Shown here: positions 1-64,000 of the stretch, in pieces | Layout of the letters: every line of letters begins with the position of its first letter | Numbering within the stretch: position 1 is the stretch's first letter | Assembly: GCA_045533435.1 (NCBI GenBank) | Contig: JAZSHT010000104.1 | Span: 1,590-65,589 of the forward strand | DNA length: 64,000 bases | Origin: Eubacteriales bacterium | GTDB lineage: Bacteria; Bacillota; Clostridia; Oscillospirales; CAG-272 | Reading direction: 5' to 3' | The notes under the pieces: model-generated | Told to the model about the DNA's origin: nothing | Database searches by the model: none | The model's input: only the letters and a program-made list of their open reading frames with translations | Position numbers and translations under genes: made by a program

Positions 1-2
1 AA

Positions 3-281
3 AACATCAATGCAGTAATTGATGCTGATACTACCGAAAAGCTGTCCTCAACACGAATAAATAAATGGCTAACCGACAAAGGCTTTTTTGAATCTAGAAA
101 GGTTCAAACAGTAGTTAATAAAACTGTATTAACACCATCCAAGCTTGCAAACAAAATAGGAATTACCTGCGAGGACTCAGTTGACAAAAAGACAGGCGAA
201 GTAAAATCGCAAATAAAGCTTGAGCCAAGCGCACAGCTATTTATAGTAGAAAATCTAGAGGAAATTATTTCAAGCACATAA
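3..281 (+). CDS. C-terminal fragment of a protein that starts upstream of the window (possibly a RecQ-type helicase tail; uncertain)
   Basis: Frame 3 is open from the window edge to TAA at 279-281 (...INKWLTDKGFFESRKV...IVENLEEIISST*). The functional guess rests only on my recollection of similar helicase C-termini. Confidence 0.35.
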   Translation, partial: NINAVIDADTTEKLSSTRINKWLTDKGFFESRKVQTVVNKTVLTPSKLANKIGITCEDSVDKKTGEVKSQIKLEPSAQLFIVENLEEIISST

Positions 282-352
282 ATATTTAACCCTATTATGA
301 ATATGCATACCTTTGTTGCAATTTAAACGAAAATAATTAAAGGAGTTAACCT

Positions 353-661
353 ATGAGCGAATATCAAAACCCAATTGATGCATTATTTGATGAAGAAAAC
401 AATGATGCAATCGTACTCTTTAACGAAAGGGGAGAGGAAATAGCATTTGAACAAATTGCGCTAATTCCATTAAATGAAAGAGTATATGCAATTTTAAAGC
501 CTGTAATGCCCCTTGAAGGCTTAGGCGAAAACGAAGCGCTCGTTTTCTCTATTGAAGAAAATGATGAAACAAATGAGGAATGCCTTGTATTAGTAGTAGA
601 TGTAGAAATAATTGATAAGGTATTTGATGTGTACGATAAGCTAGTAGAGGATAGCAAATAA
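353..661 (+). CDS. DUF1292 family small acidic protein
   Basis: 102-aa ORF with RBS AAAGGAG upstream. Sequence pattern is typical of DUF1292 (IVLFNERGEEIAFEQIALIPL...YAILKPV). Terminator hairpin directly downstream. Confidence 0.8.
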   Translation: MSEYQNPIDALFDEENNDAIVLFNERGEEIAFEQIALIPLNERVYAILKPVMPLEGLGENEALVFSIEENDETNEECLVLVVDVEIIDKVFDVYDKLVEDSK

Positions 662-688
662 AAAACGGCATTACGCCGTTTTTGTTTT
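662..688 (+). terminator. rho-independent terminator
   Basis: AAAACGGC-ATTAC-GCCGTTTT plus a T-run. Confidence 0.8.
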
Positions 689-689
689 A

Positions 690-721
690 TAAAACAAAAG
701 CGCCTCTTAATAGAAGCGCCT
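690..721 (-). terminator. rho-independent terminator of 734-976
   Basis: Minus strand: GGCGCTTCT-ATTA-AGAGGCGC (8 bp including one G-U pair) plus TTTTGTTTT. Confidence 0.6.
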
Positions 722-733
722 ATGTATTTTAAT

Positions 734-976
734 TTATTCAGCTAAAACTGTAATCTTATTGCTTGTAATTTCTGTAACAAGGTCAATGATCCAGAAAATA
801 AAGCCAAGACCAACGAAATTAAGAATACCAACAACAAGAGTAACGATATTCTTTGTTTCAAGAAAACGAACGATACGGTAAATGCCACCTACTAATGCAC
901 CAAGAAAAAGTTGGATGATAATCTTGATGATCTTTGGGAGTGCTTCGTATTGAGCAGTTAAAGATTGATTTGCCAT
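734..976 (-). CDS. small integral membrane protein (two TM helices), unknown function
   Basis: 80-aa ORF with RBS GAAAGGAG (reverse complement of 983-990). Hydrophobic segments; terminator downstream on the minus strand. Confidence 0.6.
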   Translation of the reverse strand: MANQSLTAQYEALPKIIKIIIQLFLGALVGGIYRIVRFLETKNIVTLVVGILNFVGLGFIFWIIDLVTEITSNKITVLAE

Positions 977-1105
977 AATGATTCTCCTTTCAAAAATTAC
1001 AACGAAACCGCTGTACTTTAATTATATCATATGTCATACCAAAAAATCAAGATACTAAATTAAAGAAATTTAAACAGTTTTCTATAATAATATATTATAA
1101 AAAAC

Positions 1106-1134
1106 TTGATTATTTAACGAAAATGTGTTAAAAT
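1106..1134 (+). promoter_or_regulatory. sigma-A-type promoter upstream of miaB
   Basis: TTGATT, 17 nt, TAAAAT. Confidence 0.55.
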
Positions 1135-1173
1135 AACTTAAATATAATAAAGAATAACATCAAAGAGGAAAAA

Positions 1174-2574
1174 ATGAGCTTTGTCAGTATAGAAGAAATG
1201 AAAAAACAAAAGCTCTTTATAGATAATGTTCGCACACTAATTAACCAAAAAGGACTTAAAGCCTGTGTATTCACTCTTGGCTGTCAGCAAAACGAAGCAG
1301 ATAGTGAAAGAATGAGAGGCATTTTAAAAAGCCTTGGCTATGAAATTACCTATAAGGAGGAAGAGGCAGATTTACTGCTTGTAAACACCTGTGCCATAAG
1401 AGAGCATGCCGAAAGACGCGCCCTTTCCATTATCGGCAGATATAAGCATTATAAAACTAAAAACCCCGACCTTATTATAGGCGTATGCGGATGTATGACC
1501 GCCCAACAGCATAGAATTGACCATTTTAAACGCTCATACCATTATGTTGATTTTGTATTCGGCACAGGCACAATGTATCGCTTGCCCGAATATGTTTCAA
1601 ACGCACTTAATAAAGGCAAAAGATTATTTACAATCGACCCACAAGCACCTGAAATTGCCGAGGGACTTCCAGTAGTCCGCGAAAGCAGCTACAAGGCATG
1701 GGTAAGCATTATGTACGGATGTAATAACTTCTGCACATACTGTATAGTGCCCTATGTTCGTGGTAGAGAGCGAAGCCGTAATATGGAAGATATTCTTGAA
1801 GAAATAAAGGAGCTTGCAAAAGAGGGCTACCACGATATAACATTACTTGGTCAAAATGTAAACTCCTACGGCAAGGATTTAGAAGGAAAGCCAACAATTG
1901 CCGACCTTCTTAACGAAATTGGCAAAATAGAGGGCGACTTCTTAATCCACTTAATGACCTCACACCCTAAGGATGCATCAAATGAAATGATAGAAGCATT
2001 AAAGAATAATAAGCATTGTGCTAATTGCTTCCATCTGCCTTTGCAATCTGGCTCAGATGATATTCTTAAAAAAATGAACCGTCATTACGATACTGAAAAA
2101 TATCTCTCTATCATAGACAAGCTACGAGAATGCAGAGAGGATACAGTTCTTACCACCGACATAATAGTAGGCTTCCCGGGAGAGACCGATGAGGATTTTG
2201 AAAAAACCATTGATATTATCAAAAAGGTAAAATACGACTCAATATTCAGTTTTATCTATTCAAGAAGAAAGGGCACTCCTGCTGACAAAATGGAGGACCA
2301 TATCCCTGAGGAAATAAAGCACATTCGCTATGACCGTCTATGTCAGGTGCAAAACGAAATTTCCTATGAGCTTAACGCCAAATATCTAAACAAAACAGTT
2401 AGAGTATTAGTTGACGGCAAAAGCAAAAATAACGAAAGCGTATATACCTCACGCACAGAGGGTGGCAAAATAGTCCACTTTGAATGCGACACCGACTATA
2501 CGGGACAGTTTATAACAGTAAAAATCATCAAAACAGACACCTTTGCGCTGTATGGTGAAATTATAGAAAAATAA
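1174..2574 (+). CDS. miaB: tRNA-2-methylthio-N6-dimethylallyladenosine synthase (radical SAM methylthiotransferase MiaB)
   Basis: 466 aa. N-terminal TLGCQQNEADSE motif, radical-SAM CNNFCTYC, C-terminal TRAM-like region. Synteny with ymcA-like, mutS and mutL as in Bacillus. Confidence 0.93.
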   Translation: MSFVSIEEMKKQKLFIDNVRTLINQKGLKACVFTLGCQQNEADSERMRGILKSLGYEITYKEEEADLLLVNTCAIREHAERRALSIIGRYKHYKTKNPDLIIGVCGCMTAQQHRIDHFKRSYHYVDFVFGTGTMYRLPEYVSNALNKGKRLFTIDPQAPEIAEGLPVVRESSYKAWVSIMYGCNNFCTYCIVPYVRGRERSRNMEDILEEIKELAKEGYHDITLLGQNVNSYGKDLEGKPTIADLLNEIGKIEGDFLIHLMTSHPKDASNEMIEALKNNKHCANCFHLPLQSGSDDILKKMNRHYDTEKYLSIIDKLRECREDTVLTTDIIVGFPGETDEDFEKTIDIIKKVKYDSIFSFIYSRRKGTPADKMEDHIPEEIKHIRYDRLCQVQNEISYELNAKYLNKTVRVLVDGKSKNNESVYTSRTEGGKIVHFECDTDYTGQFITVKIIKTDTFALYGEIIEK

Positions 2575-2593
2575 TAAAAAGGAGTATAAAATT

Positions 2594-2986
2594 ATGACAA
2601 TTATGGAACTTGCTGCTGAGCTTGGAAAAGCAATTAAGGCAGATGAAAGAATCACAAAAATGAACGAGGCAAGAGAAGCTTACGAAAAGGATGAGGACCT
2701 TCAAAAGCTTATGCTTGAATACAATGTTCAACAAACAGCACTTGCTGAGGAATACAAGAAGGAAACAGTTGACCCAGCAATCATTGAATCAATCGAAGCA
2801 AGACTTGATGCTATCGTTAAGGAAGTAACAGAAAAGGATGTTTTTGTTGCACTTAATGAGGCAAACGAAGCAGTTAACGCTCTTATGCAAGCAGTTAACG
2901 GCGAAATTGAATATAACATCACAGGTCAACGCCCATGTACACACGATTGCCATTCATGTGGCTCAGACTGTGGACACCACCACTAA
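2594..2986 (+). CDS. YlbF/YmcA family protein with a Cys/His-rich C-terminal tail
   Basis: 130 aa with RBS AAAGGAG. Helical YmcA-like sequence located between miaB and mutS. Tail is CTHDCHSCGSDCGHHH. Confidence 0.8.
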   Translation: MTIMELAAELGKAIKADERITKMNEAREAYEKDEDLQKLMLEYNVQQTALAEEYKKETVDPAIIESIEARLDAIVKEVTEKDVFVALNEANEAVNALMQAVNGEIEYNITGQRPCTHDCHSCGSDCGHHH

Positions 2987-3027
2987 TTTAAACTATTAAA
3001 CTAAAACCAAGAGGAAGGTAAAACAAT

Positions 3028-5607
3028 ATGACTCAAATGATGCTACAATATCTCGAGATAAAAAAGCAATATAAGGATTTTATATTGTTTTACCGTCTTG
3101 GAGATTTTTATGAAATGTTCTTTGATGATGCTATTACTGCATCAAGAGAGCTTGAATTAACATTAACAGGTAGAGACTGCGGAGAGCCTGAAAGAGCGCC
3201 AATGTGTGGCGTACCATACCATAGCTGCGAGGGCTATATCGGCAAGCTTATCTCCAAGGGCTATAAGGTTGCAATTTGCGAGCAAATGGAGGACCCCTCA
3301 CAAGCAAAGGGCATTGTAAGGCGTGAGGTTGTAAGAGAAATTACTCCGGGTACAGTAGTTGAAACCAACCTTTTAACTGAAAATAAAAACAACTATCTTT
3401 GCTCACTTTACTTTGAGGGAGATAGCGTAGGCGTATGCTTTGCCGATGTTTCAACAGGCGAAATCTATGCTACTACCATTGAAAATGAGCAAGCTAAGCT
3501 TTTAAATGAGCTTGGCACATATGCGCCAAAGGAAATCATAACCAACATACCTAAGCTTGCAGGCGGATATATTGGCGAGTTTGCAAAATCAAGACTTAGC
3601 GCGCTTTGCGGCTTTGAAATGACAGAGTATTTTAACAAAAACGAGTGCGATGACAGAGTATTTTGTCAATTCGGTCAGGACTTTATAAACAAATACGAGT
3701 CTGACAGCCACCTAATGTGTGCCATCGGCGCAATCTTAGAGTACATATTAAAAACTCAAAAAACAGATATTTCATATATCAACAACATAAGCATTTACGG
3801 TGAGGGACAATATCTTGAAATGGACCTTAACACTCGCCGTAACCTTGAATTATGCGAGTCAATGAGAACTAAGGAAAAGCGCGGAAGCCTTTACTGGGTT
3901 CTTGACAAAACAAAAACATCAATGGGCGCAAGAATGCTTCGCCATTTCGTTGAGCATCCGCTAATTGATGTGCAAAGAATTATTGCCCGCCAAGGCGCAA
4001 TAAACACCCTTTATTCTAATATGGTGCTAAGAGATGAAATCTCAAAGCTTTTATCAAGCGTTCTTGACCTTGAAAGACTTATGACAAAGGTAGTATATGG
4101 CACCGCGAATGGAAAGGATGCAAGAGCAATCGCATCCACAATAAAGGTAATTCCTGAAATTAAAAACCTTCTCTATACAGTAAACGATAGAGAGCTTTCC
4201 GAAATTAGAGAAAATCTTGATACCCTTGAGGATATCTATACACTAATTGATGATATGCTTATAGAGCTTCCACCATTCTCTGTAAGAGAGGGCGGCTTTA
4301 TTAAGGATGGCTACAATAAGGATATTGACTATCTCCGTACAGTAATGAGTGATGGTAAGGGCTGGATTTCTAAAATTGAAGAGGGAGAAAGAGAGCTCAC
4401 AGGAATTAAAACACTTAAAATAGGCTATAACAGAGTATTTGGCTACTATATAGAGGTAACAAAATCCTTTATAAACCAAGTGCCTGATAGATATATAAGA
4501 AAGCAAACATTATCCAACTGTGAAAGATACATCACAGAGGATTTAAAAAATATGGAATCAACGGTGTTAGGAGCAAAGGACAAGCTCTGTACCCTTGAAT
4601 ATGAGCTTTTTGTAGCACTTCGCGCCAAGCTTGAGGAAAACCTAAAGCGTGTTCAAAAATCTGCAAATATGCTTGCAAAATTAGATACCTATATCTCACT
4701 TGCCGAGGTAGCAATTAAGAATAACTATGTTTGCCCTGAGGTTGATTATAGCGATATAATCGACATTAAGGACGGCAGACATCCGGTAGTTGAGCAATTT
4801 GTTAAGGATAGCTATTTTGTTCCAAACGACACCTATCTTAATACCACAAGCGACCGCTTAGCGCTTATTACAGGACCGAATATGGCAGGTAAATCAACAT
4901 ATATGCGCCAAAGTGCTTTAATAGTTTTAATGGCACAAATCGGCTCATTTGTTCCCGCTAAGCAAGCAAGAATAGGCATAGTAGATAAATTATTTACAAG
5001 AGTAGGCGCATCTGATGACTTAGCGTCAGGTCAGTCAACATTTATGCTTGAAATGACCGAGGTTGCCTACATTCTTGCAAATGCAACTAAAAAGAGCTTT
5101 ATCATTTATGATGAAATCGGCAGAGGCACATCAACCTATGATGGTATGAGCATAGCAAGAGCTATTGCCGAATATACCGCAGGCAAAAAAATCGGTGCAA
5201 AATCAATGTTTGCCACCCACTACCACGAGCTAACATCACTTGAAAACGGACAAAATGGTATAGTAAACTACAATATTGCCGCTAAAAAGCGTGGCGAGGA
5301 TATTATATTCCTTCGTAAAATCGTTAAAGGTCCAACAGATGATAGCTACGGTATTGAGGTTGCCAAATTAGCAGGCGTGCCAAATGAGGTAGTTAAACGC
5401 GCAAAGAGTATTCTTGCTGAAATGATAGAAAATGGCGTTGTTACCGAAAAAGCTCCTAAACCAAAAACAACCGAAATCGGTATGGAAATGTCCTTTGAGG
5501 ATATGAGTGTTTACGAGGCAGCCGACAGAATTAAAAAGGTAGATATAAACACATTAACACCAATCGAGGCCATGAACTTCATATTTGAGCTTAAAAAGCT
5601 TTTTTAG
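3028..5607 (+). CDS. mutS: DNA mismatch repair protein MutS
   Basis: 859 aa with N-terminal mismatch-binding motif (FYRLGDFYEMF) and Walker A GPNMAGKST. The TAG stop is the first unit of a TAGCCGT array. Confidence 0.97.
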   Translation: MTQMMLQYLEIKKQYKDFILFYRLGDFYEMFFDDAITASRELELTLTGRDCGEPERAPMCGVPYHSCEGYIGKLISKGYKVAICEQMEDPSQAKGIVRREVVREITPGTVVETNLLTENKNNYLCSLYFEGDSVGVCFADVSTGEIYATTIENEQAKLLNELGTYAPKEIITNIPKLAGGYIGEFAKSRLSALCGFEMTEYFNKNECDDRVFCQFGQDFINKYESDSHLMCAIGAILEYILKTQKTDISYINNISIYGEGQYLEMDLNTRRNLELCESMRTKEKRGSLYWVLDKTKTSMGARMLRHFVEHPLIDVQRIIARQGAINTLYSNMVLRDEISKLLSSVLDLERLMTKVVYGTANGKDARAIASTIKVIPEIKNLLYTVNDRELSEIRENLDTLEDIYTLIDDMLIELPPFSVREGGFIKDGYNKDIDYLRTVMSDGKGWISKIEEGERELTGIKTLKIGYNRVFGYYIEVTKSFINQVPDRYIRKQTLSNCERYITEDLKNMESTVLGAKDKLCTLEYELFVALRAKLEENLKRVQKSANMLAKLDTYISLAEVAIKNNYVCPEVDYSDIIDIKDGRHPVVEQFVKDSYFVPNDTYLNTTSDRLALITGPNMAGKSTYMRQSALIVLMAQIGSFVPAKQARIGIVDKLFTRVGASDDLASGQSTFMLEMTEVAYILANATKKSFIIYDEIGRGTSTYDGMSIARAIAEYTAGKKIGAKSMFATHYHELTSLENGQNGIVNYNIAAKKRGEDIIFLRKIVKGPTDDSYGIEVAKLAGVPNEVVKRAKSILAEMIENGVVTEKAPKPKTTEIGMEMSFEDMSVYEAADRIKKVDINTLTPIEAMNFIFELKKLF

Positions 5608-5646
5608 CCGTTAGCCGTTAGCCGTTAGCTGTTAGCGAGTAACTCT
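5605..5646 (+). repeat. heptamer array, class TAGCCGT (about 5 units: 3 x TAGCCGT, TAGCTGT, TAGCGAG)
   Basis: Read directly. The first TAG is the mutS stop codon. Confidence 0.9.
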
Positions 5647-5694
5647 AACGCCTTTTCCTACCCATTCCCCCCCTACTACGAAAGGAAGGTCAAA

Positions 5695-7686
5695 ATGCCA
5701 AAAATTAATGTATTAGGCTTTGATATTGCCAATTTAATAGCCGCAGGCGAGGTTGTTGACCGTCCTTCCTCTGTGGTTAAGGAGTTACTTGAAAACGCCA
5801 TAGACTCAGGCGCAGACAAGATAACAGTAGAAATTAAAAACGGTGGCACATCCTTTATAAGAATTGCCGATAACGGATGCGGCATTGAATACGAGGATTT
5901 ACCAACTGCGCTTTTACGCCATGCCACAAGCAAAATTAAGGAAGCATCGGACCTTGATAGCATAATTACCTTAGGCTTTAGAGGTGAAGCACTTGCTGCC
6001 ATCTCATCAGTATCCAAGGTAAGAATTTTATCTAAAACAAAAAATAATGAAATGGGCGCAATGCTTGAAGCACATGCGGGTAAGGTTTTAACTCACATAA
6101 ATGCAGGCTGTCAAGAGGGTACAACAGTAATTGTTGAGGACTTATTTTATAATGTCCCTGCAAGAAAAAAATTCTTAAAGCGTGATGCAACCGAAGCATC
6201 CTATATAACATCAATAGTTGAAAAGGTTGCAATGTCTCGCCCTGATATTTCCTTTAAATACATAATTGACGGCGAGGTTAAGTTTATAACCTCAGGCGAT
6301 AACAGTACCCAAAATGCAATCTATGCAATTTTAGGTAGTGATGTAGCCAAGAAAATAATTAAGGTTTTCCGTGAGGAAAACGGCATTAAAATTGAAGGCT
6401 TTATCTCATCCCCTAACCTAAACAGAAGCAACAGAAACCTTGAAATTTTTTACATAAACTCACGCTATATAAGAAGCGCCGTTATGGTAAAGGCGCTTGA
6501 GCAAGCATTTGACTCTTATATACCAGGCGATAAATTCCCCGTTTGTGTAATCAATGTAGAAATTGACCCAAGATATGTAGATGTCAATGTTCATCCATCT
6601 AAGTTAGAGGTTAAATTTTCAAACGAGCAAGTAATTTTTGATGCAATATATTATGCCGTAAGAACAGCATTAGCCACAAAAATTGAACGCCCAACGCTCT
6701 TTAACGAGCCAAAGGAAAGCATTGCAAATGCACCATTTAAGGCATTTGATAGAGAAGCACCTAAAAATGAAAAAATCGTATTTGATACAAATGGTAATAT
6801 AGGCACAGAAAATAAGGATAAAACCATATCCTATATTCAACCAATACAACCTATACAAAAAACAGAGGCTCAAAGCAAACCAATACAGACAACAAAAATA
6901 GAGCTACCAAGCGAGGATGATTTCGTTCCCGATTTCCTTAGAAAGTATGATAACCCTGTATCATCACAGTTAAAGGTATCTGCATCATTTACTCCAAGAG
7001 CTACAACCGAGAATAATAAAGCTATCATTCCCGAAATCAAGGTAGATGAAGCACAAGAAGCACCAAAAGAAGAAATAAAAGAAGAAATCATAGCTCCCAA
7101 AATAGTCCCCGACTATAAAATCATAGGCGAAGCATTTAATTCCTATGTAATCGTAGAATTAGGCGAAATACTTTATCTTATAGATAAGCATGCCGCCCAC
7201 GAAAGAATTATTTTTGAGGACTTAAAAAAGAAAATAAGCGAAGCAAATCCATCATCGCAAATGCTCTTAATTCCTCTTGAAATTTCCCTTGCAAGTGAGG
7301 AAATAGCTGCACTAAACGAGTACAAGGAAGAAATAAATAAAACAGGCTACGGCTTTACAATTGAAGAAAGATGCGCATATGTAAACGAAATCCCATCTGA
7401 AATCGAAGTGAGTGCAGGCACAGATGCATTTTTAGAGCTTGTATCAAAGCTTGCAAGCGGCAAGGAAGCATCAAAGTCAAGATACGAAATATTTGAAAAA
7501 GCGCTTTATCAATCATCATGCAAAGCAGCAATTAAGGCGGGCAGAATTTACGATAGCGCCCATATTAAATGGATAGTTGAAAGAACACTAACTCTCGATA
7601 ATATCAAATATTGCCCACACGGTCGCCCCGTAGCATTTGAAATTACAAAGCACTTCCTTGAAAAGGAATTTGAGCGCATTAAATAA
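5695..7686 (+). CDS. mutL: DNA mismatch repair protein MutL
   Basis: 663 aa. GHKL ATPase N-terminus (IAAGEVVDRPSSVVKELLENAIDSGA), low-complexity linker, C-terminal dimerisation/endonuclease region. Confidence 0.96.
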   Translation: MPKINVLGFDIANLIAAGEVVDRPSSVVKELLENAIDSGADKITVEIKNGGTSFIRIADNGCGIEYEDLPTALLRHATSKIKEASDLDSIITLGFRGEALAAISSVSKVRILSKTKNNEMGAMLEAHAGKVLTHINAGCQEGTTVIVEDLFYNVPARKKFLKRDATEASYITSIVEKVAMSRPDISFKYIIDGEVKFITSGDNSTQNAIYAILGSDVAKKIIKVFREENGIKIEGFISSPNLNRSNRNLEIFYINSRYIRSAVMVKALEQAFDSYIPGDKFPVCVINVEIDPRYVDVNVHPSKLEVKFSNEQVIFDAIYYAVRTALATKIERPTLFNEPKESIANAPFKAFDREAPKNEKIVFDTNGNIGTENKDKTISYIQPIQPIQKTEAQSKPIQTTKIELPSEDDFVPDFLRKYDNPVSSQLKVSASFTPRATTENNKAIIPEIKVDEAQEAPKEEIKEEIIAPKIVPDYKIIGEAFNSYVIVELGEILYLIDKHAAHERIIFEDLKKKISEANPSSQMLLIPLEISLASEEIAALNEYKEEINKTGYGFTIEERCAYVNEIPSEIEVSAGTDAFLELVSKLASGKEASKSRYEIFEKALYQSSCKAAIKAGRIYDSAHIKWIVERTLTLDNIKYCPHGRPVAFEITKHFLEKEFERIK

Positions 7687-7703
7687 AAGAAAAGGAAACA
7701 GAA

Positions 7704-8840
7704 ATGTTAAAAATATTAAAAACTGACGGCAGAGCAAGAAGATGTGAATTTGAAACAGTTCACGGAACAATTCAAACACCTGTCTTTATGAATGTAGGCA
7801 CATGCGCCGCAATCAAGGGCGGTATATCCTCAATGGACTTAAAGGATGTAAAATGTCAGGTTGAATTATCAAATACATACCACCTACACATTCGCCCGGG
7901 TGATAGACTTATTCACGATTTAGGCGGACTTCATAAGTTTATGAATTGGGATAAGCCAATCTTAACCGATAGCGGCGGATTTCAGGTTTTCTCCCTTGCT
8001 CAATTACGCAAAATAACCGAAGAGGGCGTTAAATTCGCATCTCACATTGATGGTAAGCGTATTTTTATGGGTCCTGAGGAATCAATGCAAATTCAATCAA
8101 ACCTAGGCTCAACAATCGCTATGGCATTTGATGAATGTATTGAAAACCCTGCCAAATATGACTATACCAAGCAGTCCTGCGACCGTACAGTAAGATGGTT
8201 AAAGCGTTGTAAGGTAGAACTTGACAGACTTAATTCACTTCCCGATACAATCAATAAAAACCAAATGCTTTTCGGTATTAACCAAGGTAGCACATACGAG
8301 GATTTAAGAATTAAGCATATGCAAGAAATTGCAGAGCTTGACCTTGACGGCTACGCAATCGGTGGTCTTGCCGTAGGCGAGGAAACTGAGGAAATGTATC
8401 GTATAATTGACATCGTAGAGCCACATATGCCTGTAAATAAGCCAAGATACCTAATGGGCGTAGGCACACCCTGTAACATTCTTGAAGCGGTACATCGCGG
8501 TATTGACTTCTTTGACTGTGTAATGCCATCAAGAAACGCAAGACACGGTAACCTCTTTACATGGCACGGTAAAATGAATATCATGAACGAAAAATACCGT
8601 GATGATGCGAAGCCAATAGATGAAAACTGTAAATGCCCTGCTTGTCAGCATTATTCAAGAGCATATATAAGACATCTTATCAAGGCAAAGGAAACACTCG
8701 GTATGCGCCTTTGCGTGCTTCATAACCTCTATTTCTATAATGACCTTATGGAAAAAATCAGAGAAGCGCTTGATAATGACTACTTTGAAAGCTTCTACCA
8801 AAAGTATCGCAATATCTTAGGCGATAGAAGCACTAACTAG
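7704..8840 (+). CDS. tgt: queuine tRNA-ribosyltransferase (tRNA-guanine transglycosylase)
   Basis: 378 aa with TPVFMNVGT, DSGGFQV and the Zn site CxCxxC...H (CKCPACQHYSRAYIRH). The TAG stop is followed directly by 6 x TGGTCAG. Confidence 0.96.
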   Translation: MLKILKTDGRARRCEFETVHGTIQTPVFMNVGTCAAIKGGISSMDLKDVKCQVELSNTYHLHIRPGDRLIHDLGGLHKFMNWDKPILTDSGGFQVFSLAQLRKITEEGVKFASHIDGKRIFMGPEESMQIQSNLGSTIAMAFDECIENPAKYDYTKQSCDRTVRWLKRCKVELDRLNSLPDTINKNQMLFGINQGSTYEDLRIKHMQEIAELDLDGYAIGGLAVGEETEEMYRIIDIVEPHMPVNKPRYLMGVGTPCNILEAVHRGIDFFDCVMPSRNARHGNLFTWHGKMNIMNEKYRDDAKPIDENCKCPACQHYSRAYIRHLIKAKETLGMRLCVLHNLYFYNDLMEKIREALDNDYFESFYQKYRNILGDRSTN

Positions 8841-8882
8841 TGGTCAGTGGTCAGTGGTCAGTGGTCAGTGGTCAGTGGTCAA
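8838..8882 (+). repeat. heptamer array, class TGGTCAG (TAG + 5 x TGGTCAG + TGGTCAA)
   Basis: Read directly. Starts at the tgt TAG stop. Followed by hairpins CCTTCTCC-TTGA-GGAGAAGG (8886-8905) and GTCAAC-TTT-GTTGAC (8907-8921). Confidence 0.95.
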
Positions 8883-8954
8883 CAGCCTTCTCCTTGAGGA
8901 GAAGGTGTCAACTTTGTTGACGGATGAGGTGTAAATAAAGAAAGGGAAAAAACT

Positions 8955-9779
8955 ATGACAAACAATTTTATGTGTTATCCAAATTGGAAGGAAAAAGCAT
9001 TAACCTTCAGCTACGATGATGGAAACATCAAGGATAGAGACTTAGTAGCATTATTTAATAAATACGGAGTTAAAGGTACATTTAATTTAAATAGTGAAAT
9101 TTTCGCTGAAAATGGAAAGCCAAACAACATTTCTAAAACTGAGGTAAAGGAGCTCTATAAGGGACACGAGGTAGCTGTTCACACAGTTACACACCCACGC
9201 TTAGAGCTTTTACCAAGCAACCTTATTTCCCAGGAAATAACTGAGGATAAAGCCAACCTTGAAGCACTTTCCGACACCATAGTACAAGGTATGGCATACC
9301 CATTTGGTACATATAACGATAATGTTGTAGATATCTGTGGTAAAGCTGGTATTAAATATTCAAGAACAGTACATTCCACACACAATTTTGAAGTTACACA
9401 CGATTGGCTAAGACTCCCTGCAACATGCCATCACGCCGATGATAAGCTCTTTGAGCTTGCAGAAAAATTCATAGCAGGCGAGCCTAGCAAGGAATGGTTT
9501 AAATACACAGGATGGCTCTTTTATGTATGGGGACACTCTTACGAATTCAGAACAGAAGAGGATTGGCTCCGTATGGAGGGCTTTGTATCAATGGTATCAA
9601 ATCGTGAGGACACATGGTACGCAACCAATATTGAAATTTACGAATATGTAGAAGCATATCGTAATCTTATCTACTCACAAGATAAATCAAAGGTATATAA
9701 CCCATCAGCGCTTCCCGTATATATGATCCACGAAGGCAAAAAATACGTAGTAAACCCTGGCGAAACAGTAACATTCTAA
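8955..9779 (+). CDS. polysaccharide deacetylase (NodB-homology) family protein
   Basis: 274 aa with FSYDDG and VAVHTVTHP motifs and no signal peptide. Perfect 18-bp terminator follows. Confidence 0.75.
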   Translation: MTNNFMCYPNWKEKALTFSYDDGNIKDRDLVALFNKYGVKGTFNLNSEIFAENGKPNNISKTEVKELYKGHEVAVHTVTHPRLELLPSNLISQEITEDKANLEALSDTIVQGMAYPFGTYNDNVVDICGKAGIKYSRTVHSTHNFEVTHDWLRLPATCHHADDKLFELAEKFIAGEPSKEWFKYTGWLFYVWGHSYEFRTEEDWLRMEGFVSMVSNREDTWYATNIEIYEYVEAYRNLIYSQDKSKVYNPSALPVYMIHEGKKYVVNPGETVTF

Positions 9780-9780
9780 A

Positions 9781-9824
9781 AACAATCTCTCCATTAGGTC
9801 TGCCTAATGGAGAGATTGTTTTAT
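9781..9824. terminator. bidirectional terminator
   Basis: Perfect 18-bp stem AACAATCTCTCCATTAGG / CCTAATGGAGAGATTGTT with loop TCTG. Lies between convergent genes. Confidence 0.85.
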
Positions 9825-10177
9825 TAAAAATTAAAGAAATCGGAAAAATATTCTTTTCCATATTTGTTTCTGAATATATTAATATCTAATCTGAATGATT
9901 TTGAGCTTCTTTTATCAATAAAAATTTCAGGAATATTGTGTATAGCATCAGCAAAATCAAATATTTTTTCATTATTTCCTTCATTTAGACAATTAAATAA
10001 TGTATCTATGCAGTATATTAGAATTGAGTAATCATTATTCGAAGAAAATTGTTCTTTTATCTGTTTTAAACTTTTAATTTCTTTATCTAATTCGTCTTTA
10101 TTGTAGTGACCGGTTGTATGATAAAATCGCACCATAATAAAGCTATGTTGTAGCTTTTCAAACACCGAAATATCCAT
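9824..10177 (-). CDS. hypothetical protein
   Basis: 117-aa ORF with RBS AAGGGGGA. No recognisable motifs. Shares a bidirectional terminator with the upstream gene. Confidence 0.55.
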   Translation of the reverse strand: MDISVFEKLQHSFIMVRFYHTTGHYNKDELDKEIKSLKQIKEQFSSNNDYSILIYCIDTLFNCLNEGNNEKIFDFADAIHNIPEIFIDKRSSKSFRLDINIFRNKYGKEYFSDFFNF

Positions 10178-10336
10178 AAAATCCCCCTTGCGATTTTTTT
10201 ACATTATAGCACATAGATAAAAACAAATCAATCGAAATAATAAAAATTACATAAAAGCGGAGCTTTTGGCTTGCTTTTGCGATAGTAGCAGCTTTCAAAG
10301 TAGCAAACCCCGTTTTCCATGTTGGAAGCTTTTTAG

Positions 10337-10376
10337 CGTGGGATGTGGGAAAATCTTGATTTTTCCACTTTCCACG
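10337..10376 (+). repeat. imperfect hairpin built from GTGGGAT/GTGGGAA units and their complement
   Basis: CGTGGGATGTGGGAAAA / TTTTCCACTTTCCACG gives 17 pairs with 1 mismatch and 2 G-T pairs (favouring a plus-strand RNA fold). Its end lies 1 nt upstream of the -35 box at 10378. Confidence 0.75.
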
Positions 10377-10377
10377 A

Positions 10378-10406
10378 TTGACAATATTCTTATTTAGTTG
10401 TATAAT
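10378..10406 (+). promoter_or_regulatory. consensus sigma-A promoter for the PHP/DMT operon
   Basis: TTGACA, 17 nt, TATAAT. Confidence 0.7.
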
Positions 10407-10436
10407 CTACTTATAAAATAAAGAAGGAAAATTATT

Positions 10437-11132
10437 ATGGCAAGCTATAAATATCAAATGCATATTCACACATCCCCTTGCTCAGCCTGTGGCAGAATGT
10501 CCCCTGCCGAGTTATGTCAAGCACTGTACGAAAAAGGATACAAAGGCACAGTTTTAACAAACCACTTTTACCACGGAAACTCAGGTGTTGACAGAAGCTT
10601 ATCATGGAACGATTTTGTATCCGCATATGAAAAGGACTACCTTGAATGCTTAGAGGAAGCAAAAAAATACGACCTTGACATTATCTTTAGCGTTGAAGAG
10701 GTGCTTATTCCGGGTCTTGAAATTCTTTGCTATGGCGTAACACCTGAAATTCTTTACGCTAACCCCGAGCTAAGAGACTGTACTCCTGAAAGAAAGGTGG
10801 AAATTTTACGCCAAAATGGAGTATTACTTATCCAACCTCACCCGTTTAGAGAGGCGTTTTACATTCCCAATCCGGGACATTTACCGCTTGAATCTATAGA
10901 CGGCGTTGAGGTTTACAACAGAGGAAATAGCACACAGGAAATGAACCAAAAGGCAGTAGATTTTGCAAACGAAAACCCACACCTTATAAAAACCTCAAGC
11001 GCAGATGCCCATACGGTAGATAGAGTTGATTGTGGCGGTATTATCACAGAAAAGCGCATTAAAAATCCAAAGGATTTAGTATCAACACTTCGTAATGGCA
11101 ACTATACATTAATCATTCCGGAGCAAGAGTAA
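10437..11132 (+). CDS. PHP-domain metal-dependent phosphoesterase
   Basis: 231 aa with N-terminal HIHT motif. A consensus sigma-A promoter lies 30 nt upstream. Confidence 0.75.
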   Translation: MASYKYQMHIHTSPCSACGRMSPAELCQALYEKGYKGTVLTNHFYHGNSGVDRSLSWNDFVSAYEKDYLECLEEAKKYDLDIIFSVEEVLIPGLEILCYGVTPEILYANPELRDCTPERKVEILRQNGVLLIQPHPFREAFYIPNPGHLPLESIDGVEVYNRGNSTQEMNQKAVDFANENPHLIKTSSADAHTVDRVDCGGIITEKRIKNPKDLVSTLRNGNYTLIIPEQE

Positions 11133-11135
11133 TTT

Positions 11136-12008
11136 ATGACATTTATACCTGCATTGCTTTTATTTTGTAGCGCACTGCTCGGAGCTACCAAGAATGTTTT
11201 AATTAAAGGATTTTCGGGATATTCAATTAAAACCCGTGAATTTTTTATGCTTCAAGCATCACTTTTTGGTGCAGGCGCAGTAGTGCTAACAGTAATAAAT
11301 CTGTTTACCTTTAATGGATTATCACTCTATACAGTTATTTGTTCATTACTTTATGCCATAATGCTTTTAGGTGGCTTATGGGGATACACATTAGCGCTTA
11401 GCCAAGGTAAAACCGCAGTTTGCGCAACAGTCTATTCCTTTGGCTTTATTGTGCCAACACTTTCAGGTACTTTATTTTGGAACGAAACCATTTCAGTTTT
11501 CGGCTACTTAGGTATTATTACCTTAATTCCTATCCTTATAATTTCAGGCACAAGTCCTAAAAAACAGGATAATAAGCAAACAACAAAAGCATTCATTATT
11601 CCACTCATAATTGCGCTTCTATCATCGGGCGGACTTGGTGTTATGCAAAAAATACACCAAAAATCAGATAGTGCAAGCCAAATGAACACTTTTTTATTGC
11701 TCTCGTTTATATTTGCATTTATTGTATCACTTATATTTACACTTGCATTAAAGAAGGGACAAAGCTTAATCGAGAAAAAAACCGCCATATCCTCATTATC
11801 AGTAGGAGCAATTTTCTCAATCTGCAATATTTTAAATACATACTTAGCAGGAGTCCTTGATAGCGCCGTATTATTCCCGGTTTTAAATATCGGCACAATT
11901 TTAATATCACTTGCACTTAGCGTGATCATCTATAAAGAAAGGCTTGACAAACGCGATACAATTATCATAATTTTAGGTGCATTAGCAATAATTTTAGTAA
12001 ACCTTTAA
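11136..12008 (+). CDS. polytopic membrane protein, DMT/EamA-like transporter
   Basis: 290 aa with about 10 hydrophobic helices. Tightly coupled to the PHP gene (3-nt gap). Confidence 0.6.
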   Translation: MTFIPALLLFCSALLGATKNVLIKGFSGYSIKTREFFMLQASLFGAGAVVLTVINLFTFNGLSLYTVICSLLYAIMLLGGLWGYTLALSQGKTAVCATVYSFGFIVPTLSGTLFWNETISVFGYLGIITLIPILIISGTSPKKQDNKQTTKAFIIPLIIALLSSGGLGVMQKIHQKSDSASQMNTFLLLSFIFAFIVSLIFTLALKKGQSLIEKKTAISSLSVGAIFSICNILNTYLAGVLDSAVLFPVLNIGTILISLALSVIIYKERLDKRDTIIIILGALAIILVNL

Positions 12009-12020
12009 AATTGCATAGCA

Positions 12021-12056
12021 AAAAAAGAATTTGCAAAGTTGCAAATTCTTTTTTTG
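12021..12056. terminator. bidirectional terminator
   Basis: A-run, GAATTTGC-AAAGTT-GCAAATTC, T-run. Confidence 0.75.
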
Positions 12057-12130
12057 TGCTAAAAATCTATAAAAAACGCCAAAAATATAGTAAATATATG
12101 AACATATTCGCATATAATAATATAAAAAAC

Positions 12131-12172
12131 AACAAAAAACAAAGCAAATCGGCATAAAATCAACCGATTTGC
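12131..12172 (-). terminator. terminator of 12181-14235
   Basis: GCAAATCGG / CCGATTTGC stem, followed on the minus strand by TTTGTTTTTT. Confidence 0.7.
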
Positions 12173-12180
12173 TCCAATTT

Positions 12181-14235
12181 TTATCGTTCAATCAAAATTG
12201 CATTAAGTCCACTAACAGTAAACTCCTCGCCATCAAGCTTAAAGCTAACCGCCTCATTTTCGGGATTAACAATGATATATGCACTTTTACCATAATCGCC
12301 TTCCCAAACAGAAGAAAGCAATCTTGGAAGAAAAGCACTCTTGCGACCTCTAAAAAGCGGAATTTCAATAGTATCACATTCAATGGTATTTGCATATTTC
12401 ATTTTACCACTATAAAGATATTTCTTGCCAGCCTCATTATAGAACCTCATCACATTTTTAATAAATTTAAGTGTCAAATCAAAATCAGGCTTATTTTCAA
12501 AATCGTGTGTACCCCAATGGCTCATAAGTCCACCGTAAGGATTTAAAATAAGTGTCATCATATCTCCAATGGAGAATGAATAAGCAAGACGATATCTTAA
12601 TGTGTCAACACTTGGTTCAAATGGACAACCGCATTGATTTCCCATAAAGTTTCTTAAATATTCGTGGTAAATAAAAGCAAAAAGCGGCACCACATCACCA
12701 AATGGATAGTTTAATTCAAATCTGTTATCACTCATTAAAAGATTGCCGATAAATGGCTCTGCCGCAGTGCTTTCACAACCGAAAATCATATTAGGATTAT
12801 CCTTATTCCACTGAGATAAAAGCTCTTGCATATTTGTAGTCATCCATTCTCCAGGCATAGGTGGATGATTATGCTCCCTTGCAAAGCACATATATTGACC
12901 GCCACCGTGATTTTGGTCAAGAATTTGCGCATAGTCAACACCGCTTTCAAATAGAGGCTTAAATCCCTCATTTATAATCTCACGACCACGCTTAGAGGCA
13001 GGGCAAATATCATATCCATATCTTTGATAAGGCGTACAGGTTTTACCAAGCTCAGGCCTATTTTCAGGAGAGCAGCATACACCCTCAAGAACATTATCAT
13101 CCTTGATTTTTTGCTCACAGTCATAGTCCATTAAGGTGCTTCGTAATGTGTAGCCAAATCCCGAGCAATAAACTCCAAGCAAATCTCCGTTTTTATGTAG
13201 TGTGTCTCTAAATTCATTAAACATATCAATACCGCCATAAGGTGGCCAAACATAAGGCGGAGCCCAAGGTGCTGTGCCCTCCCAATGCATAAGTAGAGAC
13301 ATTAAACGGCAATTTGTTTCCTTCTTGATTTTATCAAAAATAGGCAATACATTTTTGTATGGAAACAAAGGATTAGGCTCCATCTTGTCCATATCAAAAA
13401 TTCCCCTTACAGGATAGGTAACAATTAAAGGTATATCCTCATACCATTTCGGTAAGGACTTATTTTCCTTAGTTGGCACAACATTAGATGGTAAATTTTT
13501 CTCAAACCAGCTTCTGTAAATTTCCGCACTTGCTCTCCAATCCCCACAAGATACCTGCCATACAATAGGATAATCAGTCTTAAATCCGTCCCCATAGTTA
13601 GCACCCGAATATAAACGAATTTGCAAGGCAAGTCCATCATTATAAGGATAAAAATCAATTCCCTTTAAAGCTCTTTTTGTATCATGTGCGCCAATGTAAA
13701 GTCCAAAGTCCTCAAATAAATACGACATAAACTGAGATGATACCATATTAGGAAACATAAAGTAAGCACCCGAGGAAGGAAATTCCATCTCATATCTTGG
13801 CAGTAGCTTCTCATCTGAAACAATCATTCCCTCATTATATGGAAACAAAATTCTACCACCGTTTTTATCGTTTTGGGTTAAACGGGGTAAGCATATTTTA
13901 GGAAATTCTACATACTCAATAGCATACTTATCGCACACACCTTGAATTTCTATTCCCCAGGAAATATTTTCTCCCTCTAAAACGCTTACAGTAACAAAAA
14001 TATCCCCATATGTGTCGCTAAAACCACCATATATAAAGCCAACTCCACCCATGGAAAGTAGCTTTCCCTCAGTAGAATTTATGTAATAGCATTTTCCCTC
14101 TAAATCACGAAGTCTAATAACAAAAATAGGGCATTTATCTACACAGACCTCACGATTTTTTATTTTTAGAGATGAAATAACACCATTTTCTGTGTCAATC
14201 TCTAAATTTAAATCGCTACATGAAAAAATTCTCAT
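12181..14235 (-). CDS. large cytosolic DUF6259-like protein, putative glycoside hydrolase
   Basis: The ORF track starts at 14274, but the ATG at 14235 has RBS AAGGAG (MRIFSCSDLNL...). No signal peptide. Function is inferred only weakly from composition and context. Confidence 0.7.
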   Translation of the reverse strand: MRIFSCSDLNLEIDTENGVISSLKIKNREVCVDKCPIFVIRLRDLEGKCYYINSTEGKLLSMGGVGFIYGGFSDTYGDIFVTVSVLEGENISWGIEIQGVCDKYAIEYVEFPKICLPRLTQNDKNGGRILFPYNEGMIVSDEKLLPRYEMEFPSSGAYFMFPNMVSSQFMSYLFEDFGLYIGAHDTKRALKGIDFYPYNDGLALQIRLYSGANYGDGFKTDYPIVWQVSCGDWRASAEIYRSWFEKNLPSNVVPTKENKSLPKWYEDIPLIVTYPVRGIFDMDKMEPNPLFPYKNVLPIFDKIKKETNCRLMSLLMHWEGTAPWAPPYVWPPYGGIDMFNEFRDTLHKNGDLLGVYCSGFGYTLRSTLMDYDCEQKIKDDNVLEGVCCSPENRPELGKTCTPYQRYGYDICPASKRGREIINEGFKPLFESGVDYAQILDQNHGGGQYMCFAREHNHPPMPGEWMTTNMQELLSQWNKDNPNMIFGCESTAAEPFIGNLLMSDNRFELNYPFGDVVPLFAFIYHEYLRNFMGNQCGCPFEPSVDTLRYRLAYSFSIGDMMTLILNPYGGLMSHWGTHDFENKPDFDLTLKFIKNVMRFYNEAGKKYLYSGKMKYANTIECDTIEIPLFRGRKSAFLPRLLSSVWEGDYGKSAYIIVNPENEAVSFKLDGEEFTVSGLNAILIER

Positions 14236-14300
14236 AATACGCTCCTTGAAAAAAAGTATAGTAAAATTATACATTAAATCAAAGCATAATTCAATATCAA

Positions 14301-14340
14301 AATAAAAAATCGTTATACAGACATAAGCCTGTATAACGAT
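14301..14340 (-). terminator. terminator of the DUF11 gene
   Basis: 12-bp stem ATCGTTATACAG / CTGTATAACGAT, with a T-run on the minus strand. Confidence 0.8.
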
Positions 14341-14346
14341 TTAAAG

Positions 14347-15198
14347 CTATATTGTACCGGTAACTACAACAGTAGATGTGCCAGGAGTAACATTCCAAGC
14401 ACCTGTTATTGGGTCTTGAGTAAATGTTGCAGCAGGTACAGTAATGCTTCCTGCCACGCTCTCAAATAAACCAGTAGCCTCAGTATAGTTGTAATCTGTG
14501 CCCTCGGTCCATAATGTGCCGTTGAATGTTGCGCTTACATTAGAAAGTGTTGGGTCAAATAAATCTGTAATAAATGAATTATCAGTTGACACAACAGGAG
14601 TATTACCTGTATTTTGAATAACAAATGTGTATGTTACAACACCATTATCATTTACAGGCACTGGACTAATTGACTTAGTAATTGTTAAGCTTGGTGCACT
14701 TGCAACAGTAATTGTTTCATCATCTGTAACTGGAGTAAAGCCATTTCCTGATACTGTGGCGGTATTTGTAATCGTAGAGTCAAGGGATAGCGGAGCAAAT
14801 TCATTTGTAGATACCTCATAAACTAAGGTAGCATTACCATTTGCAGGAACGGAAATACCGTTTATTGTTAAATCTCCAACTGCACTAACCGTAGGAGCAG
14901 GCTGCAAGACACCATTGACATAATATCTAATTGTTCCATCAGTATAGGTAAGAGGAACAAGTGTACCAACGGTTGATGAATACGCGCCTAAATTATCGTT
15001 TAAGGTAAGCCCTGTAATAGCAGTAGCACCTGTATTAACAATGCTTACAATATAGGTTACAGTATCATTAGAGCCATATATATTTGAAACAGCAGTTTTG
15101 CTTACAGAAAGCACCTCTAAAACCTCGCCAACTGCAATATTTGAGTTGGTAACAGTATCTCTGTAAGTCAACTGTGCTTGATTAGTAAAGCTTGCCAT
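14347..15198 (-). CDS. DUF11 / conserved-repeat beta-sandwich protein without a signal peptide
   Basis: 283 aa, Thr/Asn/Val-rich, with two repeats of the pattern TYT(F/I)V(I/S)(Q/V)NTGN(T/A). Has an RBS and its own terminator. Confidence 0.7.
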   Translation of the reverse strand: MASFTNQAQLTYRDTVTNSNIAVGEVLEVLSVSKTAVSNIYGSNDTVTYIVSIVNTGATAITGLTLNDNLGAYSSTVGTLVPLTYTDGTIRYYVNGVLQPAPTVSAVGDLTINGISVPANGNATLVYEVSTNEFAPLSLDSTITNTATVSGNGFTPVTDDETITVASAPSLTITKSISPVPVNDNGVVTYTFVIQNTGNTPVVSTDNSFITDLFDPTLSNVSATFNGTLWTEGTDYNYTEATGLFESVAGSITVPAATFTQDPITGAWNVTPGTSTVVVTGTI

Positions 15199-15271
15199 AA
15201 TAATTCCTTTCCGAGAGGAAACCTCTCATCTATATATTATGACAAAAATACAAAAATGACAATGTTAAGCT

Positions 15272-16516
15272 CTAATAATTCATTCCTCTGCAAAGTCGCA
15301 TAAGAGTAACTCTGTTTCGTACTAACGGAGAATATTCAAGCAAAATATCAAGCCTATTTTCCGAAATTCCAATATCATTAAGAGAGGAATATGCACCAAG
15401 CACGCTGTACTTTTCTAAAAGCTCCTCATATGTAGGAATAGATTCAATAATTTTGCATATTTCATCCCACTTATTTAAAATATCACTTGCTTTTATATTA
15501 GAAGCGCAATCGCTTTCATTTTCATGAATTATAGAAAGACTTAATCTGTCCCCAAACATTTTATAAATGTATTCATCATCAGCTTTTTTGTAGTCCTTCC
15601 ATGATGAAATATCGCAGCATTTTATTCTGTGGTATTCCTTGCATGCAAGTAAAGTGCCAACGCCAACCTTTTCTCCATGTAAAGCATCGCTACAAGCATC
15701 TAAGCCCTCTGGCTGCATCTCAATTAGATGCGAAATATGATGCTCAGCACCTGAAGCGCACCTTGAATTACCAAGCAACTGCATTGCAAGCCCCGACATT
15801 AAAAGCCCGTAAATAAGCTTTTCAAATGCAGAGAGGTCTCCATTTTTAATTGCTTCTGTGCTTTCTATAACAGCTTTCGTAGCGTTTAATGTCATATCGT
15901 GTATGGTAGAACAAAAATATTCTCCCGTCAAAGCATGAGCGATTTTCCAATCTGCTAAAGCAATAAATTTTCCTATCATATCGCCAAAACCCGAATTAGT
16001 AAGAAAAGAAGGTGCTTTTGATATTATATCAAGGTCCGCAACAACAATTTTAGGTGCAACAGCAGTAAAGGTCTTTTTAAAACCATCCCAAGTCATAGCT
16101 GCAACGGAAGAACAAAAGCCATCAACACTTGCAGCAGTCGGACATGAAATAAATGGTACATTTTTATTGTAAGCAATGTATCTCGTAATATCATGTACAG
16201 TACCAGACCCCACCGCAATTAAATAATCAAAATTTAAAGGCAGCTGCGCCATAGCAAGAGCCACACCGTGATTATCTGCATGTAACCCATCTGGGCAGAG
16301 TATAATTTCCTTATCTGCATAAGGATGCACTCCATCAGTTGCGCGATATGTATTTTCATCATATATAGCCACACAATAACCACTCAAACCACAGTTTTTA
16401 ATATAAGTGCCTATATTCTTTAAAGCACCCGCCTCAATGAAGCACGCTTCCGTTGTCATTTCATGCTTTTTACCGCATGGGCAATCAATATTATATTTTT
16501 TGCTATCTATAATCAT
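15272..16516 (-). CDS. AraM-like sn-glycerol-1-phosphate dehydrogenase (iron-containing alcohol dehydrogenase superfamily), paralog 1
   Basis: 414 aa. Motifs shared with B. subtilis AraM: AVGSGTVHDITRY, PTAASVDGF, GFGDMIGK, ASGAEHHISHLIEM. Confidence 0.8.
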   Translation of the reverse strand: MIIDSKKYNIDCPCGKKHEMTTEACFIEAGALKNIGTYIKNCGLSGYCVAIYDENTYRATDGVHPYADKEIILCPDGLHADNHGVALAMAQLPLNFDYLIAVGSGTVHDITRYIAYNKNVPFISCPTAASVDGFCSSVAAMTWDGFKKTFTAVAPKIVVADLDIISKAPSFLTNSGFGDMIGKFIALADWKIAHALTGEYFCSTIHDMTLNATKAVIESTEAIKNGDLSAFEKLIYGLLMSGLAMQLLGNSRCASGAEHHISHLIEMQPEGLDACSDALHGEKVGVGTLLACKEYHRIKCCDISSWKDYKKADDEYIYKMFGDRLSLSIIHENESDCASNIKASDILNKWDEICKIIESIPTYEELLEKYSVLGAYSSLNDIGISENRLDILLEYSPLVRNRVTLMRLCRGMNY

Positions 16517-16802
16517 AAAAGCTCCTAGATATGTAAAATTGTAATAAATCTATTTTAGCATAACATCACGATTTTTTCAATCATTATAAGCAAATTTAAA
16601 AGCTATAAAAGCAGTATAATAAAAGCAGCATTATCATTTATAAAGACTATTTTCGCCGACTGTTTAATTATTCCATAACCGCCGACTTGTACGCCATATA
16701 AGCACCAATTTATGAAAGAAACTAAATCAAAATAATAGTTTTGTTTACTTTTAGCGCAGCGCCAAAAAGTAAAAGCCCGATTAATTTTTAGCATAAAGCG
16801 AT

Positions 16803-16902
16803 GACAATGTTGTGGGAAACTCCACAGTAAATTAAATTTATCAAATTAAATTTTCAATTTAAACAAGCATAAATTTTACTAAGAGTTTTCCATCGCATTG
16901 TC
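16803..16902 (+). repeat. 20-bp inverted repeat (GACAATGTTGTGGGAAACTC / GAGTTTTCCATCGCATTGTC) with a 60-nt AT-rich loop
   Basis: Paired by hand: 20 positions, 1 mismatch, 3 G-T pairs. Shares the GTGGGAAA/TTTTCCAT motif with 10311-10376. Confidence 0.7.
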
Positions 16903-17221
16903 AAAAAATTAATTTGCGCCGGCTCGAGGCGCTTCTTTTAGAAATCAACTAACAGCTTAGGCTAAACTATCCCGCTTTTCTGTTCCTAAGAAAAGCACAA
17001 TTAAAACTAACAACAGCACCATCGGTATATTAAGCGTCCAGCTTTTATTATCGTAAATTAACGGAAATGAATGTATTTGGCAAACTTCATGCAATAAATA
17101 CAAAAAAATAGGCTCTCCAACAAATCGGGGCGCTCAAAATAGCGTTGCCCTCATATCAGGAAAAGCCTACAGTTATAGTGTAGCAGATTTTATACAAAAA
17201 GTCAAGGGCACTTTTGTGTGG

Positions 17222-17236
17222 TCGAGATAATAGGAT
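17222..17236 (-). repeat. duplicated copy of the 3' end of tRNA-Pro (att-like direct repeat)
   Basis: TCGAGATAATAGGAT matches TCGAGATGATAGGAT at 17398-17412 in 14 of 15 positions, same orientation, 176 bp apart. Confidence 0.6.
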
Positions 17237-17328
17237 GACTTCGCTTCGCTCGTAACACCTCACTTGGCGTTGGTGAACAAGCTCCCCACGCCTGCGTGGG
17301 CTAGGCGAACCTAATTCAAGCAAAGCTT

Positions 17329-17354
17329 GAGGTAGGTTCAAATCCACATCATCG
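17329..17354 (+). pseudogene. degenerate tRNA 3'-half-like fragment (T-loop GGTTCAAATCC plus acceptor-like tail)
   Basis: GAGGTAGGTTCAAATCCACATCATCG mirrors the tRNA-Pro T-arm/acceptor in the opposite orientation. The T-stem does not pair and no 5' half is present. Confidence 0.4.
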
Positions 17355-17360
17355 TAAAAC

Positions 17361-17392
17361 AAAAATACCGTACCAAAAGGTACGGTATTTTT
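17361..17392. terminator. terminator downstream of tRNA-Pro
   Basis: AAAATACCGTACC-AAAA-GGTACGGTATTTT. Confidence 0.85.
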
Positions 17393-17397
17393 ATTTA

Positions 17398-17470
17398 TCG
17401 AGATGATAGGATTCGAACCTACGGCATCATGGTCCCAAACCATGCGCGCTACCAACTGCGCTACATCTCG
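17398..17470 (-). tRNA. tRNA-Pro (anticodon UGG)
   Basis: The reverse complement folds as a cloverleaf: acceptor CGAGATG/CATCTCG, D arm GCGC-AGTTGGTA-GCGC, anticodon stem CATGG/CCATG with loop TTTGGGA, T arm GTAGG-TTCGAAT-CCTAT. CCA is not encoded. A terminator lies downstream. Confidence 0.93.
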
Positions 17471-17639
17471 ATAGGTGCTTTTCTTGATTGCCTACATATT
17501 ATAGCAGACAAATATCTATTTGTCAATAGTAAATTTAATTTTTTTGAAAATATTTTTTACAAGCAAAAATATCCATCAAAATCAACAAATTTACGCTTAT
17601 TTATGCTATACTTAAGTAAATAAAATATGAGGATCTATT

Positions 17640-18998
17640 ATGGAAAGCATTAAATTATCAATAGAAGCGCTACTTAAAAATGTAGCCGCAAAAAATATAA
17701 GCCTATATTCTAAATTAACTGATGTAGCCTACCTAACAGACTACAAGTCAAACAACGGAATTTGGACAGAAGCATTTCAAGCTGCTCTTAACGAACATCA
17801 AATTGTCATTATTCCAAGCGCCAATGAGCCATACTATATTGATAACTCCATCATAATTCCATCAAACCGCAGAATTATAGCCGAAGCAGGCGCTGTTATT
17901 CGCTTAACAGATACAACAAAGGTTTTAATGCTCCGTAACTCAAACACCGCCGATGGCACTCATATGCCAATTACCTCACCACGCAACCAAAACATCTCAA
18001 TAGAGGGTGGCAGATGGGAGGATTGGTGTCCTCACAGAATGGGTTACGGTAATAGCGGAAAATACGATGAGCAAAGAAGCTTTTACGGCGTATCAACCTA
18101 CATGCTTTTTGAAAATATCGACAACTTAACTCTAAAAAATATGGTCTTTAAAAATTGTGGCGGTTTCGCTATCCAAATAGGCGAAGCAAAAAATATTATA
18201 ATTGAAAATATCGTATTTGAAAACTGCTTTGCAGACGGAATTCATGTTAACGGAAATACAGAAAACATCCACATAAAAAATGTCCGCGGAGAAGTAGGGG
18301 ATGATTTAGTTGCATTTAATATGTTTGACTGGCAAGATTCATCGGTAAATTTTGGGCCTTGTAAAAACGCCATTTGCGAGGATTTAACGCTGTCCTTAAA
18401 TAGCCATTATAAAGCAATTCGCATAGAGCCGGGCATTTATACCTTTGATGATGGCTCAGCCGTTGATTGCTCCCTAACAAACGCAATTTTTCGCCGCATT
18501 CACAACATAAAAACCTTTAAGCTATATTGCCAAACTCCACCGTATTTCCCTGGAAATAACCCCGAAAAAGCAGATGTTGGCAGCGGCAATAACATCTTTT
18601 TTGAAGATATTAGCGTAAATCTTGATGCCCCCATTGACCTAATCGGCGGCTATATAACCAACGATGAAAAAACAGGCACCTTTGCAGCATTTGAGCTTGG
18701 CTTGAATGCCAAAAACATCAGCTTCAAAAATATAAATATTACACTCTACCGTGAAAAGTATCCGTTTTCCTACCTTATCTGCATAGGACCAAAATCCGTT
18801 CGCTTCGATGATGGCAGAGAGGTCTTCGACCCCTATTTTTCATCAACTGTCGAAAATATCCACCTCGAAAACATTACCGTAAACGGAGAAAAACCAGCAG
18901 ATATAACACCATTTGTAAAACAAATAGAGTTTAACAACCTCTATACAGACATTCCTTCCACAGCTAACGGCAAAATTCAAAACATAATCTATAAATAA
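17640..18998 (+). CDS. right-handed parallel beta-helix protein (pectate-lyase/GH28-like fold)
   Basis: 452 aa with repeated NI(x)I(x)N-type beta-helix rungs (NLTLKNMVFKNCGGFAIQIGEAKNIIIENIVFENCFADGIHVNG). No signal peptide. Confidence 0.7.
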   Translation: MESIKLSIEALLKNVAAKNISLYSKLTDVAYLTDYKSNNGIWTEAFQAALNEHQIVIIPSANEPYYIDNSIIIPSNRRIIAEAGAVIRLTDTTKVLMLRNSNTADGTHMPITSPRNQNISIEGGRWEDWCPHRMGYGNSGKYDEQRSFYGVSTYMLFENIDNLTLKNMVFKNCGGFAIQIGEAKNIIIENIVFENCFADGIHVNGNTENIHIKNVRGEVGDDLVAFNMFDWQDSSVNFGPCKNAICEDLTLSLNSHYKAIRIEPGIYTFDDGSAVDCSLTNAIFRRIHNIKTFKLYCQTPPYFPGNNPEKADVGSGNNIFFEDISVNLDAPIDLIGGYITNDEKTGTFAAFELGLNAKNISFKNINITLYREKYPFSYLICIGPKSVRFDDGREVFDPYFSSTVENIHLENITVNGEKPADITPFVKQIEFNNLYTDIPSTANGKIQNIIYK

Positions 18999-19034
18999 AA
19001 AATGCTTGTTGCCAAGTGCAACAAGCATTTTCTA

Positions 19035-19757
19035 TTATAGTAAAGCCTCTACAACCTTGTAAAAATCTCTGTAATCATCAATAGTCAAATAATTAAAGTC
19101 CGACTTATAAACTGATTCATCATTACCACCATATCCGTAATCATCGCCAATGTAAACTACATTTTCATGACTCAAACCGTTTTCCTTGCAATATAAGTCC
19201 AATGCATAATACTTGTTATATGGCTTAGGCGACATATCAAATGATGAAGACCCACCAACAAATACATTGTAATCACTAAAAACAGAGCATACCTCATCAT
19301 AAAATAATCTGCGTTTACTTCTGTCAGGGTCAAAGGATAGCTTTTCCTCTTGTATAGCCTTAGTTCCTAAAATAGGAAAAGTAACACAGCCTGAAGCATG
19401 GTATTCCACATTATCCCCACGATACTCCGTATATCCATACTTTTCTCTGAAAAAATTAACCTTGCTTTCAATACTGTCTTTATCCACATCAAAGGTCATA
19501 TCCCTTTTAATATCCATAGTGCAAGTGTCCCTATTATAAGTAGCATATTGCAATCCGTAGTTACCGATTATATCAATAGGAAACTTATCCATTTGATTGA
19601 AAATTCTCATAACCTGACCTGCACCCACCATAATAAGCTTATATCTTTGTGCAAGCTTACTTAAAATTTCTCTATGCTTTTCGCTTAGCTTTTCCTTATG
19701 CTGTGTTAGTGTTCCATCAAGGTCCATTGCCACAACCTTAATTTTGCTTATATCCAT
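19035..19757 (-). CDS. HAD-IIB family hydrolase (sugar-phosphate phosphatase-like)
   Basis: 240 aa with DLDGTL motif I and C-terminal GDDYGYGGND. Immediately downstream of AraM-like paralog 2 on the same strand. Confidence 0.8.
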   Translation of the reverse strand: MDISKIKVVAMDLDGTLTQHKEKLSEKHREILSKLAQRYKLIMVGAGQVMRIFNQMDKFPIDIIGNYGLQYATYNRDTCTMDIKRDMTFDVDKDSIESKVNFFREKYGYTEYRGDNVEYHASGCVTFPILGTKAIQEEKLSFDPDRSKRRLFYDEVCSVFSDYNVFVGGSSSFDMSPKPYNKYYALDLYCKENGLSHENVVYIGDDYGYGGNDESVYKSDFNYLTIDDYRDFYKVVEALL

Positions 19758-19777
19758 TGTAAATTACTCCAATTTAA

Positions 19778-21049
19778 TTATTCAATTTCATCTTTTACGC
19801 CAAATAAATCATAGTATAACCAAAGAACCGTATATCTGTCCTTTAAGTCCTTAGCATAGTGAACAGCAGTATTGATTTTATCCTTGCCATATAATTTATA
19901 AAACTCACTCAAATCAATTTCTGCAATTTCAAGCATCTTAATAATTTCACAAGGCGCAGGCATCTCTCTTAAAATACCTCTAATTTCATCCTCTTTTTCT
20001 TTATATGTAGAAAGTCTATCCTTGTAATTGCCAATTCTATCCTGCAATTTAATACATTCCTCTGCAATTACACTGTAAACATCCTTCATCTTGCTTTCAT
20101 AATCGCTTCTATCCATCTTATAACTTACAGACGGAAACTCATTATTTAAAATGAACTCTCTTATCTTACTTGTAATGACAGTAGAGTAAACCACATCAAT
20201 TCCATGTGGAAAATATTCCTCACCATTAATAATTCCTGTAATCTCAAAAAAGTGTGATAAATGATGCTCACTACCTGAAGCAGGTCTTGATGTTGTAGCA
20301 AAGCTCATCATAATTCCCACAATCATAAGCGCCTCAGTTAAAATCTTAACGCTATTTTCATCTCTTTCTAAAAGTCCTGATGCTACATTAAGTGTCTTTA
20401 AAATCATATCATATGTAGTGTCATAAATATACTTACAAAAATATTCGCCGTTTACACATGTTGCAAGCTTCCAGTCATTAAGTGCAGAGTATTTACCGAT
20501 AATATCCCCATATCCCGCCTTAATCATATCCATTGGCGCATTTTTTAAAACCTCAGTATCTGCTATAATTGCATATGGCAAGGAAGCAGGCACAGTTTCC
20601 TTCATTCCTTTAAGTATCATTGCCGCACCACTTGAAGCATAACCGTCCATTGATGGAGCAGTTGCCACTATCATATAAGGTATGTGAGCAAAATGAGCAA
20701 CATATTTACATAAATCCTGCATAACGCCTGAGCCAATACCGATAATTAAATCAACACCCTCAAGCTCATTTCTTACACACTCGATAGCATTTTCATCAGG
20801 TATTACAACACTCTTACCGCTAAAAATAACCTTTTTATATTCCTTACCGCAAAGAGCAGACTCAACCTGCTTTCCACTTGCGTTAAAGGTATTTTCGTCA
20901 GCCACAATTAAAATTTTATTGTAGCCCACACATAAATCCGTTAAATGCTTGCAAGCATCCTTTTCAATATATATATATTTAATAGTACAATCGTGCATTT
21001 TTCCACATGCATCACATTTTACACCACTTAAAATTGAGTTAATATCCAT
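19778..21049 (-). CDS. AraM-like sn-glycerol-1-phosphate dehydrogenase family protein, paralog 2
   Basis: The ORF track starts at 21073, but the ATG at 21049 has RBS GGGGAGA (MDINSILSG...). Motifs: GIGSGVMQDLCKY, ATAPSMDGY, GYGDIIGK, ASGSEHHLSHFFE. Confidence 0.8.
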   Translation of the reverse strand: MDINSILSGVKCDACGKMHDCTIKYIYIEKDACKHLTDLCVGYNKILIVADENTFNASGKQVESALCGKEYKKVIFSGKSVVIPDENAIECVRNELEGVDLIIGIGSGVMQDLCKYVAHFAHIPYMIVATAPSMDGYASSGAAMILKGMKETVPASLPYAIIADTEVLKNAPMDMIKAGYGDIIGKYSALNDWKLATCVNGEYFCKYIYDTTYDMILKTLNVASGLLERDENSVKILTEALMIVGIMMSFATTSRPASGSEHHLSHFFEITGIINGEEYFPHGIDVVYSTVITSKIREFILNNEFPSVSYKMDRSDYESKMKDVYSVIAEECIKLQDRIGNYKDRLSTYKEKEDEIRGILREMPAPCEIIKMLEIAEIDLSEFYKLYGKDKINTAVHYAKDLKDRYTVLWLYYDLFGVKDEIE

Positions 21050-21132
21050 ATTTATCTCCCCGATAGTTGACATTTTACTTTTATTACATTATAATATTTT
21101 TGATGTAAAATTTCAATATAAAAAGGTAAATT

Positions 21133-21759
21133 ATGAAAATACTTTTATTAGCAAACCACAAAAGCGAAAATTATATAAAAGACATCGAAGCCTTTGGTGC
21201 AGAAGCCATTCTAAATCAGGACACAACCGATTGCGACGGACTTATCCTCTGCGGTGGCAACGATATCCAACCCTCATATTACGGCGAAAATATAAATGGT
21301 AGCTATGATTTTGATATAGAGAGGGATAAAAGAGAATTTGAAATTACAAAAAAATTCCTTGAAACAGGCAAGCCTATTTTAGGAATATGCCGAGGTCATC
21401 AGCTTTTAAATGTCATTTTAGGTGGCAATCTTATTCAGCACCTATCAAATGCATCTGACCATACTTCAAAAAATGGCAGTGATAACATTCACACATTAAA
21501 GGCTAATCCTAAAAGCGTGTTATTTAATCTGTACGGCGATTATTTCTTTGTCAATAGCTCCCACCACCAAGCCATAAAGAATTTAGGAGAGGGACTTATA
21601 GCAACCGCCTATTCAATGGATGGAGTAATTGAAGCAATTGAGCACATTTCAAAGCCCTACTTAACCGTTCAATTCCACCCCGAAAGAATGACCACCGATA
21701 AAACCGAAAACGGATTAGAAATTTTCAAATATTTCATTGACCTTTGTAAGAAAATATGA
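21133..21759 (+). CDS. class I glutamine amidotransferase / peptidase C26 (gamma-glutamyl-GABA hydrolase-like)
   Basis: 208 aa with GICRGHQLLNV (Cys nucleophile), SSHHQA and QFHPE motifs. Confidence 0.85.
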   Translation: MKILLLANHKSENYIKDIEAFGAEAILNQDTTDCDGLILCGGNDIQPSYYGENINGSYDFDIERDKREFEITKKFLETGKPILGICRGHQLLNVILGGNLIQHLSNASDHTSKNGSDNIHTLKANPKSVLFNLYGDYFFVNSSHHQAIKNLGEGLIATAYSMDGVIEAIEHISKPYLTVQFHPERMTTDKTENGLEIFKYFIDLCKKI

Positions 21760-21801
21760 TATCATAAAGACGTAGAACAGTATGTGAAAAGGAGAAGCAG
21801 T

Positions 21802-22761
21802 ATGATTTTTGAAAAGCAAATTTTAAACCTATATAAGAGTATGATGCATAAAAGATGCGATGATACTGAAACTGTATTCTATTTTTCAAACGAGGATTTT
21901 AAAGGACTTCAAAAAACAGCGCACTCCTTTAAATCATCTAAGAATCATACACTTAAAGGCTACTTTTATCAGTACGAAAATCCAATTCCAAACAGATTAG
22001 TAATTTTTGACCACGGCTTTGGCGGTGGACACAGAGCATATATGAAGGAAATTGAGCTTTTATGCAGACACGGCTACAAGGTTTTTTCCTACGACCATAC
22101 AGGATGTATGGAATCCGAGGGCGAAACTCCAAACGGTCTTGCTCAATCCTTATGCGACCTTAACGATTGTATTACCATGCTTAAATCCCACGATGAATAT
22201 GCATCATACGACATTTCAGTAATGGGACATAGCTGGGGCGCGTTTTCTACGTTAAATATTACCGCATTACATTCCGACATTTCGCATATTGTAGCAATGT
22301 GCGGCTTTGTATCGGTTGATAAAATGATAGGCACGTTCTTCCCAGGAATATTAAAAGGATATCGCAAGACCATTGTAGACTTTGAAAGACAGTGTAATCC
22401 AAAATTTGTTGAATTTAATTCCTTAGAATCACTAAGCAACTCAAATGTAAAGGCACTTCTGATTTATTCTGAGGATGACCAAATGTGCAAAAAATTACAT
22501 TATGATATACTAAAAAACGGACTTGAAGATAAGAAAAACATAAAATTCTTGCTTGCTCAAAATAAGGGACATAATCCAAATTATACAGAAAATGCAGTGA
22601 AATATCTTCAAGAATTCGGTAAAAAAAGAGCAAAGCTTGCCCGTAATAAAAAAGCAACAAAGGAAGAAAAATCGCTTTTTGTTTCGTCATTTGATTGGGA
22701 TAAAATGACTGAGCAGGACGAAACTGTTTGGAACGAAATATTTAACCACTTAGACAGTTAA
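21802..22761 (+). CDS. alpha/beta hydrolase
   Basis: The ATG at 21802 is preceded by AAAGGAGAAG; the track's GTG at 21784 lacks an RBS. Nucleophile elbow GHSWG. Confidence 0.75.
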   Translation: MIFEKQILNLYKSMMHKRCDDTETVFYFSNEDFKGLQKTAHSFKSSKNHTLKGYFYQYENPIPNRLVIFDHGFGGGHRAYMKEIELLCRHGYKVFSYDHTGCMESEGETPNGLAQSLCDLNDCITMLKSHDEYASYDISVMGHSWGAFSTLNITALHSDISHIVAMCGFVSVDKMIGTFFPGILKGYRKTIVDFERQCNPKFVEFNSLESLSNSNVKALLIYSEDDQMCKKLHYDILKNGLEDKKNIKFLLAQNKGHNPNYTENAVKYLQEFGKKRAKLARNKKATKEEKSLFVSSFDWDKMTEQDETVWNEIFNHLDS

Positions 22762-22771
22762 GGAGAAGACT

Positions 22772-23344
22772 ATGAAAAATAATAAGGACATGATTCGTAA
22801 AATAGCTTTGGTAGGAATTTTAACTGCATTGGCTGCTGTATTGAGCTTTATTAAAATTCCTATTTTTAGCCAAGTTACAATAACTCTTGTGTTACCTGTG
22901 GTGGTAATTGGTGGTGCGTTATGTGGTCCGATAGTTGGAGCATGGCTAACAGTAATCCCGGCAATAGTAGCAATACCGGAAGCAACGTTGTTTGTTCAAT
23001 ACAGTCCAGCAGGTGGAATTGCAACAATGCTATTAAAGGGACTTTTGGCAGGCTTTTTATCTGCACTTGCATATAAGTTGTTATCAAAAAAACATCCAAA
23101 TGGAGCAGTATTTTGCTCTGCAATAATAGCACCGATTGTTAACACTGGTGTTTTCTTCCTTGGCTGTTTCATCTTTATCATTGATGATCTTATGGTATTA
23201 GCAAACGAAGCTGGCGTAGGTATGGGAATGTTATTAGTTGGACTTGGAGGAATTAATTTCGTTATAGAATTAGTATTAAATATTATTCTATGCCCATCTA
23301 TTTTACGCATCATAGAAATCGCCAAAAAAAGATTTGTTAAATAA
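22772..23344 (+). CDS. ECF-transporter S-component-like membrane protein
   Basis: 190 aa with 5-6 TM helices and an N-terminus typical of ECF S components (IALVGILTALAAVLSFIKIPI). RBS AAGGAG. Confidence 0.55.
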   Translation: MKNNKDMIRKIALVGILTALAAVLSFIKIPIFSQVTITLVLPVVVIGGALCGPIVGAWLTVIPAIVAIPEATLFVQYSPAGGIATMLLKGLLAGFLSALAYKLLSKKHPNGAVFCSAIIAPIVNTGVFFLGCFIFIIDDLMVLANEAGVGMGMLLVGLGGINFVIELVLNIILCPSILRIIEIAKKRFVK

Positions 23345-23370
23345 AAATTGCTCTTCGGAGCAATTTTTTC
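23343..23370 (+). terminator. rho-independent terminator
   Basis: AATTGCTC-TTCG-GAGCAATT plus TTTT. Confidence 0.8.
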
Positions 23371-23447
23371 TTTATACTATATTGACATTTTAATATTTAG
23401 TGCTAAAATAAATACCATAAAATCTACAATTATATAAGAGGCGTGAA

Positions 23448-25028
23448 ATGTTTATCAAAAAATATTTAACCATGCTCAAAAATGAGTTTAGTGGTTATAA
23501 TGCAAAAAAATTTTCAAAGGACCTCCTTGCTGGTCTTACAGTTACCGCAGTAGCATTACCACTTGCACTCGCATTCGGTATTCAATGCGGAGCAAGCGCT
23601 GAGGCAGGACTTATTACTGCAATAATCGCAGGACTTATTATTGGCGCATTATCAGGCGCATCATTCCAAATAAGCGGACCGACAGGCGCTATGTCAGCCG
23701 TGCTTATTGGTGTTGTAGGCTCATCCTTAGGACTTAAGGGTGTATTTGTAGTTTCATTCTTTGCCGGCATTTTAATTTTGCTTTGCGCAGTGTTTAAGCT
23801 CGGCAGATTTGTTTCTAAAATTCCACGCCCTGTAATCACAGGCTTTACATCAGGCATTGCTCTTATTATCGCATTCGGTCAGGTTCAAAACTTCTTTGGA
23901 CTTCCAAACCTAGTAGAAAAGCACGAAAACTCCTTTTTAAACATAATCGGTTTTATCAAGGAGGGCTTTCAGTTTAATATCTACTCAGTATTTATGGGCT
24001 TAATTGTCATTGTAGTTATGATAGCTTGGCCTAAAAAGCTAAATGCAGTAGTGCCATCATCATTAGTAGGTATTATTGTTGCTACACTTTTATCCTTAAT
24101 TCCAATTTTCGGTGGCGAAAATATGGCTGTTGTTGGCGACATTCCAAAGAAAATATTCCTTGATGAAAGATTTTCATTTAACTCAATTCAGTGGAAAAGC
24201 TTTTTCTCATACATATCCCCTGCATTTAGCGTGGCAGCGCTTGCTATAATTGAAAGCTTACTTTGTGGCGCATCTGCCTCAAAAATGAAAAATGAAGAAT
24301 TTGATGCAAACCAAGAATTAATCGCACAGGGTGTGGGAAATATAGTAATACCATTCTTTGGTGGCGTACCTGCAACTGCAGCTATTGCAAGAACAAGCGT
24401 AGCTATCAAATCAGGCTGTCAAACAAGAATTGCAGGTATCATTCACGCTCTTGGCTTACTTGCTTCAATGTTCCTTCTAGGCCCTGTAATGGCAAAAATT
24501 CCACTTGCCGCACTTGCAGGTGTATTAATGGTAACTGCATTTAGAATGAACGAATGGAAATCAATTAAAGAAATTTTCTCTAAAAAATACTATATTGCCA
24601 TTGCAGAATTCTTAATCACAATGATTGCAACCGTTGCATTTGATTTAACAATCGCTATTATTATCGGTATCGTATTTTCAATTTTCTCATATCTTATTAC
24701 CGTTAAGTTTAAGCCAACAAAAACAACAGTAGAGCTAAACAGACAGTACATAAGAAGCCAAATTAACATAAACGGCTCAATTTTCTTTAATAATATTGAG
24801 AAAATAGAGAAAGTAATTTTGTCAACTGAAACCACAAATACACTTCTTTCCTTAGAGAATGTAATCTATATTGATGCATCGGGAATTGAAATGCTAACAG
24901 AGGCTAAAAAGCTACTTGAAGAAAACGGAAAAACACTTATTATTCACACACCAAGCCACCAAATTGAAAAAATCATGGCTAAAACAGGTATTGTAGATGA
25001 TTACACCCCTGTAACCTATGAGGAATAA
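23448..25028 (+). CDS. SulP family inorganic anion transporter with C-terminal STAS domain
   Basis: 526 aa with SulP N-terminal motif (DLLAGLTVTAVALPLALAFG), polytopic, C-terminal STAS-like segment. Confidence 0.88.
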   Translation: MFIKKYLTMLKNEFSGYNAKKFSKDLLAGLTVTAVALPLALAFGIQCGASAEAGLITAIIAGLIIGALSGASFQISGPTGAMSAVLIGVVGSSLGLKGVFVVSFFAGILILLCAVFKLGRFVSKIPRPVITGFTSGIALIIAFGQVQNFFGLPNLVEKHENSFLNIIGFIKEGFQFNIYSVFMGLIVIVVMIAWPKKLNAVVPSSLVGIIVATLLSLIPIFGGENMAVVGDIPKKIFLDERFSFNSIQWKSFFSYISPAFSVAALAIIESLLCGASASKMKNEEFDANQELIAQGVGNIVIPFFGGVPATAAIARTSVAIKSGCQTRIAGIIHALGLLASMFLLGPVMAKIPLAALAGVLMVTAFRMNEWKSIKEIFSKKYYIAIAEFLITMIATVAFDLTIAIIIGIVFSIFSYLITVKFKPTKTTVELNRQYIRSQININGSIFFNNIEKIEKVILSTETTNTLLSLENVIYIDASGIEMLTEAKKLLEENGKTLIIHTPSHQIEKIMAKTGIVDDYTPVTYEE

Positions 25029-25029
25029 A

Positions 25030-25683
25030 ATGAATAAGTACACTACTATTTTATTTGACTTGGACGGAACGCTAACCGACCCCGGCGAGGGTATAATCAA
25101 CTCTGTTGAGTATGCTTTAAATAAATATGGTATATCCGTTGAAGACAAAAAATCACTTTGCAAATTTATAGGCCCACCTCTTGTAGATTCATTTTCAAAA
25201 TATTATGGCTTCAATGAAGAAAAATCAAGAAAAGCAATAGAAATTTACAGAGAATACTATAAGGCTAAGGGCATAAACGAGTGCAAGCTTTTTGATGGCA
25301 TTAAGGAGCTTCTTGAATCATTAAAGAATAGCGACTATGAAATTGCCCTGGCCACCTCAAAGCCAGAGCTTTTCGCACACATAGTCCTACAAAATTATGA
25401 TATTCACAAATATTTTGACTTTATCAGCGGCGCAACAATAGATGAAAAAACACGCTATACAAAGGAGCATGTTATTGAATACGCTCTTGATAATATCAAG
25501 GAAAAGGATAGAACAAAAATCCTTATGATAGGCGACAGATGCTTTGACATAAACGGAGCAAAAGCATATAGCCTTGACTCAATTGGCGTAACCTTCGGCT
25601 ATGGCACTTATGAGGAATTAAAGGAAGCGGGAGCTACTTATATTGTGTCATCTCCAAAGGAAATAGAAAATCTACTTGTATAA
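25030..25683 (+). CDS. HAD-IA family hydrolase (phosphoglycolate phosphatase/5'-nucleotidase-like)
   Basis: The ATG at 25030 has RBS GAGGA and gives MNKYTTILFDLDGTLTD. The track start at 25018 overlaps the SulP gene. GDRCFD motif. Confidence 0.85.
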   Translation: MNKYTTILFDLDGTLTDPGEGIINSVEYALNKYGISVEDKKSLCKFIGPPLVDSFSKYYGFNEEKSRKAIEIYREYYKAKGINECKLFDGIKELLESLKNSDYEIALATSKPELFAHIVLQNYDIHKYFDFISGATIDEKTRYTKEHVIEYALDNIKEKDRTKILMIGDRCFDINGAKAYSLDSIGVTFGYGTYEELKEAGATYIVSSPKEIENLLV

Positions 25684-25717
25684 AAAAATGCTACGCATCA
25701 AGCGTAGCATTTTTTTA
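25682..25717. terminator. bidirectional terminator
   Basis: A-run, ATGCTACGC-ATCAA-GCGTAGCAT, T-run. Lies between convergent genes. Confidence 0.85.
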
Positions 25718-27040
25718 ATATTCGTTTATTGCGTCCTTGGTAATAGGTATTTCCACAGTAACATTTTCAACACCTGTTAATGTTGATCTTTCAACTGTAA
25801 CATATAGTGTATCTCCAACTCTTGCATTCAAAAGAAAATCAATGATTTGGTGCTGCTGTGTAATTTCTATTTCCTTATCATTTAATTTAGCAGAAAGTAA
25901 AACATCATTTTTCTTTAGCTTGCCATAAGCAATTCCACCACTATTTACCTCAGAAACAAATACTGTTTCCTTAATCATTACATGTCCATCATCTGTTAAA
26001 TATGCACTTGAATCGGAAATTCCCACGGTAATGTTTAGTAAAGCTCTTTGAACTCTTTCAAGCTCTGTGCCGTAGCAATGGTCAATTATATTGTCAGCCA
26101 CAGCCTTTACAATATTAGATGGAATAGCATATCCAATGTTTTCAAGACTTGTATCACTTGTTTTTGCATTTACAATTCCAATAAGCTTACCATTTTCATT
26201 GTATAGACCACCACCGCTGTTACCGGAGTTAACAGGAGTGTCAATTCTCATAACGCGAAGGGAAACAGCACCGCCAATATTTAAAGTGATATGCTCAGAA
26301 TATACACTTACAATACCGTAAGATGCCGAAATTCCCGCACCATCAGGATTACCAATCGCAATAGCGCTTTGACCTGCATATATTTTGTCCGAGTCATCAA
26401 AATCAGCTTCAATAAATACATTGTTTTTGAAATATTCGCAATTATCAATTCTTAAAACAGCAATATCATAATTGTTTGAACCGCCAACGAATGTAGCAGA
26501 CACCTTCATATCACCATATTCGCTACCGTAAAATAAAACATTAATACTGTCAGCAATACCATTTTTATTTACCGCGTTTTCATTATAAACAACATGATAA
26601 TTTGTAATGATAAATGCGCTGCTTGCTTCCTTATCAATTTTATATATTACGCCGGAGCCGGCAGAAGCAGATGTAGATAAACCACCGTATTTATTGTAAA
26701 CATTATGAACACATTGTATGCTAACCGCGCTGCGAAGACCATTTGCCACAGCAAATGAAGCATCGTTGCTATTTCCGTTTATGTCAACATTTACGCTTCC
26801 ATCTTTACCGACAACACTTCCAAGGTTCTGTACGCTACCATTGGTATAAGTAATTATTAGCTCCCCATCGTTATTTATATCAACAGAGCTTATTTGAAGC
26901 CCCTCGTTTTTATCAGGCTTCATATCATCTGTTGAAGCAGAAGAGTCTAGATAGCTACTAAGAAACATACAGCTTGTCATGCCAAGTACAAATAATAGCG
27001 TTAACATTAAAAGCAAAGCTTTAGAAATTTTTTTGTTCAT
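25715..27040 (-). CDS. trypsin-like (S1C/HtrA-type) serine protease lipoprotein
   Basis: 441 aa with signal peptide and lipobox (LGMTSC). Motifs TNYHV and GNSGGGL (catalytic Ser). Confidence 0.85.
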   Translation of the reverse strand: MNKKISKALLLMLTLLFVLGMTSCMFLSSYLDSSASTDDMKPDKNEGLQISSVDINNDGELIITYTNGSVQNLGSVVGKDGSVNVDINGNSNDASFAVANGLRSAVSIQCVHNVYNKYGGLSTSASAGSGVIYKIDKEASSAFIITNYHVVYNENAVNKNGIADSINVLFYGSEYGDMKVSATFVGGSNNYDIAVLRIDNCEYFKNNVFIEADFDDSDKIYAGQSAIAIGNPDGAGISASYGIVSVYSEHITLNIGGAVSLRVMRIDTPVNSGNSGGGLYNENGKLIGIVNAKTSDTSLENIGYAIPSNIVKAVADNIIDHCYGTELERVQRALLNITVGISDSSAYLTDDGHVMIKETVFVSEVNSGGIAYGKLKKNDVLLSAKLNDKEIEITQQHQIIDFLLNARVGDTLYVTVERSTLTGVENVTVEIPITKDAINEY

Positions 27041-27168
27041 TTAATATATCCTCACAAATCGTCATTAATTTGATTCATAAGCTTATTTTACCACATTTTT
27101 TCAAAAAATGTTCGTTTTTTTCAAAAAATATTAATGAATAAATATTCACAAAAAATTTCAAAAATATA

Positions 27169-27200
27169 TTGACTTGAAAAAATCATTGTGCTATTATAAT
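27169..27200 (+). promoter_or_regulatory. sigma-A promoter of ilvE with a TGn extended -10
   Basis: TTGACT, 17 nt, TATTAT, preceded by TGC. Shares AATCATTGTGCTAT with the typA promoter. Confidence 0.6.
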
Positions 27201-27239
27201 TTACATAGTATTTTAGCAAATTAAAACGAGGATACAACA

Positions 27240-28304
27240 ATGGAAATCACAATTACAAAATCACAAAATAAAACAGAATTACCAAACGAAGCTTCATTAG
27301 GCTTTGGCAAGGTATTTACAGACCATATGTTTATTATGGATTATGAAATGGGTAAAGGATGGCAAAATGCAAGAATTGTACCATTTGGATACCTTTCAAT
27401 CCACCCCGCATCAACTGTTTTACATTACGGCTCTGAGATCTTTGAGGGCTTAAAGGCATATAGAACAGAAAGCGGCGAAATTCGCTTATTTAGACCAATG
27501 GAAAATATCAGAAGAATGAACGCTTCAGCTAACCGTATGTGCTTACCTGAAATTGATGAAAATGACTTCTTACAAGCTCTCACAACATTCGTTGAGCTTG
27601 AAAAGGACTTTGTTCCACACTCATTCGGTACATCATTATACCTTCGCCCATATATGTTCGGTAATGATGAAACATTAGGCGTTCACACAGTACATAGAGC
27701 AACATTTATGATTATTGCATCCCCAAGCGGAAGCTATTATGCAGAGGGAATAAATCCAGTTAAAATTATGATTGAAAACGAGGATGTAAGAGCAGTAAAG
27801 GGCGGTACAGGCGCAGTAAAATGTGGCGGTAACTATGCAGCATCAAACAGAGCAGGCGAAAAGGCAGCTAAGAAGGGCTACTCTCAGGTATTATGGCTTG
27901 ACGGTATTCATAGAAAATATATCGAAGAGGTTGGCGCTATGAATGTTATGTTTAAGCTTGATGGCGAAATCGTAACTCCTGAGCTTTCAGGCTCAATCCT
28001 TCCAGGTATTACAAGAAAATCTTGCATTGAGGTTTTAAAGAAAATGGGCTACAAGGTAAGCGAAAGACTTATTTCTGTCGATGAGCTTATCGAAGCATTA
28101 AAGAACGGCAAATTAGAGGAAGCGTGGGGATGCGGAACAGCCGCAGTTGTTTCTCCAATCGGCAGATTTTTCTATGATGGCGTTGAATATGATGTTAATA
28201 ACGGACAAATCGGTGAGGTTACTCAAAAGCTCTACGATACCTTAACAGGCATCCAATGGGGCAAGCTAAGCGACGACTTTGGATGGATATACAAAATATG
28301 CTAA
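27240..28304 (+). CDS. ilvE: branched-chain amino acid aminotransferase
   Basis: 354 aa, fold-type IV PLP aminotransferase pattern (FEGLKAYR..., GGTGAVKCGGNYAAS). Consensus promoter upstream. Confidence 0.93.
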   Translation: MEITITKSQNKTELPNEASLGFGKVFTDHMFIMDYEMGKGWQNARIVPFGYLSIHPASTVLHYGSEIFEGLKAYRTESGEIRLFRPMENIRRMNASANRMCLPEIDENDFLQALTTFVELEKDFVPHSFGTSLYLRPYMFGNDETLGVHTVHRATFMIIASPSGSYYAEGINPVKIMIENEDVRAVKGGTGAVKCGGNYAASNRAGEKAAKKGYSQVLWLDGIHRKYIEEVGAMNVMFKLDGEIVTPELSGSILPGITRKSCIEVLKKMGYKVSERLISVDELIEALKNGKLEEAWGCGTAAVVSPIGRFFYDGVEYDVNNGQIGEVTQKLYDTLTGIQWGKLSDDFGWIYKIC

Positions 28305-28440
28305 AATTAGAGGGGATGTTGCAATAAGAACCTGCTACGCAGAACCTTGTTACTCGCAGGCTCGTAATAAGCACAGACCAAAAACAGACACATATCTCAT
28401 AAAAAAGTTCTATTTGTAATTCAAAATATTCTTTAATGTT

Positions 28441-28478
28441 GAGAACTTGCATTTTTTTGCAAGTTCTCTTCATTTTTA
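28441..28478 (+). terminator. terminator-like hairpin about 140 nt downstream of ilvE
   Basis: 11-bp stem GAGAACTTGCA / TGCAAGTTCTC with a T6 loop, then TTCATTTTT. Confidence 0.55.
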
Positions 28479-28490
28479 TGTCTGTTTTTT

Positions 28491-28644
28491 AGACGCGAAC
28501 ACAGGCGGTCATAGGGCCCCCCGTAAAAATCTGTCAAGATTTTTGGGGAATGACTATTCCGTACGCAAGTACGCTTACGAGAACCCCCTAAACTCATACT
28601 TCGTTTTGGGGAACCCCTATTACGCTCCGTGTTAAAGCGCGTCT
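28491..28644 (+). ncRNA. candidate structured RNA (closing helix plus three internal hairpins, one with a GCAA tetraloop)
   Basis: P1 is AGACGCG/AACAC (28491-28502) pairing with GTGTT/CGCGTCT (28629-28644). P2 is 28519-28548, P3 is CGTAC-GCAA-GTACG at 28560-28573, P4 is 28585-28611. It sits between two terminator-like hairpins. I recognise no family. Confidence 0.3.
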
Positions 28645-28671
28645 TCTGCACTCATTTCACTATCCCCATTC

Positions 28672-28715
28672 AAAAAAGGGGCTTTTGCTTAACGCAACAG
28701 CCCCTTTTATTTTTG
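28672..28715 (+). terminator. rho-independent terminator
   Basis: AAAAGGGGC ... GCCCCTTTT plus a T-run. Confidence 0.7.
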
Positions 28716-28744
28716 TTGACAACTCTATAATATAATGATATACT
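28716..28744 (+). promoter_or_regulatory. sigma-A promoter of the GH38/CotH operon
   Basis: TTGACA, 17 nt, TATACT. Confidence 0.65.
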
Positions 28745-28778
28745 GAGTATAACTACGGACAAACAAGGGCGGTTTATT

Positions 28779-31196
28779 ATGAAAAAAAGAATACACTTAG
28801 TATGTAATGCCCACATTGACCCTATTTGGCAATGGGACTGGCCTGAGGGAGTTAGCGCAACACTCTCCACCTTCTATACGGCAGCAAGACTTTGTGATGA
28901 ATTTGACTATATTTTTTGCCATAACGAAGTAACGGTTTACAAATATATTGAGGAGTATGCTCCGGAGCTTTTTGAAAAAATCAAAGAGCTTGTAAAGCTA
29001 GGCAAGTGGCACATAATGGGTGGCTGGTATTTACAGCCAGACTGTAATTTGATTTGTGGAGAGAGCTTCGTAAGACAAATAAGAGAGGGACAACGATACT
29101 TTAAGGAAAAGTTCGGCGTTTGTCCTAAAACTGCCATAAACCTTGACCCATTCGGCCACACGGTGGGTCTTGTTCAAATTGTAAAAAAGTGCGGTCAGGA
29201 CAGCTATTTATTCATGCGTCCCTACGGTAGCGAAATATCGTTACCAAGCGACCACTTTATTTGGCGTGGACTTGACGGCAGCGAAATAAAGGCTGTAAGA
29301 ATTACAGGCGGCTATAACACACCTCTTGGCAAAAGCGCAGAATCCCTTTACCATAAAACAAAGTGGCAGCCCTTTGACGTGGGCGTGGCTCTTTGGGGTG
29401 TTGGTAATCACGGCGGTGGTCCTTCAAAAAAGGATTTAGAGGACATTAAAAATCAGCTTTTATGCAATACCGAAAAGGAATTTATCCACTCTACTCCCGA
29501 TAAATTTTTCAGCGAAATAGAGCCAAGTGATGTTGTTGATACCTCACTTCGCATTTCTATGCCCGGCTGCTATACGTCTATGTACCGTGTAAAGAAGCTA
29601 CACGCTCAGCTTGAAAATGAAATTTTAATGGCGGAAAAAATTGCATCTGTGGCTTATCTAAAGGGAGCTATTGATACCTATCCCGAAAAGGAAATAAAAA
29701 TCGCAACCGAGGATTTATTAAACGCTCAGTTCCACGATGTATTACCCGGCACATCCGTTCAATGCGGAGAGGACGCAGGTCTTAGATACTTAAATCACGG
29801 CATGCTTGAAGCTGAAAGAGTTAAAATTAAGTCTTATTTTGCACTTTCTCAGGAGCAGGGAGTTGCAAAGGAAGGGGAATATCCATTCGTAATATTCAAC
29901 CCTAATCCATATGAGCTATGTGATAACGTGGAGTGTGAATTTACTCTCGCCGACCAAAACTGGAATGAGAATATAAATTCCGTTTTAAGAGTCGTTGACG
30001 AAAACGGAAACGCAGTTCCTTACCAAATTATAAAAGAGGATAGCAACCTTAATCTTGACTGGCGTAAGCGCGTTATTTTCGAGGCAAAATTAAAGCCAAT
30101 GTCCTTGGCGCGTTACAGCGTTTACGTTGATTTTAAGGATAAAGAGGAAAAGTCCCTTGACTCCGTATTTACATACGATAACGGAAGAAAGCACGTTGAA
30201 ATAGACAAAAACACAGGTCTTTTAAAATCATATAAAATTGACGGTATTGAATATTTAAAAGACGGTTTTGGTTTATGCAGTTTTGACGATAACGCTGACC
30301 CATGGGGAATGGGCAAAAATCAGCTTTTAAGAGTGGGCGAAAATGAAAAACCCTTCTCCCTCTCAAAAAATCCTCACGGCGTATTTGATGGCATGAAGTC
30401 CGTGCAGATTATCGAAAACGGCGATATTTACCTAGGCATTGAAGCGTTTTTTGAGTGTGATGACACCAAGGCTAGAATTTTATACAAGATTTATAAAAAC
30501 AACGATAACGTTGATATTGACGTTAATCTGTATTTAGGCGATGTTAATAAGATAATCAAGCTAAAAGTACCATTTAATGCTTCGGGCAGCCTTATGGGTC
30601 AAACTGCATTCGGCACGCAGGAGCTATTTACTGATGGCAGAGAAAACGTTGCACATCGCTTTGTTGCTCTTGACATGGGAGAAAAGTGCGTATCATTTAT
30701 GAATACAAGCGTTTACGGCAGCCACTTTGAAAATAACGCTCTTTATATGTCCCTTGTCCGCGGCGTTACCTACTGCGCACATCCTATTGGGGAAAGAGAG
30801 CTTATCCCAAGCGACAGATTTACAAAGAAAATCGACCAAGGGGAAAATAATTATTCATTTAGACTTACAGTAACAAACAGAAGTCAGCTTGAAAGAAAAG
30901 CAAGTGAGTTTATTTCAAAGCCTTACGCTCTTAACATTTTCCCAATTCCAAATAGCAAGTCGTTATCAAGCCTTGATATACGTGTAGGCGGAGAGGTAAT
31001 TTCATTAGTAACAATGAAAAAAGCATACGATAAGGATGCAGTTATTTTCCGTTTAATAAACAACACTCCATGCACCGAAAAATCATATATAAAGGTAAAC
31101 AATACCCAGCTTGACCTATCCTTTGGCAAATACGAGGTAAAAACAGTAGTTTACGAAAACGGAGCTTTAACCGAAAGCTATGAGCTACTGATATAA
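28779..31196 (+). CDS. GH38 family alpha-mannosidase (cytosolic)
   Basis: 805 aa with N-terminal HLVCNAHIDPIWQW and DPFGH motifs. Consensus promoter TTGACA-17-TATACT upstream. Confidence 0.88.
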   Translation: MKKRIHLVCNAHIDPIWQWDWPEGVSATLSTFYTAARLCDEFDYIFCHNEVTVYKYIEEYAPELFEKIKELVKLGKWHIMGGWYLQPDCNLICGESFVRQIREGQRYFKEKFGVCPKTAINLDPFGHTVGLVQIVKKCGQDSYLFMRPYGSEISLPSDHFIWRGLDGSEIKAVRITGGYNTPLGKSAESLYHKTKWQPFDVGVALWGVGNHGGGPSKKDLEDIKNQLLCNTEKEFIHSTPDKFFSEIEPSDVVDTSLRISMPGCYTSMYRVKKLHAQLENEILMAEKIASVAYLKGAIDTYPEKEIKIATEDLLNAQFHDVLPGTSVQCGEDAGLRYLNHGMLEAERVKIKSYFALSQEQGVAKEGEYPFVIFNPNPYELCDNVECEFTLADQNWNENINSVLRVVDENGNAVPYQIIKEDSNLNLDWRKRVIFEAKLKPMSLARYSVYVDFKDKEEKSLDSVFTYDNGRKHVEIDKNTGLLKSYKIDGIEYLKDGFGLCSFDDNADPWGMGKNQLLRVGENEKPFSLSKNPHGVFDGMKSVQIIENGDIYLGIEAFFECDDTKARILYKIYKNNDNVDIDVNLYLGDVNKIIKLKVPFNASGSLMGQTAFGTQELFTDGRENVAHRFVALDMGEKCVSFMNTSVYGSHFENNALYMSLVRGVTYCAHPIGERELIPSDRFTKKIDQGENNYSFRLTVTNRSQLERKASEFISKPYALNIFPIPNSKSLSSLDIRVGGEVISLVTMKKAYDKDAVIFRLINNTPCTEKSYIKVNNTQLDLSFGKYEVKTVVYENGALTESYELLI

Positions 31197-31205
31197 GGAG
31201 ATTTT

Positions 31206-33173
31206 ATGGTAAATAAAAAGCTATTTTTGGCGCTTTGCTTTATTATAGCGTTGCTTGCCTTAGCATCATGCTATAACACTACGCCAAATGACACAATATC
31301 AACTGATACTGAAATTATAGACACATTACCTAGCGAAACGGACACGGATACTGAAAATACAGACAAGGAGCAAGGCTATTTTGTGGCAACCGTTGCTAAA
31401 AGCGAATATTTTGTAGCCACTCCATACACCGATGGTAACGAGGTTGAAAATGAGCTAAAAGGCATTTTCTACTCAGCAGACTCTCCTGGTGGAAAGCCAA
31501 AAAATGATGGGAGCGGTAAAATATATCTTTCAGTAAAGCCACAAAAAACATACAATGTAACAAAATTAGTAATTGGTGGAGAATATTCATCCGTTGAAAA
31601 AATCGGTATGGATTTGTGGTGTATTCACGGTGTTAAGTCCGACCTTACAGTAAATGCCAACACAATTACAATGATTTCTACTCAAAAGGAATATTTTAAG
31701 GACTACGGCTATTATATTTCCGATGATGGCAAGCTATCTATTTCTTGGATGGAAAGCGAAAACGACCCACTTCGCTATGTGGAAATAAGCTACAATGATA
31801 AATATGGCTCATATACCTCTTATGTGGATGCTAAGGAATATAAAAAAGAGCTTTTTACAATGAATGAAAACGAGGTTTACTCAGTTTCTATAAGAGCCGT
31901 GGGAGAGACGCGTTTAGGCAAGAAAATTGACCTTTCCTGTTGCTTTATGAAAGCACCAAAGGATGTAAAATTCCCACGAATTGAAATCACTACTGAAAAT
32001 TATGTATTGCCAAGCTGTGATTTTGTTTCATCCCCTGAGGGATGCTGGGGTGCAGGAATTACAAATGCGCTTTACGAAAGGTGTGTGGCTGTAATTTATA
32101 ACGAAAATAACGAAATTGTTTATTCCTCAGCCGATACGCAAGACGACATATATCAAGGCGCAAAGCTAAAAATTAGAGGAAACACAAGCGCAAGATACGC
32201 TTCAAGCGGTAGATTTCCGTATAAATTAAAGCTTGATAAAAAGTCCGACCTTTTAGCTCCCCTTATTGGCAGAATCGATGATAGCAACATTTACGCGGAT
32301 AAGGATTGGCTTTTACTTAACTACGGAAGTGATGGCTACCGTATCCTTGGAGATGCTATTGCAGATGGCGTAAATACAGAGTGGTCTCCCGATTATTGCT
32401 ATGTTACATTATACATAAATGGCGAATACAGAGGGCTTTATGTTTTATCAGAGGCAGTTGAAGAGGGAAGCGGAAACGAAGAGGACAGATGGCGTGTAAA
32501 TGTTGATGCAGATGGCTATGTGTTTGAATGTGATGCATATTGGTGGAATGAGGAGCACTATTTTAGCACGCCCTTAACTGAAAATACACCTATGTATTTT
32601 ACATTTAAGTATCCCGACCCCGATTTAGCTCCCGACTACACATATTTAAGAGATTATTTGATTAAATTTGAGGAAGCCTTAATGAAGGATGATGATTCCT
32701 ACCTTGAATATATCGACCTTGATTCCTTTGTTAAGTGGCTGCTTGTGTCCGATATACTTTGTATTGAGGATGGCGGCGGATGTAATCTATTCCTTTATAA
32801 AAAGAATTCAAGCGATGACACAAAAATCTGTATGGGACCCAACTGGGATTTTGACTCCTATATGGGAAGCGTTGATGGTCTTTCAGTAATTAGAATGAAA
32901 TGGAATGGCGCGCCATTTTATTATCAATACTTAATTGAAAAAGAGTCATTTGTTAAGCGCTACACCGAGCTATTTTATCAGGTTAAGGACAATTTAGCTA
33001 AGTATGTAAACGCTGAATTTGACAAAATTGACATAGAAGCACATTCACTTCTTTTAAATTATGACAACATGCGCTTTGGTACATCAAAAACAACGCTAAG
33101 CACAAGAAAGCAACGCTTTTTAACATGGCTTGCGGAGCATATTGCTTGGATGGAAACACAATTTCCGCAATAA
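31206..33173 (+). CDS. CotH kinase-family lipoprotein
   Basis: 655 aa with lipobox LALASC. CotH-type motifs LKIRGNTSARY and YVTLYINGEYRGLYVLSE. Confidence 0.82.
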   Translation: MVNKKLFLALCFIIALLALASCYNTTPNDTISTDTEIIDTLPSETDTDTENTDKEQGYFVATVAKSEYFVATPYTDGNEVENELKGIFYSADSPGGKPKNDGSGKIYLSVKPQKTYNVTKLVIGGEYSSVEKIGMDLWCIHGVKSDLTVNANTITMISTQKEYFKDYGYYISDDGKLSISWMESENDPLRYVEISYNDKYGSYTSYVDAKEYKKELFTMNENEVYSVSIRAVGETRLGKKIDLSCCFMKAPKDVKFPRIEITTENYVLPSCDFVSSPEGCWGAGITNALYERCVAVIYNENNEIVYSSADTQDDIYQGAKLKIRGNTSARYASSGRFPYKLKLDKKSDLLAPLIGRIDDSNIYADKDWLLLNYGSDGYRILGDAIADGVNTEWSPDYCYVTLYINGEYRGLYVLSEAVEEGSGNEEDRWRVNVDADGYVFECDAYWWNEEHYFSTPLTENTPMYFTFKYPDPDLAPDYTYLRDYLIKFEEALMKDDDSYLEYIDLDSFVKWLLVSDILCIEDGGGCNLFLYKKNSSDDTKICMGPNWDFDSYMGSVDGLSVIRMKWNGAPFYYQYLIEKESFVKRYTELFYQVKDNLAKYVNAEFDKIDIEAHSLLLNYDNMRFGTSKTTLSTRKQRFLTWLAEHIAWMETQFPQ

Positions 33174-33238
33174 AATCAGAGCCGCAGTAAGCATAATAGC
33201 TCACAAAATTTTAAAATTAAGATATTTTTGAGGTTTTT

Positions 33239-33424
33239 ATGAGAAATAAAGAAAACAAGCATCTTGGAATAGAAATTGACAAGGAATTACATTACAAATT
33301 GCATTATATTTCAAAATACTACGGCAGAAGTGCCAATGGAGAAATCTTATTTTTAATAAGACAGGCAATTAAGGAATTTGAAAAGCTTGAGGGCGAAATT
33401 GATTTTCCACCAAAGGAAGACTAA
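33239..33424 (+). CDS. ribbon-helix-helix (Arc/CopG-like) small DNA-binding protein
   Basis: 61 aa. A beta-strand then two helices pattern (LGIEIDKELHYKLHYISKYYGRSANGEILFLIRQAIKEFEK). Confidence 0.6.
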   Translation: MRNKENKHLGIEIDKELHYKLHYISKYYGRSANGEILFLIRQAIKEFEKLEGEIDFPPKED

Positions 33425-33433
33425 GAGGTAAAA

Positions 33434-33676
33434 ATGAACATAGGAGCAGCTACAAGATTGCGTATTATTGAGCTATGCGAGCAAAAAAACATAACCCTAA
33501 ACAAGCTATCAACCATTTGTGGAATTACTCAATCAACACTTAACAATATCGTATGTGGCAGAAATAAAAGCACAACTATTTCAACCATTAAAAAAATTTG
33601 TGATGGCTTAGAGATTGATGTTCGTGAATTTTTTAATTCCAAGCTATTTGACAACTTAGAGCAAGAAATAAAATAG
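33434..33676 (+). CDS. XRE-family helix-turn-helix protein
   Basis: 80 aa with HTH_3 pattern (ITLNKLSTICGITQSTLNNIVCGRN), RBS AAGAGG, terminator follows. Confidence 0.8.
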   Translation: MNIGAATRLRIIELCEQKNITLNKLSTICGITQSTLNNIVCGRNKSTTISTIKKICDGLEIDVREFFNSKLFDNLEQEIK

Positions 33677-33683
33677 AAGTAAG

Positions 33684-33709
33684 GAGCAGAGAAATCTGCT
33701 CTTTATTTT
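33684..33709 (+). terminator. rho-independent terminator
   Basis: GAGCAGA-GAAA-TCTGCTC plus TTTATTTT. Confidence 0.75.
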
Positions 33710-33710
33710 A

Positions 33711-33739
33711 TTGACAGGCTTTTATTTGTGTGATAAAAT
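33711..33739 (+). promoter_or_regulatory. sigma-A promoter of the serine hydrolase gene
   Basis: TTGACA, 17 nt, TAAAAT. Confidence 0.65.
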
Positions 33740-33772
33740 GCTTATATAATATTATTTAAGGTAGGTAGAGTT

Positions 33773-35245
33773 ATGTTTAGAAATGTAACGCCAGAAAGCG
33801 TTGGTGTTGACTCTAAAAATCTTTTTAAGCTTATAAAAAGGCTAAACGCCTTGCATATGCACAGCCTTTTAGTAGCAAGGGGCAACGATATTTTTTGCGA
33901 ATGCTATTGGAAGCCATTTGATAAGGACTTTAACCACAGAATGTATTCTGTTACAAAGAGCTTTGTGTCGGTTGCAATCGGTCTATGTGTAGAGGATGGC
34001 TTGCTTGAATTAGATGACCCAATTATAGAATATTTTCCTGAAAAAATCAAAAAAGAGCCAGGGGAGTATCTAAAAAAGCAAACAATTCGCGATATGCTTA
34101 CCATGACAACGGTAGGATTTTGTCAAGATTGGTTTAAAGAAAAGCCTTATGACAGAACGGAATTTTATTTAAATGACCAAAACAAAAAGCATCCAAGCGG
34201 AACACTTTGGGAATATGATAGCGCAGGGTCGCAGGTGCTTTCATCATTGGTTGAAAAGGTAACAGGCAAGAGCATTTTTGATTTCTTAAATGAAAGAATT
34301 TTCACAAAATTAGATGCATTTAAAAATGCCACCATATTAAAGACACCTAACGGCGATAGCTGGGGCGATTCGGCTCTTATTTGCACACCGAGGGATTTAC
34401 TCGCATTTGCTCGCTTCGTGTTAAATTACGGCGTATATAACGGCGAAAGGCTGATGAATGAGGACTATCTAAGAGAAGCAACCGCAAGACATAAGGATAA
34501 CTCTCCATCTGCCCACAGGGATTCCTTGCACCGTGGCTACGGCTATCAATTTTGGCGCGCGCCCAATGATAGCTTTGCATTTGTGGGAATGGGAAATCAG
34601 CTTGCTATTTGTGTGCCAGGCAAGGACTTAATTTTCGTTTGCACCGCAGACAATCAAGGCAGTGAATTTTCAACAGAGCTTATTGTAAACGGCTTTTATG
34701 AGTACATTGTTGATGAAATAAGCGACACTCCCCTGCCTGAAAATGAAAATAATTCAAAAATGCTTAATTCTCTCATAAATTCCCTTGAGCTTTACTGTGA
34801 ATACGGCTATGTTGACTCCCCATACCGTGAAATTATAAATGGCGTAACATATAAGTGCGAGGAAAATCAAATGGGAATTAAAAGCTTCCGCTTTGATTTT
34901 GCAAACGATAAAGAGGGAACACTTACATACGAAAATGAAAACGGTACAATGGTATTGCCATTTAAGATAAACTCAAACTATTTTGGTAAGTTCCCTGAGG
35001 AAGGCTATTCCAACGAATATGGCTCTTTACGCACACAGGATGGCTTTAAATATAACTGTGCAACAAGTGGTGCTTGGACACAAACGGACAAAATAACAGT
35101 ATTTTCACAAATTATTGATAAATACTTCGGCAATGTAACATTTTCATTCTATTTTAAGGATGATTTAGCATTTTTAAGATGCGAAAAAACTGCCGAGGAC
35201 TTCCTTTGGCAATACAAAGGCGACGCCGTTGGCGTCAGGGTATAG
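33773..35245 (+). CDS. serine hydrolase, beta-lactamase/transpeptidase-like family
   Basis: 490 aa with SxxK motif (SVTKSF). The last codons and the TAG stop are encoded by a TAGGGTA-class heptamer array. Confidence 0.82.
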   Translation: MFRNVTPESVGVDSKNLFKLIKRLNALHMHSLLVARGNDIFCECYWKPFDKDFNHRMYSVTKSFVSVAIGLCVEDGLLELDDPIIEYFPEKIKKEPGEYLKKQTIRDMLTMTTVGFCQDWFKEKPYDRTEFYLNDQNKKHPSGTLWEYDSAGSQVLSSLVEKVTGKSIFDFLNERIFTKLDAFKNATILKTPNGDSWGDSALICTPRDLLAFARFVLNYGVYNGERLMNEDYLREATARHKDNSPSAHRDSLHRGYGYQFWRAPNDSFAFVGMGNQLAICVPGKDLIFVCTADNQGSEFSTELIVNGFYEYIVDEISDTPLPENENNSKMLNSLINSLELYCEYGYVDSPYREIINGVTYKCEENQMGIKSFRFDFANDKEGTLTYENENGTMVLPFKINSNYFGKFPEEGYSNEYGSLRTQDGFKYNCATSGAWTQTDKITVFSQIIDKYFGNVTFSFYFKDDLAFLRCEKTAEDFLWQYKGDAVGVRV

Positions 35246-35263
35246 GATATAGGGTATAGGGGT
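35236..35263 (+). repeat. heptamer array, class TAGGGTA (CAGGGTA TAGGATA TAGGGTA TAGGGGT)
   Basis: Read directly. Supplies the last codons and the TAG stop (35243-35245) of the upstream CDS. Confidence 0.85.
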
Positions 35264-35383
35264 TCACTTCGCTCACAGGGGTAATTTCCTACTAAGAAGT
35301 AATAATCTCGCTACGAAACGAAGTTGAGTAATTTCGCTATTATTGCATAACACTTAACAAAGTTAAGTTCATAACTTAAAACA

Positions 35384-35414
35384 AAAAATCCTATGCACTC
35401 GCATAGGATTTTTG
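35384..35414. terminator. bidirectional terminator
   Basis: AAAAAATCCTATGC-ACTC-GCATAGGATTTTT. Confidence 0.85.
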
Positions 35415-35417
35415 TTA

Positions 35418-36149
35418 TTAAAATTTTGGTTCAAAGCAAGGCATAAGCTCCAATTTGAATAGGTTGTTTTTATGCTTTCTATCAATGATTTCCTTTTTAT
35501 TTAAATCATCAATTTCGCCGGTGCGGATATATCTATCTAGCTCTGCATAGGTAAAGCCGAGATTTTCCTCATCGGTTTTTCCGCAAAGGCCGTCAATAGG
35601 CACCTTTTCAACAAGCTCATAGGGCAAATTAAGAAGATGTCCAATCTCCTTGACCTCTGTTACAGTAAGTCTTGAAAGAGGGCTAAAATCGCCTACGGAA
35701 TCGCCATAGCGTGTTGAGTATCCAACCCAATCCTCTGAAAGATTACATGTATTTGCAACTCTGCCGTTACAGCTTTGGGAAACTGCATAAACTGTCGCCA
35801 TACGGATTCTTGCAGGGAGATTTTGAAGAGTCATAGGTGTTAATTCAAGGTCAGATGGAATGCTATTTATAACTCCATCAACCGCATCCTTGATATTAAC
35901 AACATAGTGCTTAATTCCTAAATGATTTACTAATTTATATGATGCGGAAATGTCCTTTTGCTCACCCTGTGGCATTAAAACGCCTATAACTCTGTCCTTG
36001 CCAAGGGCCTCAACACAAAGTGCCGCCACGATTGAGCTATCCTTTCCGCCTGAAACTCCAAGCACCGCATTACAGCCTTTACCGTTTTTTTCAAAAAAAT
36101 CTCTTATCCATTCTACACATTCATTTTTTATCTTTTCTGCATTAAACAT
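35418..36149 (-). CDS. nadE: ammonia-dependent NAD+ synthetase
   Basis: The ATG at 36149 has RBS GAGGT (MFNAEKIKNECVEWIRDFF). PP-loop motif GVSGGKDSS. Confidence 0.92.
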   Translation of the reverse strand: MFNAEKIKNECVEWIRDFFEKNGKGCNAVLGVSGGKDSSIVAALCVEALGKDRVIGVLMPQGEQKDISASYKLVNHLGIKHYVVNIKDAVDGVINSIPSDLELTPMTLQNLPARIRMATVYAVSQSCNGRVANTCNLSEDWVGYSTRYGDSVGDFSPLSRLTVTEVKEIGHLLNLPYELVEKVPIDGLCGKTDEENLGFTYAELDRYIRTGEIDDLNKKEIIDRKHKNNLFKLELMPCFEPKF

Positions 36150-36238
36150 AAATATTACCTCACAATTTTTATATATAAATTTTATCATAACAGAGCTTTT
36201 GTGTCAAGAAATTTAATGGAATAATTACCTAATAATTA

Positions 36239-36267
36239 TTGACAAAGCTTGCGCGCCGTATTAAAAT
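36239..36267 (+). promoter_or_regulatory. sigma-A promoter of the CopZ-like gene
   Basis: TTGACA, 17 nt (GC-rich AAGCTTGCGCGCCGTAT), TAAAAT. Confidence 0.6.
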
Positions 36268-36298
36268 AAATACATAAAACAATATAGGAGTATATAAT

Positions 36299-36556
36299 AT
36301 GATAGAAACAACATTAAAAATTGATGGCATGATGTGTCCACATTGCGAAAATCATGTAAACGAAACAATACGAAACGGCTTTAATGTAAAAAGCGTAAGG
36401 TCCTCACATAAGGATGGCACAACAGTAATTACATCAAAGAATAAAATTGAGAAAATCGCTCTTGAAAAAGCAGTTACTGCCCTTGGCTATAAGCTGCTTG
36501 ATGTTAGCGAAAGAGAAGTTGAAAAGAAATGTATTTTTTCCTTCTTAAAAAAGTAA
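36299..36556 (+). CDS. heavy-metal-associated (HMA) domain protein, CopZ-like metallochaperone
   Basis: 85 aa with GMMCPHC metal-binding motif. Consensus promoter TTGACA-17-TAAAAT at 36239-36267. Confidence 0.82.
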   Translation: MIETTLKIDGMMCPHCENHVNETIRNGFNVKSVRSSHKDGTTVITSKNKIEKIALEKAVTALGYKLLDVSEREVEKKCIFSFLKK

Positions 36557-36558
36557 AA

Positions 36559-36597
36559 TAGCCGCCAGCCGTTAGCAGCCAGCGGTCAGCCGTTAAC
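36559..36597 (+). repeat. heptamer array, class TAGCCGT (TAGCCGC CAGCCGT TAGCAGC CAGCGGT CAGCCGT TAAC)
   Basis: Read directly. Starts 2 nt after the TAA stop of the CopZ-like gene. Confidence 0.85.
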
Positions 36598-36643
36598 AAA
36601 TCTTATGATATTAAAGAATAGGCGCTACAATATCGAATAAAAC

Positions 36644-36676
36644 AAAATTCCCACACAGGTGTGTGGGAATTTTTTT
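36644..36676. terminator. bidirectional terminator
   Basis: AAAATTCCCACAC-AGGT-GTGTGGGAATTTT. Confidence 0.85.
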
Positions 36677-36682
36677 ACTTAA

Positions 36683-36904
36683 TTAGATATCGAGACTGTT
36701 AAGTAATTCTTTGAGGTTCTTCATTTCTACCTCTGTAAGAGTAATACCCTTGCCAAGCTTATCGTGGCCCTCTTGCCATACACGGATATCATATACTGGC
36801 TCTTTTTCGTTCCAGCTAACTAAGTTAACTTCCTTAACCCATCCGCTCTTATTTTCTGAAATAAGACCAAAGCTTTTTACAATGTCAAACTTGAATTCTG
36901 GCAT
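36683..36904 (-). CDS. YdbC-like PC4-fold single-stranded DNA-binding protein
   Basis: 73 aa starting at the ATG at 36904 with RBS AAGGAGGG (MPEFKFDIVKSFGLISENKSGWVKEVNLVSWN...GKGITLT). The 157-aa track ORF is an upstream extension without support. Confidence 0.82.
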   Translation of the reverse strand: MPEFKFDIVKSFGLISENKSGWVKEVNLVSWNEKEPVYDIRVWQEGHDKLGKGITLTEVEMKNLKELLNSLDI

Positions 36905-37028
36905 AGTAATCAATCCCTCCTTAAGAATTTTTGACAGTCCCCTGTCAGTTATCCTCATTGTATCACATATTTTTCCAAATTGCAATATATTATTATAATA
37001 TTTTTTATATTTTTTATATAATATATAT

Positions 37029-37070
37029 AAATGTAGAAAATCACGCACGCGCGTGAGATTTTCTACATTT
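37029..37070. other. 18-bp-stem palindrome in the divergent promoter region
   Basis: AAATGTAGAAAATCACGC / GCGTGAGATTTTCTACATTT: 14 + 4 bp with a 2-nt bulge and a 4-nt loop. Confidence 0.7.
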
Positions 37071-37265
37071 ATGCTTGATGTGGCAACATCGTTTAATAAC
37101 ATAAAATTAAATAGCTTTTTCTCACAAAATGCAAAATAAAGCGCTCTATTTTGCATTTTTTGCTAAAATAGATACGGTTATTTTGCACTTTTTGATATTT
37201 ATTTTGATTGTAAAGTATGGTATAATTATTACAACATAGATAATTGAGCTTTAGGGGGGCGTTAT

Positions 37266-37889
37266 ATGGGAGCAATGTATTATTTAGTTTATTGCTTAAT
37301 TGCCATAGTTTTACTTGGTATATTTTTGCCAAATGATATAGGCGGAGAAATACATAATCCATATTTATTGCTTTTCCTTTCAATAGTGGCGGTAACTATT
37401 TTAGCAGTTAAATTTTTTAAGTATCTGCATTTTTGCTTATCCGTTAAAAAGGAGCTTAAAAGCAAATGCTACGAAATCATTCATTTTAGTATAATGCCTA
37501 TTCCTTTAAGAAAAAAGCAAAGCATTATTGCAAAAAAGAATGAAAAAACGGTTAGTGTATCGCTAATTTATGTTACAAGGAAGTATTTAAGATACCATTT
37601 TGAAAGCATAAATAGGATCGAGCTATATAAATCAACAAGGTTAGCAATTAAGCCAAGTCCAAGGCAAGCAAATATGATTTCCTCTAAGGTTGAAACAAGA
37701 AATGTGTCAACCAAAATTTTAAAGTGGGAAGAAAGCGCAGAGGAGCAAACAAAATTAGTTGTATTTAATGTCTTTCCTAACCTAATTACAGACACATATA
37801 GCCACGAAGGACTTTATTTTGGCGATAAAATCGCAAAGGAATGTTATCTTTACGATTTAAAGCATTTAGACAAATTTGCCGGCTTGTAA
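37266..37889 (+). CDS. hypothetical membrane-anchored protein
   Basis: 207 aa with two N-terminal TM helices and a basic soluble C-terminal domain. No recognisable motif. Confidence 0.55.
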   Translation: MGAMYYLVYCLIAIVLLGIFLPNDIGGEIHNPYLLLFLSIVAVTILAVKFFKYLHFCLSVKKELKSKCYEIIHFSIMPIPLRKKQSIIAKKNEKTVSVSLIYVTRKYLRYHFESINRIELYKSTRLAIKPSPRQANMISSKVETRNVSTKILKWEESAEEQTKLVVFNVFPNLITDTYSHEGLYFGDKIAKECYLYDLKHLDKFAGL

Positions 37890-37976
37890 ACCACAGGTTA
37901 GCAAGATGTAACCTTAGGTTGCTTGAAAAAACAAAAAACATATATTACAATATACAAAAAGTACAAGGAGATAAAA

Positions 37977-39623
37977 ATGAAAGAACAAACATCAACATTA
38001 TTATTAAAAATCCTATTTGCCGTGATTTTGGTGGCACTTGTAGGTTACGCTATATTCTATTTTGCATTACCTGCATTTAACTTCCGCTCCCCTGGATTTT
38101 ACATTTATATTTCAATTCTTGCTATTGTAGGTGCGTTACCGTTTACGGGATTTAGAATTAACCACCAACGAAACAAAGTTAAAAAAGGTAACAGAAATTA
38201 TTATCAATCATCATATCACGTTGACTTTAACAAGTGGACACTTTTTGCTTTAATTCCTCTTGCGGTTTTGATTTTAGGTCTTATCTTTTCATCCACATTC
38301 TTTAATGCAAGACGCTATGCAGATGTAATTGAGGTTAAGGAAGCAGATTTTGCTACCGATTTACCCGAAACCACGGAAATTACAAATATCGCACTTATGG
38401 ATACTGCATCTGCTAAAATCTTAGGCAACCGTACACTTGGCTCACTTTCCAATGTGGTATCTCAATACACCTTAAACGATTATTATACTCAAATAAACTA
38501 CAAGGGGTCCCCTAAAAAGGTTACAACCCTTGAATATGATGGATTTTTCAAATGGGCAATTAACAATCACGAGGGTATTCCCGGTATGGTTATGGTTGAC
38601 CCTGTAAAAAGTAGTGCAGAGTATGTGAAATTTGAAAATCCTATATTCTATACAGAAAGCGGATATTTCAAAGAAGACCTTCAGAGAAAATTAAGATTTG
38701 AATATCCAACAAAGATTTTTCAGTCCATCAGCTTTGAAATTGATGATAACGGTCAACCGTTCTATATAGTATCCTGTGCTAAACCAAAGGTATCACTTTT
38801 TGGTGCTATGGATATAAATGAAGTAATTATTTTTAACCCAACAAACGGCGAAAGCGAAATTTACTCTCTTGAAAATACACCCTCTTGGATTGACATTGTT
38901 TATACAGGCGATTTAGCATGTAAAAAATACGACTGGCACGGCGAGCTTTCCGGTGGCTTCTTTAATAGCATTATCGGTAATGTAGGCTGTAAGCATTCAA
39001 CTGATGACTTCGGTTATATTGTTATCGGCGATGATGTGTGGTATTTTACCGGTGTAACATCTGCCGTTTCAAACGATAAATCAAATATCGGTTTCTTACT
39101 CACAAATGCAAGAACAGGCGAATATAAATTTTATTCCGTAATTGGCGCAGAGGAGCATTCCGCAATGGATGCAGCAGAGGGCGAAGTACAAGAAAAGGGC
39201 TATGTAGCATCCTTCCCATCCCTTGTTAATATTTCAGGTCAAGCAACCTATATTATGGTATTAAAGGATGATGCAGGACTTGTTAAGCTATACGCGTTAG
39301 TTAATGTGGAAAATTACAGTATTGTAGCCACAGGCTCAACTCAAGCAGATGCAATGAGTGCATACAAAAAGCTCTTAAAGCAAAACAATATTGATATCGG
39401 TGCAGATACAAGCGTTGATATTACAGTAGAAAATGTTCGTATTGCATTAGTATCAGGAGTTTCAACAGTTTATATCACATCAACCGATGGCAAGGTATAT
39501 AAGGGCTATCTTGAAGCAGATGAATCACTTATTCTAGTCCGCCAAGGAGATAAATTAAATATTTCCTACACCGAAAGCGATAAGAAGGATATTTTCATAA
39601 TTTCTTCGTGGAGGTTTAATTAG
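37977..39623 (+). CDS. hypothetical membrane-anchored protein with a large extracytoplasmic domain
   Basis: The ATG at 37977 has RBS AAGGAG (MKEQTSTLLLKILF...); the track's TTG start at 37923 is unsupported. 3 TM segments then about 420 aa. The TAG stop abuts a conserved box and a heptamer array. Confidence 0.7.
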   Translation: MKEQTSTLLLKILFAVILVALVGYAIFYFALPAFNFRSPGFYIYISILAIVGALPFTGFRINHQRNKVKKGNRNYYQSSYHVDFNKWTLFALIPLAVLILGLIFSSTFFNARRYADVIEVKEADFATDLPETTEITNIALMDTASAKILGNRTLGSLSNVVSQYTLNDYYTQINYKGSPKKVTTLEYDGFFKWAINNHEGIPGMVMVDPVKSSAEYVKFENPIFYTESGYFKEDLQRKLRFEYPTKIFQSISFEIDDNGQPFYIVSCAKPKVSLFGAMDINEVIIFNPTNGESEIYSLENTPSWIDIVYTGDLACKKYDWHGELSGGFFNSIIGNVGCKHSTDDFGYIVIGDDVWYFTGVTSAVSNDKSNIGFLLTNARTGEYKFYSVIGAEEHSAMDAAEGEVQEKGYVASFPSLVNISGQATYIMVLKDDAGLVKLYALVNVENYSIVATGSTQADAMSAYKKLLKQNNIDIGADTSVDITVENVRIALVSGVSTVYITSTDGKVYKGYLEADESLILVRQGDKLNISYTESDKKDIFIISSWRFN

Positions 39624-39636
39624 TTCGCTTCGCTCA

Positions 39637-39671
39637 CAGCGGTCAGCCGTTAGCCGTTAGCGGTTAGCGAG
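39637..39671 (+). repeat. heptamer array, class TAGCCGT (CAGCGGT CAGCCGT TAGCCGT TAGCGGT TAGCGAG)
   Basis: Read directly. Preceded by the TAG stop (39621-39623) and the box TTCGCTTCGCTCACAG. Confidence 0.88.
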
Positions 39672-39795
39672 ATTTGTTTAGCGAATGTAGCTTCACTCTG
39701 ATTTAATACTAAATTTTTCTATGGCAGAGAAGGGGGAAAACCGCCACCTCCTGCGGTCCCCTCTCTCTGTCTTTTTGCAAAGAAAGGAGCGGATT

Positions 39796-40335
39796 ATGAA
39801 AAACAGAATTTATGCACCAAAGCAATCAAAGAGCATTTTTATAGTTGGAATCGCTTTTTTCATATTTTCTATGATTTTAAGCATATTTATAGTCGCTCTG
39901 ACATTTTCAAGTGAAGATATTGTTGCTTCCATTGTGTTGTCAATTATCATTTTTTCTTTTTCCATCTCTATGTTAATAAGCTGTTTATTTGTTATGAACA
40001 GAGAATGTGGCAAAATGTGGTATGATACGGAAAGCAAGGAAATATGCAGAGAAGGGTACATAAAATTCTTTAAGCATACGGTAAAATTAGAAAACATTAA
40101 AGACATTATAATAATACCAATATACAGAGCCGGTCTTTATTTTCAGCTTGTGGAAGAAGATAACGAAAATTGTAGCAAAGCATCAAAAAAGCATCCTATC
40201 CGCTTGCCATTAACCGATAAAAGCATTGAATTTATAAAAGTGTTTTGGGATAAGCCAATAACACATAAATTAGATTCCCACGGCAATGTATTAGATATTA
40301 CCGATTACGAAAGAAGACTTTACGGCTTGAAATAA
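39796..40335 (+). CDS. hypothetical membrane protein (TM hairpin plus small cytosolic domain)
   Basis: The ATG at 39796 has RBS AAAGGAG (MKNRIYAPKQ...). The track start at 39721 would read through a hairpin in the spacer. Confidence 0.6.
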   Translation: MKNRIYAPKQSKSIFIVGIAFFIFSMILSIFIVALTFSSEDIVASIVLSIIIFSFSISMLISCLFVMNRECGKMWYDTESKEICREGYIKFFKHTVKLENIKDIIIIPIYRAGLYFQLVEEDNENCSKASKKHPIRLPLTDKSIEFIKVFWDKPITHKLDSHGNVLDITDYERRLYGLK

Positions 40336-40353
40336 AATCATTTTACTAATTTG

Positions 40354-40388
40354 CTGACCACCGACCACTAAACACTGACCACTAAAAA
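40354..40388 (-). repeat. heptamer array, reverse orientation of class TGGTCAG (CTGACCA CCGACCA CTAAACA CTGACCA CTAAAAA)
   Basis: Read directly. Overlaps the start of a rho-independent terminator. Confidence 0.8.
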
Positions 40389-40419
40389 TACAGGATGTAA
40401 CCCACATCCTGTATTTTTT
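40386..40419 (+). terminator. rho-independent terminator
   Basis: AATACAGGATGT-AACCC-ACATCCTGTATT plus TTTT. Confidence 0.85.
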
Positions 40420-40501
40420 GTTAAAAAAGTCTTGCAATTTAATTACATTTATTTTATTATATATATAACTATAACTTTTTGAATTCTCGGGGAGAAATAT
40501 T

Positions 40502-41947
40502 ATGAAAATTGACGAAAGAAAATTAACCTTGCTTTGCGACTTTTACGAGCTTACTATGGCAAGAGGATATTTTCACTCTGAAATTAAGGACAAGATTGCA
40601 TACTTTGATGTGTTTTTTAGAAAAGTGCCAGACAATGGCGGTTATGCTATTTTCTGCGGTCTTGAACAAATTATTGAATATATTAAGTCTATCAAATTTG
40701 AGGATGATGATATTGAATATCTTCGTTCAAAGGGAATTTTTGACGAGGAATTTTTAGCTTACTTAAAGGACTTTAAGTTCAGAGGCGACATTTGGAGCGT
40801 TCCTTCAGGCACGGTAATTTTCCCAAATGAGCCTATTATGACTGTTCGCGGAACTGCTATGGAAGCACAATTTATTGAAACATTTATTCTTTTAGTTGTA
40901 AACCATCAAAGCTTAGTTGCAACTAAAGCATCAAGAATTGTAAGAGCCGCAAATGGCAGACCTGTATCCGAATTTGGAGCAAGACGCGCCCACGGTCCTG
41001 ATGCTGCAATTTATGGCTCACGAGCTGCATATATTGGCGGATGTGCATCTACATCATGCGCTATTTCCGATAAAATGTTTGGCGCAAAGGCAGGTGGCAC
41101 TATGGCGCACTCCTGGATTCAAATGTTTGACACAGAGTACGATGCTTTTAAAACCTACTGCACTCTCTATCCCGATAATCCAACGCTTTTAATTGATACC
41201 TACGATGTATTAAACAGCGGTCTTCCAAATGCTATTAAAGCATTCAAGGACTGTCTAAGTGAGGAGCAAAGAGAGCATTGCGCTATCCGCATTGATAGCG
41301 GCGATATTACCTATCTTACAAAAAAGATAAGAAAAATCCTTGATAATAGCGGACTTACAAAATGCAAGATTGTAGTTTCTAACTCCCTTGATGAATACAT
41401 TATAAGAGATATTCTTTTACAAGGCGCGCAGATTGATATGTTTGGCGTTGGCGAAAGACTTATTACTGCAAAGAGCGAGCCTGTTTTCGGTGGTGTATAT
41501 AAGCTATGCGCAGTTGAGGATGAAAGAGGAATTACACCAAAAATCAAAATAAGTGAAAATGCCGCAAAGATTACAAATCCCGACTTTAAAAAGGTATATC
41601 GCTTCTATTCAAAGGACACAGGCAAGGCAGAGGCAGACCTTCTTACAATTCATGATGAGGTTATTGATACATCAAAGCCTTATGAGCTTTTTGACCCAGA
41701 CCACACATGGAAGCGTAAGGTAATGGATAATTACACATTAAGAGAATTACTTGTTCCTGTATTTGTAAAAGGCGAATGTGTTTACGAAAATCCAACCATT
41801 GAAGAAATTCGCGCATACTGTCAAAGGGAGCTTGATTCCATGTGGGATGAGGTGCTTCGCTTTGAAAATCCACATAATTATTATGTTGACTTGTCTCAAA
41901 AATTGTTTGATGAGAAGCATAAATTACTTCGTCAAGGACGGAAGTAA
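40502..41947 (+). CDS. pncB: nicotinate phosphoribosyltransferase
   Basis: 481 aa with a typical NAPRTase N-terminus (LTLLCDFYELTMARGYF) and the HSWIQ motif. Confidence 0.93.
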   Translation: MKIDERKLTLLCDFYELTMARGYFHSEIKDKIAYFDVFFRKVPDNGGYAIFCGLEQIIEYIKSIKFEDDDIEYLRSKGIFDEEFLAYLKDFKFRGDIWSVPSGTVIFPNEPIMTVRGTAMEAQFIETFILLVVNHQSLVATKASRIVRAANGRPVSEFGARRAHGPDAAIYGSRAAYIGGCASTSCAISDKMFGAKAGGTMAHSWIQMFDTEYDAFKTYCTLYPDNPTLLIDTYDVLNSGLPNAIKAFKDCLSEEQREHCAIRIDSGDITYLTKKIRKILDNSGLTKCKIVVSNSLDEYIIRDILLQGAQIDMFGVGERLITAKSEPVFGGVYKLCAVEDERGITPKIKISENAAKITNPDFKKVYRFYSKDTGKAEADLLTIHDEVIDTSKPYELFDPDHTWKRKVMDNYTLRELLVPVFVKGECVYENPTIEEIRAYCQRELDSMWDEVLRFENPHNYYVDLSQKLFDEKHKLLRQGRK

Positions 41948-41949
41948 TT

Positions 41950-41983
41950 TAGTGGTCAGTGATCAGTGGTCAGTGATCAGTAG
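41950..41983 (+). repeat. heptamer array, left arm of an inverted pair (TAG TGGTCAG TGATCAG TGGTCAG TGATCAG TAG)
   Basis: Starts 2 nt after the pncB TAA. Complementary to 42073-42103. Confidence 0.92.
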
Positions 41984-42072
41984 ATTTCTTGACAATTGTA
42001 ACTAAAAAAGAATAGTAAGGATAAGCTTTTAAGCAGTACAGCTTTCGTTGTTTTTGGTCGTTTGCTAAACAT

Positions 42073-42103
42073 CTGACCACTGACCACTGACTACTGACCA
42101 CTG
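42073..42103 (-). repeat. heptamer array, right arm of an inverted pair (CTGACCA CTGACCA CTGACTA CTGACCA CTG)
   Basis: Ends 17 nt before the ymdB ATG. The reverse complement matches the left arm except at 2-3 positions. Confidence 0.92.
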
Positions 42104-42120
42104 CTTAAAGCGGATATATT

Positions 42121-42918
42121 ATGAACAACCTAAGACTTCTAGCAATCGGCGATATTGTAGGGCCGAGTGCGGTAGAATATATAAGAAAAAATTTATGGGC
42201 AATAAGAAAAAAGTACAAGATTGATGGTGTTATTGCCAACGGCGAAAATGCGTCTGAGCCAAACGGTATTGACAGGCAAACTGCCGAAACGCTTTTTGAA
42301 AGCGGTGTTGATGCAATCACAACAGGAAATCATGTATTTAGAAAAACTACGGTTTTTAAATATCTTGATGATGAGGATAGAATTTTACGCCCTCTCAATT
42401 TTGTTTCATCTTGTCCCGGACATGGAGATGCAATAATAAATATAAACGGCTATAAAATGCTACTTTTAAATGCTTTAGGTCAGGTTTATTCCGATAATCC
42501 ACCTAACTGCCCCTTTGAAGCCATAGAAAAAGCACTCAAAAGAAACGAGGGCGACTATGATTTTGCGGTTTTAGATTTTCATGCAGAGGCAACGGGAGAA
42601 AAGAAAGCAATCGCTTACAATTTTGCCGACAAAATAGGCGTAATATTCGGCACTCACACTCATATTCAAACTAATGACGCAAGAATACTTGAGGGTAAAT
42701 GCGCATATGTTACCGACATTGGTATGTGTGGCGCATATGATAGCATTTTAGGTGTTAAAAAGGAAGCTATTATATTTAAGTTAAAAAATAAAATGCTTTC
42801 AAAATTTGATTTTGCAGAAGGCGAGATTGAATTTAACGGAGCAATTTTTGAAATAGACACAGACACAGGAAAAGGCATTTCCTGTGAATTAGTAAACATT
42901 AAAGGAGATATAAAATGA
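42121..42918 (+). CDS. ymdB: YmdB-family metallophosphoesterase (2',3'-cyclic-nucleotide phosphodiesterase-like)
   Basis: 265 aa with motifs LAIGDIVG, ANGENA, TTGNH, GTHTHIQTND. Confidence 0.9.
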   Translation: MNNLRLLAIGDIVGPSAVEYIRKNLWAIRKKYKIDGVIANGENASEPNGIDRQTAETLFESGVDAITTGNHVFRKTTVFKYLDDEDRILRPLNFVSSCPGHGDAIININGYKMLLLNALGQVYSDNPPNCPFEAIEKALKRNEGDYDFAVLDFHAEATGEKKAIAYNFADKIGVIFGTHTHIQTNDARILEGKCAYVTDIGMCGAYDSILGVKKEAIIFKLKNKMLSKFDFAEGEIEFNGAIFEIDTDTGKGISCELVNIKGDIK

Positions 42919-44195
42919 AAACAACTGAGCTTTTAAATTATGTAAAAAACGGAGAATTAAACGCTAAGCTTAACGATATTTACGGCGAGGAAAATGTTGA
43001 AAGCCAAAAAGCAAGATACGAGGAAGCAATTAACGACTTTTTAAATATTTACGGAGATAGAGAGGTTTCAATTTTCTCAGTTCCAGGCAGAAGCGAAATT
43101 TCAGGTAACCATACCGACCATAACCACGGTAAGGTGCTTGCAGGCTCAATTAACCTTGATATTATTGCTATTGCATCAAAGACAGATGATGGTGTAATTA
43201 GAATTAAGTCAAAGGGTTTTGATGAGGATAAAATCGACACAAATACATATACAGAGCCAAATGAAAAGGACTTTTTCAAATCAGGCGCTTTAATTGCAGG
43301 TATGGCAAAAGCATTTACAAATGCAGGCTACAACAAGGGCGGTTATATCGCCTATACAACATCAAATGTATTTAAGGGCTCAGGACTTTCTTCCTCTGCG
43401 GCATTTGAGGTTATGGTTGGTAATATCCTTAACTATTTCTATAATGACGGCAAGGTTGACAATGTAGAAATTGCAAAAATGGCGCAATTTTCAGAGAATG
43501 TATTCTTTGGTAAGCCTTGCGGACTTATGGACCAAATGGCTTGCGCAGTTGGTGGCTTTGTTTATATTGACTTTGAGGACACAAAAAATCCTAAGATTGA
43601 AAAAATTGACTTTAACCTAAGTGGTGCAGGCTATGCGCTTTGTATTGTAAATACAGGTGGCAACCACGCAGACTTAAACGATGATTATGCTTCAGTTCCA
43701 AGTGAAATGAAAGCAGTTGCAAAGGAGCTTGGCTGCGAATATTTAAGACAAACCTGTCTTGGCGAGGTTATGGCAAATATAAAGGAGCTTCGCGAAAAGG
43801 TTGGCGACCGTGCAATTTTAAGAGCATATCACTTCTTTAACGAAAACGATAGAGTATCAGCCCAAGCAAGCTACTTAAAGGAAAATGATGTTGAAAGCTT
43901 CCTTGAATTTGTATTAAAGTCAGGAAATTCAAGCTTTAAATTCTTACAAAATGTATATACAACAAAGAATGTAAGTGAGCAGGGGCTTTCCCTTGCGCTT
44001 GCAATTACTGAAAATATCCTTTGTGATACAGGCGCAGCTTGGCGTGTTCACGGTGGTGGCTTTGCAGGTACAATTCAAGCATTCGTACCTTTTGCACAGG
44101 TTTCCGCTTATAAGGAAGAAATTGATGCAGCACTTGGCGAGGGCGCTTGTCATATTTTAAGAATCCGTCCTTACGGCGCAATTCAAGTAATGTAA
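42915..44195 (+). CDS. galactokinase-family GHMP kinase
   Basis: 426 aa with GRSEISGNHTDHNHG (galactokinase signature-like) and GHMP motif GSGLSSSAA. Overlaps the ymdB stop by 4 nt. Confidence 0.8.
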   Translation: MKTTELLNYVKNGELNAKLNDIYGEENVESQKARYEEAINDFLNIYGDREVSIFSVPGRSEISGNHTDHNHGKVLAGSINLDIIAIASKTDDGVIRIKSKGFDEDKIDTNTYTEPNEKDFFKSGALIAGMAKAFTNAGYNKGGYIAYTTSNVFKGSGLSSSAAFEVMVGNILNYFYNDGKVDNVEIAKMAQFSENVFFGKPCGLMDQMACAVGGFVYIDFEDTKNPKIEKIDFNLSGAGYALCIVNTGGNHADLNDDYASVPSEMKAVAKELGCEYLRQTCLGEVMANIKELREKVGDRAILRAYHFFNENDRVSAQASYLKENDVESFLEFVLKSGNSSFKFLQNVYTTKNVSEQGLSLALAITENILCDTGAAWRVHGGGFAGTIQAFVPFAQVSAYKEEIDAALGEGACHILRIRPYGAIQVM

Positions 44196-44203
44196 TATTA
44201 TTA

Positions 44204-44376
44204 GTTATGAATCCGCTATGCGAATGTTATGAACTTGCTACGCAAGCGTTATGAATTTTGCGAAACAAAATGTTATGATATGATTGCCAAACGCCGTCAG
44301 GCTCATAACACGCGTAGCGTTCATAACGACGAAGTCTCATAACTTGTCCTGAGGCTTCGCGGAAGGCAATCATAAC
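44204..44376. repeat. zipper element: 4 x GTTATGA then 4 x TCATAAC, each separated by 8-26 nt
   Basis: GTTATGA at 44204, 44226, 44248, 44272. TCATAAC at 44303, 44321, 44337, 44370. Spacers contain mini-hairpins (CTTGC-TAC-GCAAG). Confidence 0.85.
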
Positions 44377-44377
44377 T

Positions 44378-44410
44378 GTTCTCCTTTCGGAGAACGAAAG
44401 GAGAACTATG
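44378..44410 (+). promoter_or_regulatory. alternative hairpins involving the Shine-Dalgarno sequence of the MBL gene
   Basis: GTTCTCCTTTC (44378-44388) is exactly complementary to GAAAGGAGAAC (44396-44406, the RBS). Its first 7 nt also pair with GGAGAAC (44389-44395). Confidence 0.5.
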
Positions 44411-45181
44411 ATTACTGCATACACACTTTTCTCAGGCTCAGGTGGGAACTGTACATATGTAACAGATGGAAAAGCAAAAATACTTATTGATGCCGGAAAG
44501 AGCTGTCTTGCCATTGAAAAAGCTCTTAATGCTCTTGGCGCATCACTTTCAAGCATCAACGATATTTTTGTAACTCACGAGCATAGCGACCACACCGTAG
44601 GGCTTGAGGTAATTTCTAAAAAATATAATATTCCTGTGCATTTTGCTTACCCTTCATACGATAAGGCAATTCAAAACACCACATATTTAAAGCGTAGTGC
44701 TATTCGCCACGAGGTGCTTTTTGAGAAAAAGGTGGGGGATGTGTTAATAAAATCCTTTGAGGTGCCACACGATAGTATGCAAAATCTTGGCTACATAATA
44801 AGTGATGGCGAGGACACCTTCGGCACTGCTACCGATATGGGACATGTTACCGAAAGCCTTGCAAATGAGCTTATAAAATGTAGATGTGTTTTAATTGAAG
44901 CAAACCACGATAAAAAGATGCTTAAGGAAGGAAAGTATCCACAGTTTTTAAAGGATAGAATTTTGTCCCCACACGGACATTTATCAAATGAAAACTGCGC
45001 CCGCCTTGCTTGCTATCTTGCAGATAACGGAGTTAAATGCATCACTCTTGGGCATTTAAGCAAGGAAAATAATTTACCAAAAATTGCACTTGACACAGTA
45101 AATAACTTACTTGAAGCAAATAATTTATCCGTCGATTTATCTGTCGCTTCATCTGAAGAAGCGGTATTGCTTACAAGGTAA
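44408..45181 (+). CDS. MBL-fold metallo-hydrolase (YycJ/WalJ-like)
   Basis: 257 aa with HEHSDH motif. The RBS is embedded in alternative hairpins. Confidence 0.85.
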   Translation: MITAYTLFSGSGGNCTYVTDGKAKILIDAGKSCLAIEKALNALGASLSSINDIFVTHEHSDHTVGLEVISKKYNIPVHFAYPSYDKAIQNTTYLKRSAIRHEVLFEKKVGDVLIKSFEVPHDSMQNLGYIISDGEDTFGTATDMGHVTESLANELIKCRCVLIEANHDKKMLKEGKYPQFLKDRILSPHGHLSNENCARLACYLADNGVKCITLGHLSKENNLPKIALDTVNNLLEANNLSVDLSVASSEEAVLLTR

Positions 45182-45187
45182 GCAATA

Positions 45188-45218
45188 TAGTGGTCAGTGG
45201 CTAGTGGTCAGTGGTCAG
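45188..45218 (+). repeat. heptamer array, left arm (TAG TGGTCAG TGGCTAG TGGTCAG TGGTCAG)
   Basis: Starts 6 nt after the TAA of the MBL gene. Complementary to 45330-45356. Confidence 0.92.
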
Positions 45219-45329
45219 TAAGCTTGCTATACGACTTTTACAACTAACCGCTAATTATGTACCGCTTATTAAAATGACGTTTAACGCTTATCTTTGTTTT
45301 TGTTCGTGTTCTTTGGTCTATCCGCTTGT

Positions 45330-45356
45330 CACTGACCACTGACCACTGATCACTAC
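45330..45356 (-). repeat. heptamer array, right arm (CA CTGACCA CTGACCA CTGATCA CTAC)
   Basis: Followed by AAAA and then CGACTGAAAGGAG (45361-45373) and the rsmG ATG. Confidence 0.92.
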
Positions 45357-45378
45357 AAAACGACTGAAAGGAGTTTTT

Positions 45379-46098
45379 ATGTTCACAGAAAAACTAATAA
45401 GCGTAGCAAACAGAAACGATGCTACTAAAAACTTAATAAATGAGGAAAATGCACGCAGGCTTGAAGCATTATCAAGCCATATGCTTGAGGTAAATAAAAC
45501 ATTAAATCTTACCGCTATTAAGGATGAGGATGGTGTTATTTTAAAGCACTTAGTTGACTCATCTGCGGTTGTGAATTTCATTCCCGAAAACGCAAGTCTT
45601 TGCGATATTGGCTGTGGTGGTGGCTTTCCATCACTTGTAATTGCAATTTTACGCCCTGATGTGTCTGTATTTTCAGTTGATAGCGTATCAAAAAAGGTTG
45701 CTTATGTTGAAAGCGCTGCACAAAAATTCGGTCTTAAAAACGAAAAAACCTCAAACGAAAGAGCCGAGGCTTTAGGACAAGGCAATAAGCGCGAGAGCTT
45801 TGATGTTGTTACTGCAAGAGCCGTTGGCAGACTTAATCTTATAAGTGAGCTTTGTATTCCGCTAGTTTCGGTAGGTGGCGTATTCCTTGCAATGAAATCC
45901 CTCTCAACTGATGAGGAATTAGAGGAAGCACAAAAAGCCATAGCTTTACTGGGTGGTAAGGTGGAAAATGTGTTTACCTACACGCTTACCGATGACAACG
46001 AGGAAATTGAGCGCTCAATCGTAGTTATACGAAAAATAAAAAACACTCCGCCTAAGTATCCACGAAATAATTCGCAGATTGCAAAGAAGCCGCTTTGA
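45379..46098 (+). CDS. rsmG: 16S rRNA (guanine527-N7)-methyltransferase
   Basis: 239 aa with SAM motif DIGCGGGFPS, typical of RsmG/GidB. Confidence 0.93.
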   Translation: MFTEKLISVANRNDATKNLINEENARRLEALSSHMLEVNKTLNLTAIKDEDGVILKHLVDSSAVVNFIPENASLCDIGCGGGFPSLVIAILRPDVSVFSVDSVSKKVAYVESAAQKFGLKNEKTSNERAEALGQGNKRESFDVVTARAVGRLNLISELCIPLVSVGGVFLAMKSLSTDEELEEAQKAIALLGGKVENVFTYTLTDDNEEIERSIVVIRKIKNTPPKYPRNNSQIAKKPL

Positions 46099-46110
46099 AA
46101 AGGAGTATAT

Positions 46111-47124
46111 ATGTTAATTAACGATAACCATTACTTAACCGTTATAGAAAATATAAAAGCGCAGATAGAAAATTCCCGACATAAGGCAGCTCTCAAGGTT
46201 AATCAAGAGTTAATTTTGCTCTATTACAACATTGGAAAAATCATTAATGAAAATAAATCTTGGGGAAATAAATTTATAGACACACTTGCTAAGGATATAA
46301 AAATAATGTATCCAAGCTCCACGGGATATTCGGTGCGAAATTTGAAATATATGTCAAAATTAGCGGAATCCTACACGGATATAGAATTTGTGCAACAGGC
46401 TGTTGCACAAATTCCTTGGGGACATAATACAGTAATTTTAGATAAAATAGAATCATCCGAATCAAGAAATTGGTACATCCAAAAAACTATTGAAAACGGT
46501 TGGTCCCGTTCTATTCTATCTCATCAAATAGATACCAAGTTATATGAAAGGCAAGCTATCGCTAACAAAGTTTCAAATTTTGAAAAGCAGCTTCCTTCTC
46601 CACAAAGCGAGCTTGCCTCTCAAGCCATGAAGGACCCGTATATATTTGATTTTATTACCTTCAAAGAAGATATGCTTGAAAGAGATTTGGAAAATGAGCT
46701 AATTAAAAAAATCACATCTCTTCTATTAGAATTGGGAACAGGATTTGCTTTCGTTGGAAATCAATATCATATGAATGTCGGCGGCGAAGATTTCTACATC
46801 GACCTTTTATTCTATAACATAAATTTAAGATGCTATGTTGTGATAGAATTAAAAACTGATGACTTTAAGCCAGAATATGCAGGAAAATTAAATTTTTATC
46901 TTTCTGCAGTTGATGACATCTTAAAAAAGGATGGAGACAATCCAACCATAGGACTTTTACTGTGTCAAAGCAAAAATAATATAATTGCCGAATACTCACT
47001 AAGAGATATGTCAAAGCCTATGGGAGTAAGCGAATATAAAATCACTTGTAGCTTGCCTAAAGACTTAGAAAAGCAATTACCTTCCATCGAAGATATTCAA
47101 AAACGCATTTCTAATAAATTTTAA
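46111..47124 (+). CDS. DUF1016 / YhcG-type PD-(D/E)XK nuclease family protein
   Basis: 337 aa with a characteristic DUF1016 N-terminus (...NQELILLYYNIGKII...GYSVRNLKYM...IPWGHN) and a C-terminal D...ELK nuclease core (DLLFYNINLRCYVVIELK). Confidence 0.85.
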   Translation: MLINDNHYLTVIENIKAQIENSRHKAALKVNQELILLYYNIGKIINENKSWGNKFIDTLAKDIKIMYPSSTGYSVRNLKYMSKLAESYTDIEFVQQAVAQIPWGHNTVILDKIESSESRNWYIQKTIENGWSRSILSHQIDTKLYERQAIANKVSNFEKQLPSPQSELASQAMKDPYIFDFITFKEDMLERDLENELIKKITSLLLELGTGFAFVGNQYHMNVGGEDFYIDLLFYNINLRCYVVIELKTDDFKPEYAGKLNFYLSAVDDILKKDGDNPTIGLLLCQSKNNIIAEYSLRDMSKPMGVSEYKITCSLPKDLEKQLPSIEDIQKRISNKF

Positions 47125-47135
47125 GGTATAAAATT

Positions 47136-47495
47136 ATGACCGAGCAAGAAATATTAAATCTTAAAAAATGCGTTGCAAGTGATAATGCTACACAAAAAAA
47201 GATAAATATAAGCGTTTTTTATGTTGCAAGAGCCTCATTTAACGATGAAATGCTTGTGGAAAGCCTTGAAATAAAGATTGAGGACATTAAGGACAAGGAC
47301 CTTTATTGGTTTGACTTATATTTAGGCAGAAAAAGCGACAACAAAATTAAAATTGCCATAGCATATATAGAAAATGAATACATTCATTTTCTTTTTGATG
47401 ATGGCGAAAAAATTAAGGCTGTTAAGAACGCTTACACAGTTTTAGCAAGTGATGACCTTAATGATAGCTACCTAATTGCAACTCATATATGGTAA
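47136..47495 (+). CDS. hypothetical protein
   Basis: 119-aa ORF coupled to the DUF1016 gene, followed by a terminator. No motifs recognised. Confidence 0.55.
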   Translation: MTEQEILNLKKCVASDNATQKKINISVFYVARASFNDEMLVESLEIKIEDIKDKDLYWFDLYLGRKSDNKIKIAIAYIENEYIHFLFDDGEKIKAVKNAYTVLASDDLNDSYLIATHIW

Positions 47496-47516
47496 AATTT
47501 TCACATTAAATTCAAG

Positions 47517-47550
47517 AAAAGAGCGAAATTTAAGCTCTTTTCTGTTTTTG
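47517..47550 (+). terminator. rho-independent terminator
   Basis: AAAAGAGC-GAAATTTAA-GCTCTTTT plus CTGTTTTT. Confidence 0.75.
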
Positions 47551-47697
47551 ATATATATAATGATGAATAAAAATGCAAATTTTATTTAAAAAATGCAACA
47601 AATTTTCATTTGTTAACACATTGTTCATAATTATGTGATAGAATAAAGTATATTTTTTTATTTTATATAATAATTAATTTATATTAGCTTATGATAT

Positions 47698-47735
47698 CTG
47701 CTGACGGCTGACAGCTAACGGCTGGTGGCTGTTCA
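47698..47735 (-). repeat. heptamer array, reverse orientation of class TAGCCGT (CTG CTGACGG CTGACAG CTAACGG CTGGTGG CTGTTCA)
   Basis: Read directly. Lies in the 5' UTR, ending 26 nt before the citrate synthase ATG. Confidence 0.85.
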
Positions 47736-47761
47736 TTTGCGCAAAGCGGAAAGGAACTACT

Positions 47762-49135
47762 ATGGCAAGAGTAAAGAAAGAATTAACACAATTAACTCCA
47801 CAGCTTATGGGTTATGTAGAAAAATGCTCAATCAATACAACTATTGAAGCAGAGCTTTTTGACAAATATAATGTAAAAAGAGGACTTAGAGAAAAGGACG
47901 GTAAGGGTGTAGTTGTAGGTCTTACTGAAATTTCCGAGGTACAGGGCTTTAAGTATGTTGATGGCGTAAGAACTCCTTGCGAGGGCGAGCTTTTCTACCG
48001 TGGTATCAATATTTATGACCTTGTTGATGGATTTTTAAATGATGGCAGACACGGCTACGAGGAAACTATTTACCTTCTTCTTTTCGGTGTTCTTCCAAAT
48101 AAAGAGGAGCTTGATGATTTTATAAAGCTACTTTCAAAATATCGTTCACTTCCAAAGAATTTCGTTCGTGATATTCTTATGAAGGCATCAGGCAAGGACA
48201 TGATGAACTCACTTGCACGAAGCGTGCTTACTCTTTATGCTTATGATGACAAGGCAGATGATACATCAATTCCTAATGTGCTTCGCCAAAGCTTACAGTT
48301 AATTTCAGAGTTTCCACTTTTAGCGGTTTATGCATATCATGCATATGAATTCTATGAAAAGAAAAATAGCTTAGTTATTCGCCCACCAAAGGCGGGACTT
48401 TCAACTGCGGAAAACTTCCTTTATATGCTAAGAAAGGATGGAAAATATACTCCACTTGAAGCAAGAATTCTTGATGTTGCGTTAGTTTTACACGCAGAGC
48501 ACGGTGGCGGTAACAACTCCACCTTTACAACTCATGTTGTTTCATCATCCGGTACAGACACATACTCAACAATTGCCGCATCCCTTGGCTCACTTAAGGG
48601 TCCAAGACACGGTGGCGCTAACATTAAGGTTGTTGAAATGATTGAAGACATTAAGAAAAATGTTAAGGATTGGACAGATGAAAACCAAATTTCCGATTAC
48701 CTAAACAAAATCTTAAATAAAGAAGCATTTGATGGCAAGGGACTTATTTACGGTATGGGACATGCCATTTACTCTAAATCCGACCCAAGAGCTTGTATTT
48801 TAAGAAGATTTGTTGAAAAGCTTTCAAAGGAAAAGGGCAAGGATAAGGACTATAAGCTTTGTCAGTTAATTGAAAGACTTGCACCCAAAATCATCGCAGA
48901 GCATAAAGCAATTTTCAAGGGCGTAAGCGCAAATATTGACTTTTATAGTGGATTTATCTATGATATGCTTGATATTCCTCACGAGCTATATACACCACTC
49001 TTTGCAATTTCTCGTATTGCAGGCTGGAGCGCACACCGCCTTGAGGAAATCTTAATGAACGGTAAAATCATCCGTCCTGCTTATCAGGAAATCATCCCAA
49101 GAGGCACTTATGTTCCTATGGAAGAAAGAAAATAG
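47762..49135 (+). CDS. citrate synthase
   Basis: 457 aa with motifs HAEHGGGNNSTF, GPRHGGAN, GMGHAIY. The TAG stop is followed directly by a TGGTCAG array. Confidence 0.93.
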   Translation: MARVKKELTQLTPQLMGYVEKCSINTTIEAELFDKYNVKRGLREKDGKGVVVGLTEISEVQGFKYVDGVRTPCEGELFYRGINIYDLVDGFLNDGRHGYEETIYLLLFGVLPNKEELDDFIKLLSKYRSLPKNFVRDILMKASGKDMMNSLARSVLTLYAYDDKADDTSIPNVLRQSLQLISEFPLLAVYAYHAYEFYEKKNSLVIRPPKAGLSTAENFLYMLRKDGKYTPLEARILDVALVLHAEHGGGNNSTFTTHVVSSSGTDTYSTIAASLGSLKGPRHGGANIKVVEMIEDIKKNVKDWTDENQISDYLNKILNKEAFDGKGLIYGMGHAIYSKSDPRACILRRFVEKLSKEKGKDKDYKLCQLIERLAPKIIAEHKAIFKGVSANIDFYSGFIYDMLDIPHELYTPLFAISRIAGWSAHRLEEILMNGKIIRPAYQEIIPRGTYVPMEERK

Positions 49136-49163
49136 TGGTCAGTGGCTAGTGATCAGTAGTTAG
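49133..49163 (+). repeat. heptamer array (TAG TGGTCAG TGGCTAG TGATCAG TAG TTAG)
   Basis: The first TAG is the citrate synthase stop. Followed by TTAGCTTTTGCACAACATTACA, which is homologous to the sequence next to the array at 52941-52974. Confidence 0.92.
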
Positions 49164-49191
49164 CTTTTGCACAACATTACACATACTAAAA

Positions 49192-49221
49192 AACGCATAC
49201 ATCTTTTCGGTGTATGCGTTT
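49192..49221 (+). repeat. 30-bp direct repeat copy 1 (terminator hairpin AACGCATACATCTTTTCGGTGTATGCGTTT)
   Basis: Identical 30-mer at 52070-52099. The two copies bracket the R-M cassette. Confidence 0.95.
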
Positions 49222-49344
49222 ATTTTTAGTAAAATGAAAATAATTATTAGAATAGCTCACGATTTTTTAAAATTGCATTTTGGATCTTGATTTTGTTCGA
49301 TAAATAGAATATAATAGACTTATAAAATATAAGGAGACAATTTT

Positions 49345-50415
49345 ATGCTTCAATATATGTCTTGCCGAGATGCTGCCGAAAGATGGAATATATCACAACG
49401 CAGAGTTTCTGTTTTATGCGCTGAAAATCGCATACCCAATGTTGCTATGCTCGGCAATATGTGGATAATTCCCATAAATGCCGAAAAGCCAACGGATGCA
49501 CGAAAAAATAACGGTGCAAAGCCAACTAATGAAAAAGCTCATCCTTTTATAAAATGGGCAGGTGGTAAAACTCAGCTTTTAGATGTACTTAAAAGTAATT
49601 TACCAAGTGGTATTGGTACTACTATTAGAAAATATGCAGAGCCTTTTGTTGGTGGCGGTGCATTCCTTTTCTCTATACTCGAGGAATACAACTTTGAGGA
49701 AATTTACATTAGCGATAACAATAAAGAGCTTATGAATGTTTATGTCGCCATTAGGGATAACTGTAACCAGCTTTTAAATGCTCTCAACACCTTGCAAAAC
49801 GAATATAATGGACTTAGTGCCGAATTGCAAGAGAAATTTTATTATGAAAAGCGCGAGGAATTTAATACAGTTGAATTGACCGATAAAACAAGTGTTCAAA
49901 AGGCTTCATTGTTTATTTTCTTAAATAAATCTTGTTTTAATGGTTTATTTAGGGTTAACAAAAAGGGCAAATATAATGTTCCTTTTGGAAAACACAAGTC
50001 TGTTTCAATTTGCGATAGCGATAATTTAACTAAAATTTCTGCTATGCTACAAAATGTTATAATAAAGGCTTGCGATTATCAAGAGGTTATGAGCTTTGCT
50101 GATAGCTCAACTCTTGTATATTTTGACCCACCATATAGACCCTTGAATGTAACATCAGGCTTTACCTCATATACCGAGGATGATTTTTCTGATAAAAATC
50201 AAATAGATTTAGCAAATTGCTTCAAGGCTCTTTCAAAAAAAGGCGTTAAAGTAATGCTTAGCAACTCAGACCCAAAAAACACAAACGAAAATGACAATTT
50301 CTTTGACGATTTGTATGCAGATTTTAACATTTTGCGTGTTGAAGCCTCTCGTATGATAAACAGTAAAGGCTCATCAAGAGGAAAAATCAAAGAGCTTTTA
50401 ATTAAGAATTATTAA
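49345..50415 (+). CDS. Dam-type N6-adenine DNA methyltransferase (GATC-type) with N-terminal HTH domain
   Basis: 356 aa. The first ~50 aa are HTH-like (CRDAAERWNISQRRVSVLCAENRIPN), followed by the Dam pattern KWAGGK...EPFVGGGA...YFDPPY. Confidence 0.9.
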   Translation: MLQYMSCRDAAERWNISQRRVSVLCAENRIPNVAMLGNMWIIPINAEKPTDARKNNGAKPTNEKAHPFIKWAGGKTQLLDVLKSNLPSGIGTTIRKYAEPFVGGGAFLFSILEEYNFEEIYISDNNKELMNVYVAIRDNCNQLLNALNTLQNEYNGLSAELQEKFYYEKREEFNTVELTDKTSVQKASLFIFLNKSCFNGLFRVNKKGKYNVPFGKHKSVSICDSDNLTKISAMLQNVIIKACDYQEVMSFADSSTLVYFDPPYRPLNVTSGFTSYTEDDFSDKNQIDLANCFKALSKKGVKVMLSNSDPKNTNENDNFFDDLYADFNILRVEASRMINSKGSSRGKIKELLIKNY

Positions 50416-50424
50416 GGAGTAGAT

Positions 50425-51303
50425 ATGAAAAGAAATTTTAACGAATGGCTTGCTAATTTCAGAGAAAGCATAGCTGACTACAAGTATTATATTGATTTTG
50501 ACAAAGTACATAGAAATGTTGATAGCATAAAGATTGAGTTGAATATATTAAATACACTTGTAGGCTCTAAAAACATTGAAGCTGACTTTATAAACTTAGT
50601 AAAGAAATATCCTGAAACATTAAAGGTTATTCCTATTCTACTTGCAAAGAGAGAAAGTGAAATATATTGCCAAGATCAAAATTTAGCACGAACATTTGAA
50701 TTTTCCAAAAATATTCCCATAGATGCAGATGAGAAATTTTTCAAAGAGTATTGCTATTTTATGAGAGAAACAGGGCTTTTTGATCTATTACAAAATCGCA
50801 TTATAAGCAACTTGGTTGATTATGTAACAGGCGTTGAAACAGGCTTGGATTCAAACGGCAGAAAAAACCGTGGCGGTCATTTAATGGAAAATTTAGTTGA
50901 AAGCTATATTCAACAGGCTGGATTTATAAAAAATGAAACTTATTTTAAAGAAATGAACCTTTCAGATATAGAACATCTTTGGGGAATTGACTTATCTGCA
51001 ATTTCAAACACAGGTAAAACGGAAAAACGATTTGATTTTGTAGTGAAAACCAACAACAAAATTTATGGAATAGAAGCAAACTTTTATTCAAGTGGCGGCT
51101 CTAAGCTAAATGAAACAGCAAGAAGCTATAAAAATATAGCTATTGAGTCAAAAGAAATAGATGGGTTTGAATTTGTATGGTTTACCGACGGAAACGGTTG
51201 GAAATCTGCAAGACACAATTTAGAAGAAACCTTTGATGTAATGGAACACATTTATTCTATTGCCGACTTAGAAAACGGCATAGCAAACGAATTATTTAAC
51301 TGA
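50425..51303 (+). CDS. DpnII/MboI-family type II restriction endonuclease (GATC)
   Basis: 292 aa, collinear with my recollection of DpnII: ...LNILNTLVGSKNIE..., NLVDYVTGVETGLDSNGRKNRGG, KRFDFVVK, NFYSSGGSKLNETARSYK. Confidence 0.88.
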   Translation: MKRNFNEWLANFRESIADYKYYIDFDKVHRNVDSIKIELNILNTLVGSKNIEADFINLVKKYPETLKVIPILLAKRESEIYCQDQNLARTFEFSKNIPIDADEKFFKEYCYFMRETGLFDLLQNRIISNLVDYVTGVETGLDSNGRKNRGGHLMENLVESYIQQAGFIKNETYFKEMNLSDIEHLWGIDLSAISNTGKTEKRFDFVVKTNNKIYGIEANFYSSGGSKLNETARSYKNIAIESKEIDGFEFVWFTDGNGWKSARHNLEETFDVMEHIYSIADLENGIANELFN

Positions 51304-51304
51304 T

Positions 51305-52042
51305 ATGGCAAAGAAAATACCTTTACAACCAGAAAATTTTGAGCTTGAAACAAATACTGTTTGGAGCTTTCCAAATAGGGGAAAATGGGCAACTCACGAT
51401 GCCAAATACCGCGGAAATTGGTCGCCTTATATCCCAAGAAATATAATTTTAAGATATTCAAACGAGGGTGATACAGTTCTTGATCAATTTGTTGGCGGTG
51501 GTACAACTATGGTTGAAGCCAAGCTGACAGGCAGAAATGCAATAGGAGTTGATATTAACCCAAATGCAGTTGAATTGTCTTTGAAAAAATGTAATTTTGA
51601 ATACGAATCAAGTTCACAAATTAAAATAATGCAAGGTGATGCAAGATATCTTAATTTAGAGAACGAAAGCATTGATCTTATTTGCACTCATCCACCCTAT
51701 GCTGATATTATCAAGTATAGCGAAGATATTAAAGGCGATTTGTCGCACCTTAAAATAAAAGATTTTTTAACAGAGATCTACAAGGTAGCGCAGGAAAGCT
51801 ATCGAGTTTTGAAAAAAGGCAAGTTTTGTGCTATTTTAATGGGAGATACCCGCAAAAACGGCATGGTTCAACCTCTCGCTTTTGAAACAATGCGTCTTTT
51901 TGAACTTGTTGGATTTAAGACAAAAGAAATTATAATAAAAGAACAACATAATTGTAAAGCAACGGGTTTTTGGAAAACTAATAGCATAAAACACAATTTT
52001 TTGTTACTTGCCCACGAATATTTATTTGTATTCAAAAAATAA
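51305..52042 (+). CDS. second SAM-dependent DNA methyltransferase of the R-M cassette
   Basis: 245 aa with motif I FVGGGTT and motif IV THPPY. Its start is 1 nt after the endonuclease stop codon. Confidence 0.82.
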   Translation: MAKKIPLQPENFELETNTVWSFPNRGKWATHDAKYRGNWSPYIPRNIILRYSNEGDTVLDQFVGGGTTMVEAKLTGRNAIGVDINPNAVELSLKKCNFEYESSSQIKIMQGDARYLNLENESIDLICTHPPYADIIKYSEDIKGDLSHLKIKDFLTEIYKVAQESYRVLKKGKFCAILMGDTRKNGMVQPLAFETMRLFELVGFKTKEIIIKEQHNCKATGFWKTNSIKHNFLLLAHEYLFVFKK

Positions 52043-52069
52043 AATCTTATTTTAAATATTTTAAAAAAT

Positions 52070-52099
52070 AACGCATACATCTTTTCGGTGTATGCGTTT
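52070..52099 (+). repeat. 30-bp direct repeat copy 2
   Basis: Identical to 49192-49221. Also serves as a bidirectional terminator for 51305-52042 (+) and 52101-52433 (-). Confidence 0.95.
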
Positions 52100-52100
52100 T

Positions 52101-52433
52101 TTAGTATTCAATAAAGGTTAGCTTATCTATTTTTTCGCACATATTATAAAATTTTACGGCTTCTGTAAATTGGTCAATGGTTGTTCTGTACGCTTCTATT
52201 TTCTCTTTTTCATAATTTTGCACCATTTCAATTATATCATTTTCCGCACACCTAATAGCATCGTCCACGGTCATAGAGGAGTATTTTTTTATATGCCCTA
52301 TACGGAGAAGTCTGTATGCACAATGATAATATTTATCCTCTAATAGCTCCTTGTGGCAATAAAAATATGCAAGCTCTCTTACTCTTATATAATCAGCCGC
52401 TTGTTCAATCATTCCATCTATTCCGTATAACAT
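52101..52433 (-). CDS. hypothetical protein
   Basis: 110-aa ORF with RBS AGAGGT, divergent from an XRE regulator. No motifs recognised. Confidence 0.55.
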   Translation of the reverse strand: MLYGIDGMIEQAADYIRVRELAYFYCHKELLEDKYYHCAYRLLRIGHIKKYSSMTVDDAIRCAENDIIEMVQNYEKEKIEAYRTTIDQFTEAVKFYNMCEKIDKLTFIEY

Positions 52434-52476
52434 AATTACCTCTCTATCAATTTAAAATGTGTACTAATTATATTAT

Positions 52477-52562
52477 ACATAATTCAATTATGTGTGTCAA
52501 GTATATTCTTTCATTGTATTATGTATAAACCTTATGTGTGTATGATACAATTATACATAAGG
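52477..52562. promoter_or_regulatory. operator-like inverted repeats ACATAATT-C-AATTATGT and CCTTATGT-N17-ACATAAGG between the divergent 110-aa ORF and the XRE gene
   Basis: Perfect 8-bp half sites at 52477-52484/52486-52493 and 52530-52537/52555-52562. The second overlaps the XRE RBS. Confidence 0.5.
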
Positions 52563-52572
52563 TGGTGATTTT

Positions 52573-52881
52573 GTGTTTGATGAACAACTGTTTTATAAAA
52601 GACTAACAGAATTAAGAGTGGCGAAGGATGTTTCTGCAAGAGACATGAGCTTGTCGCTTGGTCAAAGCGAAAACTATATAAACGCTATTGAAAATAAGCG
52701 TGCATTCCCATCTATGCAAGTATTTTTCTATATCTGCGATTATTTTGGTATTTCCCCAATGGAATTCTTTGATTTTGACAACACCAATCCTACTAAGTTA
52801 CAGGAAATTATCAAAAAATTAAAGTCTCTTAACAATGACCAATTAAAGCTTATTGAAACTATGATTGACAACATGAAATAA
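52573..52881 (+). CDS. XRE-family helix-turn-helix transcriptional regulator
   Basis: 102 aa with a GTG start and RBS AAGGTGG. HTH_3 pattern (VSARDMSLSLGQSENYINAIENKR). Confidence 0.8.
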   Translation: MFDEQLFYKRLTELRVAKDVSARDMSLSLGQSENYINAIENKRAFPSMQVFFYICDYFGISPMEFFDFDNTNPTKLQEIIKKLKSLNNDQLKLIETMIDNMK

Positions 52882-52885
52882 AATA

Positions 52886-52911
52886 ACGCATACGGATTTC
52901 CGTATGCGTTT
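52886..52911. terminator. terminator related in sequence to the 30-bp direct repeats
   Basis: AACGCATACGG-ATTT-CCGTATGCGTT. Same ACGCATAC/GTATGCGT stem ends as 49192 and 52070. Confidence 0.8.
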
Positions 52912-52940
52912 TATTATTTGTAAGCTTGTGCAAAATCTAA

Positions 52941-52974
52941 CTGCTGACCGCTGACCACTGATCACTGACCACTA
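52941..52974 (-). repeat. heptamer array (reverse complement: TAG TGGTCAG TGATCAG TGGTCAG CGGTCAG CAG)
   Basis: This TAG is the stop of the minus-strand gene 52972-53847. Inverted counterpart of the array at 49133-49163. Confidence 0.92.
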
Positions 52975-53847
52975 AATATTTATTGTTTGATTTGCGTAAA
53001 TATCCACACATGTGTCGCTATTTTCAAGGATTAAGGACACAGGGGTGTCAAAAATTTCAGTTGGCAAGTCGGTTTTGAGTGTAACCTGTGTGCCGTTTTC
53101 GGTGTTTTCAACTACTAACTCGGAGTTATCACGAAGGTAAATATATTTTACCATATCGTTATATGAGCAGAGCCAAATGTTATTTTTGTTTGCTTGCTCA
53201 GCAAGGTACATACATTCAGGCAAGAATGTTTCGTACTTTTGGGCGTGGTGGGTATCCTGCTCCTTTTTAGAAAGCCAATGGTTCATTTGAACTGTCCAAC
53301 CGCCCTCGCTTATTGTCTTATCAATATTATCAATATATGGCTGTAAATCGTAAACAAAGCGAGTTGTAAATGTGCCAACATCATATAAATTCATGTTATA
53401 TGTGTCGTTAATTCTGTCATTTCCGTTTCGGTTTGAATAGTAATATTCCTTTAAAATGTTCCAACCCTCCTGTGTGCTACCGCCACCGGGAGTTACATAT
53501 GCAATTACAGGTGTGCCGTAAATTTCCTCAAGTTTTTCCTTAGTTTCCTTAGCATCCTTATGTAATTTTTCGGGGTCGGTTTCGCCATTATAGCATAAGC
53601 AATGGTCAATACTGTGTCCGCAAATATCAAAATAGCCCTCGTTAATAAGGTCCTTCCACATTTTAATTATCCATTCGTGCAAGAAGCCAACAGTTTGAGC
53701 AGAGGTAATTTTGATTTTTTGTCCTGTCTTTTCGTAAACCTCTTTTAAATTTTCGTATGCATCAAGAGTTGACTCGCGATAGCATCCATCATCAAATACA
53801 AAGCTGTATGCACTTTTTGCGTTGTTATAGTAAGTTGCAATTTTCAT
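52972..53847 (-). CDS. polysaccharide deacetylase-like protein
   Basis: 291 aa with FVFDDG and GHSIDH motifs. The TAG stop is followed, in gene orientation, by a TGGTCAG array. The 5' UTR carries the CCCTAT array plus CGACTGAAAGGAG. Confidence 0.7.
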   Translation of the reverse strand: MKIATYYNNAKSAYSFVFDDGCYRESTLDAYENLKEVYEKTGQKIKITSAQTVGFLHEWIIKMWKDLINEGYFDICGHSIDHCLCYNGETDPEKLHKDAKETKEKLEEIYGTPVIAYVTPGGGSTQEGWNILKEYYYSNRNGNDRINDTYNMNLYDVGTFTTRFVYDLQPYIDNIDKTISEGGWTVQMNHWLSKKEQDTHHAQKYETFLPECMYLAEQANKNNIWLCSYNDMVKYIYLRDNSELVVENTENGTQVTLKTDLPTEIFDTPVSLILENSDTCVDIYANQTINI

Positions 53848-53874
53848 AATTGTTTTACTCCTTTCAGTCGTAAA

Positions 53875-53910
53875 CAGGGAATAGGGTATAGGGAATAGGA
53901 GATAGGGAAA
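53875..53910 (+). repeat. heptamer array, class TAGGGTA (CAGGGAA TAGGGTA TAGGGAA TAGGAGA TAGGGAA)
   Basis: Lies in the 5' UTR of the minus-strand gene and reads CCCTAT-type in that mRNA. Adjacent to CGACTGAAAGGAG (reverse complement of 53858-53870). Confidence 0.9.
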
Positions 53911-53961
53911 TTTGCCTTACTCCTATTTCATTATAAATATTCTAACATTTTATAATATAAG

Positions 53962-53980
53962 TGTCAATAAAATATTGACA
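53962..53980. promoter_or_regulatory. palindrome TGTCAATAAAATATTGACA carrying back-to-back -35 boxes of divergent promoters
   Basis: Plus strand: TTGACA (53975-53980), 17 nt, TATTAT (53998-54003). Minus strand: TTGACA (reverse complement of 53962-53967), 17 nt, TAGAAT (reverse complement of 53939-53944). Confidence 0.6.
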
Positions 53981-54170
53981 AATAGATAAAAAAGTTGTAT
54001 TATGCTTTGGGAATAATTTTTTAACTAGCAGATGAACACTGACCAGTAATATGCAATCTTCGGTTGATTCCATACAATCCTTGACTGATTGCATATGACC
54101 TTCGGTCAATTCCATACAATGCTTTGCGTTGATTACATACACATCTGCGATGTGATTGCGACTTTGTCGC

Positions 54171-54204
54171 ATCCCTATCCCCTATCCCCTATATCCTATC
54201 CCCC
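54171..54204 (-). repeat. heptamer array, CCCTATC-type (ATCCCTA TCCCCTA TCCCCTA TATCCTA TCCCCC)
   Basis: Lies in the 5' UTR of the transporter gene. Followed by AAAG and then CGACTGAAAGGAG (54209-54221). Confidence 0.9.
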
Positions 54205-54226
54205 AAAGCGACTGAAAGGAGCGAAA

Positions 54227-55345
54227 ATGAAGACCGTATATAAATTTTTTGCAGGTCATGCTGTTTTAACGGTTGCAATGATTATTGCGCTTGTTACAAT
54301 GGTAATTGTGCCGCCTGATGTTACATACTTTGACTACATAGACTTTAAAACGCTTTTCTGTCTTTTTGCTACGCTTCTTGTGGTGTGTGCTTTAAAGAAT
54401 ATTCGCTTTTTTACCTTAATTTCAAGAAAGATTGTTCACGCTACGCCTAACCTTAGAGTATGCGTTTTGGCGCTTTTGTATATCACATTTATTGGCTCAC
54501 TTTTTATTGCCAACGATATGGCGCTTATTACATTTTTGCCCCTTGGATATTTCGTATTAAGCGACACAGGTAACCATAAATATATGGCTTGGGTGTTTGT
54601 TTTACAGAATATTGCCGCAAATTTAGGTGGAATGCTAACACCATTTGGCAATCCTCAAAACCTATATTTATACACTAAATTTAACATACCAACTCTTGAA
54701 TTTATGGGTATTATGGTATTTCCGTTTTTGCTTGCAGTTTTAATGCTAACATTATCCGTGCTATTTTTCCCAAAAACAAAAATGGAATTGTCCATAAGCG
54801 ATGATATAATTGAGTTTAAGCCTAAGCGCACCGCAATTTACATAGTGCTTTTTGCGGTATCAATCCTTGCGGTATTTTCAGTAATTCATTATTTAATTGC
54901 CGCTGTTATAATCGCAGTTGGAATTTTTATGCTTGATAAAAAAGCATTTTTAAAGGTTGACTATCCCTTGCTTTTAACATTTTTAATGTTCTTTATTTTT
55001 GCGGGAAATATGTCAAGAATAGACTTAATTCGTGATTTTATGTCGGGACTTTTAGAAAAAAACACACTTTTAGTGTCCGCTTTATCATGTCAGTTTATTT
55101 CAAATGTGCCATCCGCGGTGTTATTATCTCAGTTTACCGATAACTATAAATCACTTTTGCTTGGCGTTAATATCGGTGGCACAGGCACAATTATAGCATC
55201 CTTAGCAAGCTTAATCACATTTTCGGAGTTTTCACGCTATCAGCCTGAGAATAAAAAGAAATATTTTGGCGTTTTCACGCTTCTAAATGTAATATTTTTG
55301 ATGGTTCTCTTAATTTTTTGTGTTTTTCTTGAAAAAATTTTATAA
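54227..55345 (+). CDS. ArsB/NhaD-superfamily ion transporter (CitMHS-like permease)
   Basis: The ATG at 54227 has RBS GAAAGGAG (MKTVYKFFAG...). The track start at 54089 would translate the heptamer array and leader. Polytopic membrane protein. Confidence 0.75.
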   Translation: MKTVYKFFAGHAVLTVAMIIALVTMVIVPPDVTYFDYIDFKTLFCLFATLLVVCALKNIRFFTLISRKIVHATPNLRVCVLALLYITFIGSLFIANDMALITFLPLGYFVLSDTGNHKYMAWVFVLQNIAANLGGMLTPFGNPQNLYLYTKFNIPTLEFMGIMVFPFLLAVLMLTLSVLFFPKTKMELSISDDIIEFKPKRTAIYIVLFAVSILAVFSVIHYLIAAVIIAVGIFMLDKKAFLKVDYPLLLTFLMFFIFAGNMSRIDLIRDFMSGLLEKNTLLVSALSCQFISNVPSAVLLSQFTDNYKSLLLGVNIGGTGTIIASLASLITFSEFSRYQPENKKKYFGVFTLLNVIFLMVLLIFCVFLEKIL

Positions 55346-55360
55346 AAACACTTTATTTTT

Positions 55361-55380
55361 TGAAATCATTGTGCTATAAT
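55361..55380 (+). promoter_or_regulatory. extended -10 promoter of typA
   Basis: AATCATTGTGCTATAAT, i.e. TGcTATAAT. The -35 is weak. Confidence 0.5.
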
Positions 55381-55491
55381 ATTGCCGCTTTATATTTTAT
55401 ATATAATTTATCTTTATATAAACACTAAATTTAGAGCCTTAGAGAGCGAGGAAAGATGTTTCCAGCCTGTAAGGGTCGCAAAGGAGAATTT

Positions 55492-57318
55492 ATGATTAGA
55501 GACGACTTAAGAAATGTAGCAATTATTGCTCACGTTGACCACGGCAAAACAACTCTTGTTGACGGTATGCTTCAGCAAGGTGGCGCATATCACGAAAACC
55601 AAGCAACTACTGACAGAGTAATGGACTCTAACGCTCTTGAAAAGGAAAGAGGAATTACTATCCTTGCAAAAAATACTGCTATTCACTATGGCGACAAAAA
55701 AATCAATGTAATTGACACCCCAGGCCACGCTGACTTTGGCGGCGAGGTTGAAAGAATTCTTAAAATGGTTAACGGTGTTATCCTTCTTGTTGATGCAGCA
55801 GAGGGACCAATGCCACAAACAAGATTCGTTCTTCGCAAGGCTATGGAATTAAATCACAGAATTATCGTTGTTGTTAATAAGATTGACCGTCCTGATGCTC
55901 GTGTAACTGAGGTTATTGATGAGGTTTTAGAGCTTCTTATTGACTTAAATGCAACTGATGAGCAGCTTGACTCTCCAATGCTTTTCTGCTCAGGTAGAGC
56001 AGGCACAGCGTCATTCTCTCCTGATGTAGAGGGCGAAAACTTAATTCCACTTCTTGATACAATCGTAAATTACATTCCAGCTCCAGAGGGAGAAGAGGAT
56101 GAAAGCCTTCAATTACTCGTTTCATCTATTGACTATAACGAGTATGTTGGTAAAATCGGTGTAGGTAGAATTGAAAGAGGCTCACTTAAGGTAAACCAAG
56201 AGGTTACAGTATGTAACTTCCACTCAGATGAAGCTCCAAGAAGAGCAAAAATCGTTTCAATTTATCAATTTGATGGTCTTTCCCGTACACAGGTACAAAG
56301 TGCAACAGTTGGCGATATCGTATGCTTCTCAGGTGTTGAAGAGCTTTCAATCGGCGATACACTTTGCTCTGCTGGTAATGTTGAGCCACTTGAATTTGTA
56401 AAGGTTTCAGAGCCTACTCTTGAAATGACATTTGCAGTTAACGATAGCCCATTTGCAGGCAAAGAAGGTAAATTCGTAACATCCCGCCAAATTAGAGACC
56501 GCCTTTACAAGGAAACACTTAAGGATGTATCTCTCCGTGTAAGCGATGGCGACACTACCGACTCATTTAGAGTTGCAGGTAGAGGCGAAATGCACTTATC
56601 AATCCTTATTGAAACAATGCGCCGTGAGGGCTTTGAGCTTTGCTGCTCAACTCCAAGAGTGCTTTATAAAACAATTGATGGCATTTTACATGAGCCAATG
56701 GAAAGAGTTTCTATTGATGTACCGGCAGAGAGCGCAGGCGCAGTTATTCAAAAGCTTAGCGCAAGAAAGGGCGAGCTTTTAGAAATGGACCCAACAGGCT
56801 CAAGAACTAAGCTTGAATATATTATTCCATCAAGATGCTTACTTGGTTACAGAAACGAGTTTATGACAGATACAAAGGGCGAGGGCATTTTAAATACACT
56901 CTTTGATGGCTATCAACCATTCAAGGGAGAGGTTGTAACAAGATTTACAGGCTCACTTATCGCATCCGAAACAGGCGAAGCAACATCATACGGTCTATTT
57001 AAGACACAAGACAGAGGCGCTATGTTTATCGGCGTTCAAACTCCTGTTTATGAGGGAATGATTGTTGGCGAATGTCCAAAGATGGAGGATATCGTTCTTA
57101 ATGTTTGCCAAAAGAAGCACTTAACTGCTATTCGTTCAAAGGGCGCAGATGAGGCTTTAATTCTCGTTCCACCAAAGCAATTATCCCTTGAGCAAGCTAT
57201 TGAGTATATTGCGGATGATGAGCTTATTGAGGTAACACCTAAGTCAATTAGATTAAGAAAGAAAATTCTTGATACTGCATTAAGACTTAAGGCGCAAGCG
57301 AAATTAAAAAAGCAGTGA
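55492..57318 (+). CDS. typA: translational GTPase TypA/BipA
   Basis: The ATG at 55492 has RBS AAAGGAG ([24 protein letters not shown]). The TGA stop lies inside the first TGATCAG unit of an array. Confidence 0.95.
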
Positions 57319-57350
57319 TCAGTGGTCAGTGGTCAGTGTTCAGCAGCTAG
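57313..57350 (+). repeat. heptamer array (CAG TGATCAG TGGTCAG TGGTCAG TGTTCAG CAG CTAG)
   Basis: The typA TGA stop (57316-57318) is part of the first unit. Confidence 0.9.
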
Positions 57351-57382
57351 ACTAACGAATAGATTTCAATTAAATACGCAAG

Positions 57383-57404
57383 GCCACTCTGTGAGTGGCT
57401 TTTG
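57383..57404 (+). terminator. typA terminator
   Basis: GCCACTC-TGT-GAGTGGC plus TTTTG. Confidence 0.65.
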
Positions 57405-57468
57405 TGAAATATAATGTAAAAATACAAACGGTTTTGAATAACTACCGTTGTCCCATTTCTTTTGCTAA

Positions 57469-57492
57469 GCTTTTCTTTCTGAAAAGAAAAGC
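57469..57492 (+). promoter_or_regulatory. perfect 10-bp Y-tract/R-tract hairpin abutting the RBS of the ynbB-like gene
   Basis: GCTTTTCTTT-CTGA-AAAGAAAAGC, followed directly by GGAAAGGA and the ATG at 57507. Confidence 0.5.
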
Positions 57493-57506
57493 GGAAAGGA
57501 TAGAAA

Positions 57507-58754
57507 ATGTTTTCAGAAAAGATATTAAATATAGCATCTGAGGCGGAAAGGGAGCTTGCTCCGATTTTTGCTAAGATTGATGAAATTTCATTTAAAAATA
57601 CACAAAGAGTGCTTGAAAGCTTTAAGGAATTTAAGGTTGCCGAGAGTATGTTTGCAGGCACAACTGGTTATGGCTACGATGATATTGGCAGAGACACACT
57701 TGATAAAATTTATGCCGATGTTTTCGGAGCAGAAAGTGCATTTGTAAGACACTCAATAGCCAACGGCACAAGCGCACTTACAATCGGATTGTTTGGACTT
57801 TTAAGACCAAATGATGTGCTTTTATCAGTTACAAATCAACCATATGATACTCTTTGCGAGGTAATCGGCATTAACGGTGCAAACGGAGATGGCTCACTTG
57901 CGGATTTTGGTGTAAAATACGATCAGGTTGACTTTAAAAACGAGGAAATTGACTTTGAGGGAATTGAGAAAAAGCTCAATGAATATGGAGATAGCGTTAA
58001 GGTTGTTTTCATTCAACGCTCAAAGGGATATTTAAATAGACCGACACTTACAATAGACCAAATTGGCGAAATTTGCGATTTTGTTCACAAAAGAAGCAAA
58101 TCGTATGTGGTTGTTGACAACTGCTATGGCGAATTTTGCGAGGATAGAGAGCCTTGCCATGTGGGAGCAGATATGATAATCGGCTCACTTATTAAAAATC
58201 CAGGTGGCGGAATTGCCGAAAGCGGTGGATATATTGCAGGCACAAAAAGAGCAGTTGAGTTAGCTTCCTACCGTTTAACCTCTGCCGGCACAGGATGCGA
58301 GGTAGGTGCATCTTTAGGTCAAAACAGAAATATGTTCAAGGGATTTTTCTTAGCACCTCACATTGTGGCTCAGGCTATTAAAACTGCACATTTTGCCGCA
58401 TATGTGTTTGAAAAATTAGGCTTTGATGTATCTCCAAGGTATAACGAAATGCGCTCGGATATTATCCAAACAATTAAGTTTGGATACGCTGATGGTCTTA
58501 TTAAATTCTGCCAAGGAATTCAAAGCGCATCCCCTGTTGACTCTTATGTAACTCCTGTGCCATGGGCAATGCCAGGCTATCAGGATGAGGTAATTATGGC
58601 AGCAGGCGCATTTACTCAAGGCTCATCAATAGAAATTTCAGCAGACGGTCCTATTCGCATACCATATACCGCATTTTTACAAGGCGGTCTAACCTTTGAA
58701 AGCGGAAAAATCGCAATATTAACAGCAGCTTCGCTGCTAGGGGATAGGATATAG
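57507..58754 (+). CDS. YnbB / aluminium-resistance family PLP-dependent (Met gamma-lyase-like) protein
   Basis: 415 aa with the typical FAGTTGYGYDDIGRDTLD N-terminal region. The last 4-5 codons and the TAG stop are encoded by the TAGGGGA/TAGGATA array. Confidence 0.85.
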   Translation: MFSEKILNIASEAERELAPIFAKIDEISFKNTQRVLESFKEFKVAESMFAGTTGYGYDDIGRDTLDKIYADVFGAESAFVRHSIANGTSALTIGLFGLLRPNDVLLSVTNQPYDTLCEVIGINGANGDGSLADFGVKYDQVDFKNEEIDFEGIEKKLNEYGDSVKVVFIQRSKGYLNRPTLTIDQIGEICDFVHKRSKSYVVVDNCYGEFCEDREPCHVGADMIIGSLIKNPGGGIAESGGYIAGTKRAVELASYRLTSAGTGCEVGASLGQNRNMFKGFFLAPHIVAQAIKTAHFAAYVFEKLGFDVSPRYNEMRSDIIQTIKFGYADGLIKFCQGIQSASPVDSYVTPVPWAMPGYQDEVIMAAGAFTQGSSIEISADGPIRIPYTAFLQGGLTFESGKIAILTAASLLGDRI

Positions 58755-58772
58755 GATATAGGGGATAGGGAT
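58738..58772 (+). repeat. heptamer array (TAGGGGA TAGGATA TAGGATA TAGGGGA TAGGGAT)
   Basis: Spans the end of the ynbB-like CDS (stop TAG at 58752-58754) and the entire 18-nt spacer up to the rlmH ATG at 58773. Confidence 0.92.
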
Positions 58773-59255
58773 ATGTTGAATATCAAAATTATAGCCACAG
58801 GCGATGTAAAGGAAGCATATTGGCAAAACGCCATTAAGGAATATCAAAAAAGACTTGGCGCTTGGTGCAAAATTGAGGAAATTATTTTAAAGGAAGAAAG
58901 ACTTCCCGATAATCCCACACAATCACAAATTGACAAAGCCCTTGAATGTGAGGAAAAGCGAATTTTAGAAAAGCTTTCCTCAAAATCATATGTGATTGCA
59001 ATGTGCGTTGAGGGTAAGCAGTTATCAAGCGAGGAGCTTGCCTCAAAGATAACCGATATAACAAATTTAGGCAAAAGCGAGATAGTTTTTATCATCGGCT
59101 CATCCTTTGGTCTATCCAAAAAGGTCAAGGAAGTGTCTGATTTTAAGCTCTCAATCTCAAAATTAACCTTCCCACATCAATTATTAAGAGTTATTTTACA
59201 CGAAACGATTTATAGGTCATTAAGTATTATTTATGGTACGAAGTACCATAAATAA
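58773..59255 (+). CDS. rlmH: 23S rRNA (pseudouridine1915-N3)-methyltransferase
   Basis: 160 aa in the SPOUT family (IGSSFGLS...LSISKLTFPHQL). The start codon directly follows the heptamer array. Confidence 0.92.
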   Translation: MLNIKIIATGDVKEAYWQNAIKEYQKRLGAWCKIEEIILKEERLPDNPTQSQIDKALECEEKRILEKLSSKSYVIAMCVEGKQLSSEELASKITDITNLGKSEIVFIIGSSFGLSKKVKEVSDFKLSISKLTFPHQLLRVILHETIYRSLSIIYGTKYHK

Positions 59256-59287
59256 GCGGTCAGCCGTTAGCAGTTAGCTGTTAGCAG
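59256..59287 (+). repeat. heptamer array, class TAGCCGT (GCGGT CAGCCGT TAGCAGT TAGCTGT TAGCAG)
   Basis: Starts immediately after the rlmH TAA. Confidence 0.88.
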
Positions 59288-59353
59288 ATTTACTTATGAT
59301 TTTTTAACAATTTATTCAATGTTTTCAACTCAATAAATCAAAATTGTTACTTG

Positions 59354-59381
59354 CTGTAAGCTGGCGGCTGGCGGCTATAAC
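59354..59381 (-). repeat. heptamer array, reverse-type (CTGTAAG CTGGCGG CTGGCGG CTATAAC)
   Basis: Partially complementary to 59256-59287, separated by a 66-nt AT-rich loop. Confidence 0.8.
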
Positions 59382-59619
59382 AAAAAGCTTCGGCAAAACC
59401 AGAAGCTCAGAGGGTGAGGGAAAATTCGTGAACGCGTACACGTCGGCGTACTGGTGTACGACAGAGTAGCGGTCGCGAATAGAAAAGCAAAAATGGAATT
59501 TCTCCCAAAGGGAAAATTCCTTCCTTGAATAGCTTCTTTATCGTATTGAAAAACAGGCAGCAATATATATTTTGCTTTTCGGTTTCACCAGCCTGTGAGT
59601 TTCTCATTGGAGGATTTAT

Positions 59620-61494
59620 ATGAAATCAGCACAGATATGCGTAATAGGCGCAGGCCACGCAGGAATAGAAGCATCTTTAGCATCCGCAAGAATGGGAATG
59701 GACACCATTCTTTTCACAATGTCCCTAGATGCTATTGCAAATATGCCTTGCAATCCATCAATCGGTGGTACTGCAAAGGGTCATTTAGTATATGAAATTG
59801 ACGCTCTTGGCGGAGAAATGGGCAGAGGCGCAGATAATGTTACCTTGCAATCAAGAACATTAAATTTAGGCAAGGGTGCGGCTGTTTACTCAAAGAGAGT
59901 ACAAGCGGACAGAATGAAATACCGTGATATAATGAAGTCCACTCTTGAAAATACGCCTAACCTTCGTGTAATTCAAGCAGAAATTGTTGATATTAAAACA
60001 ATAGAGGAAAACGGTATTAAGAAAATTGATAGCGTGATTACCCGTTTAGGCGAGGAATATAAGACACAGTGTGCCATTATTTGCACAGGTACATATCTTA
60101 ATGCCACCATTCACACAGGTAATATCTGTTATCAAAGCGGACCGGACTCCCTTTCAGGGGCTAATTTCTTAACGGAAGCGTTAAAGCGTGAGGGTATAAA
60201 TCTTATGCGCTTTAAAACAGGCACGCCTTCAAGAATTCATGCGGACAGTATTGATTATTCTAAGCTTGAAATTCAAGAGGGAGAAAGCGACACTCTTCCT
60301 TTCTGCTGGGAAACCGATGAAAAGGAATACCAAAAAAAGAGCCAAATTCCTTGCTATATCGTTTATACAAACTTAAATACTCACGAAATTATAAAGTCTA
60401 ACATAAAGAAAAGTGCAATGTATTCAGGCAATATTACAGGCACAGGTCCAAGATATTGCCCATCTATTGAAGACAAAATCGTGCGCTTTGCCGACAAGGA
60501 AAGACATCAGCTTTTCGTTGTGCCTATGGGCTTAAATACTAAGGAAATTTACTTACAAGGCTTTTCAACAAGTATGCCTATTGATGTTCAAGAAAAGATG
60601 GTACACTCTCTGGTTGGCTTTGAAAATGCAAAAATTATGCGTTATGCATACGCAATTGAATATGATTGCACCGACCCACAAGAGCTGCTTGCCACCCTTG
60701 AATACAAAAAAATCAGTGGTTTATACGGCGCAGGACAGTTTAATGGTACATCAGGCTATGAGGAAGCCGCAGCCCAAGGACTTGTGGCAGGTATCAATGC
60801 TGTATTAAAAATCAAAGGCGAAGAGCCTATGATTTTACCTCGTTCATCATCATATATTGGCACTTTAATTGATGACCTTGTAACAAAGGGCACAAATGAG
60901 CCATACAGAATGATGACCTCACGAAGCGAATACCGTTTGCTTTTACGCCAAGACAATGCGGACAAGCGTTTAACTCCTATCGGCCGCCGTGTAGGTCTTG
61001 TAAGTGATAAGCAATGGGACTACTACCAAAGAAAGCAACAAGCAATCGAAGCGGAAAAGGAAAGACTAAAAACCGTTCACATTAAGCCATCAAAAGAGGT
61101 AAATGAGGTAGTTGAAGCATTAGGCACAACTCCGCTTTATGCAGGAATGACTCTTTATGAGCTTATTAAAAGACCTCAAATTGACCTTAACAATATGGCA
61201 AAATTCGACACATCCCGCCCAATTTTGCCTCAAAGTGTAGTTTTCACCGCTCAAACAGACATTAAATACGATGGCTATGTAAAAAAACAGTTAGCCGAGG
61301 TTGCCCGTACCGAAAAATTAGAGGAAAAGCCTCTCCCCGCCGACCTTGATTACACCGAAATCAAAGGACTTCGCATAGAAGCATGTCAAAAGCTAAACAA
61401 GGTAAAGCCATTAACCTTAGGTCAAGCATCTCGTATCAGCGGCGTTTCCCCTGCGGACATTTCCGTTCTTTTGATTTACTTACAATCGAAATAG
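59620..61494 (+). CDS. mnmG: tRNA uridine-5-carboxymethylaminomethyl(34) synthesis enzyme MnmG (GidA)
   Basis: 624 aa with FAD motif VIGAGHAGIEA and the GTGPRYCPSIEDK motif. Confidence 0.96.
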   Translation: MKSAQICVIGAGHAGIEASLASARMGMDTILFTMSLDAIANMPCNPSIGGTAKGHLVYEIDALGGEMGRGADNVTLQSRTLNLGKGAAVYSKRVQADRMKYRDIMKSTLENTPNLRVIQAEIVDIKTIEENGIKKIDSVITRLGEEYKTQCAIICTGTYLNATIHTGNICYQSGPDSLSGANFLTEALKREGINLMRFKTGTPSRIHADSIDYSKLEIQEGESDTLPFCWETDEKEYQKKSQIPCYIVYTNLNTHEIIKSNIKKSAMYSGNITGTGPRYCPSIEDKIVRFADKERHQLFVVPMGLNTKEIYLQGFSTSMPIDVQEKMVHSLVGFENAKIMRYAYAIEYDCTDPQELLATLEYKKISGLYGAGQFNGTSGYEEAAAQGLVAGINAVLKIKGEEPMILPRSSSYIGTLIDDLVTKGTNEPYRMMTSRSEYRLLLRQDNADKRLTPIGRRVGLVSDKQWDYYQRKQQAIEAEKERLKTVHIKPSKEVNEVVEALGTTPLYAGMTLYELIKRPQIDLNNMAKFDTSRPILPQSVVFTAQTDIKYDGYVKKQLAEVARTEKLEEKPLPADLDYTEIKGLRIEACQKLNKVKPLTLGQASRISGVSPADISVLLIYLQSK

Positions 61495-61496
61495 CC

Positions 61497-61637
61497 CTTA
61501 CTTTTTCTTTGGAAAAAGAAAAAGTAGGCAAAAAGAAATCGAAAGGTACACACAAACAAAATCGTTAGTTTTCTTATTCTTTGGAAAAAGAAAAAGTAAG
61601 CAAAAAGAAATCAAAAAGACATACAAACATAAAAATT
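61497..61637 (+). repeat. tandem duplication, period about 72 bp, 2 copies, each starting with a Y-tract/R-tract hairpin
   Basis: The core CTTTGGAAAAAGAAAAAGTA(G/A)GCAAAAAGAAATC(G/A)AAA occurs at 61506 and 61578. Confidence 0.85.
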
Positions 61638-61670
61638 AAGCCCTGCTGATTTTGTCAGTAGGGCTTTGTT
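61638..61670. terminator. bidirectional terminator
   Basis: AGCCCTGCTGA-TTTTG-TCAGTAGGGCT (1 mismatch) plus TTTGTTTT. Confidence 0.75.
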
Positions 61671-62135
61671 TTATCCATTGTAATATGCATTTATTGCTTC
61701 AATAAGCTGTGGATTATTTATGTATATCAATTCCTTTTTAAAGATATAAAGCTTCATTTTATTTTTAACTAAAATGCTTTCGTTGTGCAATACTATAAAA
61801 TCATATTCTGTATATCCCGTTCCAAAGGGAACTAACACCTTTAAAGCGCTTTTTCTTACCTTTGACAAGTCCATAGAATTAACGATTTTTTCGCCATAAT
61901 AAACGGTAATTATGTTGTCCTTTATAGTTGCTTTTCTAAAATACATTCTTTTTTCGGCATATAATATAATCGGACATATTAGCAATAACGGAGCCATTAT
62001 TAAACAACATATAAAAAGCTCATTTACAAATATTGTGCAAATAATAAACGCAGCTTCAATCAATATTAAAACAATGGACAAATAAAGATAACCATAATAG
62101 TTGCTTCTTACATTTTTGTTATATATGTATTCCAT
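61671..62135 (-). CDS. hypothetical membrane protein (TM hairpin plus small domain)
   Basis: 154 aa with RBS AAAGGAG. Architecture resembles the protein at 39796-40335. Confidence 0.6.
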   Translation of the reverse strand: MEYIYNKNVRSNYYGYLYLSIVLILIEAAFIICTIFVNELFICCLIMAPLLLICPIILYAEKRMYFRKATIKDNIITVYYGEKIVNSMDLSKVRKSALKVLVPFGTGYTEYDFIVLHNESILVKNKMKLYIFKKELIYINNPQLIEAINAYYNG

Positions 62136-62314
62136 GGTATCTCCTTTAAATAATTTTCCTTATGTATAAATTATATCATTTTCCTTTATAAAAATAAATA
62201 GCACCAAACGCAAAATAAGGGCGTTTATTTTGCAAAAAGTGCAAAATATACGGCGGTATTTCTCAAAACTGAATTTTTCTTGACAAAAACATATTATTTA
62301 TGTATAATTAAATT

Positions 62315-62425
62315 AGAAAGAATAGATTTTGTAAGACAATGTTCATAAATAAATGACTATGTAACCTGTTGCCTTAAACTAATATAGCATATGAACAGCG
62401 TTTTACTGCTCATATGCTATTTTTT
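62315..62425 (+). ncRNA. candidate ~110-nt transcript (leader or sRNA) defined by a consensus promoter and a strong terminator
   Basis: Promoter TTGACA-17-TATAAT at 62280-62308. Terminator with a 15-bp stem (1 mismatch) at 62384-62420 plus TTTTT. Upstream of the lipoprotein gene. Confidence 0.35.
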
Positions 62426-62504
62426 GTTATTTTTAAATGGGAGTTGATTAAAGTGGGATATTTTTTAAATAAGTTATTGTGATTTTTAAAAAAGAGGTGA
62501 TATT

Positions 62505-63458
62505 ATGAAAAAATTTTTATTGATATTGTTGATGCTCATTTTAGCATTTTCTCTCATTGCTTGTAGTGTTGATGGTCCAGATACCGACACAAGCACAGAT
62601 AATCAGCCAACCGATAGCAACACAAATAAGGAACTTACCGAAAATACATTTGTGGTAAATAAAATTTACGACAGATATTTTGATAAGATTACGCCTGCAC
62701 CTGCGTATTTACTTGATGATATGGAAGAAATAAGAGGCTCATATAAAATCATAAAAACACATGAGGAATATGCGACCTGTGTAGATAAAACCGACGGTGT
62801 TAACGCTGAATTATTTAACGATAACTGTATTTTGATAGTTAAAAGCTCTACCACTGATTTTCACGCTGTTAAGCTTGACAATGTTTTAACCGAAAAAACT
62901 GTTGTTGTAGATGTTCAAAGCACTCTCGAGGCTGTACCTGCTTACATAATAGATCCAAATGCTGATTCCCAGAGATTATTATATAACATTTTTTTAGTTA
63001 TTCCAAAAAATTATGTACCGGAAAATATTGATTTACTTGGAAGACTAACATTTGAAATTAGTTCTTTTAAGGGATATTCATTTGAAGCTGAAGGTATTCA
63101 AAATTTAAATTCTGAAAATCTTAAGAAAAATGATGCTTTTGTATTTGATAACGCAAATGAATATTTAAGCTTTTTACAACAAATAAGCGGTGATGATTTT
63201 TATAGTATTATGGATAATAACTCATATGTTTTAGCCTTTTATTATGATATTAAAGATTCATCAACAATTAAAATATTCAAGAGCTTTTCTATTGATGGCT
63301 CAAATGTATATTTAACCTTAGATATCTATGACGCAATATCAAGCGAAGCAAATGAAGACAATGTTTTCTTTGTAAAAATTCCAAAAGAAAATGTTGAGGA
63401 AGTAAACCTTCCTGAAAATCCAATTTTCCATATTACAATTAATCAATATTATGACTAA
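62505..63458 (+). CDS. hypothetical lipoprotein
   Basis: 317 aa with signal peptide and lipobox (FSLIACS). RBS AAGAGGTG. Confidence 0.7.
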   Translation: MKKFLLILLMLILAFSLIACSVDGPDTDTSTDNQPTDSNTNKELTENTFVVNKIYDRYFDKITPAPAYLLDDMEEIRGSYKIIKTHEEYATCVDKTDGVNAELFNDNCILIVKSSTTDFHAVKLDNVLTEKTVVVDVQSTLEAVPAYIIDPNADSQRLLYNIFLVIPKNYVPENIDLLGRLTFEISSFKGYSFEAEGIQNLNSENLKKNDAFVFDNANEYLSFLQQISGDDFYSIMDNNSYVLAFYYDIKDSSTIKIFKSFSIDGSNVYLTLDIYDAISSEANEDNVFFVKIPKENVEEVNLPENPIFHITINQYYD

Positions 63459-63462
63459 ACAT

Positions 63463-63494
63463 AAAAAACTCGCACCGTGTGTGCGAGTTTTTTA
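63463..63494. terminator. bidirectional terminator
   Basis: AAAAAACTCGCAC-CGTGT-GTGCGAGTTTTTT. Confidence 0.8.
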
Positions 63495-64000
63495 GTTATT
63501 CATTAGCTTTCTATACTTTTTCTCATCAATTTTGCCTTCGGCAATCATTCTTTCACTCCAGATTTGGAGTGCTTCAACTGCCATTGAGATTTGTTCAAGC
63601 TCCTTTTGAATTTCGACAAAGTCCTCAAGCTCGGTGTCATCAACCATTCCGTCTCTTGCAATTTGCAAAATTCTTATTTTTTGCTCATCTAATGCATTTA
63701 AGGAAGCAAGCATTTCAACGGTTATTTCCTTAATACCCTCAATTTTAACCTCAGGCACATATTTCATACCGATAGGGCAATCGTTTGTGCAATAATGGTT
63801 GCAAATCATTGGCTCCTTGTATGCTTCTGCCATTGCCACAACATCATATGCATCAATTTTATTTATTTTTTCGTTTTCAATTCTTTCTATTCTTGATTGC
63901 TCAATGCCGGTAAGCTCACTTGCTTTCTCACGGCTAAGTCCTAATTTTTCTCTTGCTATTTGATATGTAGTCTTATTATCTTTTGTAGATGATTTTCCCA
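63492..64000 (-). CDS. XRE-family regulator with a Cys-containing C-terminal domain (N-terminus beyond the window)
   Basis: The reading frame stays open upstream of the track's GTG to the window edge and encodes an HTH (TTYQIAREKLGLSREKASELTGIEQSRIERIENEK). C-terminal part: CNHYCTNDCPIG... Confidence 0.7.
   Translation of the reverse strand, partial: GKSSTKDNKTTYQIAREKLGLSREKASELTGIEQSRIERIENEKINKIDAYDVVAMAEAYKEPMICNHYCTNDCPIGMKYVPEVKIEGIKEITVEMLASLNALDEQKIRILQIARDGMVDDTELEDFVEIQKELEQISMAVEALQIWSERMIAEGKIDEKKYRKLMNN

Follow-up and report, generated by a model that had tools for sequence, protein, structure and literature searches.

The spacer between the GHMP-kinase and MBL genes of the window (the whole stretch of 64,000 nucleotides, the 64-kb window, that was analysed) holds a repeat element that probably belongs to a family of small, selfish cassettes of intergenic DNA, as an IVS-like form which has no ORF and sits in an operon spacer. 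This kind of cassette appears to be widespread and apparently undescribed, and the window copy appears to be its empty version. The comparison of loci demonstrated the anatomy of the cassette, the family to which it belongs, the polarity of its modules, its variability at the GHMP/MBL locus and the association of the family with PF05635 genes.

Anatomy of the zipper element

The boxes of the element were located on the + strand, with GTTATGA at 44204, 44226, 44248 and 44272 and TCATAAC at 44303, 44321, 44337 and 44370. An earlier sequence-only reading had placed four boxes of each type in 44196-44376, and all its positions were exact. The box 7-mer occurs 17 times on both strands of the window, compared with 9.98 expected, and 8 of the 17 occurrences fall inside 173 nt; the Poisson probability of at least 8 box matches in one such stretch is 6.8e-18. 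The zipper is confirmed as a real and highly non-random repeat element. It is 212 nt long, with inverted arms and a loop of 24 nt between them (Table 1). It had been said to extend from the stop codon region to the RBS region of the next gene, and it occupies the entire spacer from the stop of the GHMP kinase to the ATG of the MBL gene: the TAA stop of the kinase ORF is at 44193-44195, the element starts 8 nt further on, and the MBL start codon lies directly 3' of it. Pfam identified GalKase_gal_bdg (2.3e-16) and GHMP_kinases_N (1.5e-15) in the upstream ORF and Lactamase_B_2 (1.4e-16) in the downstream ORF; the exact-sequence look-up of the window's MBL protein found no entry on record. The sole listed ORF of at least 40 aa over the element (44227..44559, - strand, TTG start, 110 aa) overlaps the MBL gene. 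Rfam 15, used at gathering and permissive thresholds, returned only tRNA in the window, with a best match in the region of E = 0.96 and no rRNA, the element being situated between two protein-coding ORFs. No + strand terminator or promoter enrichment was found in the spacer.

Table 1. Coordinates of the zipper element, its host genes and the tandem-form relatives in the window
Feature	Position	Strand	Source
Upstream host gene, GHMP/galactokinase-like kinase	42915..44195	+	ORF list, Pfam
First arm: four GTTATGA boxes and mini-hairpins S1, S2, S3	44204..44278	+	
Central joint: partial box duplication, TTGCC and short loop AAACGCCGTCAGGC	44279..44302	+	
Second arm: four TCATAAC boxes and mini-hairpins R1, R2, R3	44303..44376	+	
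Terminal module GTTCTCC-TTTC-GGAGAAC, then SD-bearing GAAAGGAGAACT	44378..44407	+	
Downstream host gene, MBL-fold hydrolase	44408..45181	+	ORF list, Pfam
NAPRTase-YmdB spacer, tandem-form relative	41951..42103	+	
MBL-RsmG spacer, tandem-form relative	45189..45354	+	

Every inter-box spacer of the window zipper is a small palindrome. The first arm contains S1 (44211-44225, CGC-TAT-GCG), S2 (44233-44247, CTTGC-TAC-GCAAG) and S3 (44255-44271, ATTTTG-CGAA-CAAAAT), and the second contains R1 (44310-44320, ACGC-GTA-GCGT), R2 (44328-44336, GAC-GAA-GTC) and R3 (44344-44369), which holds CTTC-GCG-GAAG and GGCAA. S1 and S2 are the two hairpins that had been named beforehand, and the claim that several spacers are mini-hairpins was borne out by a mean longest perfect stem of 3.98 bp compared with 1.93 +/- 0.10 bp after shuffling (44 spacers). 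Spacer hairpins at or under the 5% shuffle level numbered 27 of 51. Many of the counted hairpins come from related elements and are incompletely independent. The central joint carries a 5-nt partial copy of the box, TATGA, and next to it TTGCC, complementary to GGCAA at 44365-44369; the identical partial-box duplication beside TTGCC occurs in the element of a relative (L001). The alternative register TATGATTGCC / GGCAATCATA, also suggested earlier, is a perfect inverted repeat of 10 nt. The recurrence of GCTACGC was reproduced at 44237 (complement at 44312) and again at 28334 and 25690/25702; the motif has 10 matches in the window against 3.5 expected, and 10 was reached in 0 of 100 shuffles.

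The repeat unit is a polar module composed of an AT-rich 7-nt box and a GC-rich mini-hairpin. Across families the mini-hairpin loops showed a strand bias of 34 G..A versus 1 T..C, with a closing C·G pair in 29 of the 34 G..A loops. A zipper bears the module on opposite strands in its two arms: on the + strand of the window the first arm has it in complement orientation, with T..C/T..T-type loops, and the second in the G..A-loop orientation. This opposite-strand polarity of the arms points to a DNA-level rather than an RNA-level constraint. The hairpin sequences all differ between modules, and the 7-nt box is the only conserved part. Between the arms the boxes are identical (28/28) and the non-box columns agree at about 40-50%, which ruled out arms that are simple inverted duplicates.

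What defines a REPIN geometrically is a doublet of polar hairpin modules with two-fold symmetry (PMC3116915). In an element of the REP/BIME/REPIN type, inverted hairpin units would be moved on ssDNA by a RAYT (IS200/IS605-like Y1 transposase) encoded elsewhere, and PF05635 would be a passenger. The likeness to REPINs and BIMEs extends to the intergenic location, the several families or sub-families per genome, the probable ssDNA hairpin and the C·G-closed G..A loops, which match an extra-stable ssDNA mini-hairpin motif (PMC13037366, PMC3201870). A REP, however, is a conserved palindrome with a conserved 5' tetranucleotide and one hairpin per unit or arm, whereas here the hairpins differ and 3-5 units make up each arm. 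The neighbourhoods inspected contained no RAYT gene; the partner of REPINs is a Y1 transposase, and the recurrent neighbour of the zippers is the four-helix-bundle protein PF05635. A REPIN-type origin is considered very improbable. The mini-hairpin motif itself, d(GCGNAGC) / d(C-GNA-G), is matched exactly by several spacers (GCGAAGC, GCGTAGC, GAC-GAA-GTC). It is a structural motif and not a genetic element, and what is new here is that it recurs between the boxes of an array as their spacer.

The boxes of the first arm follow one another at 22, 22 and 24 bp, close to two turns of the helix, and those of the second arm at 18, 16 and 33 bp. The gaps between boxes measure 9-26 nt in the window element and 7 to 26 nt across elements. 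The spacing of the first arm would suit a dsDNA protein-binding array (operator, iteron or centromere-like) whose four direct and four inverted boxes control the MBL gene or local DNA transactions; identical boxes in one element also suggest a sequence-specific reader, and the boxes stay the same in hosts whose GC content differs widely. Helical phasing, however, is kept neither in the other arm nor between elements, the intra-operon position comes without a promoter signal, and the spacers are constrained as hairpins, which a duplex-DNA operator does not need. In relatives with the same flanking genes the element is missing or has another box type. Such an array is less probable again than the REPIN-type origin.

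Other candidates were rejected. A -1 frameshift signal was ruled out as the boxes are not slippery, and backup stop codons were rejected on sequence grounds. Integron attC sites did not fit, the order GTTATGA...TCATAAC being reversed and the boxes, in four copies each, deviating from the inverse core RYYYAAC and the core GTTRRRY, which in attC stand at the 5' and 3' ends of a single imperfect palindrome. CRISPR arrays were ruled out by the 7-nt repeats, Tn7/Mu-type multi-site transposon ends by the conservation of only 7 nt, and a plasmid iteron origin by the location in a chromosomal operon without phasing.

Folding, variability and dispersal

The proposal that the zipper is a structured inverted repeat was supported by the fold prediction, in which both strands folded much better than shuffles (z = -8.2 and -7.8, the window RNA giving -8.2). 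Four nested 7-bp helices, as first pictured, are possible but not the optimum, since the enforced structure gave -73.0 compared with -84.3 kcal/mol. In the predicted optimum box B1 is paired to b2 and box B2 to b1 (probability 0.98), and the pairing of spacer S1 to spacer R1 extends the duplex to ~25 bp. The predicted inter-arm helices are short and AU-rich, and this ~25-bp duplex is the one stretch resembling an RNase III substrate; it depends on S1:R1 complementarity, which the other elements do not have. A test of the transcribed strand by mismatches gave 0 G·U versus 2 A·C, too few mismatches for that test, and the degenerate boxes of L002, although they seemed compatible with G·U on the sense strand, are not independent evidence for G·U because the inverted copy has the same variants, which are therefore inherited.

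At the 3' end of the element, two competing hairpins at 44378-44406 are predicted to be able to free or sequester the SD, and sequestration is predicted in an alternative 12-bp stem, GUUCUCCUUUCG/CGAAAGGAGAAC. The last box can pair with the start-codon region (AATCATA/TATGATT). L001, L003 and L004 have the terminal SD module at the end of their TTTAGCT/TCATAAC-type elements, and in L002 it likewise ends the element at a different gene. The strong fold and the competing hairpins would be consistent with a cis-regulatory RNA for the MBL gene, riboswitch-like or acting as a translational switch, in which the box registers control the SD hairpin. The same spacer in close relatives did not agree with such a role. 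It is empty in five of them (L002, L279, L280, L480, L005), holds a single TTTAGCT box in L004 and one arm in L003, and in L001, L277 and L278 it is filled by a zipper of four AGCTAAA and five TTTAGCT boxes. In L281-L291 it holds a zipper of 4-5 AATTCAT and 4-5 ATGAATT boxes enclosing a PF05635 gene. The element is absent from the orthologous spacers of the closest relatives at 93%, 88%, 87% and 86% MBL identity, and other box types take its place at 97% and 85%. Filled sites (CAAGTAATGTAA...) compared with empty sites (CAAGTTTTATAATG) revealed indels at the stop/start overlap, and a direct repeat was not identifiable. That close relatives differ so strongly in having or lacking the element speaks against a conserved RNA that regulates the MBL gene in cis. 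In addition, Rfam has no match, the pairing of box and start codon is lost in L001, and homologous elements precede unrelated genes, also in inverted orientation. Of the rival readings weighed here this is the least probable; the element does not serve to regulate the MBL gene.

Further zipper loci, which the sequence-only reading had left to a genome search, were found: copies are present in other spacers in both orientations, and relatives have the same architecture. L002 carries homologous GTTATGA zippers at two other spacers, one of them 73% identical along 218 nt and the other, which is inverted, 82% identical along 89 nt; another zipper lies on a contig of 56% GC (L157). Gene-less AATTCAT and AGCTAAA zippers were found on contigs of 36-60% GC. 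A metagenome scan for three GTTATGA boxes with gaps of 10-20 had low specificity, most of the matches listed being unrelated tandem repeats; among the matches listed were L157 and the PF05635-linked loci L112, L045, L103 and L066. Viral contigs were scanned with zipper-core patterns, where most loci failed the box/palindrome filter, and none of the ~8 genuine gene-less elements kept had a PF05635 gene within the locus. No transposase, recombinase, target-site duplication or excision footprint was identified at the loci compared, and it is the distribution of the elements that argues for mobility. The recurrent cargo of the dispersed copies is PF05635 only, which is not a known transposase.

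The window also contains ~20 tandem heptad arrays that lack a cargo gene. Within the NAPRTase-YmdB spacer (AGTGGTC/AGTGATC)x4.4 at 41951-41981 faces an inverted (CTGACCA)x4.4 at 42073-42103, and in the MBL-RsmG spacer (AGTGGTC)x4.4 at 45189-45219 faces an inverted (CACTGAC)x3.6 at 45330-45354, each with a predicted stem of ~30 bp. Elsewhere the NAPRTase-YmdB spacer holds an AGCTAAA box+hairpin zipper (L001/L003) or an inverted GTTATGA zipper (L002). The contrast drawn earlier between dispersed and tandem heptads stands in so far as the boxes are not head-to-tail. A separate class does not follow from it, since the tandem and box+hairpin forms alternate in the same sister-genome spacers and both flank PF05635 genes, which makes them one class.

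Heptanucleotide tandem repeats are the commonest 5-11-nt class in many bacteria, with polymerase slippage as the proposed source (PMC4679880), and heptamer copy number differs between Coxiella strains (PMC4990558). Together with the cargo-less arrays and the transposase and target duplication that were not found, these observations favour a local, non-mobile repeat, built in situ by slippage and hairpin-templated strand switching, where PF05635 genes merely insert or survive. Slippage, however, leaves unexplained the identical boxes alternating with unrelated hairpins and the 34:1 loop/box polarity across families. Nor does it account for whole homologues of ~200 nt, including the SD module, at different genes in both orientations, or for box types that are shared by hosts of 34-60% GC. 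A purely local origin is improbable.

Association with the PF05635 gene

The cargo gene of the AATTCAT zipper encodes a four-helix bundle protein of 117 aa belonging to PF05635/TIGR02436 (S23p, 23S-rRNA-IVS protein), with E = 4.2e-28 for PF05635, 2.5e-32 for TIGR02436 and 4e-29 for PDB 2RLD; PADLOC had no matching model. In the gene-bearing relatives L281 and L284 the ORF lies between the two arms, and 45-49 long-range arm-arm pairs are predicted across it. Three loci fetched solely by the GTTATGA pattern have a PF05635 gene between inverted heptads. When PF05635 genes were sampled from plasmids of 5 phyla, adjacent heptad arrays were present at 10 of 10 and a clear inverted complement downstream at 9 of 10. 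The median number of inverted 7-mers common to both flanks was 11 for PF05635 compared with 3 for 53 control genes (p = 2.7e-5). The arrangements include LA-gene-RA, RA-LA-gene and RA-LA-gene-RA permutations. In the window itself tblastn found no PF05635 gene, and the ORFs of similar size (47136-47495, 9824-10177 and 52101-52433) are not PF05635. Arrays can exist without the gene, as most heptad arrays of the window have no PF05635 gene nearby. No gene-containing GTTATGA box+hairpin element was found, and the link of GTTATGA to PF05635 rests on the architecture and the AATTCAT family.

In the favoured reading of a selfish intergenic cassette, the arms are arrays of 3-5 polar modules on opposite strands, resembling terminal inverted repeats, and the box type (GTTATGA, AGCTAAA, AATTCAT, TATATCG...) sets the sub-family; plain tandem heptads serve as arms in a simpler form. 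A full-length cassette carries the ~117-aa PF05635 gene, either inside the pair of arms or directly behind a complete zipper. In this reading cassettes settle in the spacers between cistrons, which they fill from one stop codon to the following start, import an SD for the downstream gene, and are gained and lost fast between close relatives. The window copy, which is below 500 bp, non-coding and bounded by terminal inverted repeats as MITEs are, may be a deletion or non-autonomous derivative of MITE-like kind. It is probably co-transcribed with the operon, and its arms may pair in the mRNA as a long branched hairpin. By analogy with the rRNA IVSs this hairpin may be an RNase III target that insulates the two cistrons, and the SD hairpin may damp MBL translation. 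Mobility would proceed via DNA hairpins and an enzyme, possibly aided by an S23p-family protein in trans.

A more far-reaching version, which we regard as unlikely, makes the heptamer arrays and the S23p/PF05635 proteins the two halves of one undescribed mobile-cassette system, with the box read by a pentameric four-helix-bundle protein. The 7-nt box would then be the specificity determinant, the 3-5 modules per arm would correspond roughly to the five subunits of the protein, and the GNA mini-hairpins would display the boxes on ssDNA. Cassettes would enter operon stop/start junctions by way of a circular or hairpin intermediate, a movement that could give the observed permutations of arms and gene, and the zipper of the window would be non-autonomous and depend on mobilisation in trans.

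Known systems and biological meaning

The 23S rRNA IVS of Coxiella is the only precedent found for S23p combined with inverted repeats, heptamers and RNase III excision. Its S23p ORF is accompanied by a terminal inverted-repeat stem of 28 bp, which RNase III cuts, and at the site of cutting lie 2-3 tandem heptamers (GACAGAT x2-3) whose copy number varies (PMC4990558). The IVSs of Coxiella burnetii and Leptospira share the PF05635/TIGR02436 family with the gene-bearing cassettes, and also the inverted repeats that pair across the ORF, the strain-variable tandem heptamers beside it, the sense ORF within a highly transcribed host RNA, the ORF decay and ORF-less states, and the status of a selfish element. 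The IVS, however, sits in helix 9/25/45 of 23S rRNA, whereas the window element lies between protein-coding cistrons and has no ORF. The IVS stem is continuous over 28 bp; the window arms are arrays of boxes and mini-hairpins with complementarity confined to the boxes, and the window element, unlike an IVS, supplies the SD of the next gene. Compared with what defines an IVS, the window element has the inverted repeats able to form a long stem and the heptameric repeats, and lacks the rRNA location and the S23p ORF.

The Correia/NEMIS elements of Neisseria are MITEs that are transcribed into mRNA and cut by RNase III. Like the zipper, they are short and gene-adjacent, with inverted ends; as is proposed for the zipper, they are non-autonomous, form a co-transcribed hairpin altering mRNA processing and can carry expression signals for the neighbouring gene. 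In Correia elements the terminal inverted repeats are continuous, a TA target duplication is present and a DDE-transposase origin is presumed, and none of these features was seen in the zipper.

The cyanobacterial STRR repeats, attributed to Mazel et al. 1990, are reportedly heptanucleotide. TAACTGA heptanucleotide arrays occur in Beggiatoaceae, Cyanobacteria and Bacteroidetes (PMC4679880). TAACTGA/STRR arrays resemble the zipper in the 7-nt unit, the 2-6+ copies and the intergenic, often intra-operonic position abutting start or stop codons, and the taxa with TAACTGA arrays overlap those rich in PF05635 (Nostoc, Planktothrix, Bernardetia). The TAACTGA arrays are plain direct tandem repeats discussed as translational-regulator sites, whereas the window boxes are spaced by 9-26 nt; inverted partners, interspersed hairpins or a link to S23p are not mentioned for them (PMC4679880).

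The present analysis defines a new repeat architecture, in which a conserved 7-nt box alternates with GNA mini-hairpins that are conserved in structure and free in sequence. It is missed by repeat finders, CRISPR detectors and Rfam. Intergenic heptamer arrays of bacteria have been known since the cyanobacterial STRR repeats, and their accumulation between the genes of cyanobacteria, Bacteroidota, giant sulfur bacteria and now gut Clostridia is an open puzzle. To our knowledge no function has been assigned to the S23p/PF05635 proteins since rRNA IVSs were first described, and the role of this very large S23p / "four helix bundle protein" family, with at least 7,400 relatives among the matches listed, is a second open puzzle. 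The GHMP/MBL locus links the two. With at least six states, filled and empty, in closely related gut and rumen bacteria, this one operon spacer is a tractable model. The cassettes probably break metagenome assemblies, and they probably reshape operon mRNAs through processing sites and an imported SD. If the recognition of the box by the protein is true, it would represent a new mechanism of mobility or RNA processing.

Boxes, setting and turnover of the zipper

The boxes of the first (B1-B4, GTTATGA) and second (b1-b4, TCATAAC) arm of the zipper were found at exactly the eight positions reported by the sequence-only reading (see table). Counting both strands, the window holds 17 copies of the heptamer where shuffles predict 9.98, and eight of these are clustered in 173 nt (Poisson probability 6.8e-18). 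The ORF list confirmed that the zipper fills the gap between the GHMP/galactokinase-like and MBL-fold genes, a small palindrome was present in each inter-box spacer, and the suggested recurrence of GCTACGC was borne out by 10 matches against 3.5 expected, those at 25690/25702 and 28334 included. The Rfam search of the window gave no family matching the zipper. The zipper is a real element.

The sequence 3' of the last box reads GTTCTCC-TTTC-GGAGAAC-GAAAGGAGAACT-ATG and is predicted to adopt two alternative folds, a 7-bp hairpin or a 12-bp hairpin sequestering the Shine-Dalgarno (SD) sequence. This SD hairpin was observed upstream of the MBL gene even with the zipper cut down to one box, lies upstream of another gene in the related contig L002, and travels with the TTTAGCT/TCATAAC element families.

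The source organism is one of the uncultured gut and rumen Clostridia whose MAGs are recorded as "Eubacteriales bacterium". Orthologous GHMP/MBL junctions showed at least six states, the full AGCTAAA zipper being present in three independent assemblies. Comparison of these sequences shows a fast-turnover element with rapid gain, loss and replacement at this locus. A role as a conserved RNA regulator of the MBL gene was rejected on the variability of the spacer among relatives.

Table. Coordinates and loci of the zipper, its relatives and other repeats (L numbers are fetched comparison loci)
Feature	Location	Remark
GHMP/galactokinase-like gene	window 42915..44195	upstream of zipper
Zipper	window 44196-44407	
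GTTATGA boxes B1-B4	window 44204, 44226, 44248, 44272	first arm
TCATAAC boxes b1-b4	window 44303, 44321, 44337, 44370	second arm
SD hairpin GTTCTCCTTTCG / CGAAAGGAGAAC	window 44378-44406; L004:5971-6000; L002:8262-8300	
MBL-fold gene	window 44408..45181	downstream of zipper
Junction: spacer absent, stop overlaps start (TAATG)	L002, L279, L280, L480, L005	MBL identity 62-93%
Junction: single TTTAGCT box, SD hairpin	L004	
Junction: one arm, TTTAGCT x5 with hairpins	L003	
Junction: full zipper, AGCTAAA x4 then TTTAGCT x5	L001, L277, L278	L001 (97% MBL identity), L277, L278 (89%)
Junction: GTTATGA zipper	window	
Junction: zipper AATTCAT x4-5 then ATGAATT x4-5 enclosing 117-aa gene	L281-L291	85% identity
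Arm-gene-arm	L303	
Complete zipper then gene	L302, L312, L313, L316, L318	zipper about 200 nt upstream of PF05635 gene
Zipper-gene-arm	L306:1000-1650	
PF05635 gene with frameshift	L283:781-1130	
Box and hairpin zippers	L349:230-300, 2865-3020, 4505-4790	
Inverted array pair	window 41951-41981 with 42073-42103	single spacer; stem ~30 bp predicted
Inverted array pair	window 45189-45219 with 45330-45354	single spacer; stem ~30 bp predicted
Tandem heptad arrays	window 5604-5636, 8839-8881, 35237-35261, 36560-36592, 39638-39669, 40359-40386, 49136-49160, 52944-52973, 53876-53909, 54173-54203, 57313-57343, 59256-59287	spacers
TAATTTCGCTA ... CGAAACGAAGTTGAG ... TAATTTCGCTA	window 35300-35345; L001:3640-3690; L003:3680-3712, 10040-10085; L002:3890-3915	
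(GGTTCAC)TTCGCTTCGCTCACAG	window 39624-39640, 35262-35282, 17240-17260; L001:1790-1815	L001 copy reverse complement
31-32-nt tandem repeats (…TTATTTTGCA…AAAAGTGCAAAATA…)	window 37133-37194, 62210-62268	two separate spacers
~100-nt direct duplicate (CTTTGGAAAAAGAAAAAGTARGCAAAAAGAAATC...)	window 61495-61640	3' of gene 59620..61494
YhcG/DUF1016 PDDEXK-nuclease gene	window 46111-47124	

Predicted folding and polarity of the module

Both strands were predicted to fold much more stably than their shuffles (z = -8.2 and -7.8). The four nested helices proposed from the sequence were feasible at -73.0 kcal/mol but are not the optimum, which lies at -84.3. The predicted ensemble favoured B1:b2 and B2:b1 pairing (probability 0.98), the first spacers of the two arms, S1 (CGCUAUGCG) and R1 (CGCGUAGCG), pairing in the predicted fold to give an interrupted duplex of ~25 bp, and the 3' portion of the RNA forming the SD-sequestering hairpin. 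For the gene-bearing cassettes of L281 and L284, 45-49 long-range arm-arm pairs were predicted to span the 354-nt ORF. The spacer lacked a + strand terminator, and promoter-like sites were not enriched in it, so the zipper is likely co-transcribed with the operon.

The hairpins between the boxes were compared with their own shuffles. At or below the 5% level folded 27 of 51 spacers (2.6 expected), the longest perfect stem averaged 3.98 bp (shuffles: 1.93 +/- 0.10), and a stem of at least 3 bp was present in 40 of 44 spacers; hairpin counts are not all independent, since several sampled elements are interrelated. The stems are 65% GC and the boxes AT-rich. On the TCATAAC/TTTAGCT/AATTCAT/TATATCG strand, loops of the G..A class (GTA, GAA, GCA, GTAA, GTCA) numbered 34 and the complementary T..C class 1 (binomial p = 2e-9), with 5'-C...G-3' closing 29 of the 34. 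These C·G-closed G..A loops are the same motif as d(C-GNA-G)/d(GCGNAGC), an extraordinarily stable DNA mini-hairpin (PMC13037366, PMC3201870). The module has a DNA-type two-fold polarity, as modules lie on opposite strands in the two arms of one zipper, which is the symmetry shown by the terminal inverted repeats of DNA elements. Arms usually contain 3-4 exact boxes, with a maximum of 5, plus degenerate copies. The possibility that the arms are simple inverted duplicates was rejected because only the boxes correspond perfectly between them (e.g. 28/28 columns); the hairpins reach ~40-50% identity even when optimally aligned.

Dispersed relatives, cargo gene and neighbouring repeats

A search for other zipper loci revealed homologous GTTATGA elements in L002 and L157. 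One L002 element, 73% identical to the window zipper over 218 nt, precedes citrate synthase and shares the terminal SD module, while the other, in the NAPRTase-YmdB spacer, is inverted relative to the window zipper (82% over 89 nt). The metagenomic contig L157 (56% GC) carries a GTTATGA box and hairpin zipper whose first hairpin is recognisably homologous. One-armed arrays with TATATCG and GCGATAT boxes were found in L003 and L001, and AATTCAT-type and AGCTAAA-type zippers lacking a gene on contigs of 36-60% GC. These occurrences show that each box type is a separate family, across very different hosts, and that the window zipper belongs to a class of modular inverted-array elements made up of several families. 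L349 (5 kb, 58% GC, viral collection) has an ATGAATT/AATTCAT zipper in each of 3-4 consecutive intergenic spacers; its AT-rich boxes are kept in a GC-rich host.

The enclosed 117-aa gene clearly belongs to PF05635 ("23S rRNA-intervening sequence protein"; E = 4.2e-28) and also matched TIGR02436 ("four helix bundle protein"; E = 2.5e-32); among solved structures its nearest relative is PDB 2RLD, a five-chain entry. The family is very large, the search saturating with >7,400 matches at E <= 1e-20, many on very short contigs. In L112, L045 and L103 (47% GC), retrieved solely for containing GTTATGA x3, a PF05635 gene has a degenerate tandem heptad array (GAGTGGA/GTTATGA/GAGTTGA) on one side and the inverted complement of that array on the other. 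Ten plasmid PF05635 genes were sampled from Cyanobacteriota, Spirochaetota, Bacteroidota, Bacillota and Chloroflexota (L292-L301: Nostoc, Planktothrix, Monoglobus, Chlorohelix, Gloeocapsa, Pseudanabaena and others); heptad arrays adjoin all ten, and in 9/10 the opposite flank carries a clear inverted complement. Nearly all are bordered by two host genes pointing the same way (HsdS|HsdR; DrmD|PglX; DUF1156|Swt1-HEPN; RND adaptor|permease). Within 200-nt flanks, the median number of inverted 7-mers common to both sides was 11 for 17 PF05635 genes and 3 for the 53 genes of the array-rich window taken as controls (Mann-Whitney p = 2.7e-5). These comparisons indicate a tight association of the modular inverted-array class with PF05635 genes. 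The plasmid genes were frequently wedged in defence operons, the first three gene pairs among them, or just upstream of cas1, and PADLOC has no model for the PF05635 protein.

Cargo relatives at ~70% identity from other gut Clostridia loci all have ATGAATT/AATTCAT box and hairpin arms in permuted orders, the gene always being directly 3' of the arm in G..A orientation. The window zipper has the polarity of the complete zipper-then-gene loci, with the MBL gene in the cargo gene's place. Two copies of one arm in L306 share hairpins. Such permuted orders and shared hairpins are what would be expected from a circular intermediate or from site-specific recombination at the palindrome. The frameshift in L283 falls in an A-run and fits decay of the cargo gene, which has been reported for the ORF of the Coxiella IVS. 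No PF05635 gene was found within the 64-kb window, and no GTTATGA box and hairpin element bearing a gene was found.

The intergenic spacers of the window (36.5% GC) are rich in 7-nt tandem arrays, mostly beginning at or just past stop codons, and several pair one array with its inverted complement. The inverted pairs of the flanking spacers and the zipper give three consecutive operon spacers with inverted 7-mer arrays, and among them the zipper alone has hairpins between the 7-mers. The 12 tabulated tandem arrays (TTAGCCG, AGTGGTC, AGGGTAT, AGCGGTT and other units) mostly start at or just past a stop codon and run in the sense direction of the gene upstream; CAGTGNN-type heptads, as in window arrays, also lie on either side of PF05635 genes in plasmids of Chondrinema and Euhalothece. 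The recurrent TAATTTCGCTA...CGAAACGAAGTTGAG motif often adjoins box arrays and may be a further module of the same repeat system, and the conserved (GGTTCAC)TTCGCTTCGCTCACAG motif immediately adjoins heptad arrays, resembling a leader or boundary sequence. The 31-32-nt repeats have a similar consensus, adjoin the start of a - strand gene and lie upstream of a + strand gene, and may be operators of one shared regulator. The ~100-nt duplicate is unrelated to the heptad system. The YhcG/DUF1016 gene, also in L001 and missing from syntenic L002-L004, represents an insertion/deletion polymorphism directly after rsmG.

Known systems and proposed explanation

The Coxiella burnetii IVS, a selfish element of 428 nt, occupies helix 45 of 23S rRNA and has an S23p (PF05635) ORF and 2-3 tandem GACAGAT heptamers, which vary between strains and begin at the cleavage site; that it arose as a mobile element is a hypothesis without proof (PMC4990558). 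Among the open-access papers searched, only that study links S23p with heptameric repeats. The TAACTGA heptamer arrays of Beggiatoaceae, Cyanobacteria and Bacteroidetes have been discussed as possible translational-regulator sites, in a survey that mentions neither S23p, four-helix-bundle genes, IVSs nor RNase III (PMC4679880). REPINs are the closest geometric analogue, but their palindromes are conserved and they depend on a RAYT transposase (PMC3116915). No description of box and mini-hairpin arrays was found in the open-access papers searched, and an earlier one elsewhere is possible. The zipper was classed as a selfish element resembling IVSs or MITEs, in which both the arm architecture and the niche are new.

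We infer that the window zipper is an ORF-less cassette of non-autonomous type. Transcribed with the operon, it would fold into a branched hairpin, which may undergo RNase III processing by analogy with rRNA IVSs, and it would supply and partly mask the SD of the MBL gene. Mobility would proceed through the DNA hairpins and some enzyme, perhaps together with the four-helix-bundle protein acting in trans; neither a mobility enzyme nor a target duplication was identified. The DNA-level polarity of the module is in tension with the RNA-level IVS precedent. The zipper is of high interest because it joins two unexplained, widespread features of bacterial genomes and because the states of the GHMP/MBL spacer provide a natural filled/empty series for experiments.

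Follow-up and report, generated by a model that had tools for sequence, protein, structure and literature searches.

A paired heptanucleotide-array element in the MBL-rsmG intercistronic spacer of an uncultured gut Clostridia bacterium

Reports of tandem heptanucleotide arrays between bacterial genes go back to about 1990, and to our knowledge no function has been established for these arrays. The STRR units of cyanobacteria, which Mazel et al. are said to have described in 1990, reportedly are CCCCAGT, TTGGTCA and CAACAGT. In Xanthomonas, tandem GGGAATC units form 183-186 arrays per genome, mostly of about four units, of which 89-93% are intergenic and lie on average 28 nt from the end of the upstream ORF and 160 nt from the downstream ORF; 70-75 arrays per genome stand in convergent inverted pairs capable of forming a stem-loop, and both length and sequence of the arrays differ between close species (Rehm et al., 2015; PMC4692102). 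Eight pairs of arrays with five tandem heptanucleotides each (MTYCTGA) were described as 'class 3 global regulator binding sites' in Geobacter metallireducens, where they lie on opposite strands at variable distance, one of them in the proB-proA intercistronic spacer, are missing in the sister species and were read as IHF/HU sites without a test (Aklujkar et al., 2009; PMC2700814). Direct repeats of TAACTGA are found in marine Beggiatoaceae, some cyanobacteria and Bacteroidetes, a patchy cross-phylum spread with unknown function; in Beggiatoa they number 2-6 copies in 169 sets per genome (MacGregor, 2015; PMC4679880). They are mostly 'forward', just ahead of start codons, almost never inverted (one indirect repeat), and overlap or replace the ribosome-binding site in genomes with weak Shine-Dalgarno (SD) sequences; unidentified global regulators (S1/Csp/CsrA) were proposed (PMC4679880). 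For the cyanobacterial STRR heptamers, pairs are rare in Nostoc, as cited in PMC4692102. Published work thus already documents heptamer arrays as genome-wide and as spread across phyla. A literature search returned no mention of a TGGTCAG-type unit.

Here we analyzed el45, a 197-base insert in a 64-kb stretch of DNA (the window) from an uncultured gut Clostridia bacterium, where it separates two housekeeping genes. In el45, a 7-base unit is repeated four times and is followed by 110 bases of filler and then by complementary, mirror-image repeats (Table 1). The element fills the whole intercistronic spacer between MBL and rsmG in the conserved gene run NAPRTase-ymdB-galK-MBL-rsmG, and all relatives retain the flanking housekeeping genes in synteny. 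The MBL gene stops at TAA (45179-45181), and a second in-frame TAG (45188-45190) begins the left array. By inverted-repeat search the arms are 26 nt long, 88% complementary and 116 nt apart, with 3/26 positions not of Watson-Crick type, and the period-7 arrays amount to 4.4 copies (45189-45219) and 3.6 copies (45330-45354). The variant unit GGCTAG has no mirrored partner in the opposite arm. The inverted array doublet was thus located and spelled correctly in the first-pass annotation of this DNA.

Table 1. Positions of el45, its neighbouring genes and further heptamer arrays in the window.
Feature	Position	Strand	Evidence or remark
Metallo-beta-lactamase (MBL)-fold hydrolase, upstream gene	44408..45181	+	ORF list; Pfam Lactamase_B_2 1.4e-16
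el45 left (5') arm, CAG-type array: TAG + TGGTCAG TGGCTAG TGGTCAG TGGTCAG + T	45188..45219	+	sequence, repeat search, RNA fold; TAG 45188-45190, TGGTCAG 45191-97, TGGCTAG 45198-204, TGGTCAG 45205-11, TGGTCAG 45212-18
el45 loop, 110-111 nt, G-poor, T-rich	45219/20..45329	+	fold, alignment, shuffles
el45 right (3') arm, complementary CTG-type array: CA CTGACCA CTGACCA CTGATCA CTAC	45330..45356	+	sequence, repeat search, RNA fold; CA, then CTGACCA 45332-38, CTGACCA 45339-45, CTGATCA 45346-52, CTAC 45353-56
AAAA + CGACTGA (degenerate NNACTGA unit) + AAGGAG (SD)	45357..45373	+	sequence; recurrence of 13-mer
rsmG (16S rRNA m7G527 methyltransferase), downstream gene	45379..46098	+	Pfam GidB 7e-42; homologues
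el41, paralogous element (see text), NAPRTase-ymdB spacer	41948..42103	+	left array 41948-41981, loop 41982-42072, right array 42073-42103
Solo array TAG(TGGTCAG)6, el45 family	8838..8881	+	first TAG = tgt stop codon
CTG-type array CTGACCACCGACCACTAAACACTGACCACT	40354..40386	+	between stop codon and terminator
Solo array TAG TGGTCAG TGGCTAG TGATCAG TAG	49133..49160	+	first TAG = citrate synthase stop codon
Solo array, el45 family	52943..52973	-	CAG-type on minus strand; directly after polysaccharide deacetylase stop (minus-strand gene)
Solo array CAGTGATCAGTGGTCAGTGGTCAGTGTTCAG	57313..57343	+	includes typA/bipA TGA stop (57316-57318)

With tandem 7-nt units, dispersed intergenic arrays, a convergent inverted pair and copy and unit variation between relatives, el45 is a member of the known class of paired intergenic heptanucleotide arrays, (CAGTGRT)n ... 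(AYCACTG)n. It differs from the Xanthomonas arrays in its unit CAGTGRT, which lacks G-tracts; since neither TGGTCAG nor TGGCTAG contains a GGG run, the G-quadruplex idea is inapplicable to el45. Moreover, the host is a low-GC gut Firmicute, the array here often provides the stop codon, and an SD marks the end of the right arm. The AGGGAAT/CCCTATC arrays elsewhere in the window are one base away from the Xanthomonas unit. The Geobacter unit and CTGACCA have an NNNCTGA core in common, whereas phylum and unit variant differ and no relation to stop codons or ribosome-binding sites was described there. TAACTGA and the CTGACCA units before rsmG are alike in CTGA core and orientation, but a strong SD follows the array in the present case. 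Like the STRR sequences, el45 consists of dispersed intergenic tandem heptanucleotides with a CAGT/ACTG core; STRR arrays are, however, often long, and the host lineage is different. The Correia elements of Neisseria (CREE, NEMIS; PMC2649163) are 100-150 bp long with inverted ends of about 26 bp, are inserted beside genes and are co-transcribed; RNase III binds or cuts the hairpin in their RNA, which alters expression of the neighbours. The likeness is one of working mode only and el45 is not a member: CREE copies have a conserved core, an IHF site, a TA target duplication, promoter creation and non-array ends, none of which was seen in el45. REP/BIME elements were rejected as well, as the el45 arms are tandem arrays 110 nt apart, with no compact palindrome and no GTAG-headed hairpin, and so were integron attC sites, as the units do not fit RYYYAAC / GTTRRRY and the flanks are syntenic housekeeping genes.

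Three families, with about 20 heptamer arrays in total, are present in the window. All of these arrays lie at gene ends or between them, where they adjoin stop codons or stand ahead of ribosome-binding sites. When TGGTCAGTGGTCAG was searched with at most two mismatches, 26 matches were obtained in the window against 0.12 expected. In all three families the arrays on the side of the stop codon have YAG at 7-nt intervals and those on the side of the start codon have CTR, and in many arrays the initial YAG doubles as the stop codon. The citrate synthase array stands upstream of an intrinsic-terminator-like hairpin. The single exception in placement is the CTG-type array at 40354, whose counterpart in relative L001 forms the right-hand array of a larger paired element. 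L015 conserves the typA/bipA array and L001 has an AGCCGTC array in its place, and unit variants differ among the window, L001 and L015 even in otherwise conserved arrays. At 53.8-54.2 kb arrays flank a conserved divergent promoter region and themselves change family among relatives, and an element in the 44.2-kb spacer matches L015 elements at two non-orthologous loci.

The first-pass annotation had pointed to another element of the same architecture at 41.9 kb, and array, loop and complementary array are indeed present at both sites. The RNA fold of this element, el41, has a z-score of -5.8. Two short blocks (TTACAACTAA; GCTTATCTTTGTTTTTGTTCGT) occur in both loops. The local alignment score of the loops was 27 against 16.0 +/- 2.7 for dinucleotide shuffles (reached by 12/2000), and the global score was 31 against 15.7 +/- 4.6, a value reached by 14 of the 2000 shuffles; of 1022 windows of 91 nt, taken from real intergenic DNA of this genome and of 15 relatives, none reached the local score (maximum 26). 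The claimed similarity of the loops therefore withstood shuffling controls. It is a weak, T-rich likeness that is yet above chance, and on these alignment statistics only, el45 is a distant paralogue of el41. With blastn-short, both loops were run against 1 Mb of related and unrelated loci, where no homologue was found, and at E<10 neither loop matched the other. When seven sequences that follow CAG-type arrays were aligned with MAFFT to look for a shared inner module, only the degenerate last unit emerged.

In relative L146, the el41 orthologue is 82.7% identical, loop included, and third codon positions of the five genes flanking el41 are 56-68% identical between the window and L146. Conservation of el41 above the level of synonymous sites could be read as constraint; recent recombination is an alternative source. 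The L146 orthologue also carries a mirrored double change: its left array opens with a unit altered to GGCTAG, and its right array closes with one altered to CTAGCC. The NAPRT-ymdB units are AGTGGTC/GACCACT in the window and L146, GCTAAATT/AATTTAGC in L001, L003 and L144, ACTATGA/TCATAAC in L015 and AATTCAT/ATGAATT in L002. At this spacer the pairing of the arrays apparently persists across relatives while the unit sequence is replaced, so that the earlier notion of a selected spacer design holds loosely, in that the orthologues keep array, loop and complementary array with different units.

In the MBL-rsmG spacer, el45 is missing in 22/22 relatives read, in which this spacer takes at least eight other states, from overlap or 4 nt up to 147 nt: the genes overlap in L004, 4 nt separate them in L146-148 and L152-155 and about 15 nt in L001 and L015, further states measure 56 nt, 131/147 nt and 147 nt, and L002 and L003 contain other arrays. 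Compared with the window, these el45-free spacers indicate replacement and not clean insertion. Between strains L149/150 and L151 a 16-nt unit indel was observed. el45 is, judging from these genomes, lineage-specific; no exact RsmG protein is on record, and hence there is no conspecific strain in which el45 polymorphism could be followed.

To the right of el45, the exact 13-mer CGACTGAAAGGAG follows AAAA at 45361-73 (+), ahead of the rsmG ATG at 45379, and recurs at 53858-53870 (-) and 54209-54221 (+); each of the three copies in the window stands between an array and an ATG. The SD and start of rsmG (AAAGGAGTTTTTATGTTyACwGAAAA) are common to L144, L145 and L149-151 despite their other spacers, and SD and ATG are evidently ancestral. 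Only CGACTGA ahead of the SD is new at the 5' side of rsmG, and it looks like another degenerate NNACTGA unit. Of the 'conserved RBS module' proposed for el45, the threefold recurrence after arrays stands, whereas AAAGGAG onward is ancestral and only CGACTGA is new. A role of el45 as source of a new rsmG start codon was rejected, as the N-terminus MFTEKL is common in relatives without el45. Because SD and ATG are ancestral and relatives have spacers of 4-15 nt, rsmG would have no need of the arrays, and a dependence of its expression on them is unlikely.

To evaluate el45 at the RNA level, secondary structures and expression signals were predicted. The two arms pair into a single long stem of about 27 bp, with a minimum free energy (MFE) of -57.3 kcal/mol and a z-score of -4.19, which 0/200 shuffles equalled; the loop alone has less structure than its own shuffles (z +1.7), and in the MFE structure the SD of rsmG lies outside the stem. 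No promoter or terminator rose above background in 41800-45500, where counts were at shuffle level; the sole promoter-like match in el45 (9/12) is on the minus strand, and no intrinsic terminator (GC-rich hairpin plus T-run) was detected in the element. Since el45 contains neither promoter nor terminator, it is presumably transcribed within the MBL-rsmG message. At gathering threshold, Rfam returned one tRNA and nothing else in the whole window, and at E<=1 there was no match across 41850-45500. The loop has no credible small ORF, only GTG-start frames without a ribosome-binding site.

Pairing of the arrays with the 16S rRNA 3' tail was rejected as a general explanation, as the TTAGCCG and AGGGTAT families do not pair; AGTGATC and AGTGGTC arrays show unusually good pairing of -9.4 kcal/mol, with a generic tail sequence assumed, since the window contains no rRNA gene. 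In 32 co-directional metagenomic elements, the sense RNA folded better than the antisense RNA in 21 and worse in 10, with a mean difference of -3.6 kcal/mol that is marginal (Wilcoxon p 0.056) and G-U pairs at 10.3% in sense versus 7.8% in antisense. Strand-specific UUCG/GNRA tetraloops in co-directional spacers of the Clostridia clade gave small counts, and the recurrent CCTTCGG motifs in clade spacers are triloop palindromes, which makes the strands indistinguishable.

In metagenomes, a gapped-pattern search, which also matches both window elements, detected inverted CAGTGRT arrays in >120 contigs, mostly from high-GC soil, peat and sludge (contigs described by GC and habitat). The arrays cluster at about 4-5 units, and the loops of the >100 metagenomic elements are seemingly unrelated, by eye in 40 examples. 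In two mirrored, unbiased scans of viral contigs a CAG-type 5' arm was found in 7 contigs and the mirrored arrangement in 0; metagenomic loci, having been fetched with a chirality-specific pattern, were left out of this census.

We tentatively favour the idea, to which we assign slightly less than an even chance, that el45 acts as an RNA hairpin between the two cistrons, co-transcribed with them yet dispensable, which slippage and copying from arm to arm maintain. The arms of the transcript would zip into the stem of about 27 bp with the 110-nt filler looped out, which would bring the MBL stop and the rsmG SD to no more than about 40 nt from each other along the folded chain and leave the SD outside the stem. 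The stem would be open to cutting or binding by double-strand-specific RNases of the RNase III type, or it would block exonucleases, and because such stems are cut, bound or block exonucleases, a modest change in processing or stability of both cistrons may follow. el45 would not be a switch required by rsmG. Units would be gained and lost through replication slippage, complementarity of the arms would be upheld by pairing selection and/or intramolecular template switching between them, and whole elements or halves would be traded between spacers and lineages by recombination. Template switching alone, without selection, could also produce the complementarity. A plain hairpin leaves unexplained the strict chirality of the arms, the many partnerless solo arrays and the frequent identity of the first YAG with the stop codon.

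A rival reading, in which el45 is a functionless by-product, with heptanucleotide repeats grown by slippage and quasi-palindromes made by template switching and tolerated as junk, seems to us rather unlikely but deserves to be taken seriously. Absence from the closest relatives with their short spacers, the at least nine different states of the spacer, unit-level indels between strains, the imperfect arms and the unstructured loop all agree with it, and slippage has been proposed to explain why no class of long SSR is more abundant than heptamers (Mrazek, 2007, cited in both PMC4679880 and PMC4692102). It is harder to reconcile with an el41 that is, loop included, 83% identical against 56-68% at third codon positions, with a strict 7:0 chirality and one heptamer recurring in unrelated phyla, with arrays locked to stop codons and SD sites and with clustering at 4-5 units with no drift in length, which is also apparent in PMC4692102. 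Another candidate is a factor that reads a 7-nt register, for which we see a small probability. This could be an architectural or nucleoid DNA-binding protein that loads on both arms and loops the spacer, or a ring-shaped RNA-binding protein that reads NAG-N4 repeats in the CAG-type arm, HutP-like and in competition with arm pairing. The HutP motif is (UAG-N4)x3, and the left arm, with TAG or CAG every 7 nt, bears no more than a resemblance to such a site. YAG/CTR at 7-nt intervals across three families, the existence of solo arrays, the preferred number of 4-5 units and a chirality such as a sequence-specific reader would impose point in this direction, as do the global regulators proposed for the Geobacter (IHF/HU) and Beggiatoa (S1/Csp/CsrA) arrays (PMC2700814; PMC4679880). 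Against it, the available 64 kb yielded no candidate protein, units at a given orthologous site switch family between close relatives, and the phyla that carry arrays have few specialised RNA-binding proteins in common. A still broader idea is that the arrays mark the boundaries of cistrons in mRNA, as a cis-code with locked chirality shared across phyla. CAG/TAG arrays would run from the stop codon and CTG arrays to the ribosome-binding site, and pairing in cis, as in el45, or in trans between the 3' and 5' UTRs of separate mRNAs, or else a 7-nt-register factor, would set translational coupling or mRNA fate throughout the genome. We regard this as improbable; if true, el45 would be a natural gain-of-element allele that makes the function of STRR-like heptamers directly testable.

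The suggestion that el45 is a duplicated or mobile element fits copying, given its absence from all 22 relatives and the related loops, but not classical mobility. A miniature inverted-repeat element (MITE) with heptamer arrays as terminal inverted repeats, moved by a transposase encoded elsewhere, would account for inverted termini of about 26 nt in a total of about 170-200 bp, presence or absence among relatives, el41 as a second copy with related interior, chirality as an intrinsic property of a fixed-end element and sibling elements at non-orthologous loci. However, the flanks (GCAATA/TAGTGG...CACTAC/AAAACG) have no direct repeat and by eye no target-site duplication; the interior is not conserved, with just the two short blocks between el45 and el41, no other homologue in 1 Mb and metagenomic loops that look unrelated in the 40 examples viewed; and none of the 20 ORFs scanned in the 64-kb window is a transposase near el45 or el41. 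In addition, the arrays at 53.8-54.2 kb change family around a conserved promoter region, and many arrays are solo. We consider such an element very unlikely. Least credible, to the point of being nearly discounted, is a dedicated regulatory leader of rsmG (promoter, attenuator or terminator-antiterminator): the position directly ahead of the SD and the T-rich block in the loop would suit it, but promoter and terminator signals stay at background, the SD is outside the stem, relatives have rsmG behind spacers of 4-15 nt and a like architecture precedes the unrelated ymdB.

Taken together, these results add a host lineage, uncultured gut Clostridia, to the heptanucleotide arrays, and show that bacteria of soil and peat, unrelated and high in GC, commonly carry inverted CAGTGRT arrays. 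Inside a conserved housekeeping cluster, el45 offers a clean contrast between the window and its element-free relatives. Any explanation has to deal with three regularities, namely the fixed chirality of the arms, the stop codon as the starting point or even a part of the arrays, and complementarity that outlasts the replacement of units. Genome annotation should avoid labelling spacers of this type as CRISPR-like arrays, riboswitches or promoters. As junk, the arrays would be a striking example of mutation-driven structure; with a role in mRNA processing or in translational coupling, they would represent a widespread, unrecognised layer of operon organisation.

An inverted array of heptamers, el45, fills the spacer between the MBL-fold gene and rsmG, and its coordinates, sequence and architecture as given in the first-pass annotation were confirmed when the sequence was reread. 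A repeat search recovered the arms as an inverted repeat of 26 nt with a complementarity of 88%, and the double heptamer, allowing up to 2 mismatches, gave 26 matches in the window, where 0.12 would be expected. el45 is genuine and no artefact. The arms have the capacity for a stem of about 27 bp and folded as RNA into a single long stem (-57.3 kcal/mol, z -4.19 against shuffles); the loop alone folded more poorly than 199 of 200 shuffles. The same behaviour was obtained for el41, the element in the NAPRTase-ymdB spacer at 41948-42103 (+) (RNA z -5.8). A promoter, a terminator, an ORF and known RNA families were looked for inside el45 and none was found.

Features of el45, of the corresponding spacers in relatives and of neighbouring genes (L numbers are loci of related genomes or metagenome contigs)
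Feature	Position or locus	Description
MBL-fold gene	44408-45181	Pfam Lactamase_B_2; stop TAA
el45 left arm	45191-45218	TGGTCAG TGGCTAG TGGTCAG TGGTCAG, after an in-frame TAG 7 bases past the TAA
el45 loop		110-111 nt between arms
el45 right arm	45332-45356	CTGACCA CTGACCA CTGATCA CTAC
CGACTGAAAGGAG	45361-45373	between el45 right arm and rsmG ATG, preceded by AAAA
rsmG	ATG at 45379	Pfam GidB 7e-42
MBL-rsmG spacer	L004	overlapping genes
MBL-rsmG spacer	L146-148, L152-155	4 nt (AAGGTGATTTTATG)
MBL-rsmG spacer	L001, L015	about 15 nt
MBL-rsmG spacer	L145	56 nt, small hairpin
MBL-rsmG spacer	L144	147 nt; AGCCGTT array, then CTTCATT units interleaved with hairpins
MBL-rsmG spacer	L149-151	131 or 147 nt; AATTCAT...ATGAATT element; strains differ by one 16-nt unit
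MBL-rsmG spacer	L002	AGAGAAC/AGGGGAC array, purine-rich
MBL-rsmG spacer	L003	CAGCAGT array
el41-spacer units	L001, L003, L144	GCTAAATT/AATTTAGC
el41-spacer units	L015	ACTATGA/TCATAAC
el41-spacer units	L002	AATTCAT/ATGAATT
D12-class adenine methylase	49345-50415	
DpnII endonuclease	50425-51303	
Second N6/N4 methylase	51305-52042	

The loops of el45 and el41 had been proposed to be related, and this relationship withstood shuffling: the local score of 27 (shuffles 16.0 +/- 2.7) was reached by 12/2000 shuffles and the global score of 31 (shuffles 15.7 +/- 4.6) by 14/2000. Scores stayed below 27 in all 1022 real intergenic windows taken from the window genome and 15 relatives; BLAST did not report the similarity. 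It is weak and T-rich but above chance, and el45 and el41 are paralogous. el41 is the older element. Its orthologue in L146 is identical at 143/173 positions (82.7%) over arms and loop together and carries mirror-image changes in its two outermost units, GGCTAG on the left and CTAGCC on the right; third codon positions of el41's five flanking genes are 56-68% identical between the window and L146, and RsmG is 88% identical. In other relatives the spacer of el41 retains the layout of array, centre and complementary array with differing units, often interleaved with small GC hairpins; arm complementarity outlasts replacement of the unit sequence.

Array families also switch between close relatives while both flanks are conserved, for example at 53.8/54.2 kb and 57.3 kb. 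A divergent promoter region conserved in relatives is bracketed by AGGGAAT and CCCTATC arrays in the window (53876-53909 and 54173-54203), by AGCCGTC/GCTAACG in L001 (15600-15830) and by AGCCGTC/CTGACCA in L015 (13860-14060). A succession of small hairpins, several of them CCTTCGG-type palindromes, with a ATTCCATACAAT-like unit between, lies at 54040-54170 within the CitMHS transporter gene's 5' leader. At 58744-58772, an ATAGGAT/ATAGGGG array runs across the stop codon of a methionine gamma-lyase-family gene and takes up all 18 nt between this gene and the ATG of the next one, a SPOUT methyltransferase gene; this site holds an AGCCGCC array in L001 and almost nothing in L015.

el45 was present in 0/22 MBL-rsmG spacers read from related genomes and metagenome contigs. 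L149/L150 and L151 encode the same RsmG protein (P0011), and a single 16-nt 'unit + hairpin' (AATGCCGTGGGCAATT) is all that distinguishes their MBL-rsmG spacers, which shows gain or loss of units on a short time scale. The sequence AAAGGAGTTTTTATGTTyACwGAAAA (SD, start and MFTEKL N-terminus) is common to the window, L144, L145 and L149-151; the rsmG RBS is therefore ancestral, and el45 was, judging from these sequences, placed upstream of it. A conserved RBS module had been suggested at the end of el45. The 13-mer CGACTGAAAGGAG does recur, with 3 exact copies in the window and 2 in L015, each 3' of an array and some at non-orthologous sites, but the RBS itself is shared with relatives that have no el45. 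The 13-mer is best interpreted as a degenerate NNACTGA unit joined to a generic strong SD.

The window (G+C 36%) derives from an uncultured Clostridia/Eubacteriales lineage of animal guts, whose nearest species representative has a 97% identical RsmG and a nucleotide identity of about 94%. Its numerous period-7 arrays, all at gene boundaries, fall into three families (AGTGGTC/AGTGATC; TTAGCCG/AGCCGTT/AGCGGTT; AGGGTAT/AGGGAAT/AGGAGAT). Arrays 3' of a stop codon read YAG-N4 on the sense strand, and the first YAG is often the stop codon itself (8838, 49133, 5605, 35243, 58752; TGA at 57316). Arrays 5' of a start codon show the complementary sequence (CTGACCA, CCCTATC, GCTGACG), also at the minus-strand gene 52972-53847; locus 40354 is the one exception in the window. 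This gene-relative rule is mathematically equal to hairpin chirality, the 5' arm being CAG-type on either strand, so the rule alone does not prove an RNA-level role.

In the galK-MBL spacer, an element at 44196-44407 (RNA z -7.6) has GTTATGA units, with small hairpins between them, facing TCATAAC units. Elements at two non-orthologous loci of L015 are 73-82% identical to it, hence such elements are dispersed. The element at 44196-44407 closes with a 12-bp hairpin (GUUCUCCUUUCG...CGAAAGGAGAAC) in which the MBL Shine-Dalgarno is paired with an anti-SD. The 40-65-nt core of the long mnmG/gidA leader (59376-59625) is another dispersed intergenic repeat, recurring inverted in repeats 5' of rsmG in the distant relatives L012-L014, and in L011; an Rfam scan of the whole window at the gathering threshold gave no match to this leader. 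The segment 49231-52070, missing from L001, carries the genes of a DpnII-type GATC restriction-modification system. Homologous 'array + terminator' modules lie on its two sides, one at 49133-49232 and one, on the opposite strand, at 52880-52975; each TGATCAG array unit holds a GATC site. Tandem duplications of 31-32 nt (TATTTTGCAC/GTTTTTGC-like) lie in opposite orientation at 37133-37194 and 62210-62268, 5' of promoter-like TATAAT boxes, and may serve a single regulator as operator pairs. AGTGATC/AGTGGTC arrays (e.g. 41951-41981) are unusually complementary to a generic, assumed 16S rRNA 3' tail, whose GAUCAC precedes the anti-SD; the pairing energy of -9.4 kcal/mol was matched by 0/400 and 7% of permuted units. 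Neither of the other families shows such complementarity, so this is probably coincidence. The GCTGACG-type array 5' of citrate synthase (47700-47735) includes GCTGGTGG, which we take to be the E. coli Chi octamer, and AGCGG-type arrays include what is presumably the B. subtilis Chi pentamer.

Beyond the clade, metagenome contigs were scanned with the gapped pattern TCAGTGRTCAGTGRTCAG-N88-118-CTGAYCACTGAYCA, which returned at least 120 stretches. Among the matches listed, contigs came mostly from soil, peat and sludge, going by dataset names, with a median G+C of 0.60 (0.41-0.70); arrays had a median of 5 units, dominated by CAGTGGT and CAGTGAT, and the loops of 40 examples looked mutually unrelated by eye. 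An unbiased chirality test on viral contigs gave the order CAG-type...CTG-type in 7 and the mirrored order in 0. Thirty-two of the listed elements lay between confidently called co-directional genes, and in 21/32 the upstream stop codon was -3 to +5 nt from the array start. For 21 of these 32 the sense RNA gave the better fold and for 10 the antisense RNA did (mean difference, sense against antisense, -3.6 kcal/mol, Wilcoxon p 0.056), and G-U pairs were more numerous on the sense strand. As a trend, not as proof, this bias points to selection on the transcript.

Comparable arrays have been described before. Xanthomonas carries 183-186 GGGAATC arrays per genome, mostly of four units, 70-75 of them in convergent pairs; they vary between species and lie 28 nt from the upstream but 160 nt from the downstream ORF (PMC4692102). 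Geobacter metallireducens has eight opposite-strand pairs of five MTYCTGA heptamers, one between proB and proA (PMC2700814), and TAACTGA direct repeats occur closely 5' of start codons in Beggiatoaceae, cyanobacteria and Bacteroidetes (PMC4679880); cyanobacterial STRR heptamers are on record through a citation in PMC4692102. Proposed explanations include G-quadruplexes, IHF/HU sites, S1/Csp/CsrA sites and polymerase slippage. In structure el45 agrees with this class on all points but G4 potential and is therefore a new member; a paper naming the TGGTCAG unit was not found in the literature search.

Tentatively, we regard el45 as an mRNA hairpin with a modest effect. It would be co-transcribed with MBL and rsmG, its stem forming in the mRNA so that the filler is looped out and the SD left free, and double-strand-specific or exonucleolytic RNases may then modestly change processing or stability. 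The nearest tested analogue for such a mode of action is the Correia element of Neisseria; RNase III binds or cuts its inverted ends, which are co-transcribed (PMC2649163). Slippage, arm-to-arm template switching and recombination would keep the arrays; comparison of relatives shows unit-level indels among them. That el45 is purely a by-product of mutation is a rather unlikely alternative, and sites for an RNA- or DNA-binding factor with a 7-nt register are less probable still.

The first-pass annotation had favoured a duplicated or mobile element or a selected spacer design; this interpretation is supported in part. As a MITE, el45 is quite improbable: membership tests failed, with no target duplication, conserved core or family of copies. 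The arrays are not needed by rsmG, el45 being dispensable across relatives, and a dedicated rsmG leader is highly improbable. No model accounts for arm chirality, for the way in which arrays are tied to the stop codon, or for family switching at conserved sites. el45 represents no new kind of system and belongs to an already described, unexplained class; it is of value for its contrast to relatives having no such element, and for chirality, stop-codon locking and persistent complementarity as regularities.

Follow-up and report, generated by a model that had tools for sequence, protein, structure and literature searches.

A DpnII/MboI-family restriction-modification cassette between duplicated terminator hairpins at a variable intergenic locus of gut Clostridia

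Background

Insertion of restriction-modification (R-M) genes with a long duplication of the target was reportedly described by Nobusato et al. in 2000. Furuta 2010 (PMC2853133) characterizes such cases by an insert of less than 20 kb, containing R and M genes and no mobility genes, and by a flanking direct repeat of more than 30 bp, which is single-copy at the empty site; the published cases from Haemophilus influenzae have 46-bp repeats, and the words terminator and palindrome do not occur in the paper (PMC2853133). Cassettes may also be exchanged at fixed positions. The pneumococcal DpnI/DpnII(/DpnIII) cassettes occupy a fixed chromosomal locus, polymorphic between strains (PMC3812788, PMC3573125, PMC4471560), where the gene order is dpnMAB, with both methylases before the endonuclease (PMC3812788). 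The minimal mobile elements of Neisseria (Saunders and Snyder, cited by PMC3082526 and PMC1538595) are intergenic sites, with conserved genes on either side, whose whole-gene cassettes vary by strain or species, lack mobility genes and are transferred through homologous recombination in the flanking DNA.

Here, an R-M cassette located between two copies of a terminator-like hairpin is described in the chromosome of an uncultured gut Clostridia, within a 64-kb stretch of DNA (the window, to which all coordinates refer), and is compared with related loci, designated by L numbers. The case matches the known class of R-M insertions with long target duplication, combined with allelic exchange in the style of the Dpn cassettes and of minimal mobile elements. 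The gain/loss polymorphism of the cassette is real, and of a kind already described for restriction systems.

Results

A duplicated hairpin within a palindromic site

The locus is delimited by two conserved genes, and the elements found at the insertion site and around it are the following.

47762-49135, plus strand: citrate synthase, conserved left flanking gene (ORF; Pfam PF00285)
49134-49191, plus strand: left arm of a 58-nt inverted repeat, made up of a 7-bp repeat array (GTGGTCA/GTGATCA) and the spacer AGCTTTTGCACAACATTACACATACTAAAA
49192-49221, plus strand: direct repeat copy 1, intrinsic terminator of citrate synthase; extended form 49188-49231; fold -22 kcal/mol, z -8.55
52070-52099, plus strand: direct repeat copy 2; extended form 52066-52106; folds -17.2 (plus strand) and -13.6 (minus strand) kcal/mol
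52101-52433, minus strand: 110-aa ORF, with last codon and stop inside the duplicated segment
52573-52881, plus strand: XRE-family HTH regulator (PF12844 at 3.3e-8), divergent from the 110-aa ORF
52885-52910, plus strand: third, diverged hairpin, AACGCATACGGATTTCCGTATGCGTT, predicted terminator acting in both directions, between the HTH and deacetylase genes
52909-52973, minus strand: right arm of the 58-nt inverted repeat and 7-bp repeat array (TGACCAC)
52972-53847, minus strand: polysaccharide-deacetylase-like gene, conserved right flanking gene (PF01522 at 9.8e-7)

The exact 30-mer AACGCATACATCTTTTCGGTGTATGCGTTT occurs in exactly two copies in the 64-kb window, at 49192-49221 and 52070-52099. 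No third copy was detected in the 64 kb when up to 3 mismatches were allowed, and 100 dinucleotide shuffles returned 0 matches, none being expected by chance. The 2,848 bp between the two copies correspond to a promoter and three R-M genes. The initial annotation had claimed precisely this arrangement, of identical 30-bp hairpin repeats bracketing the R-M genes, and both its coordinates are exact; a third, diverged hairpin, which it had also listed, is present, one base off the position claimed. Similarity between the two copies continues beyond the 30-mer, over 46 nt at 87% identity in an ungapped comparison; an alignment admitting one 3-nt indel and one mismatch lengthens the repeat to about 41-44 nt (49188-49231 and 52066-52106), in the form AAAA[A/T]-30mer-[ATT]TTTAGTA. 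The tail TTAGTA, common to both copies, is made up of the stop codon and the last codon of the minus-strand 110-aa ORF.

The third hairpin shares the outer stem AACGCATAC/GTATGCGTT with the repeat copies and differs in the inner stem; it is the sole hairpin in L003, which carries the simplest allele. All three hairpins have an intrinsic-terminator-like score, with fold energies ranging from -13.6 to -22 kcal/mol and z-scores from -4.9 to -8.6, and copy 2 is predicted to act as terminator of the R-M operon on the plus strand and of the 110-aa ORF on the minus strand. Copies of the hairpin are confined to one intergenic locus, both in the window and across the roughly 30 related loci examined; occurrence at many unrelated loci, which the initial annotation had named as contrary to its own reading, is thus not what was found. 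Other candidates were discarded: among 42 hairpins of the window with stems of at least 8 bp, the apparent repeats of other terminators are coincidences of A/T-run stems, and 110 matches of a loose hairpin pattern to viral contigs, all single copies with unrelated interiors, do not represent this element.

The left arm (49134-49191) pairs with 52909-52966, the two arms being 81% complementary. With both arms, the intergenic unit is a long imperfect palindrome, located between convergent genes and with the hairpin at its centre; when the two arms and the hairpin between them are assembled into a 150-nt unit, this folds at -45.4 kcal/mol (z -11.6). No significant match to the 110-aa ORF was obtained in Pfam, NCBIfam or PHROGs; with the adjacent HTH gene, the ORF forms a conserved two-gene module (L002, L005, L006, L155-L168). 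A perfect TTGACA-17-TATAAT is found on the minus strand at 52500-52472, and would serve the 110-aa ORF. In L002-L006 the locus is anchored by citrate synthase orthologues of 90-99% identity, and synteny extends to the deacetylase gene in L002, L003, L005 and L006. L004 was set aside as uninformative for the site, as prophage genes follow citrate synthase and no hairpin is found. Exact-protein look-ups for citrate synthase, the deacetylase, the endonuclease and the second methyltransferase returned nothing, or one 2.3-kb contig stopping just past the citrate synthase stop.

Content of the cassette

The segment between the two repeat copies contains the elements listed below.

49232-49278, plus strand: leader, context-specific; by alignment, common to L165 and absent from cassette copies in other genomes
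49279-52042, plus strand: mobile R-M cassette core, from promoter to stop codon of the second methyltransferase, with sharp ends
49287-49315, plus strand: cassette promoter TTGATT-17-TATAAT, sigma-70-like, present in all cassette copies
49345-50415, plus strand: M1, Dam/D12-class N6-adenine DNA methyltransferase, DpnM-like (PF02086 at 1.1e-63)
50425-51303, plus strand: R, DpnII-family type II restriction endonuclease (PF04556 at 2.7e-107)
51305-52042, plus strand: M2, N6_N4-class DNA methyltransferase, in the DpnA/MboC position (PF01555 at 2.8e-27)

M1 also matches TIGR00571 (dam) at 5.7e-85, and its best solved structure is DpnM (2dpm, at 3.4e-56); an N-terminal HTH match is weak (HTH_17 at 0.0085, under the curated cut-off). 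The PF04556 match on R is full length, covering positions 1-277 of the 278-position profile, and R has thousands of homologues, the closest at 99% identity. Judged by its gene families, the cassette is a DpnII/MboI-family R-M system, with GATC as predicted target. A GATC site is located just upstream of the cassette promoter, with a 1-base overlap with the -35 hexamer. GATC is strongly depleted in the window (23 observed vs 146 expected, ratio 0.16), as are several other 4-bp palindromes. With a GC content of 31-35%, the cassette is poorer in GC than the core genes on either side (39-42%).

The insert consists of M, R and M only, and contains no mobility gene and no transposase domain (Pfam). 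Neither terminal repeats nor a terminator are part of the core. The cassette is not a transposon or an insertion sequence, given that transposase and terminal repeats are absent and that the duplication measures 30-44 bp.

The core is mobile: at 87-89% nucleotide identity, it is found in three other chromosomal contexts, where homology, as defined by BLAST, begins at 49273-49279 and ends at 52042.

L133/L134: cassette copy after pyrI, within the 87-89% identity range
L139-L141: cassette copy after a serine recombinase gene, within the same range
L166: cassette copy after a DHDPS gene, within the same range

The hairpin is absent from the cassette copies in other contexts (L133-L144, L166), which have unrelated terminators on both sides and no repeat. 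Since these foreign copies lie without hairpin or repeat, the hairpin derives from the target site and not from the cassette; the presence in the tail of copy 1 of TTAGTA, the duplicated end of the 110-aa ORF, also counts for a target origin. No close relative of the cassette was found on plasmids or phages; the best match, at 68.6% identity, is to a Fusobacterium vincentii record which, at 2.1 Mb, is of chromosomal size.

Empty and occupied alleles in related genomes

In L167, AGCTTTTGCACAACATTACACATACTAAAA is followed by the identical 30-mer and by TTTAATATTCAATAAAGG, so that the left flank of copy 1 and the right flank of copy 2 adjoin one and the same hairpin. This single-hairpin arrangement is present in L002, L006, L168 and ten further assemblies (L155-L164); the citrate synthase of L002 is 99% identical to that of the window, yet its allele is empty. 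An empty or deletion allele with one hairpin had been predicted for relatives by the initial annotation, and its occurrence lends support to the reading proposed there, i.e. cassette insertion with target duplication, or precise loss.

The R-M genes are present in 2 of more than 25 related loci, the window and L165. L165, an independent assembly, confirms the junction running from citrate synthase through a hairpin into the R-M genes; it ends inside M2, and the window alone documents the junction on the right, from the R-M 3' end through the hairpin to the 110-aa ORF. The distribution of differences between the two sequences is mosaic: 14 mismatches fall in 48781-48986 and 0 in 48987-49134, and only 18 are found in about 2.3 kb of leader plus R-M genes. 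The contrast between the 3' end of citrate synthase (15 mismatches in 399 nt) and the R-M genes (15 in about 2,165 nt) corresponds to a Fisher p of about 1e-5. On this pattern, window and L165 share a 99%-identical allele which appears to have been recently exchanged, by way of flanking homology. A crossover at the hairpin, which would favour site-specific recombination, was considered and rejected, as near-identity already sets in 148 bp inside citrate synthase. The left hairpin of L165 is a different inner-stem variant and the 7-bp repeats are missing, which indicates that the site was rearranged since; the original junction may therefore be obscured.

Other cassettes at the same locus

The hairpin also bounds other, unrelated cassettes in sibling species, a feature not visible from the window sequence alone. 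In L145, L146 and L005, identical 29-nt hairpins enclose a 444-bp insert; in L147, a single hairpin is bordered by the two outer flanks of this arrangement, which provides a second one- versus two-hairpin pair. When the sibling-species locus was scanned against Rfam, 444-bp insert included, the only match was below threshold and located outside the insert. Up to three different cassettes are separated by the hairpin at this locus; in L005, these are the 110-aa/HTH module, a Fic cassette and the small insert. What the locus contains varies between the window, L002, L003, L005/L145, L147 and L006; hairpin-bounded indels recur at it, and arrays delimited by two to four hairpin copies are found widely across the clade.

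Discussion

Origin of the occupied allele

The reading preferred here, with a probability of roughly 0.75, is that the R-M cassette inserted beside a palindromic terminator, with duplication of the target, and that the occupied allele then spread and became open to precise loss. The ancestral state would be a single bidirectional terminator hairpin at the centre of the palindrome, between the convergent citrate synthase gene and 110-aa ORF. Next to it, a 2.8-kb cassette, provided with its own promoter and devoid of terminator and mobility gene, would have inserted, duplicating about 41-44 bp of target, which comprise the hairpin, the A/T runs and the stop and last codon of the 110-aa ORF. Copy 1 would now terminate citrate synthase and shield the R-M promoter from read-through, and copy 2 would terminate the R-M operon and the converging 110-aa ORF. 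The occupied allele may then have spread between lineages via homologous recombination in the flanking genes, and recombination between the direct repeats could remove the cassette precisely, leaving one hairpin. For the duplication itself, two routes may be envisaged: breakage on either side of the palindrome centre followed by fill-in, or Campbell-type integration of a circle carrying one hairpin copy.

We infer the direction of the first event, an insertion, from parsimony, composition and the foreign cassette copies, because insertion with duplication and deletion between repeats leave the same pair of alleles. The cassette is counted as acquired because, among related loci, it is confined to the window and L165, and because it is poorer in GC than its flanking genes. 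These points bear directly on the reverse polarity, in which a hairpin-separated multi-cassette array is ancestral, single-hairpin alleles are deletions, and no insertion with target duplication took place. Direct repeats of 30-46 bp can support a precise deletion, whose product is indistinguishable from an unoccupied site, and arrays of two to four hairpins are common in the clade. The reverse polarity is nevertheless unlikely, as both R-M-bearing loci, among more than 25, carry the same recently exchanged allele, the cassette differs in composition from the core genes, and a core found elsewhere without hairpin must in any case have entered the locus and gained a hairpin on each side.

The hairpin might alternatively be a dedicated recombination site, attC- or dif-like, acted upon by a recombinase encoded elsewhere, in an integron-like array lacking a linked integrase. 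Like attC arrays, the locus holds cassettes unrelated to one another, with an imperfectly conserved palindrome after each of them, and a cassette is gained or lost together with one such palindrome: four cassettes (R-M, Fic, 110-aa/HTH and the 444-bp insert) are separated by the hairpin, which was found at this locus only, there are two independent exact one- versus two-hairpin allele pairs, and by inspection the 11-bp inverted arms around a short spacer resemble tyrosine-recombinase core sites. The differences are numerous, and make this explanation quite improbable. The hairpin is 26-30 nt long and is a predicted Rho-independent terminator, and its loop or spacer varies freely over that range via T-run changes, which a core site of fixed spacing would not tolerate; attC core motifs are absent, no RYYYAAC/GTTRRRY core being seen by inspection. 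Unlike those of integrons, the cassettes carry promoters of their own, the R-M cassette is without the hairpin in other genomes, and the crossover between window and L165 lies inside citrate synthase. Neither recombinase nor IntI was found among the genes within about 8 kb on each side in annotated relatives (L145, L155-L161), which are metabolic or housekeeping, and Pfam detected no recombinase among the nine window proteins nearest to the locus.

That the two copies are independent look-alike terminators, produced by chance, convergence or gene conversion, or an assembly artefact caused by a repeat, is hardly credible: the outer stem AACGCATAC...GTATGCGTT is not unique by itself, as seen in the 110 viral contigs, but none of these has the same interior, the copies are identical at 30/30 positions with shared flanks and zero chance expectation, the empty alleles speak against a chance resemblance, independent assemblies confirm both the left junction (L165) and analogous double-hairpin structures, and a repeat of 30-46 bp is shorter than the k-mers (119-141) named in several related contigs.

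A broader and rather doubtful reading can also be put forward, in which the palindromic terminator found between the genes for citrate synthase and the deacetylase would serve over and over as a site of cassette capture. The centre of the 110-150 bp imperfect palindrome would be repeatedly broken, e.g. by cruciform or hairpin processing, and repair would take in foreign DNA and regenerate the hairpin on both sides. If so, the locus would be an integron-like array (R-M, Fic, XRE module, small insert) operating without a dedicated recombinase, each cassette having its own promoter, being insulated by the same terminator and precisely excisable.

Comparison with described systems

With respect to the class of Furuta 2010, the 2,848-bp insert contains only M, R and M, without a mobility gene, and the hairpin is single-copy at the empty site (L167, L002, L006, L168). 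Compared with the threshold of >30 bp, the repeat measures exactly 30 bp if identity is required, 41-44 bp with one indel and one mismatch, and 46 nt at 87% without gaps, which places it at the threshold or slightly over it and near the 46-bp repeats of the Haemophilus influenzae cases. The locus is distinguished by the nature of the duplicated target, a palindromic intrinsic terminator inside a longer palindrome, which also bounds non-R-M cassettes.

The likeness to the DpnI/DpnII cassettes suggested in the initial annotation stands in part. The same enzyme families are represented (a Dam methyltransferase resembling DpnM, an endonuclease of the DpnII family and a second methyltransferase), in a cassette of fixed location, polymorphic between strains and exchanged by way of flanking homology. 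The gene order is M1-R-M2 instead of dpnMAB, and the alleles are not alternative R-M systems, as in pneumococcus, but presence versus absence with flanking direct repeats. The M-R-M order resembles MboI. Conserved flanking genes, varying cassettes and a recombination tract ending in the flank, here in citrate synthase, are shared with minimal mobile elements; a repeated hairpin separating the cassettes, such as is found here, is not among the defining features of the latter.

Conclusions

The locus provides a clean case, backed by independent assemblies from other samples, of an R-M system without mobility genes entering or leaving the chromosome of uncultured gut Clostridia, with both occupied and empty alleles in hand. 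To the class of R-M insertions with long target duplication it adds a palindromic terminator as the duplicated target, and a hotspot at which the same hairpin bounds several other cassettes. By duplication of a terminator, an incoming operon would obtain upstream insulation and a terminator at no extra cost. If palindrome breakage does make the duplication, this would provide the class with a mechanism that can be put to the test, a question pending since 2000. From the gene content, strains of this lineage are predicted to differ in GATC methylation according to the 2.8-kb indel, a difference that would bear on phage susceptibility and on the methylation-based strain binning of long reads.

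Structure of the repeat-bracketed cassette

The island sits between convergent genes for citrate synthase and a deacetylase-like protein, and comprises the following features.

Features of the island and its borders (window coordinates)
47762-49135 (+): citrate synthase gene
49192-49221: hairpin 1, copy 1 of the 30-mer
49287-49315: sigma-70-like promoter
49345-50415: M1, Dam/D12 methyltransferase; weak N-terminal HTH match, best solved-structure match to pneumococcal DpnM
50425-51303: R, DpnII-family endonuclease, full length
51305-52042: M2, N6_N4 methyltransferase, third gene
52070-52099: copy 2 of the 30-mer
52101-52433 (-): 110-aa ORF without family assignment, divergent from the next gene
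52573-52881 (+): XRE-type HTH regulator
52885-52910: hairpin 3, with the 9-bp outer stem of hairpins 1 and 2 and a different interior
52972-53847 (-): deacetylase-like gene

The 30-mer AACGCATACATCTTTTCGGTGTATGCGTTT has no further copy in the window, even at 3 mismatches, and was matched by 0 of 100 dinucleotide shuffles. The identical 30-bp repeats which the initial annotation placed around the R-M genes are thus borne out, as exactly two copies, 2,848 bp apart. Their similarity extends to 46 nt at 87%, ungapped; with one 3-nt indel, the extended repeat reads AAAA[A/T]-30mer-[ATT]TTTAGTA, at 49188-49231 and 52066-52106. The TTAGTA common to both copies corresponds to the stop codon and last codon of the minus-strand 110-aa ORF ending at 52101, and copy 1 therefore holds a duplicated scrap of the gene adjoining copy 2.

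All three hairpins scored as terminator-like and fold far better than shuffled controls. Among the 42 window hairpins with a stem of at least 8 bp, only this terminator-hairpin family is repeated, and in all related loci (16-21 kb each) it is confined to the same site; in the window and these loci it is not a common terminator recurring at many unrelated places, as had been considered. Its interior was found in 0 of 110 viral contigs sharing the outer stem.

By gene content the cassette is classified as a DpnII/MboI-type system with gene order M-R-M, presumably specific for GATC. This tetranucleotide occurs in the window at well below the expected frequency (observed/expected 0.16, second-order Markov expectation), as do several other strongly depleted 4-bp palindromes over the whole 64 kb (ACGT 0.17, GGCC 0.19, CTAG 0.26, CCGG 0.38, CATG 0.39, TCGA 0.40), which suggests a lineage long exposed to many restriction systems. 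In the cassette promoter region (49279-49300, TTTTGGATCTTGATTTT) a GATC, kept in all cassette copies, lies just upstream of the predicted -35 hexamer with a one-base overlap. Together with the weak HTH match in the first ~45 codons of M1 (49345-49480), it hints at R-M control by methylation or autorepression.

Alleles in related genomes

Five close loci were collected by a citrate synthase scan of species-representative genomes; they belong to uncultured Eubacteriales/Clostridia of faecal, goat and deer gut origin. Layouts between the citrate synthase and deacetylase genes were determined by BLAST and hairpin mapping. L-numbers denote related or cassette-bearing loci in other assemblies.

Layouts between citrate synthase and deacetylase genes
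L003: one hairpin
L002, L006: hairpin, 110-aa/HTH, hairpin
Window: hairpin, R-M, hairpin, 110-aa/HTH, hairpin
L005: hairpin, 95-aa/HTH, hairpin, Fic, hairpin, 444-bp insert, hairpin

About 20 more assemblies, reached through homologues of the HTH regulator, showed these same layouts. The single-hairpin allele which the initial annotation predicted was found in a related genome: L167 is the exact empty allele, in which the left flank known from the window runs into the identical 30-mer and from there into the sequence to the right of copy 2. A second, independent pair of this type is L147 against L145, L146 and L005: the latter three have a 444-bp insert between two identical 29-nt hairpins, and L147, lacking the insert, has a single hairpin joined to the outer flank of each. 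In L165, R-M genes occupy this locus too and are preceded by the leader seen in the window, but the left hairpin has another interior and the 7-bp array is missing.

In a sibling species, this hairpin borders two inserts on either side: a Fic-domain gene that has a promoter of its own (L005 12645-13691, equal to L145 8484-9530), and the 444-bp insert (L005 13747-14161, equal to L145 9586-10000), which contains a promoter-like site, a tiny ORF, its own terminator and no Rfam match. The loop of hairpin 3 reads GGATTTCC in the window, L003, L167 and L168, and GGAAATCC in L002 (12252-12277) and L165 (about 407-432); the two forms are related by exact reverse complementation of the entire hairpin, reflecting either a palindrome flip or two substitutions. 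In L165 the GGAAATCC variant lies left of the R-M genes, where the window carries the other hairpin type. In L004 (92% identity in citrate synthase) no hairpin locus follows this gene; the ORFs found there (11506-16754) resemble, by reading of their sequences, major capsid, portal and terminase prophage genes. This boundary has thus been rearranged in another way in L004.

Intergenic palindromes and other repeats

Outside hairpins 1 and 3, to the left and right respectively, lie the two arms of an inverted repeat (58 nt, 81% complementarity), each made of a 7-bp repeat array plus spacer. Once the inserted genes are set aside, the intergenic sequence forms a long, imperfect palindrome with the hairpin at its centre; the reconstructed 150-nt unit folds at -45 kcal/mol (z -11.6), and the natural minimal allele, L003, at -25 kcal/mol (z -6.1).

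Short arrays of 7-bp repeats, of several unit types (AGTGGTC, AGGGAAT, TTAGCCG, AGCGGTT and others), occur at 5604-5636, 8839-8881, 35237-35261, 36560-36592, 39638-39669, 40359-40386, 41951-41981/42073-42103, 45189-45219/45330-45354, 47700-47724, 49135-49165/52944-52973, 53876-53909/54173-54203, 57313-57343, 58744-58774, 59262-59287 and 59360-59376. They lie directly 3' of stop codons and, inverted, directly 5' of the ribosome-binding region of the next gene (GACTGAAAGGAG), so that intergenic regions are bracketed by inverted pairs. Orthologous positions in sibling species hold other 7-mers (GCAGTCA/GCAGCCA in L002; GGATGTA/GGGTGTA in L005 and L006). We know of no described element matching these arrays.

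A YhcG/DUF1016 PDDEXK-nuclease gene (46111-47124), also found in L002 and L163, is replaced in L003-L006 by a short 7-bp-repeat spacer; unlike the R-M indel, this indel is flanked by no direct repeat. Near the locus in L005, from goat caecum, lie other short dispersed or tandem repeats, with AATATATCGAA and GCTAAATT units, and three copies of a hairpin family, AACTTCAC...GTGAAGTT (for all of these, 11400-11700, 16873-16896, 20326-20350 and 21012-21035).

Origin and exchange of the cassette

Close homologues of the endonuclease (85-92% identity) pointed to three further chromosomal settings of this three-gene cassette, in which it follows pyrI, a serine recombinase gene or a DHDPS gene. Nucleotide homology (87-89%) starts at about 49279 (TTTGGATCTTG, promoter) and stops at 52042, the M2 stop codon. 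In these contexts the cassette is flanked by unrelated local terminators and by no direct repeat, and the window's hairpin is absent. The mobile unit is therefore the promoter plus three genes, without terminal repeats or terminator, and the hairpin is assigned to the recipient site. An ancestral array, reduced by losses, is an alternative; insertion with target duplication is favoured over it by the recipient-site hairpin, the ORF end repeated in copy 1, a GC content lower in the island than in the flanking genes and the rarity of R-M among relatives.

In citrate synthase the window, L165 and L002 show similar pairwise divergence (identity about 96%), but the window and L165 agree at 98.6-99.6% in the R-M genes. 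Between these two, 48781-48986 holds 14 mismatches, the final 148 bp of citrate synthase hold 0, and the leader and R-M genes together, spanning about 2.3 kb, hold 18. Homologous recombination thus carried the occupied allele from one background to another, and a crossover fell within the flanking gene. Site-specific recombination at the hairpin thereby loses what would have been its strongest argument. An integron array was rejected, as no integrase lies nearby, the hairpin is not carried with the cassette, its loop is variable in length and the cassettes bring promoters of their own; a transposon was also rejected.

The repeat, the empty alleles, the recipient-site origin of the hairpin, the movement of the cassette core, exchange through flanking homology and recurrent events at this locus are demonstrated; the way in which the duplication arose is inferred, and two routes are proposed. 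In the first, the DNA would be cut on either side of the palindrome's midpoint and then filled in: cutting of an extruded cruciform or hairpin would leave the full palindrome at both ends, and a foreign fragment joined between them would give the structure seen. In the second, a circle with one hairpin copy would integrate in Campbell fashion through roughly 40 bp of homology.

Relation to known systems

For R-M insertions with long target duplication, the published definition asks for R and M genes within an insert of <20 kb that lacks mobility genes, and for a repeat present once in the insert-free genome (Furuta et al. 2010, PMC2853133). The present locus falls within this class by these operational measures, its exact repeat of 30 bp exceeding the >30-bp threshold for repeat length only when an indel is allowed. 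The likeness to the pneumococcal Dpn cassettes proposed earlier stands for the enzyme families and for exchange through flanking homology, but not for gene order, and this is not an alternative-system locus. Minimal mobile elements likewise recombine homologously in their flanks.

The repeat-bracketed cassette is real, and its interpretation in the initial annotation holds. As follows directly from the anatomy, copy 1 is the predicted end of the citrate synthase transcript and would shield the R-M promoter from read-through, while copy 2 would supply the terminator missing from the cassette and also terminate the converging ORF. The modest novelty lies in the target: the sequence duplicated is a palindromic terminator, and at this one hotspot it recurs as the boundary between several unrelated cassettes.
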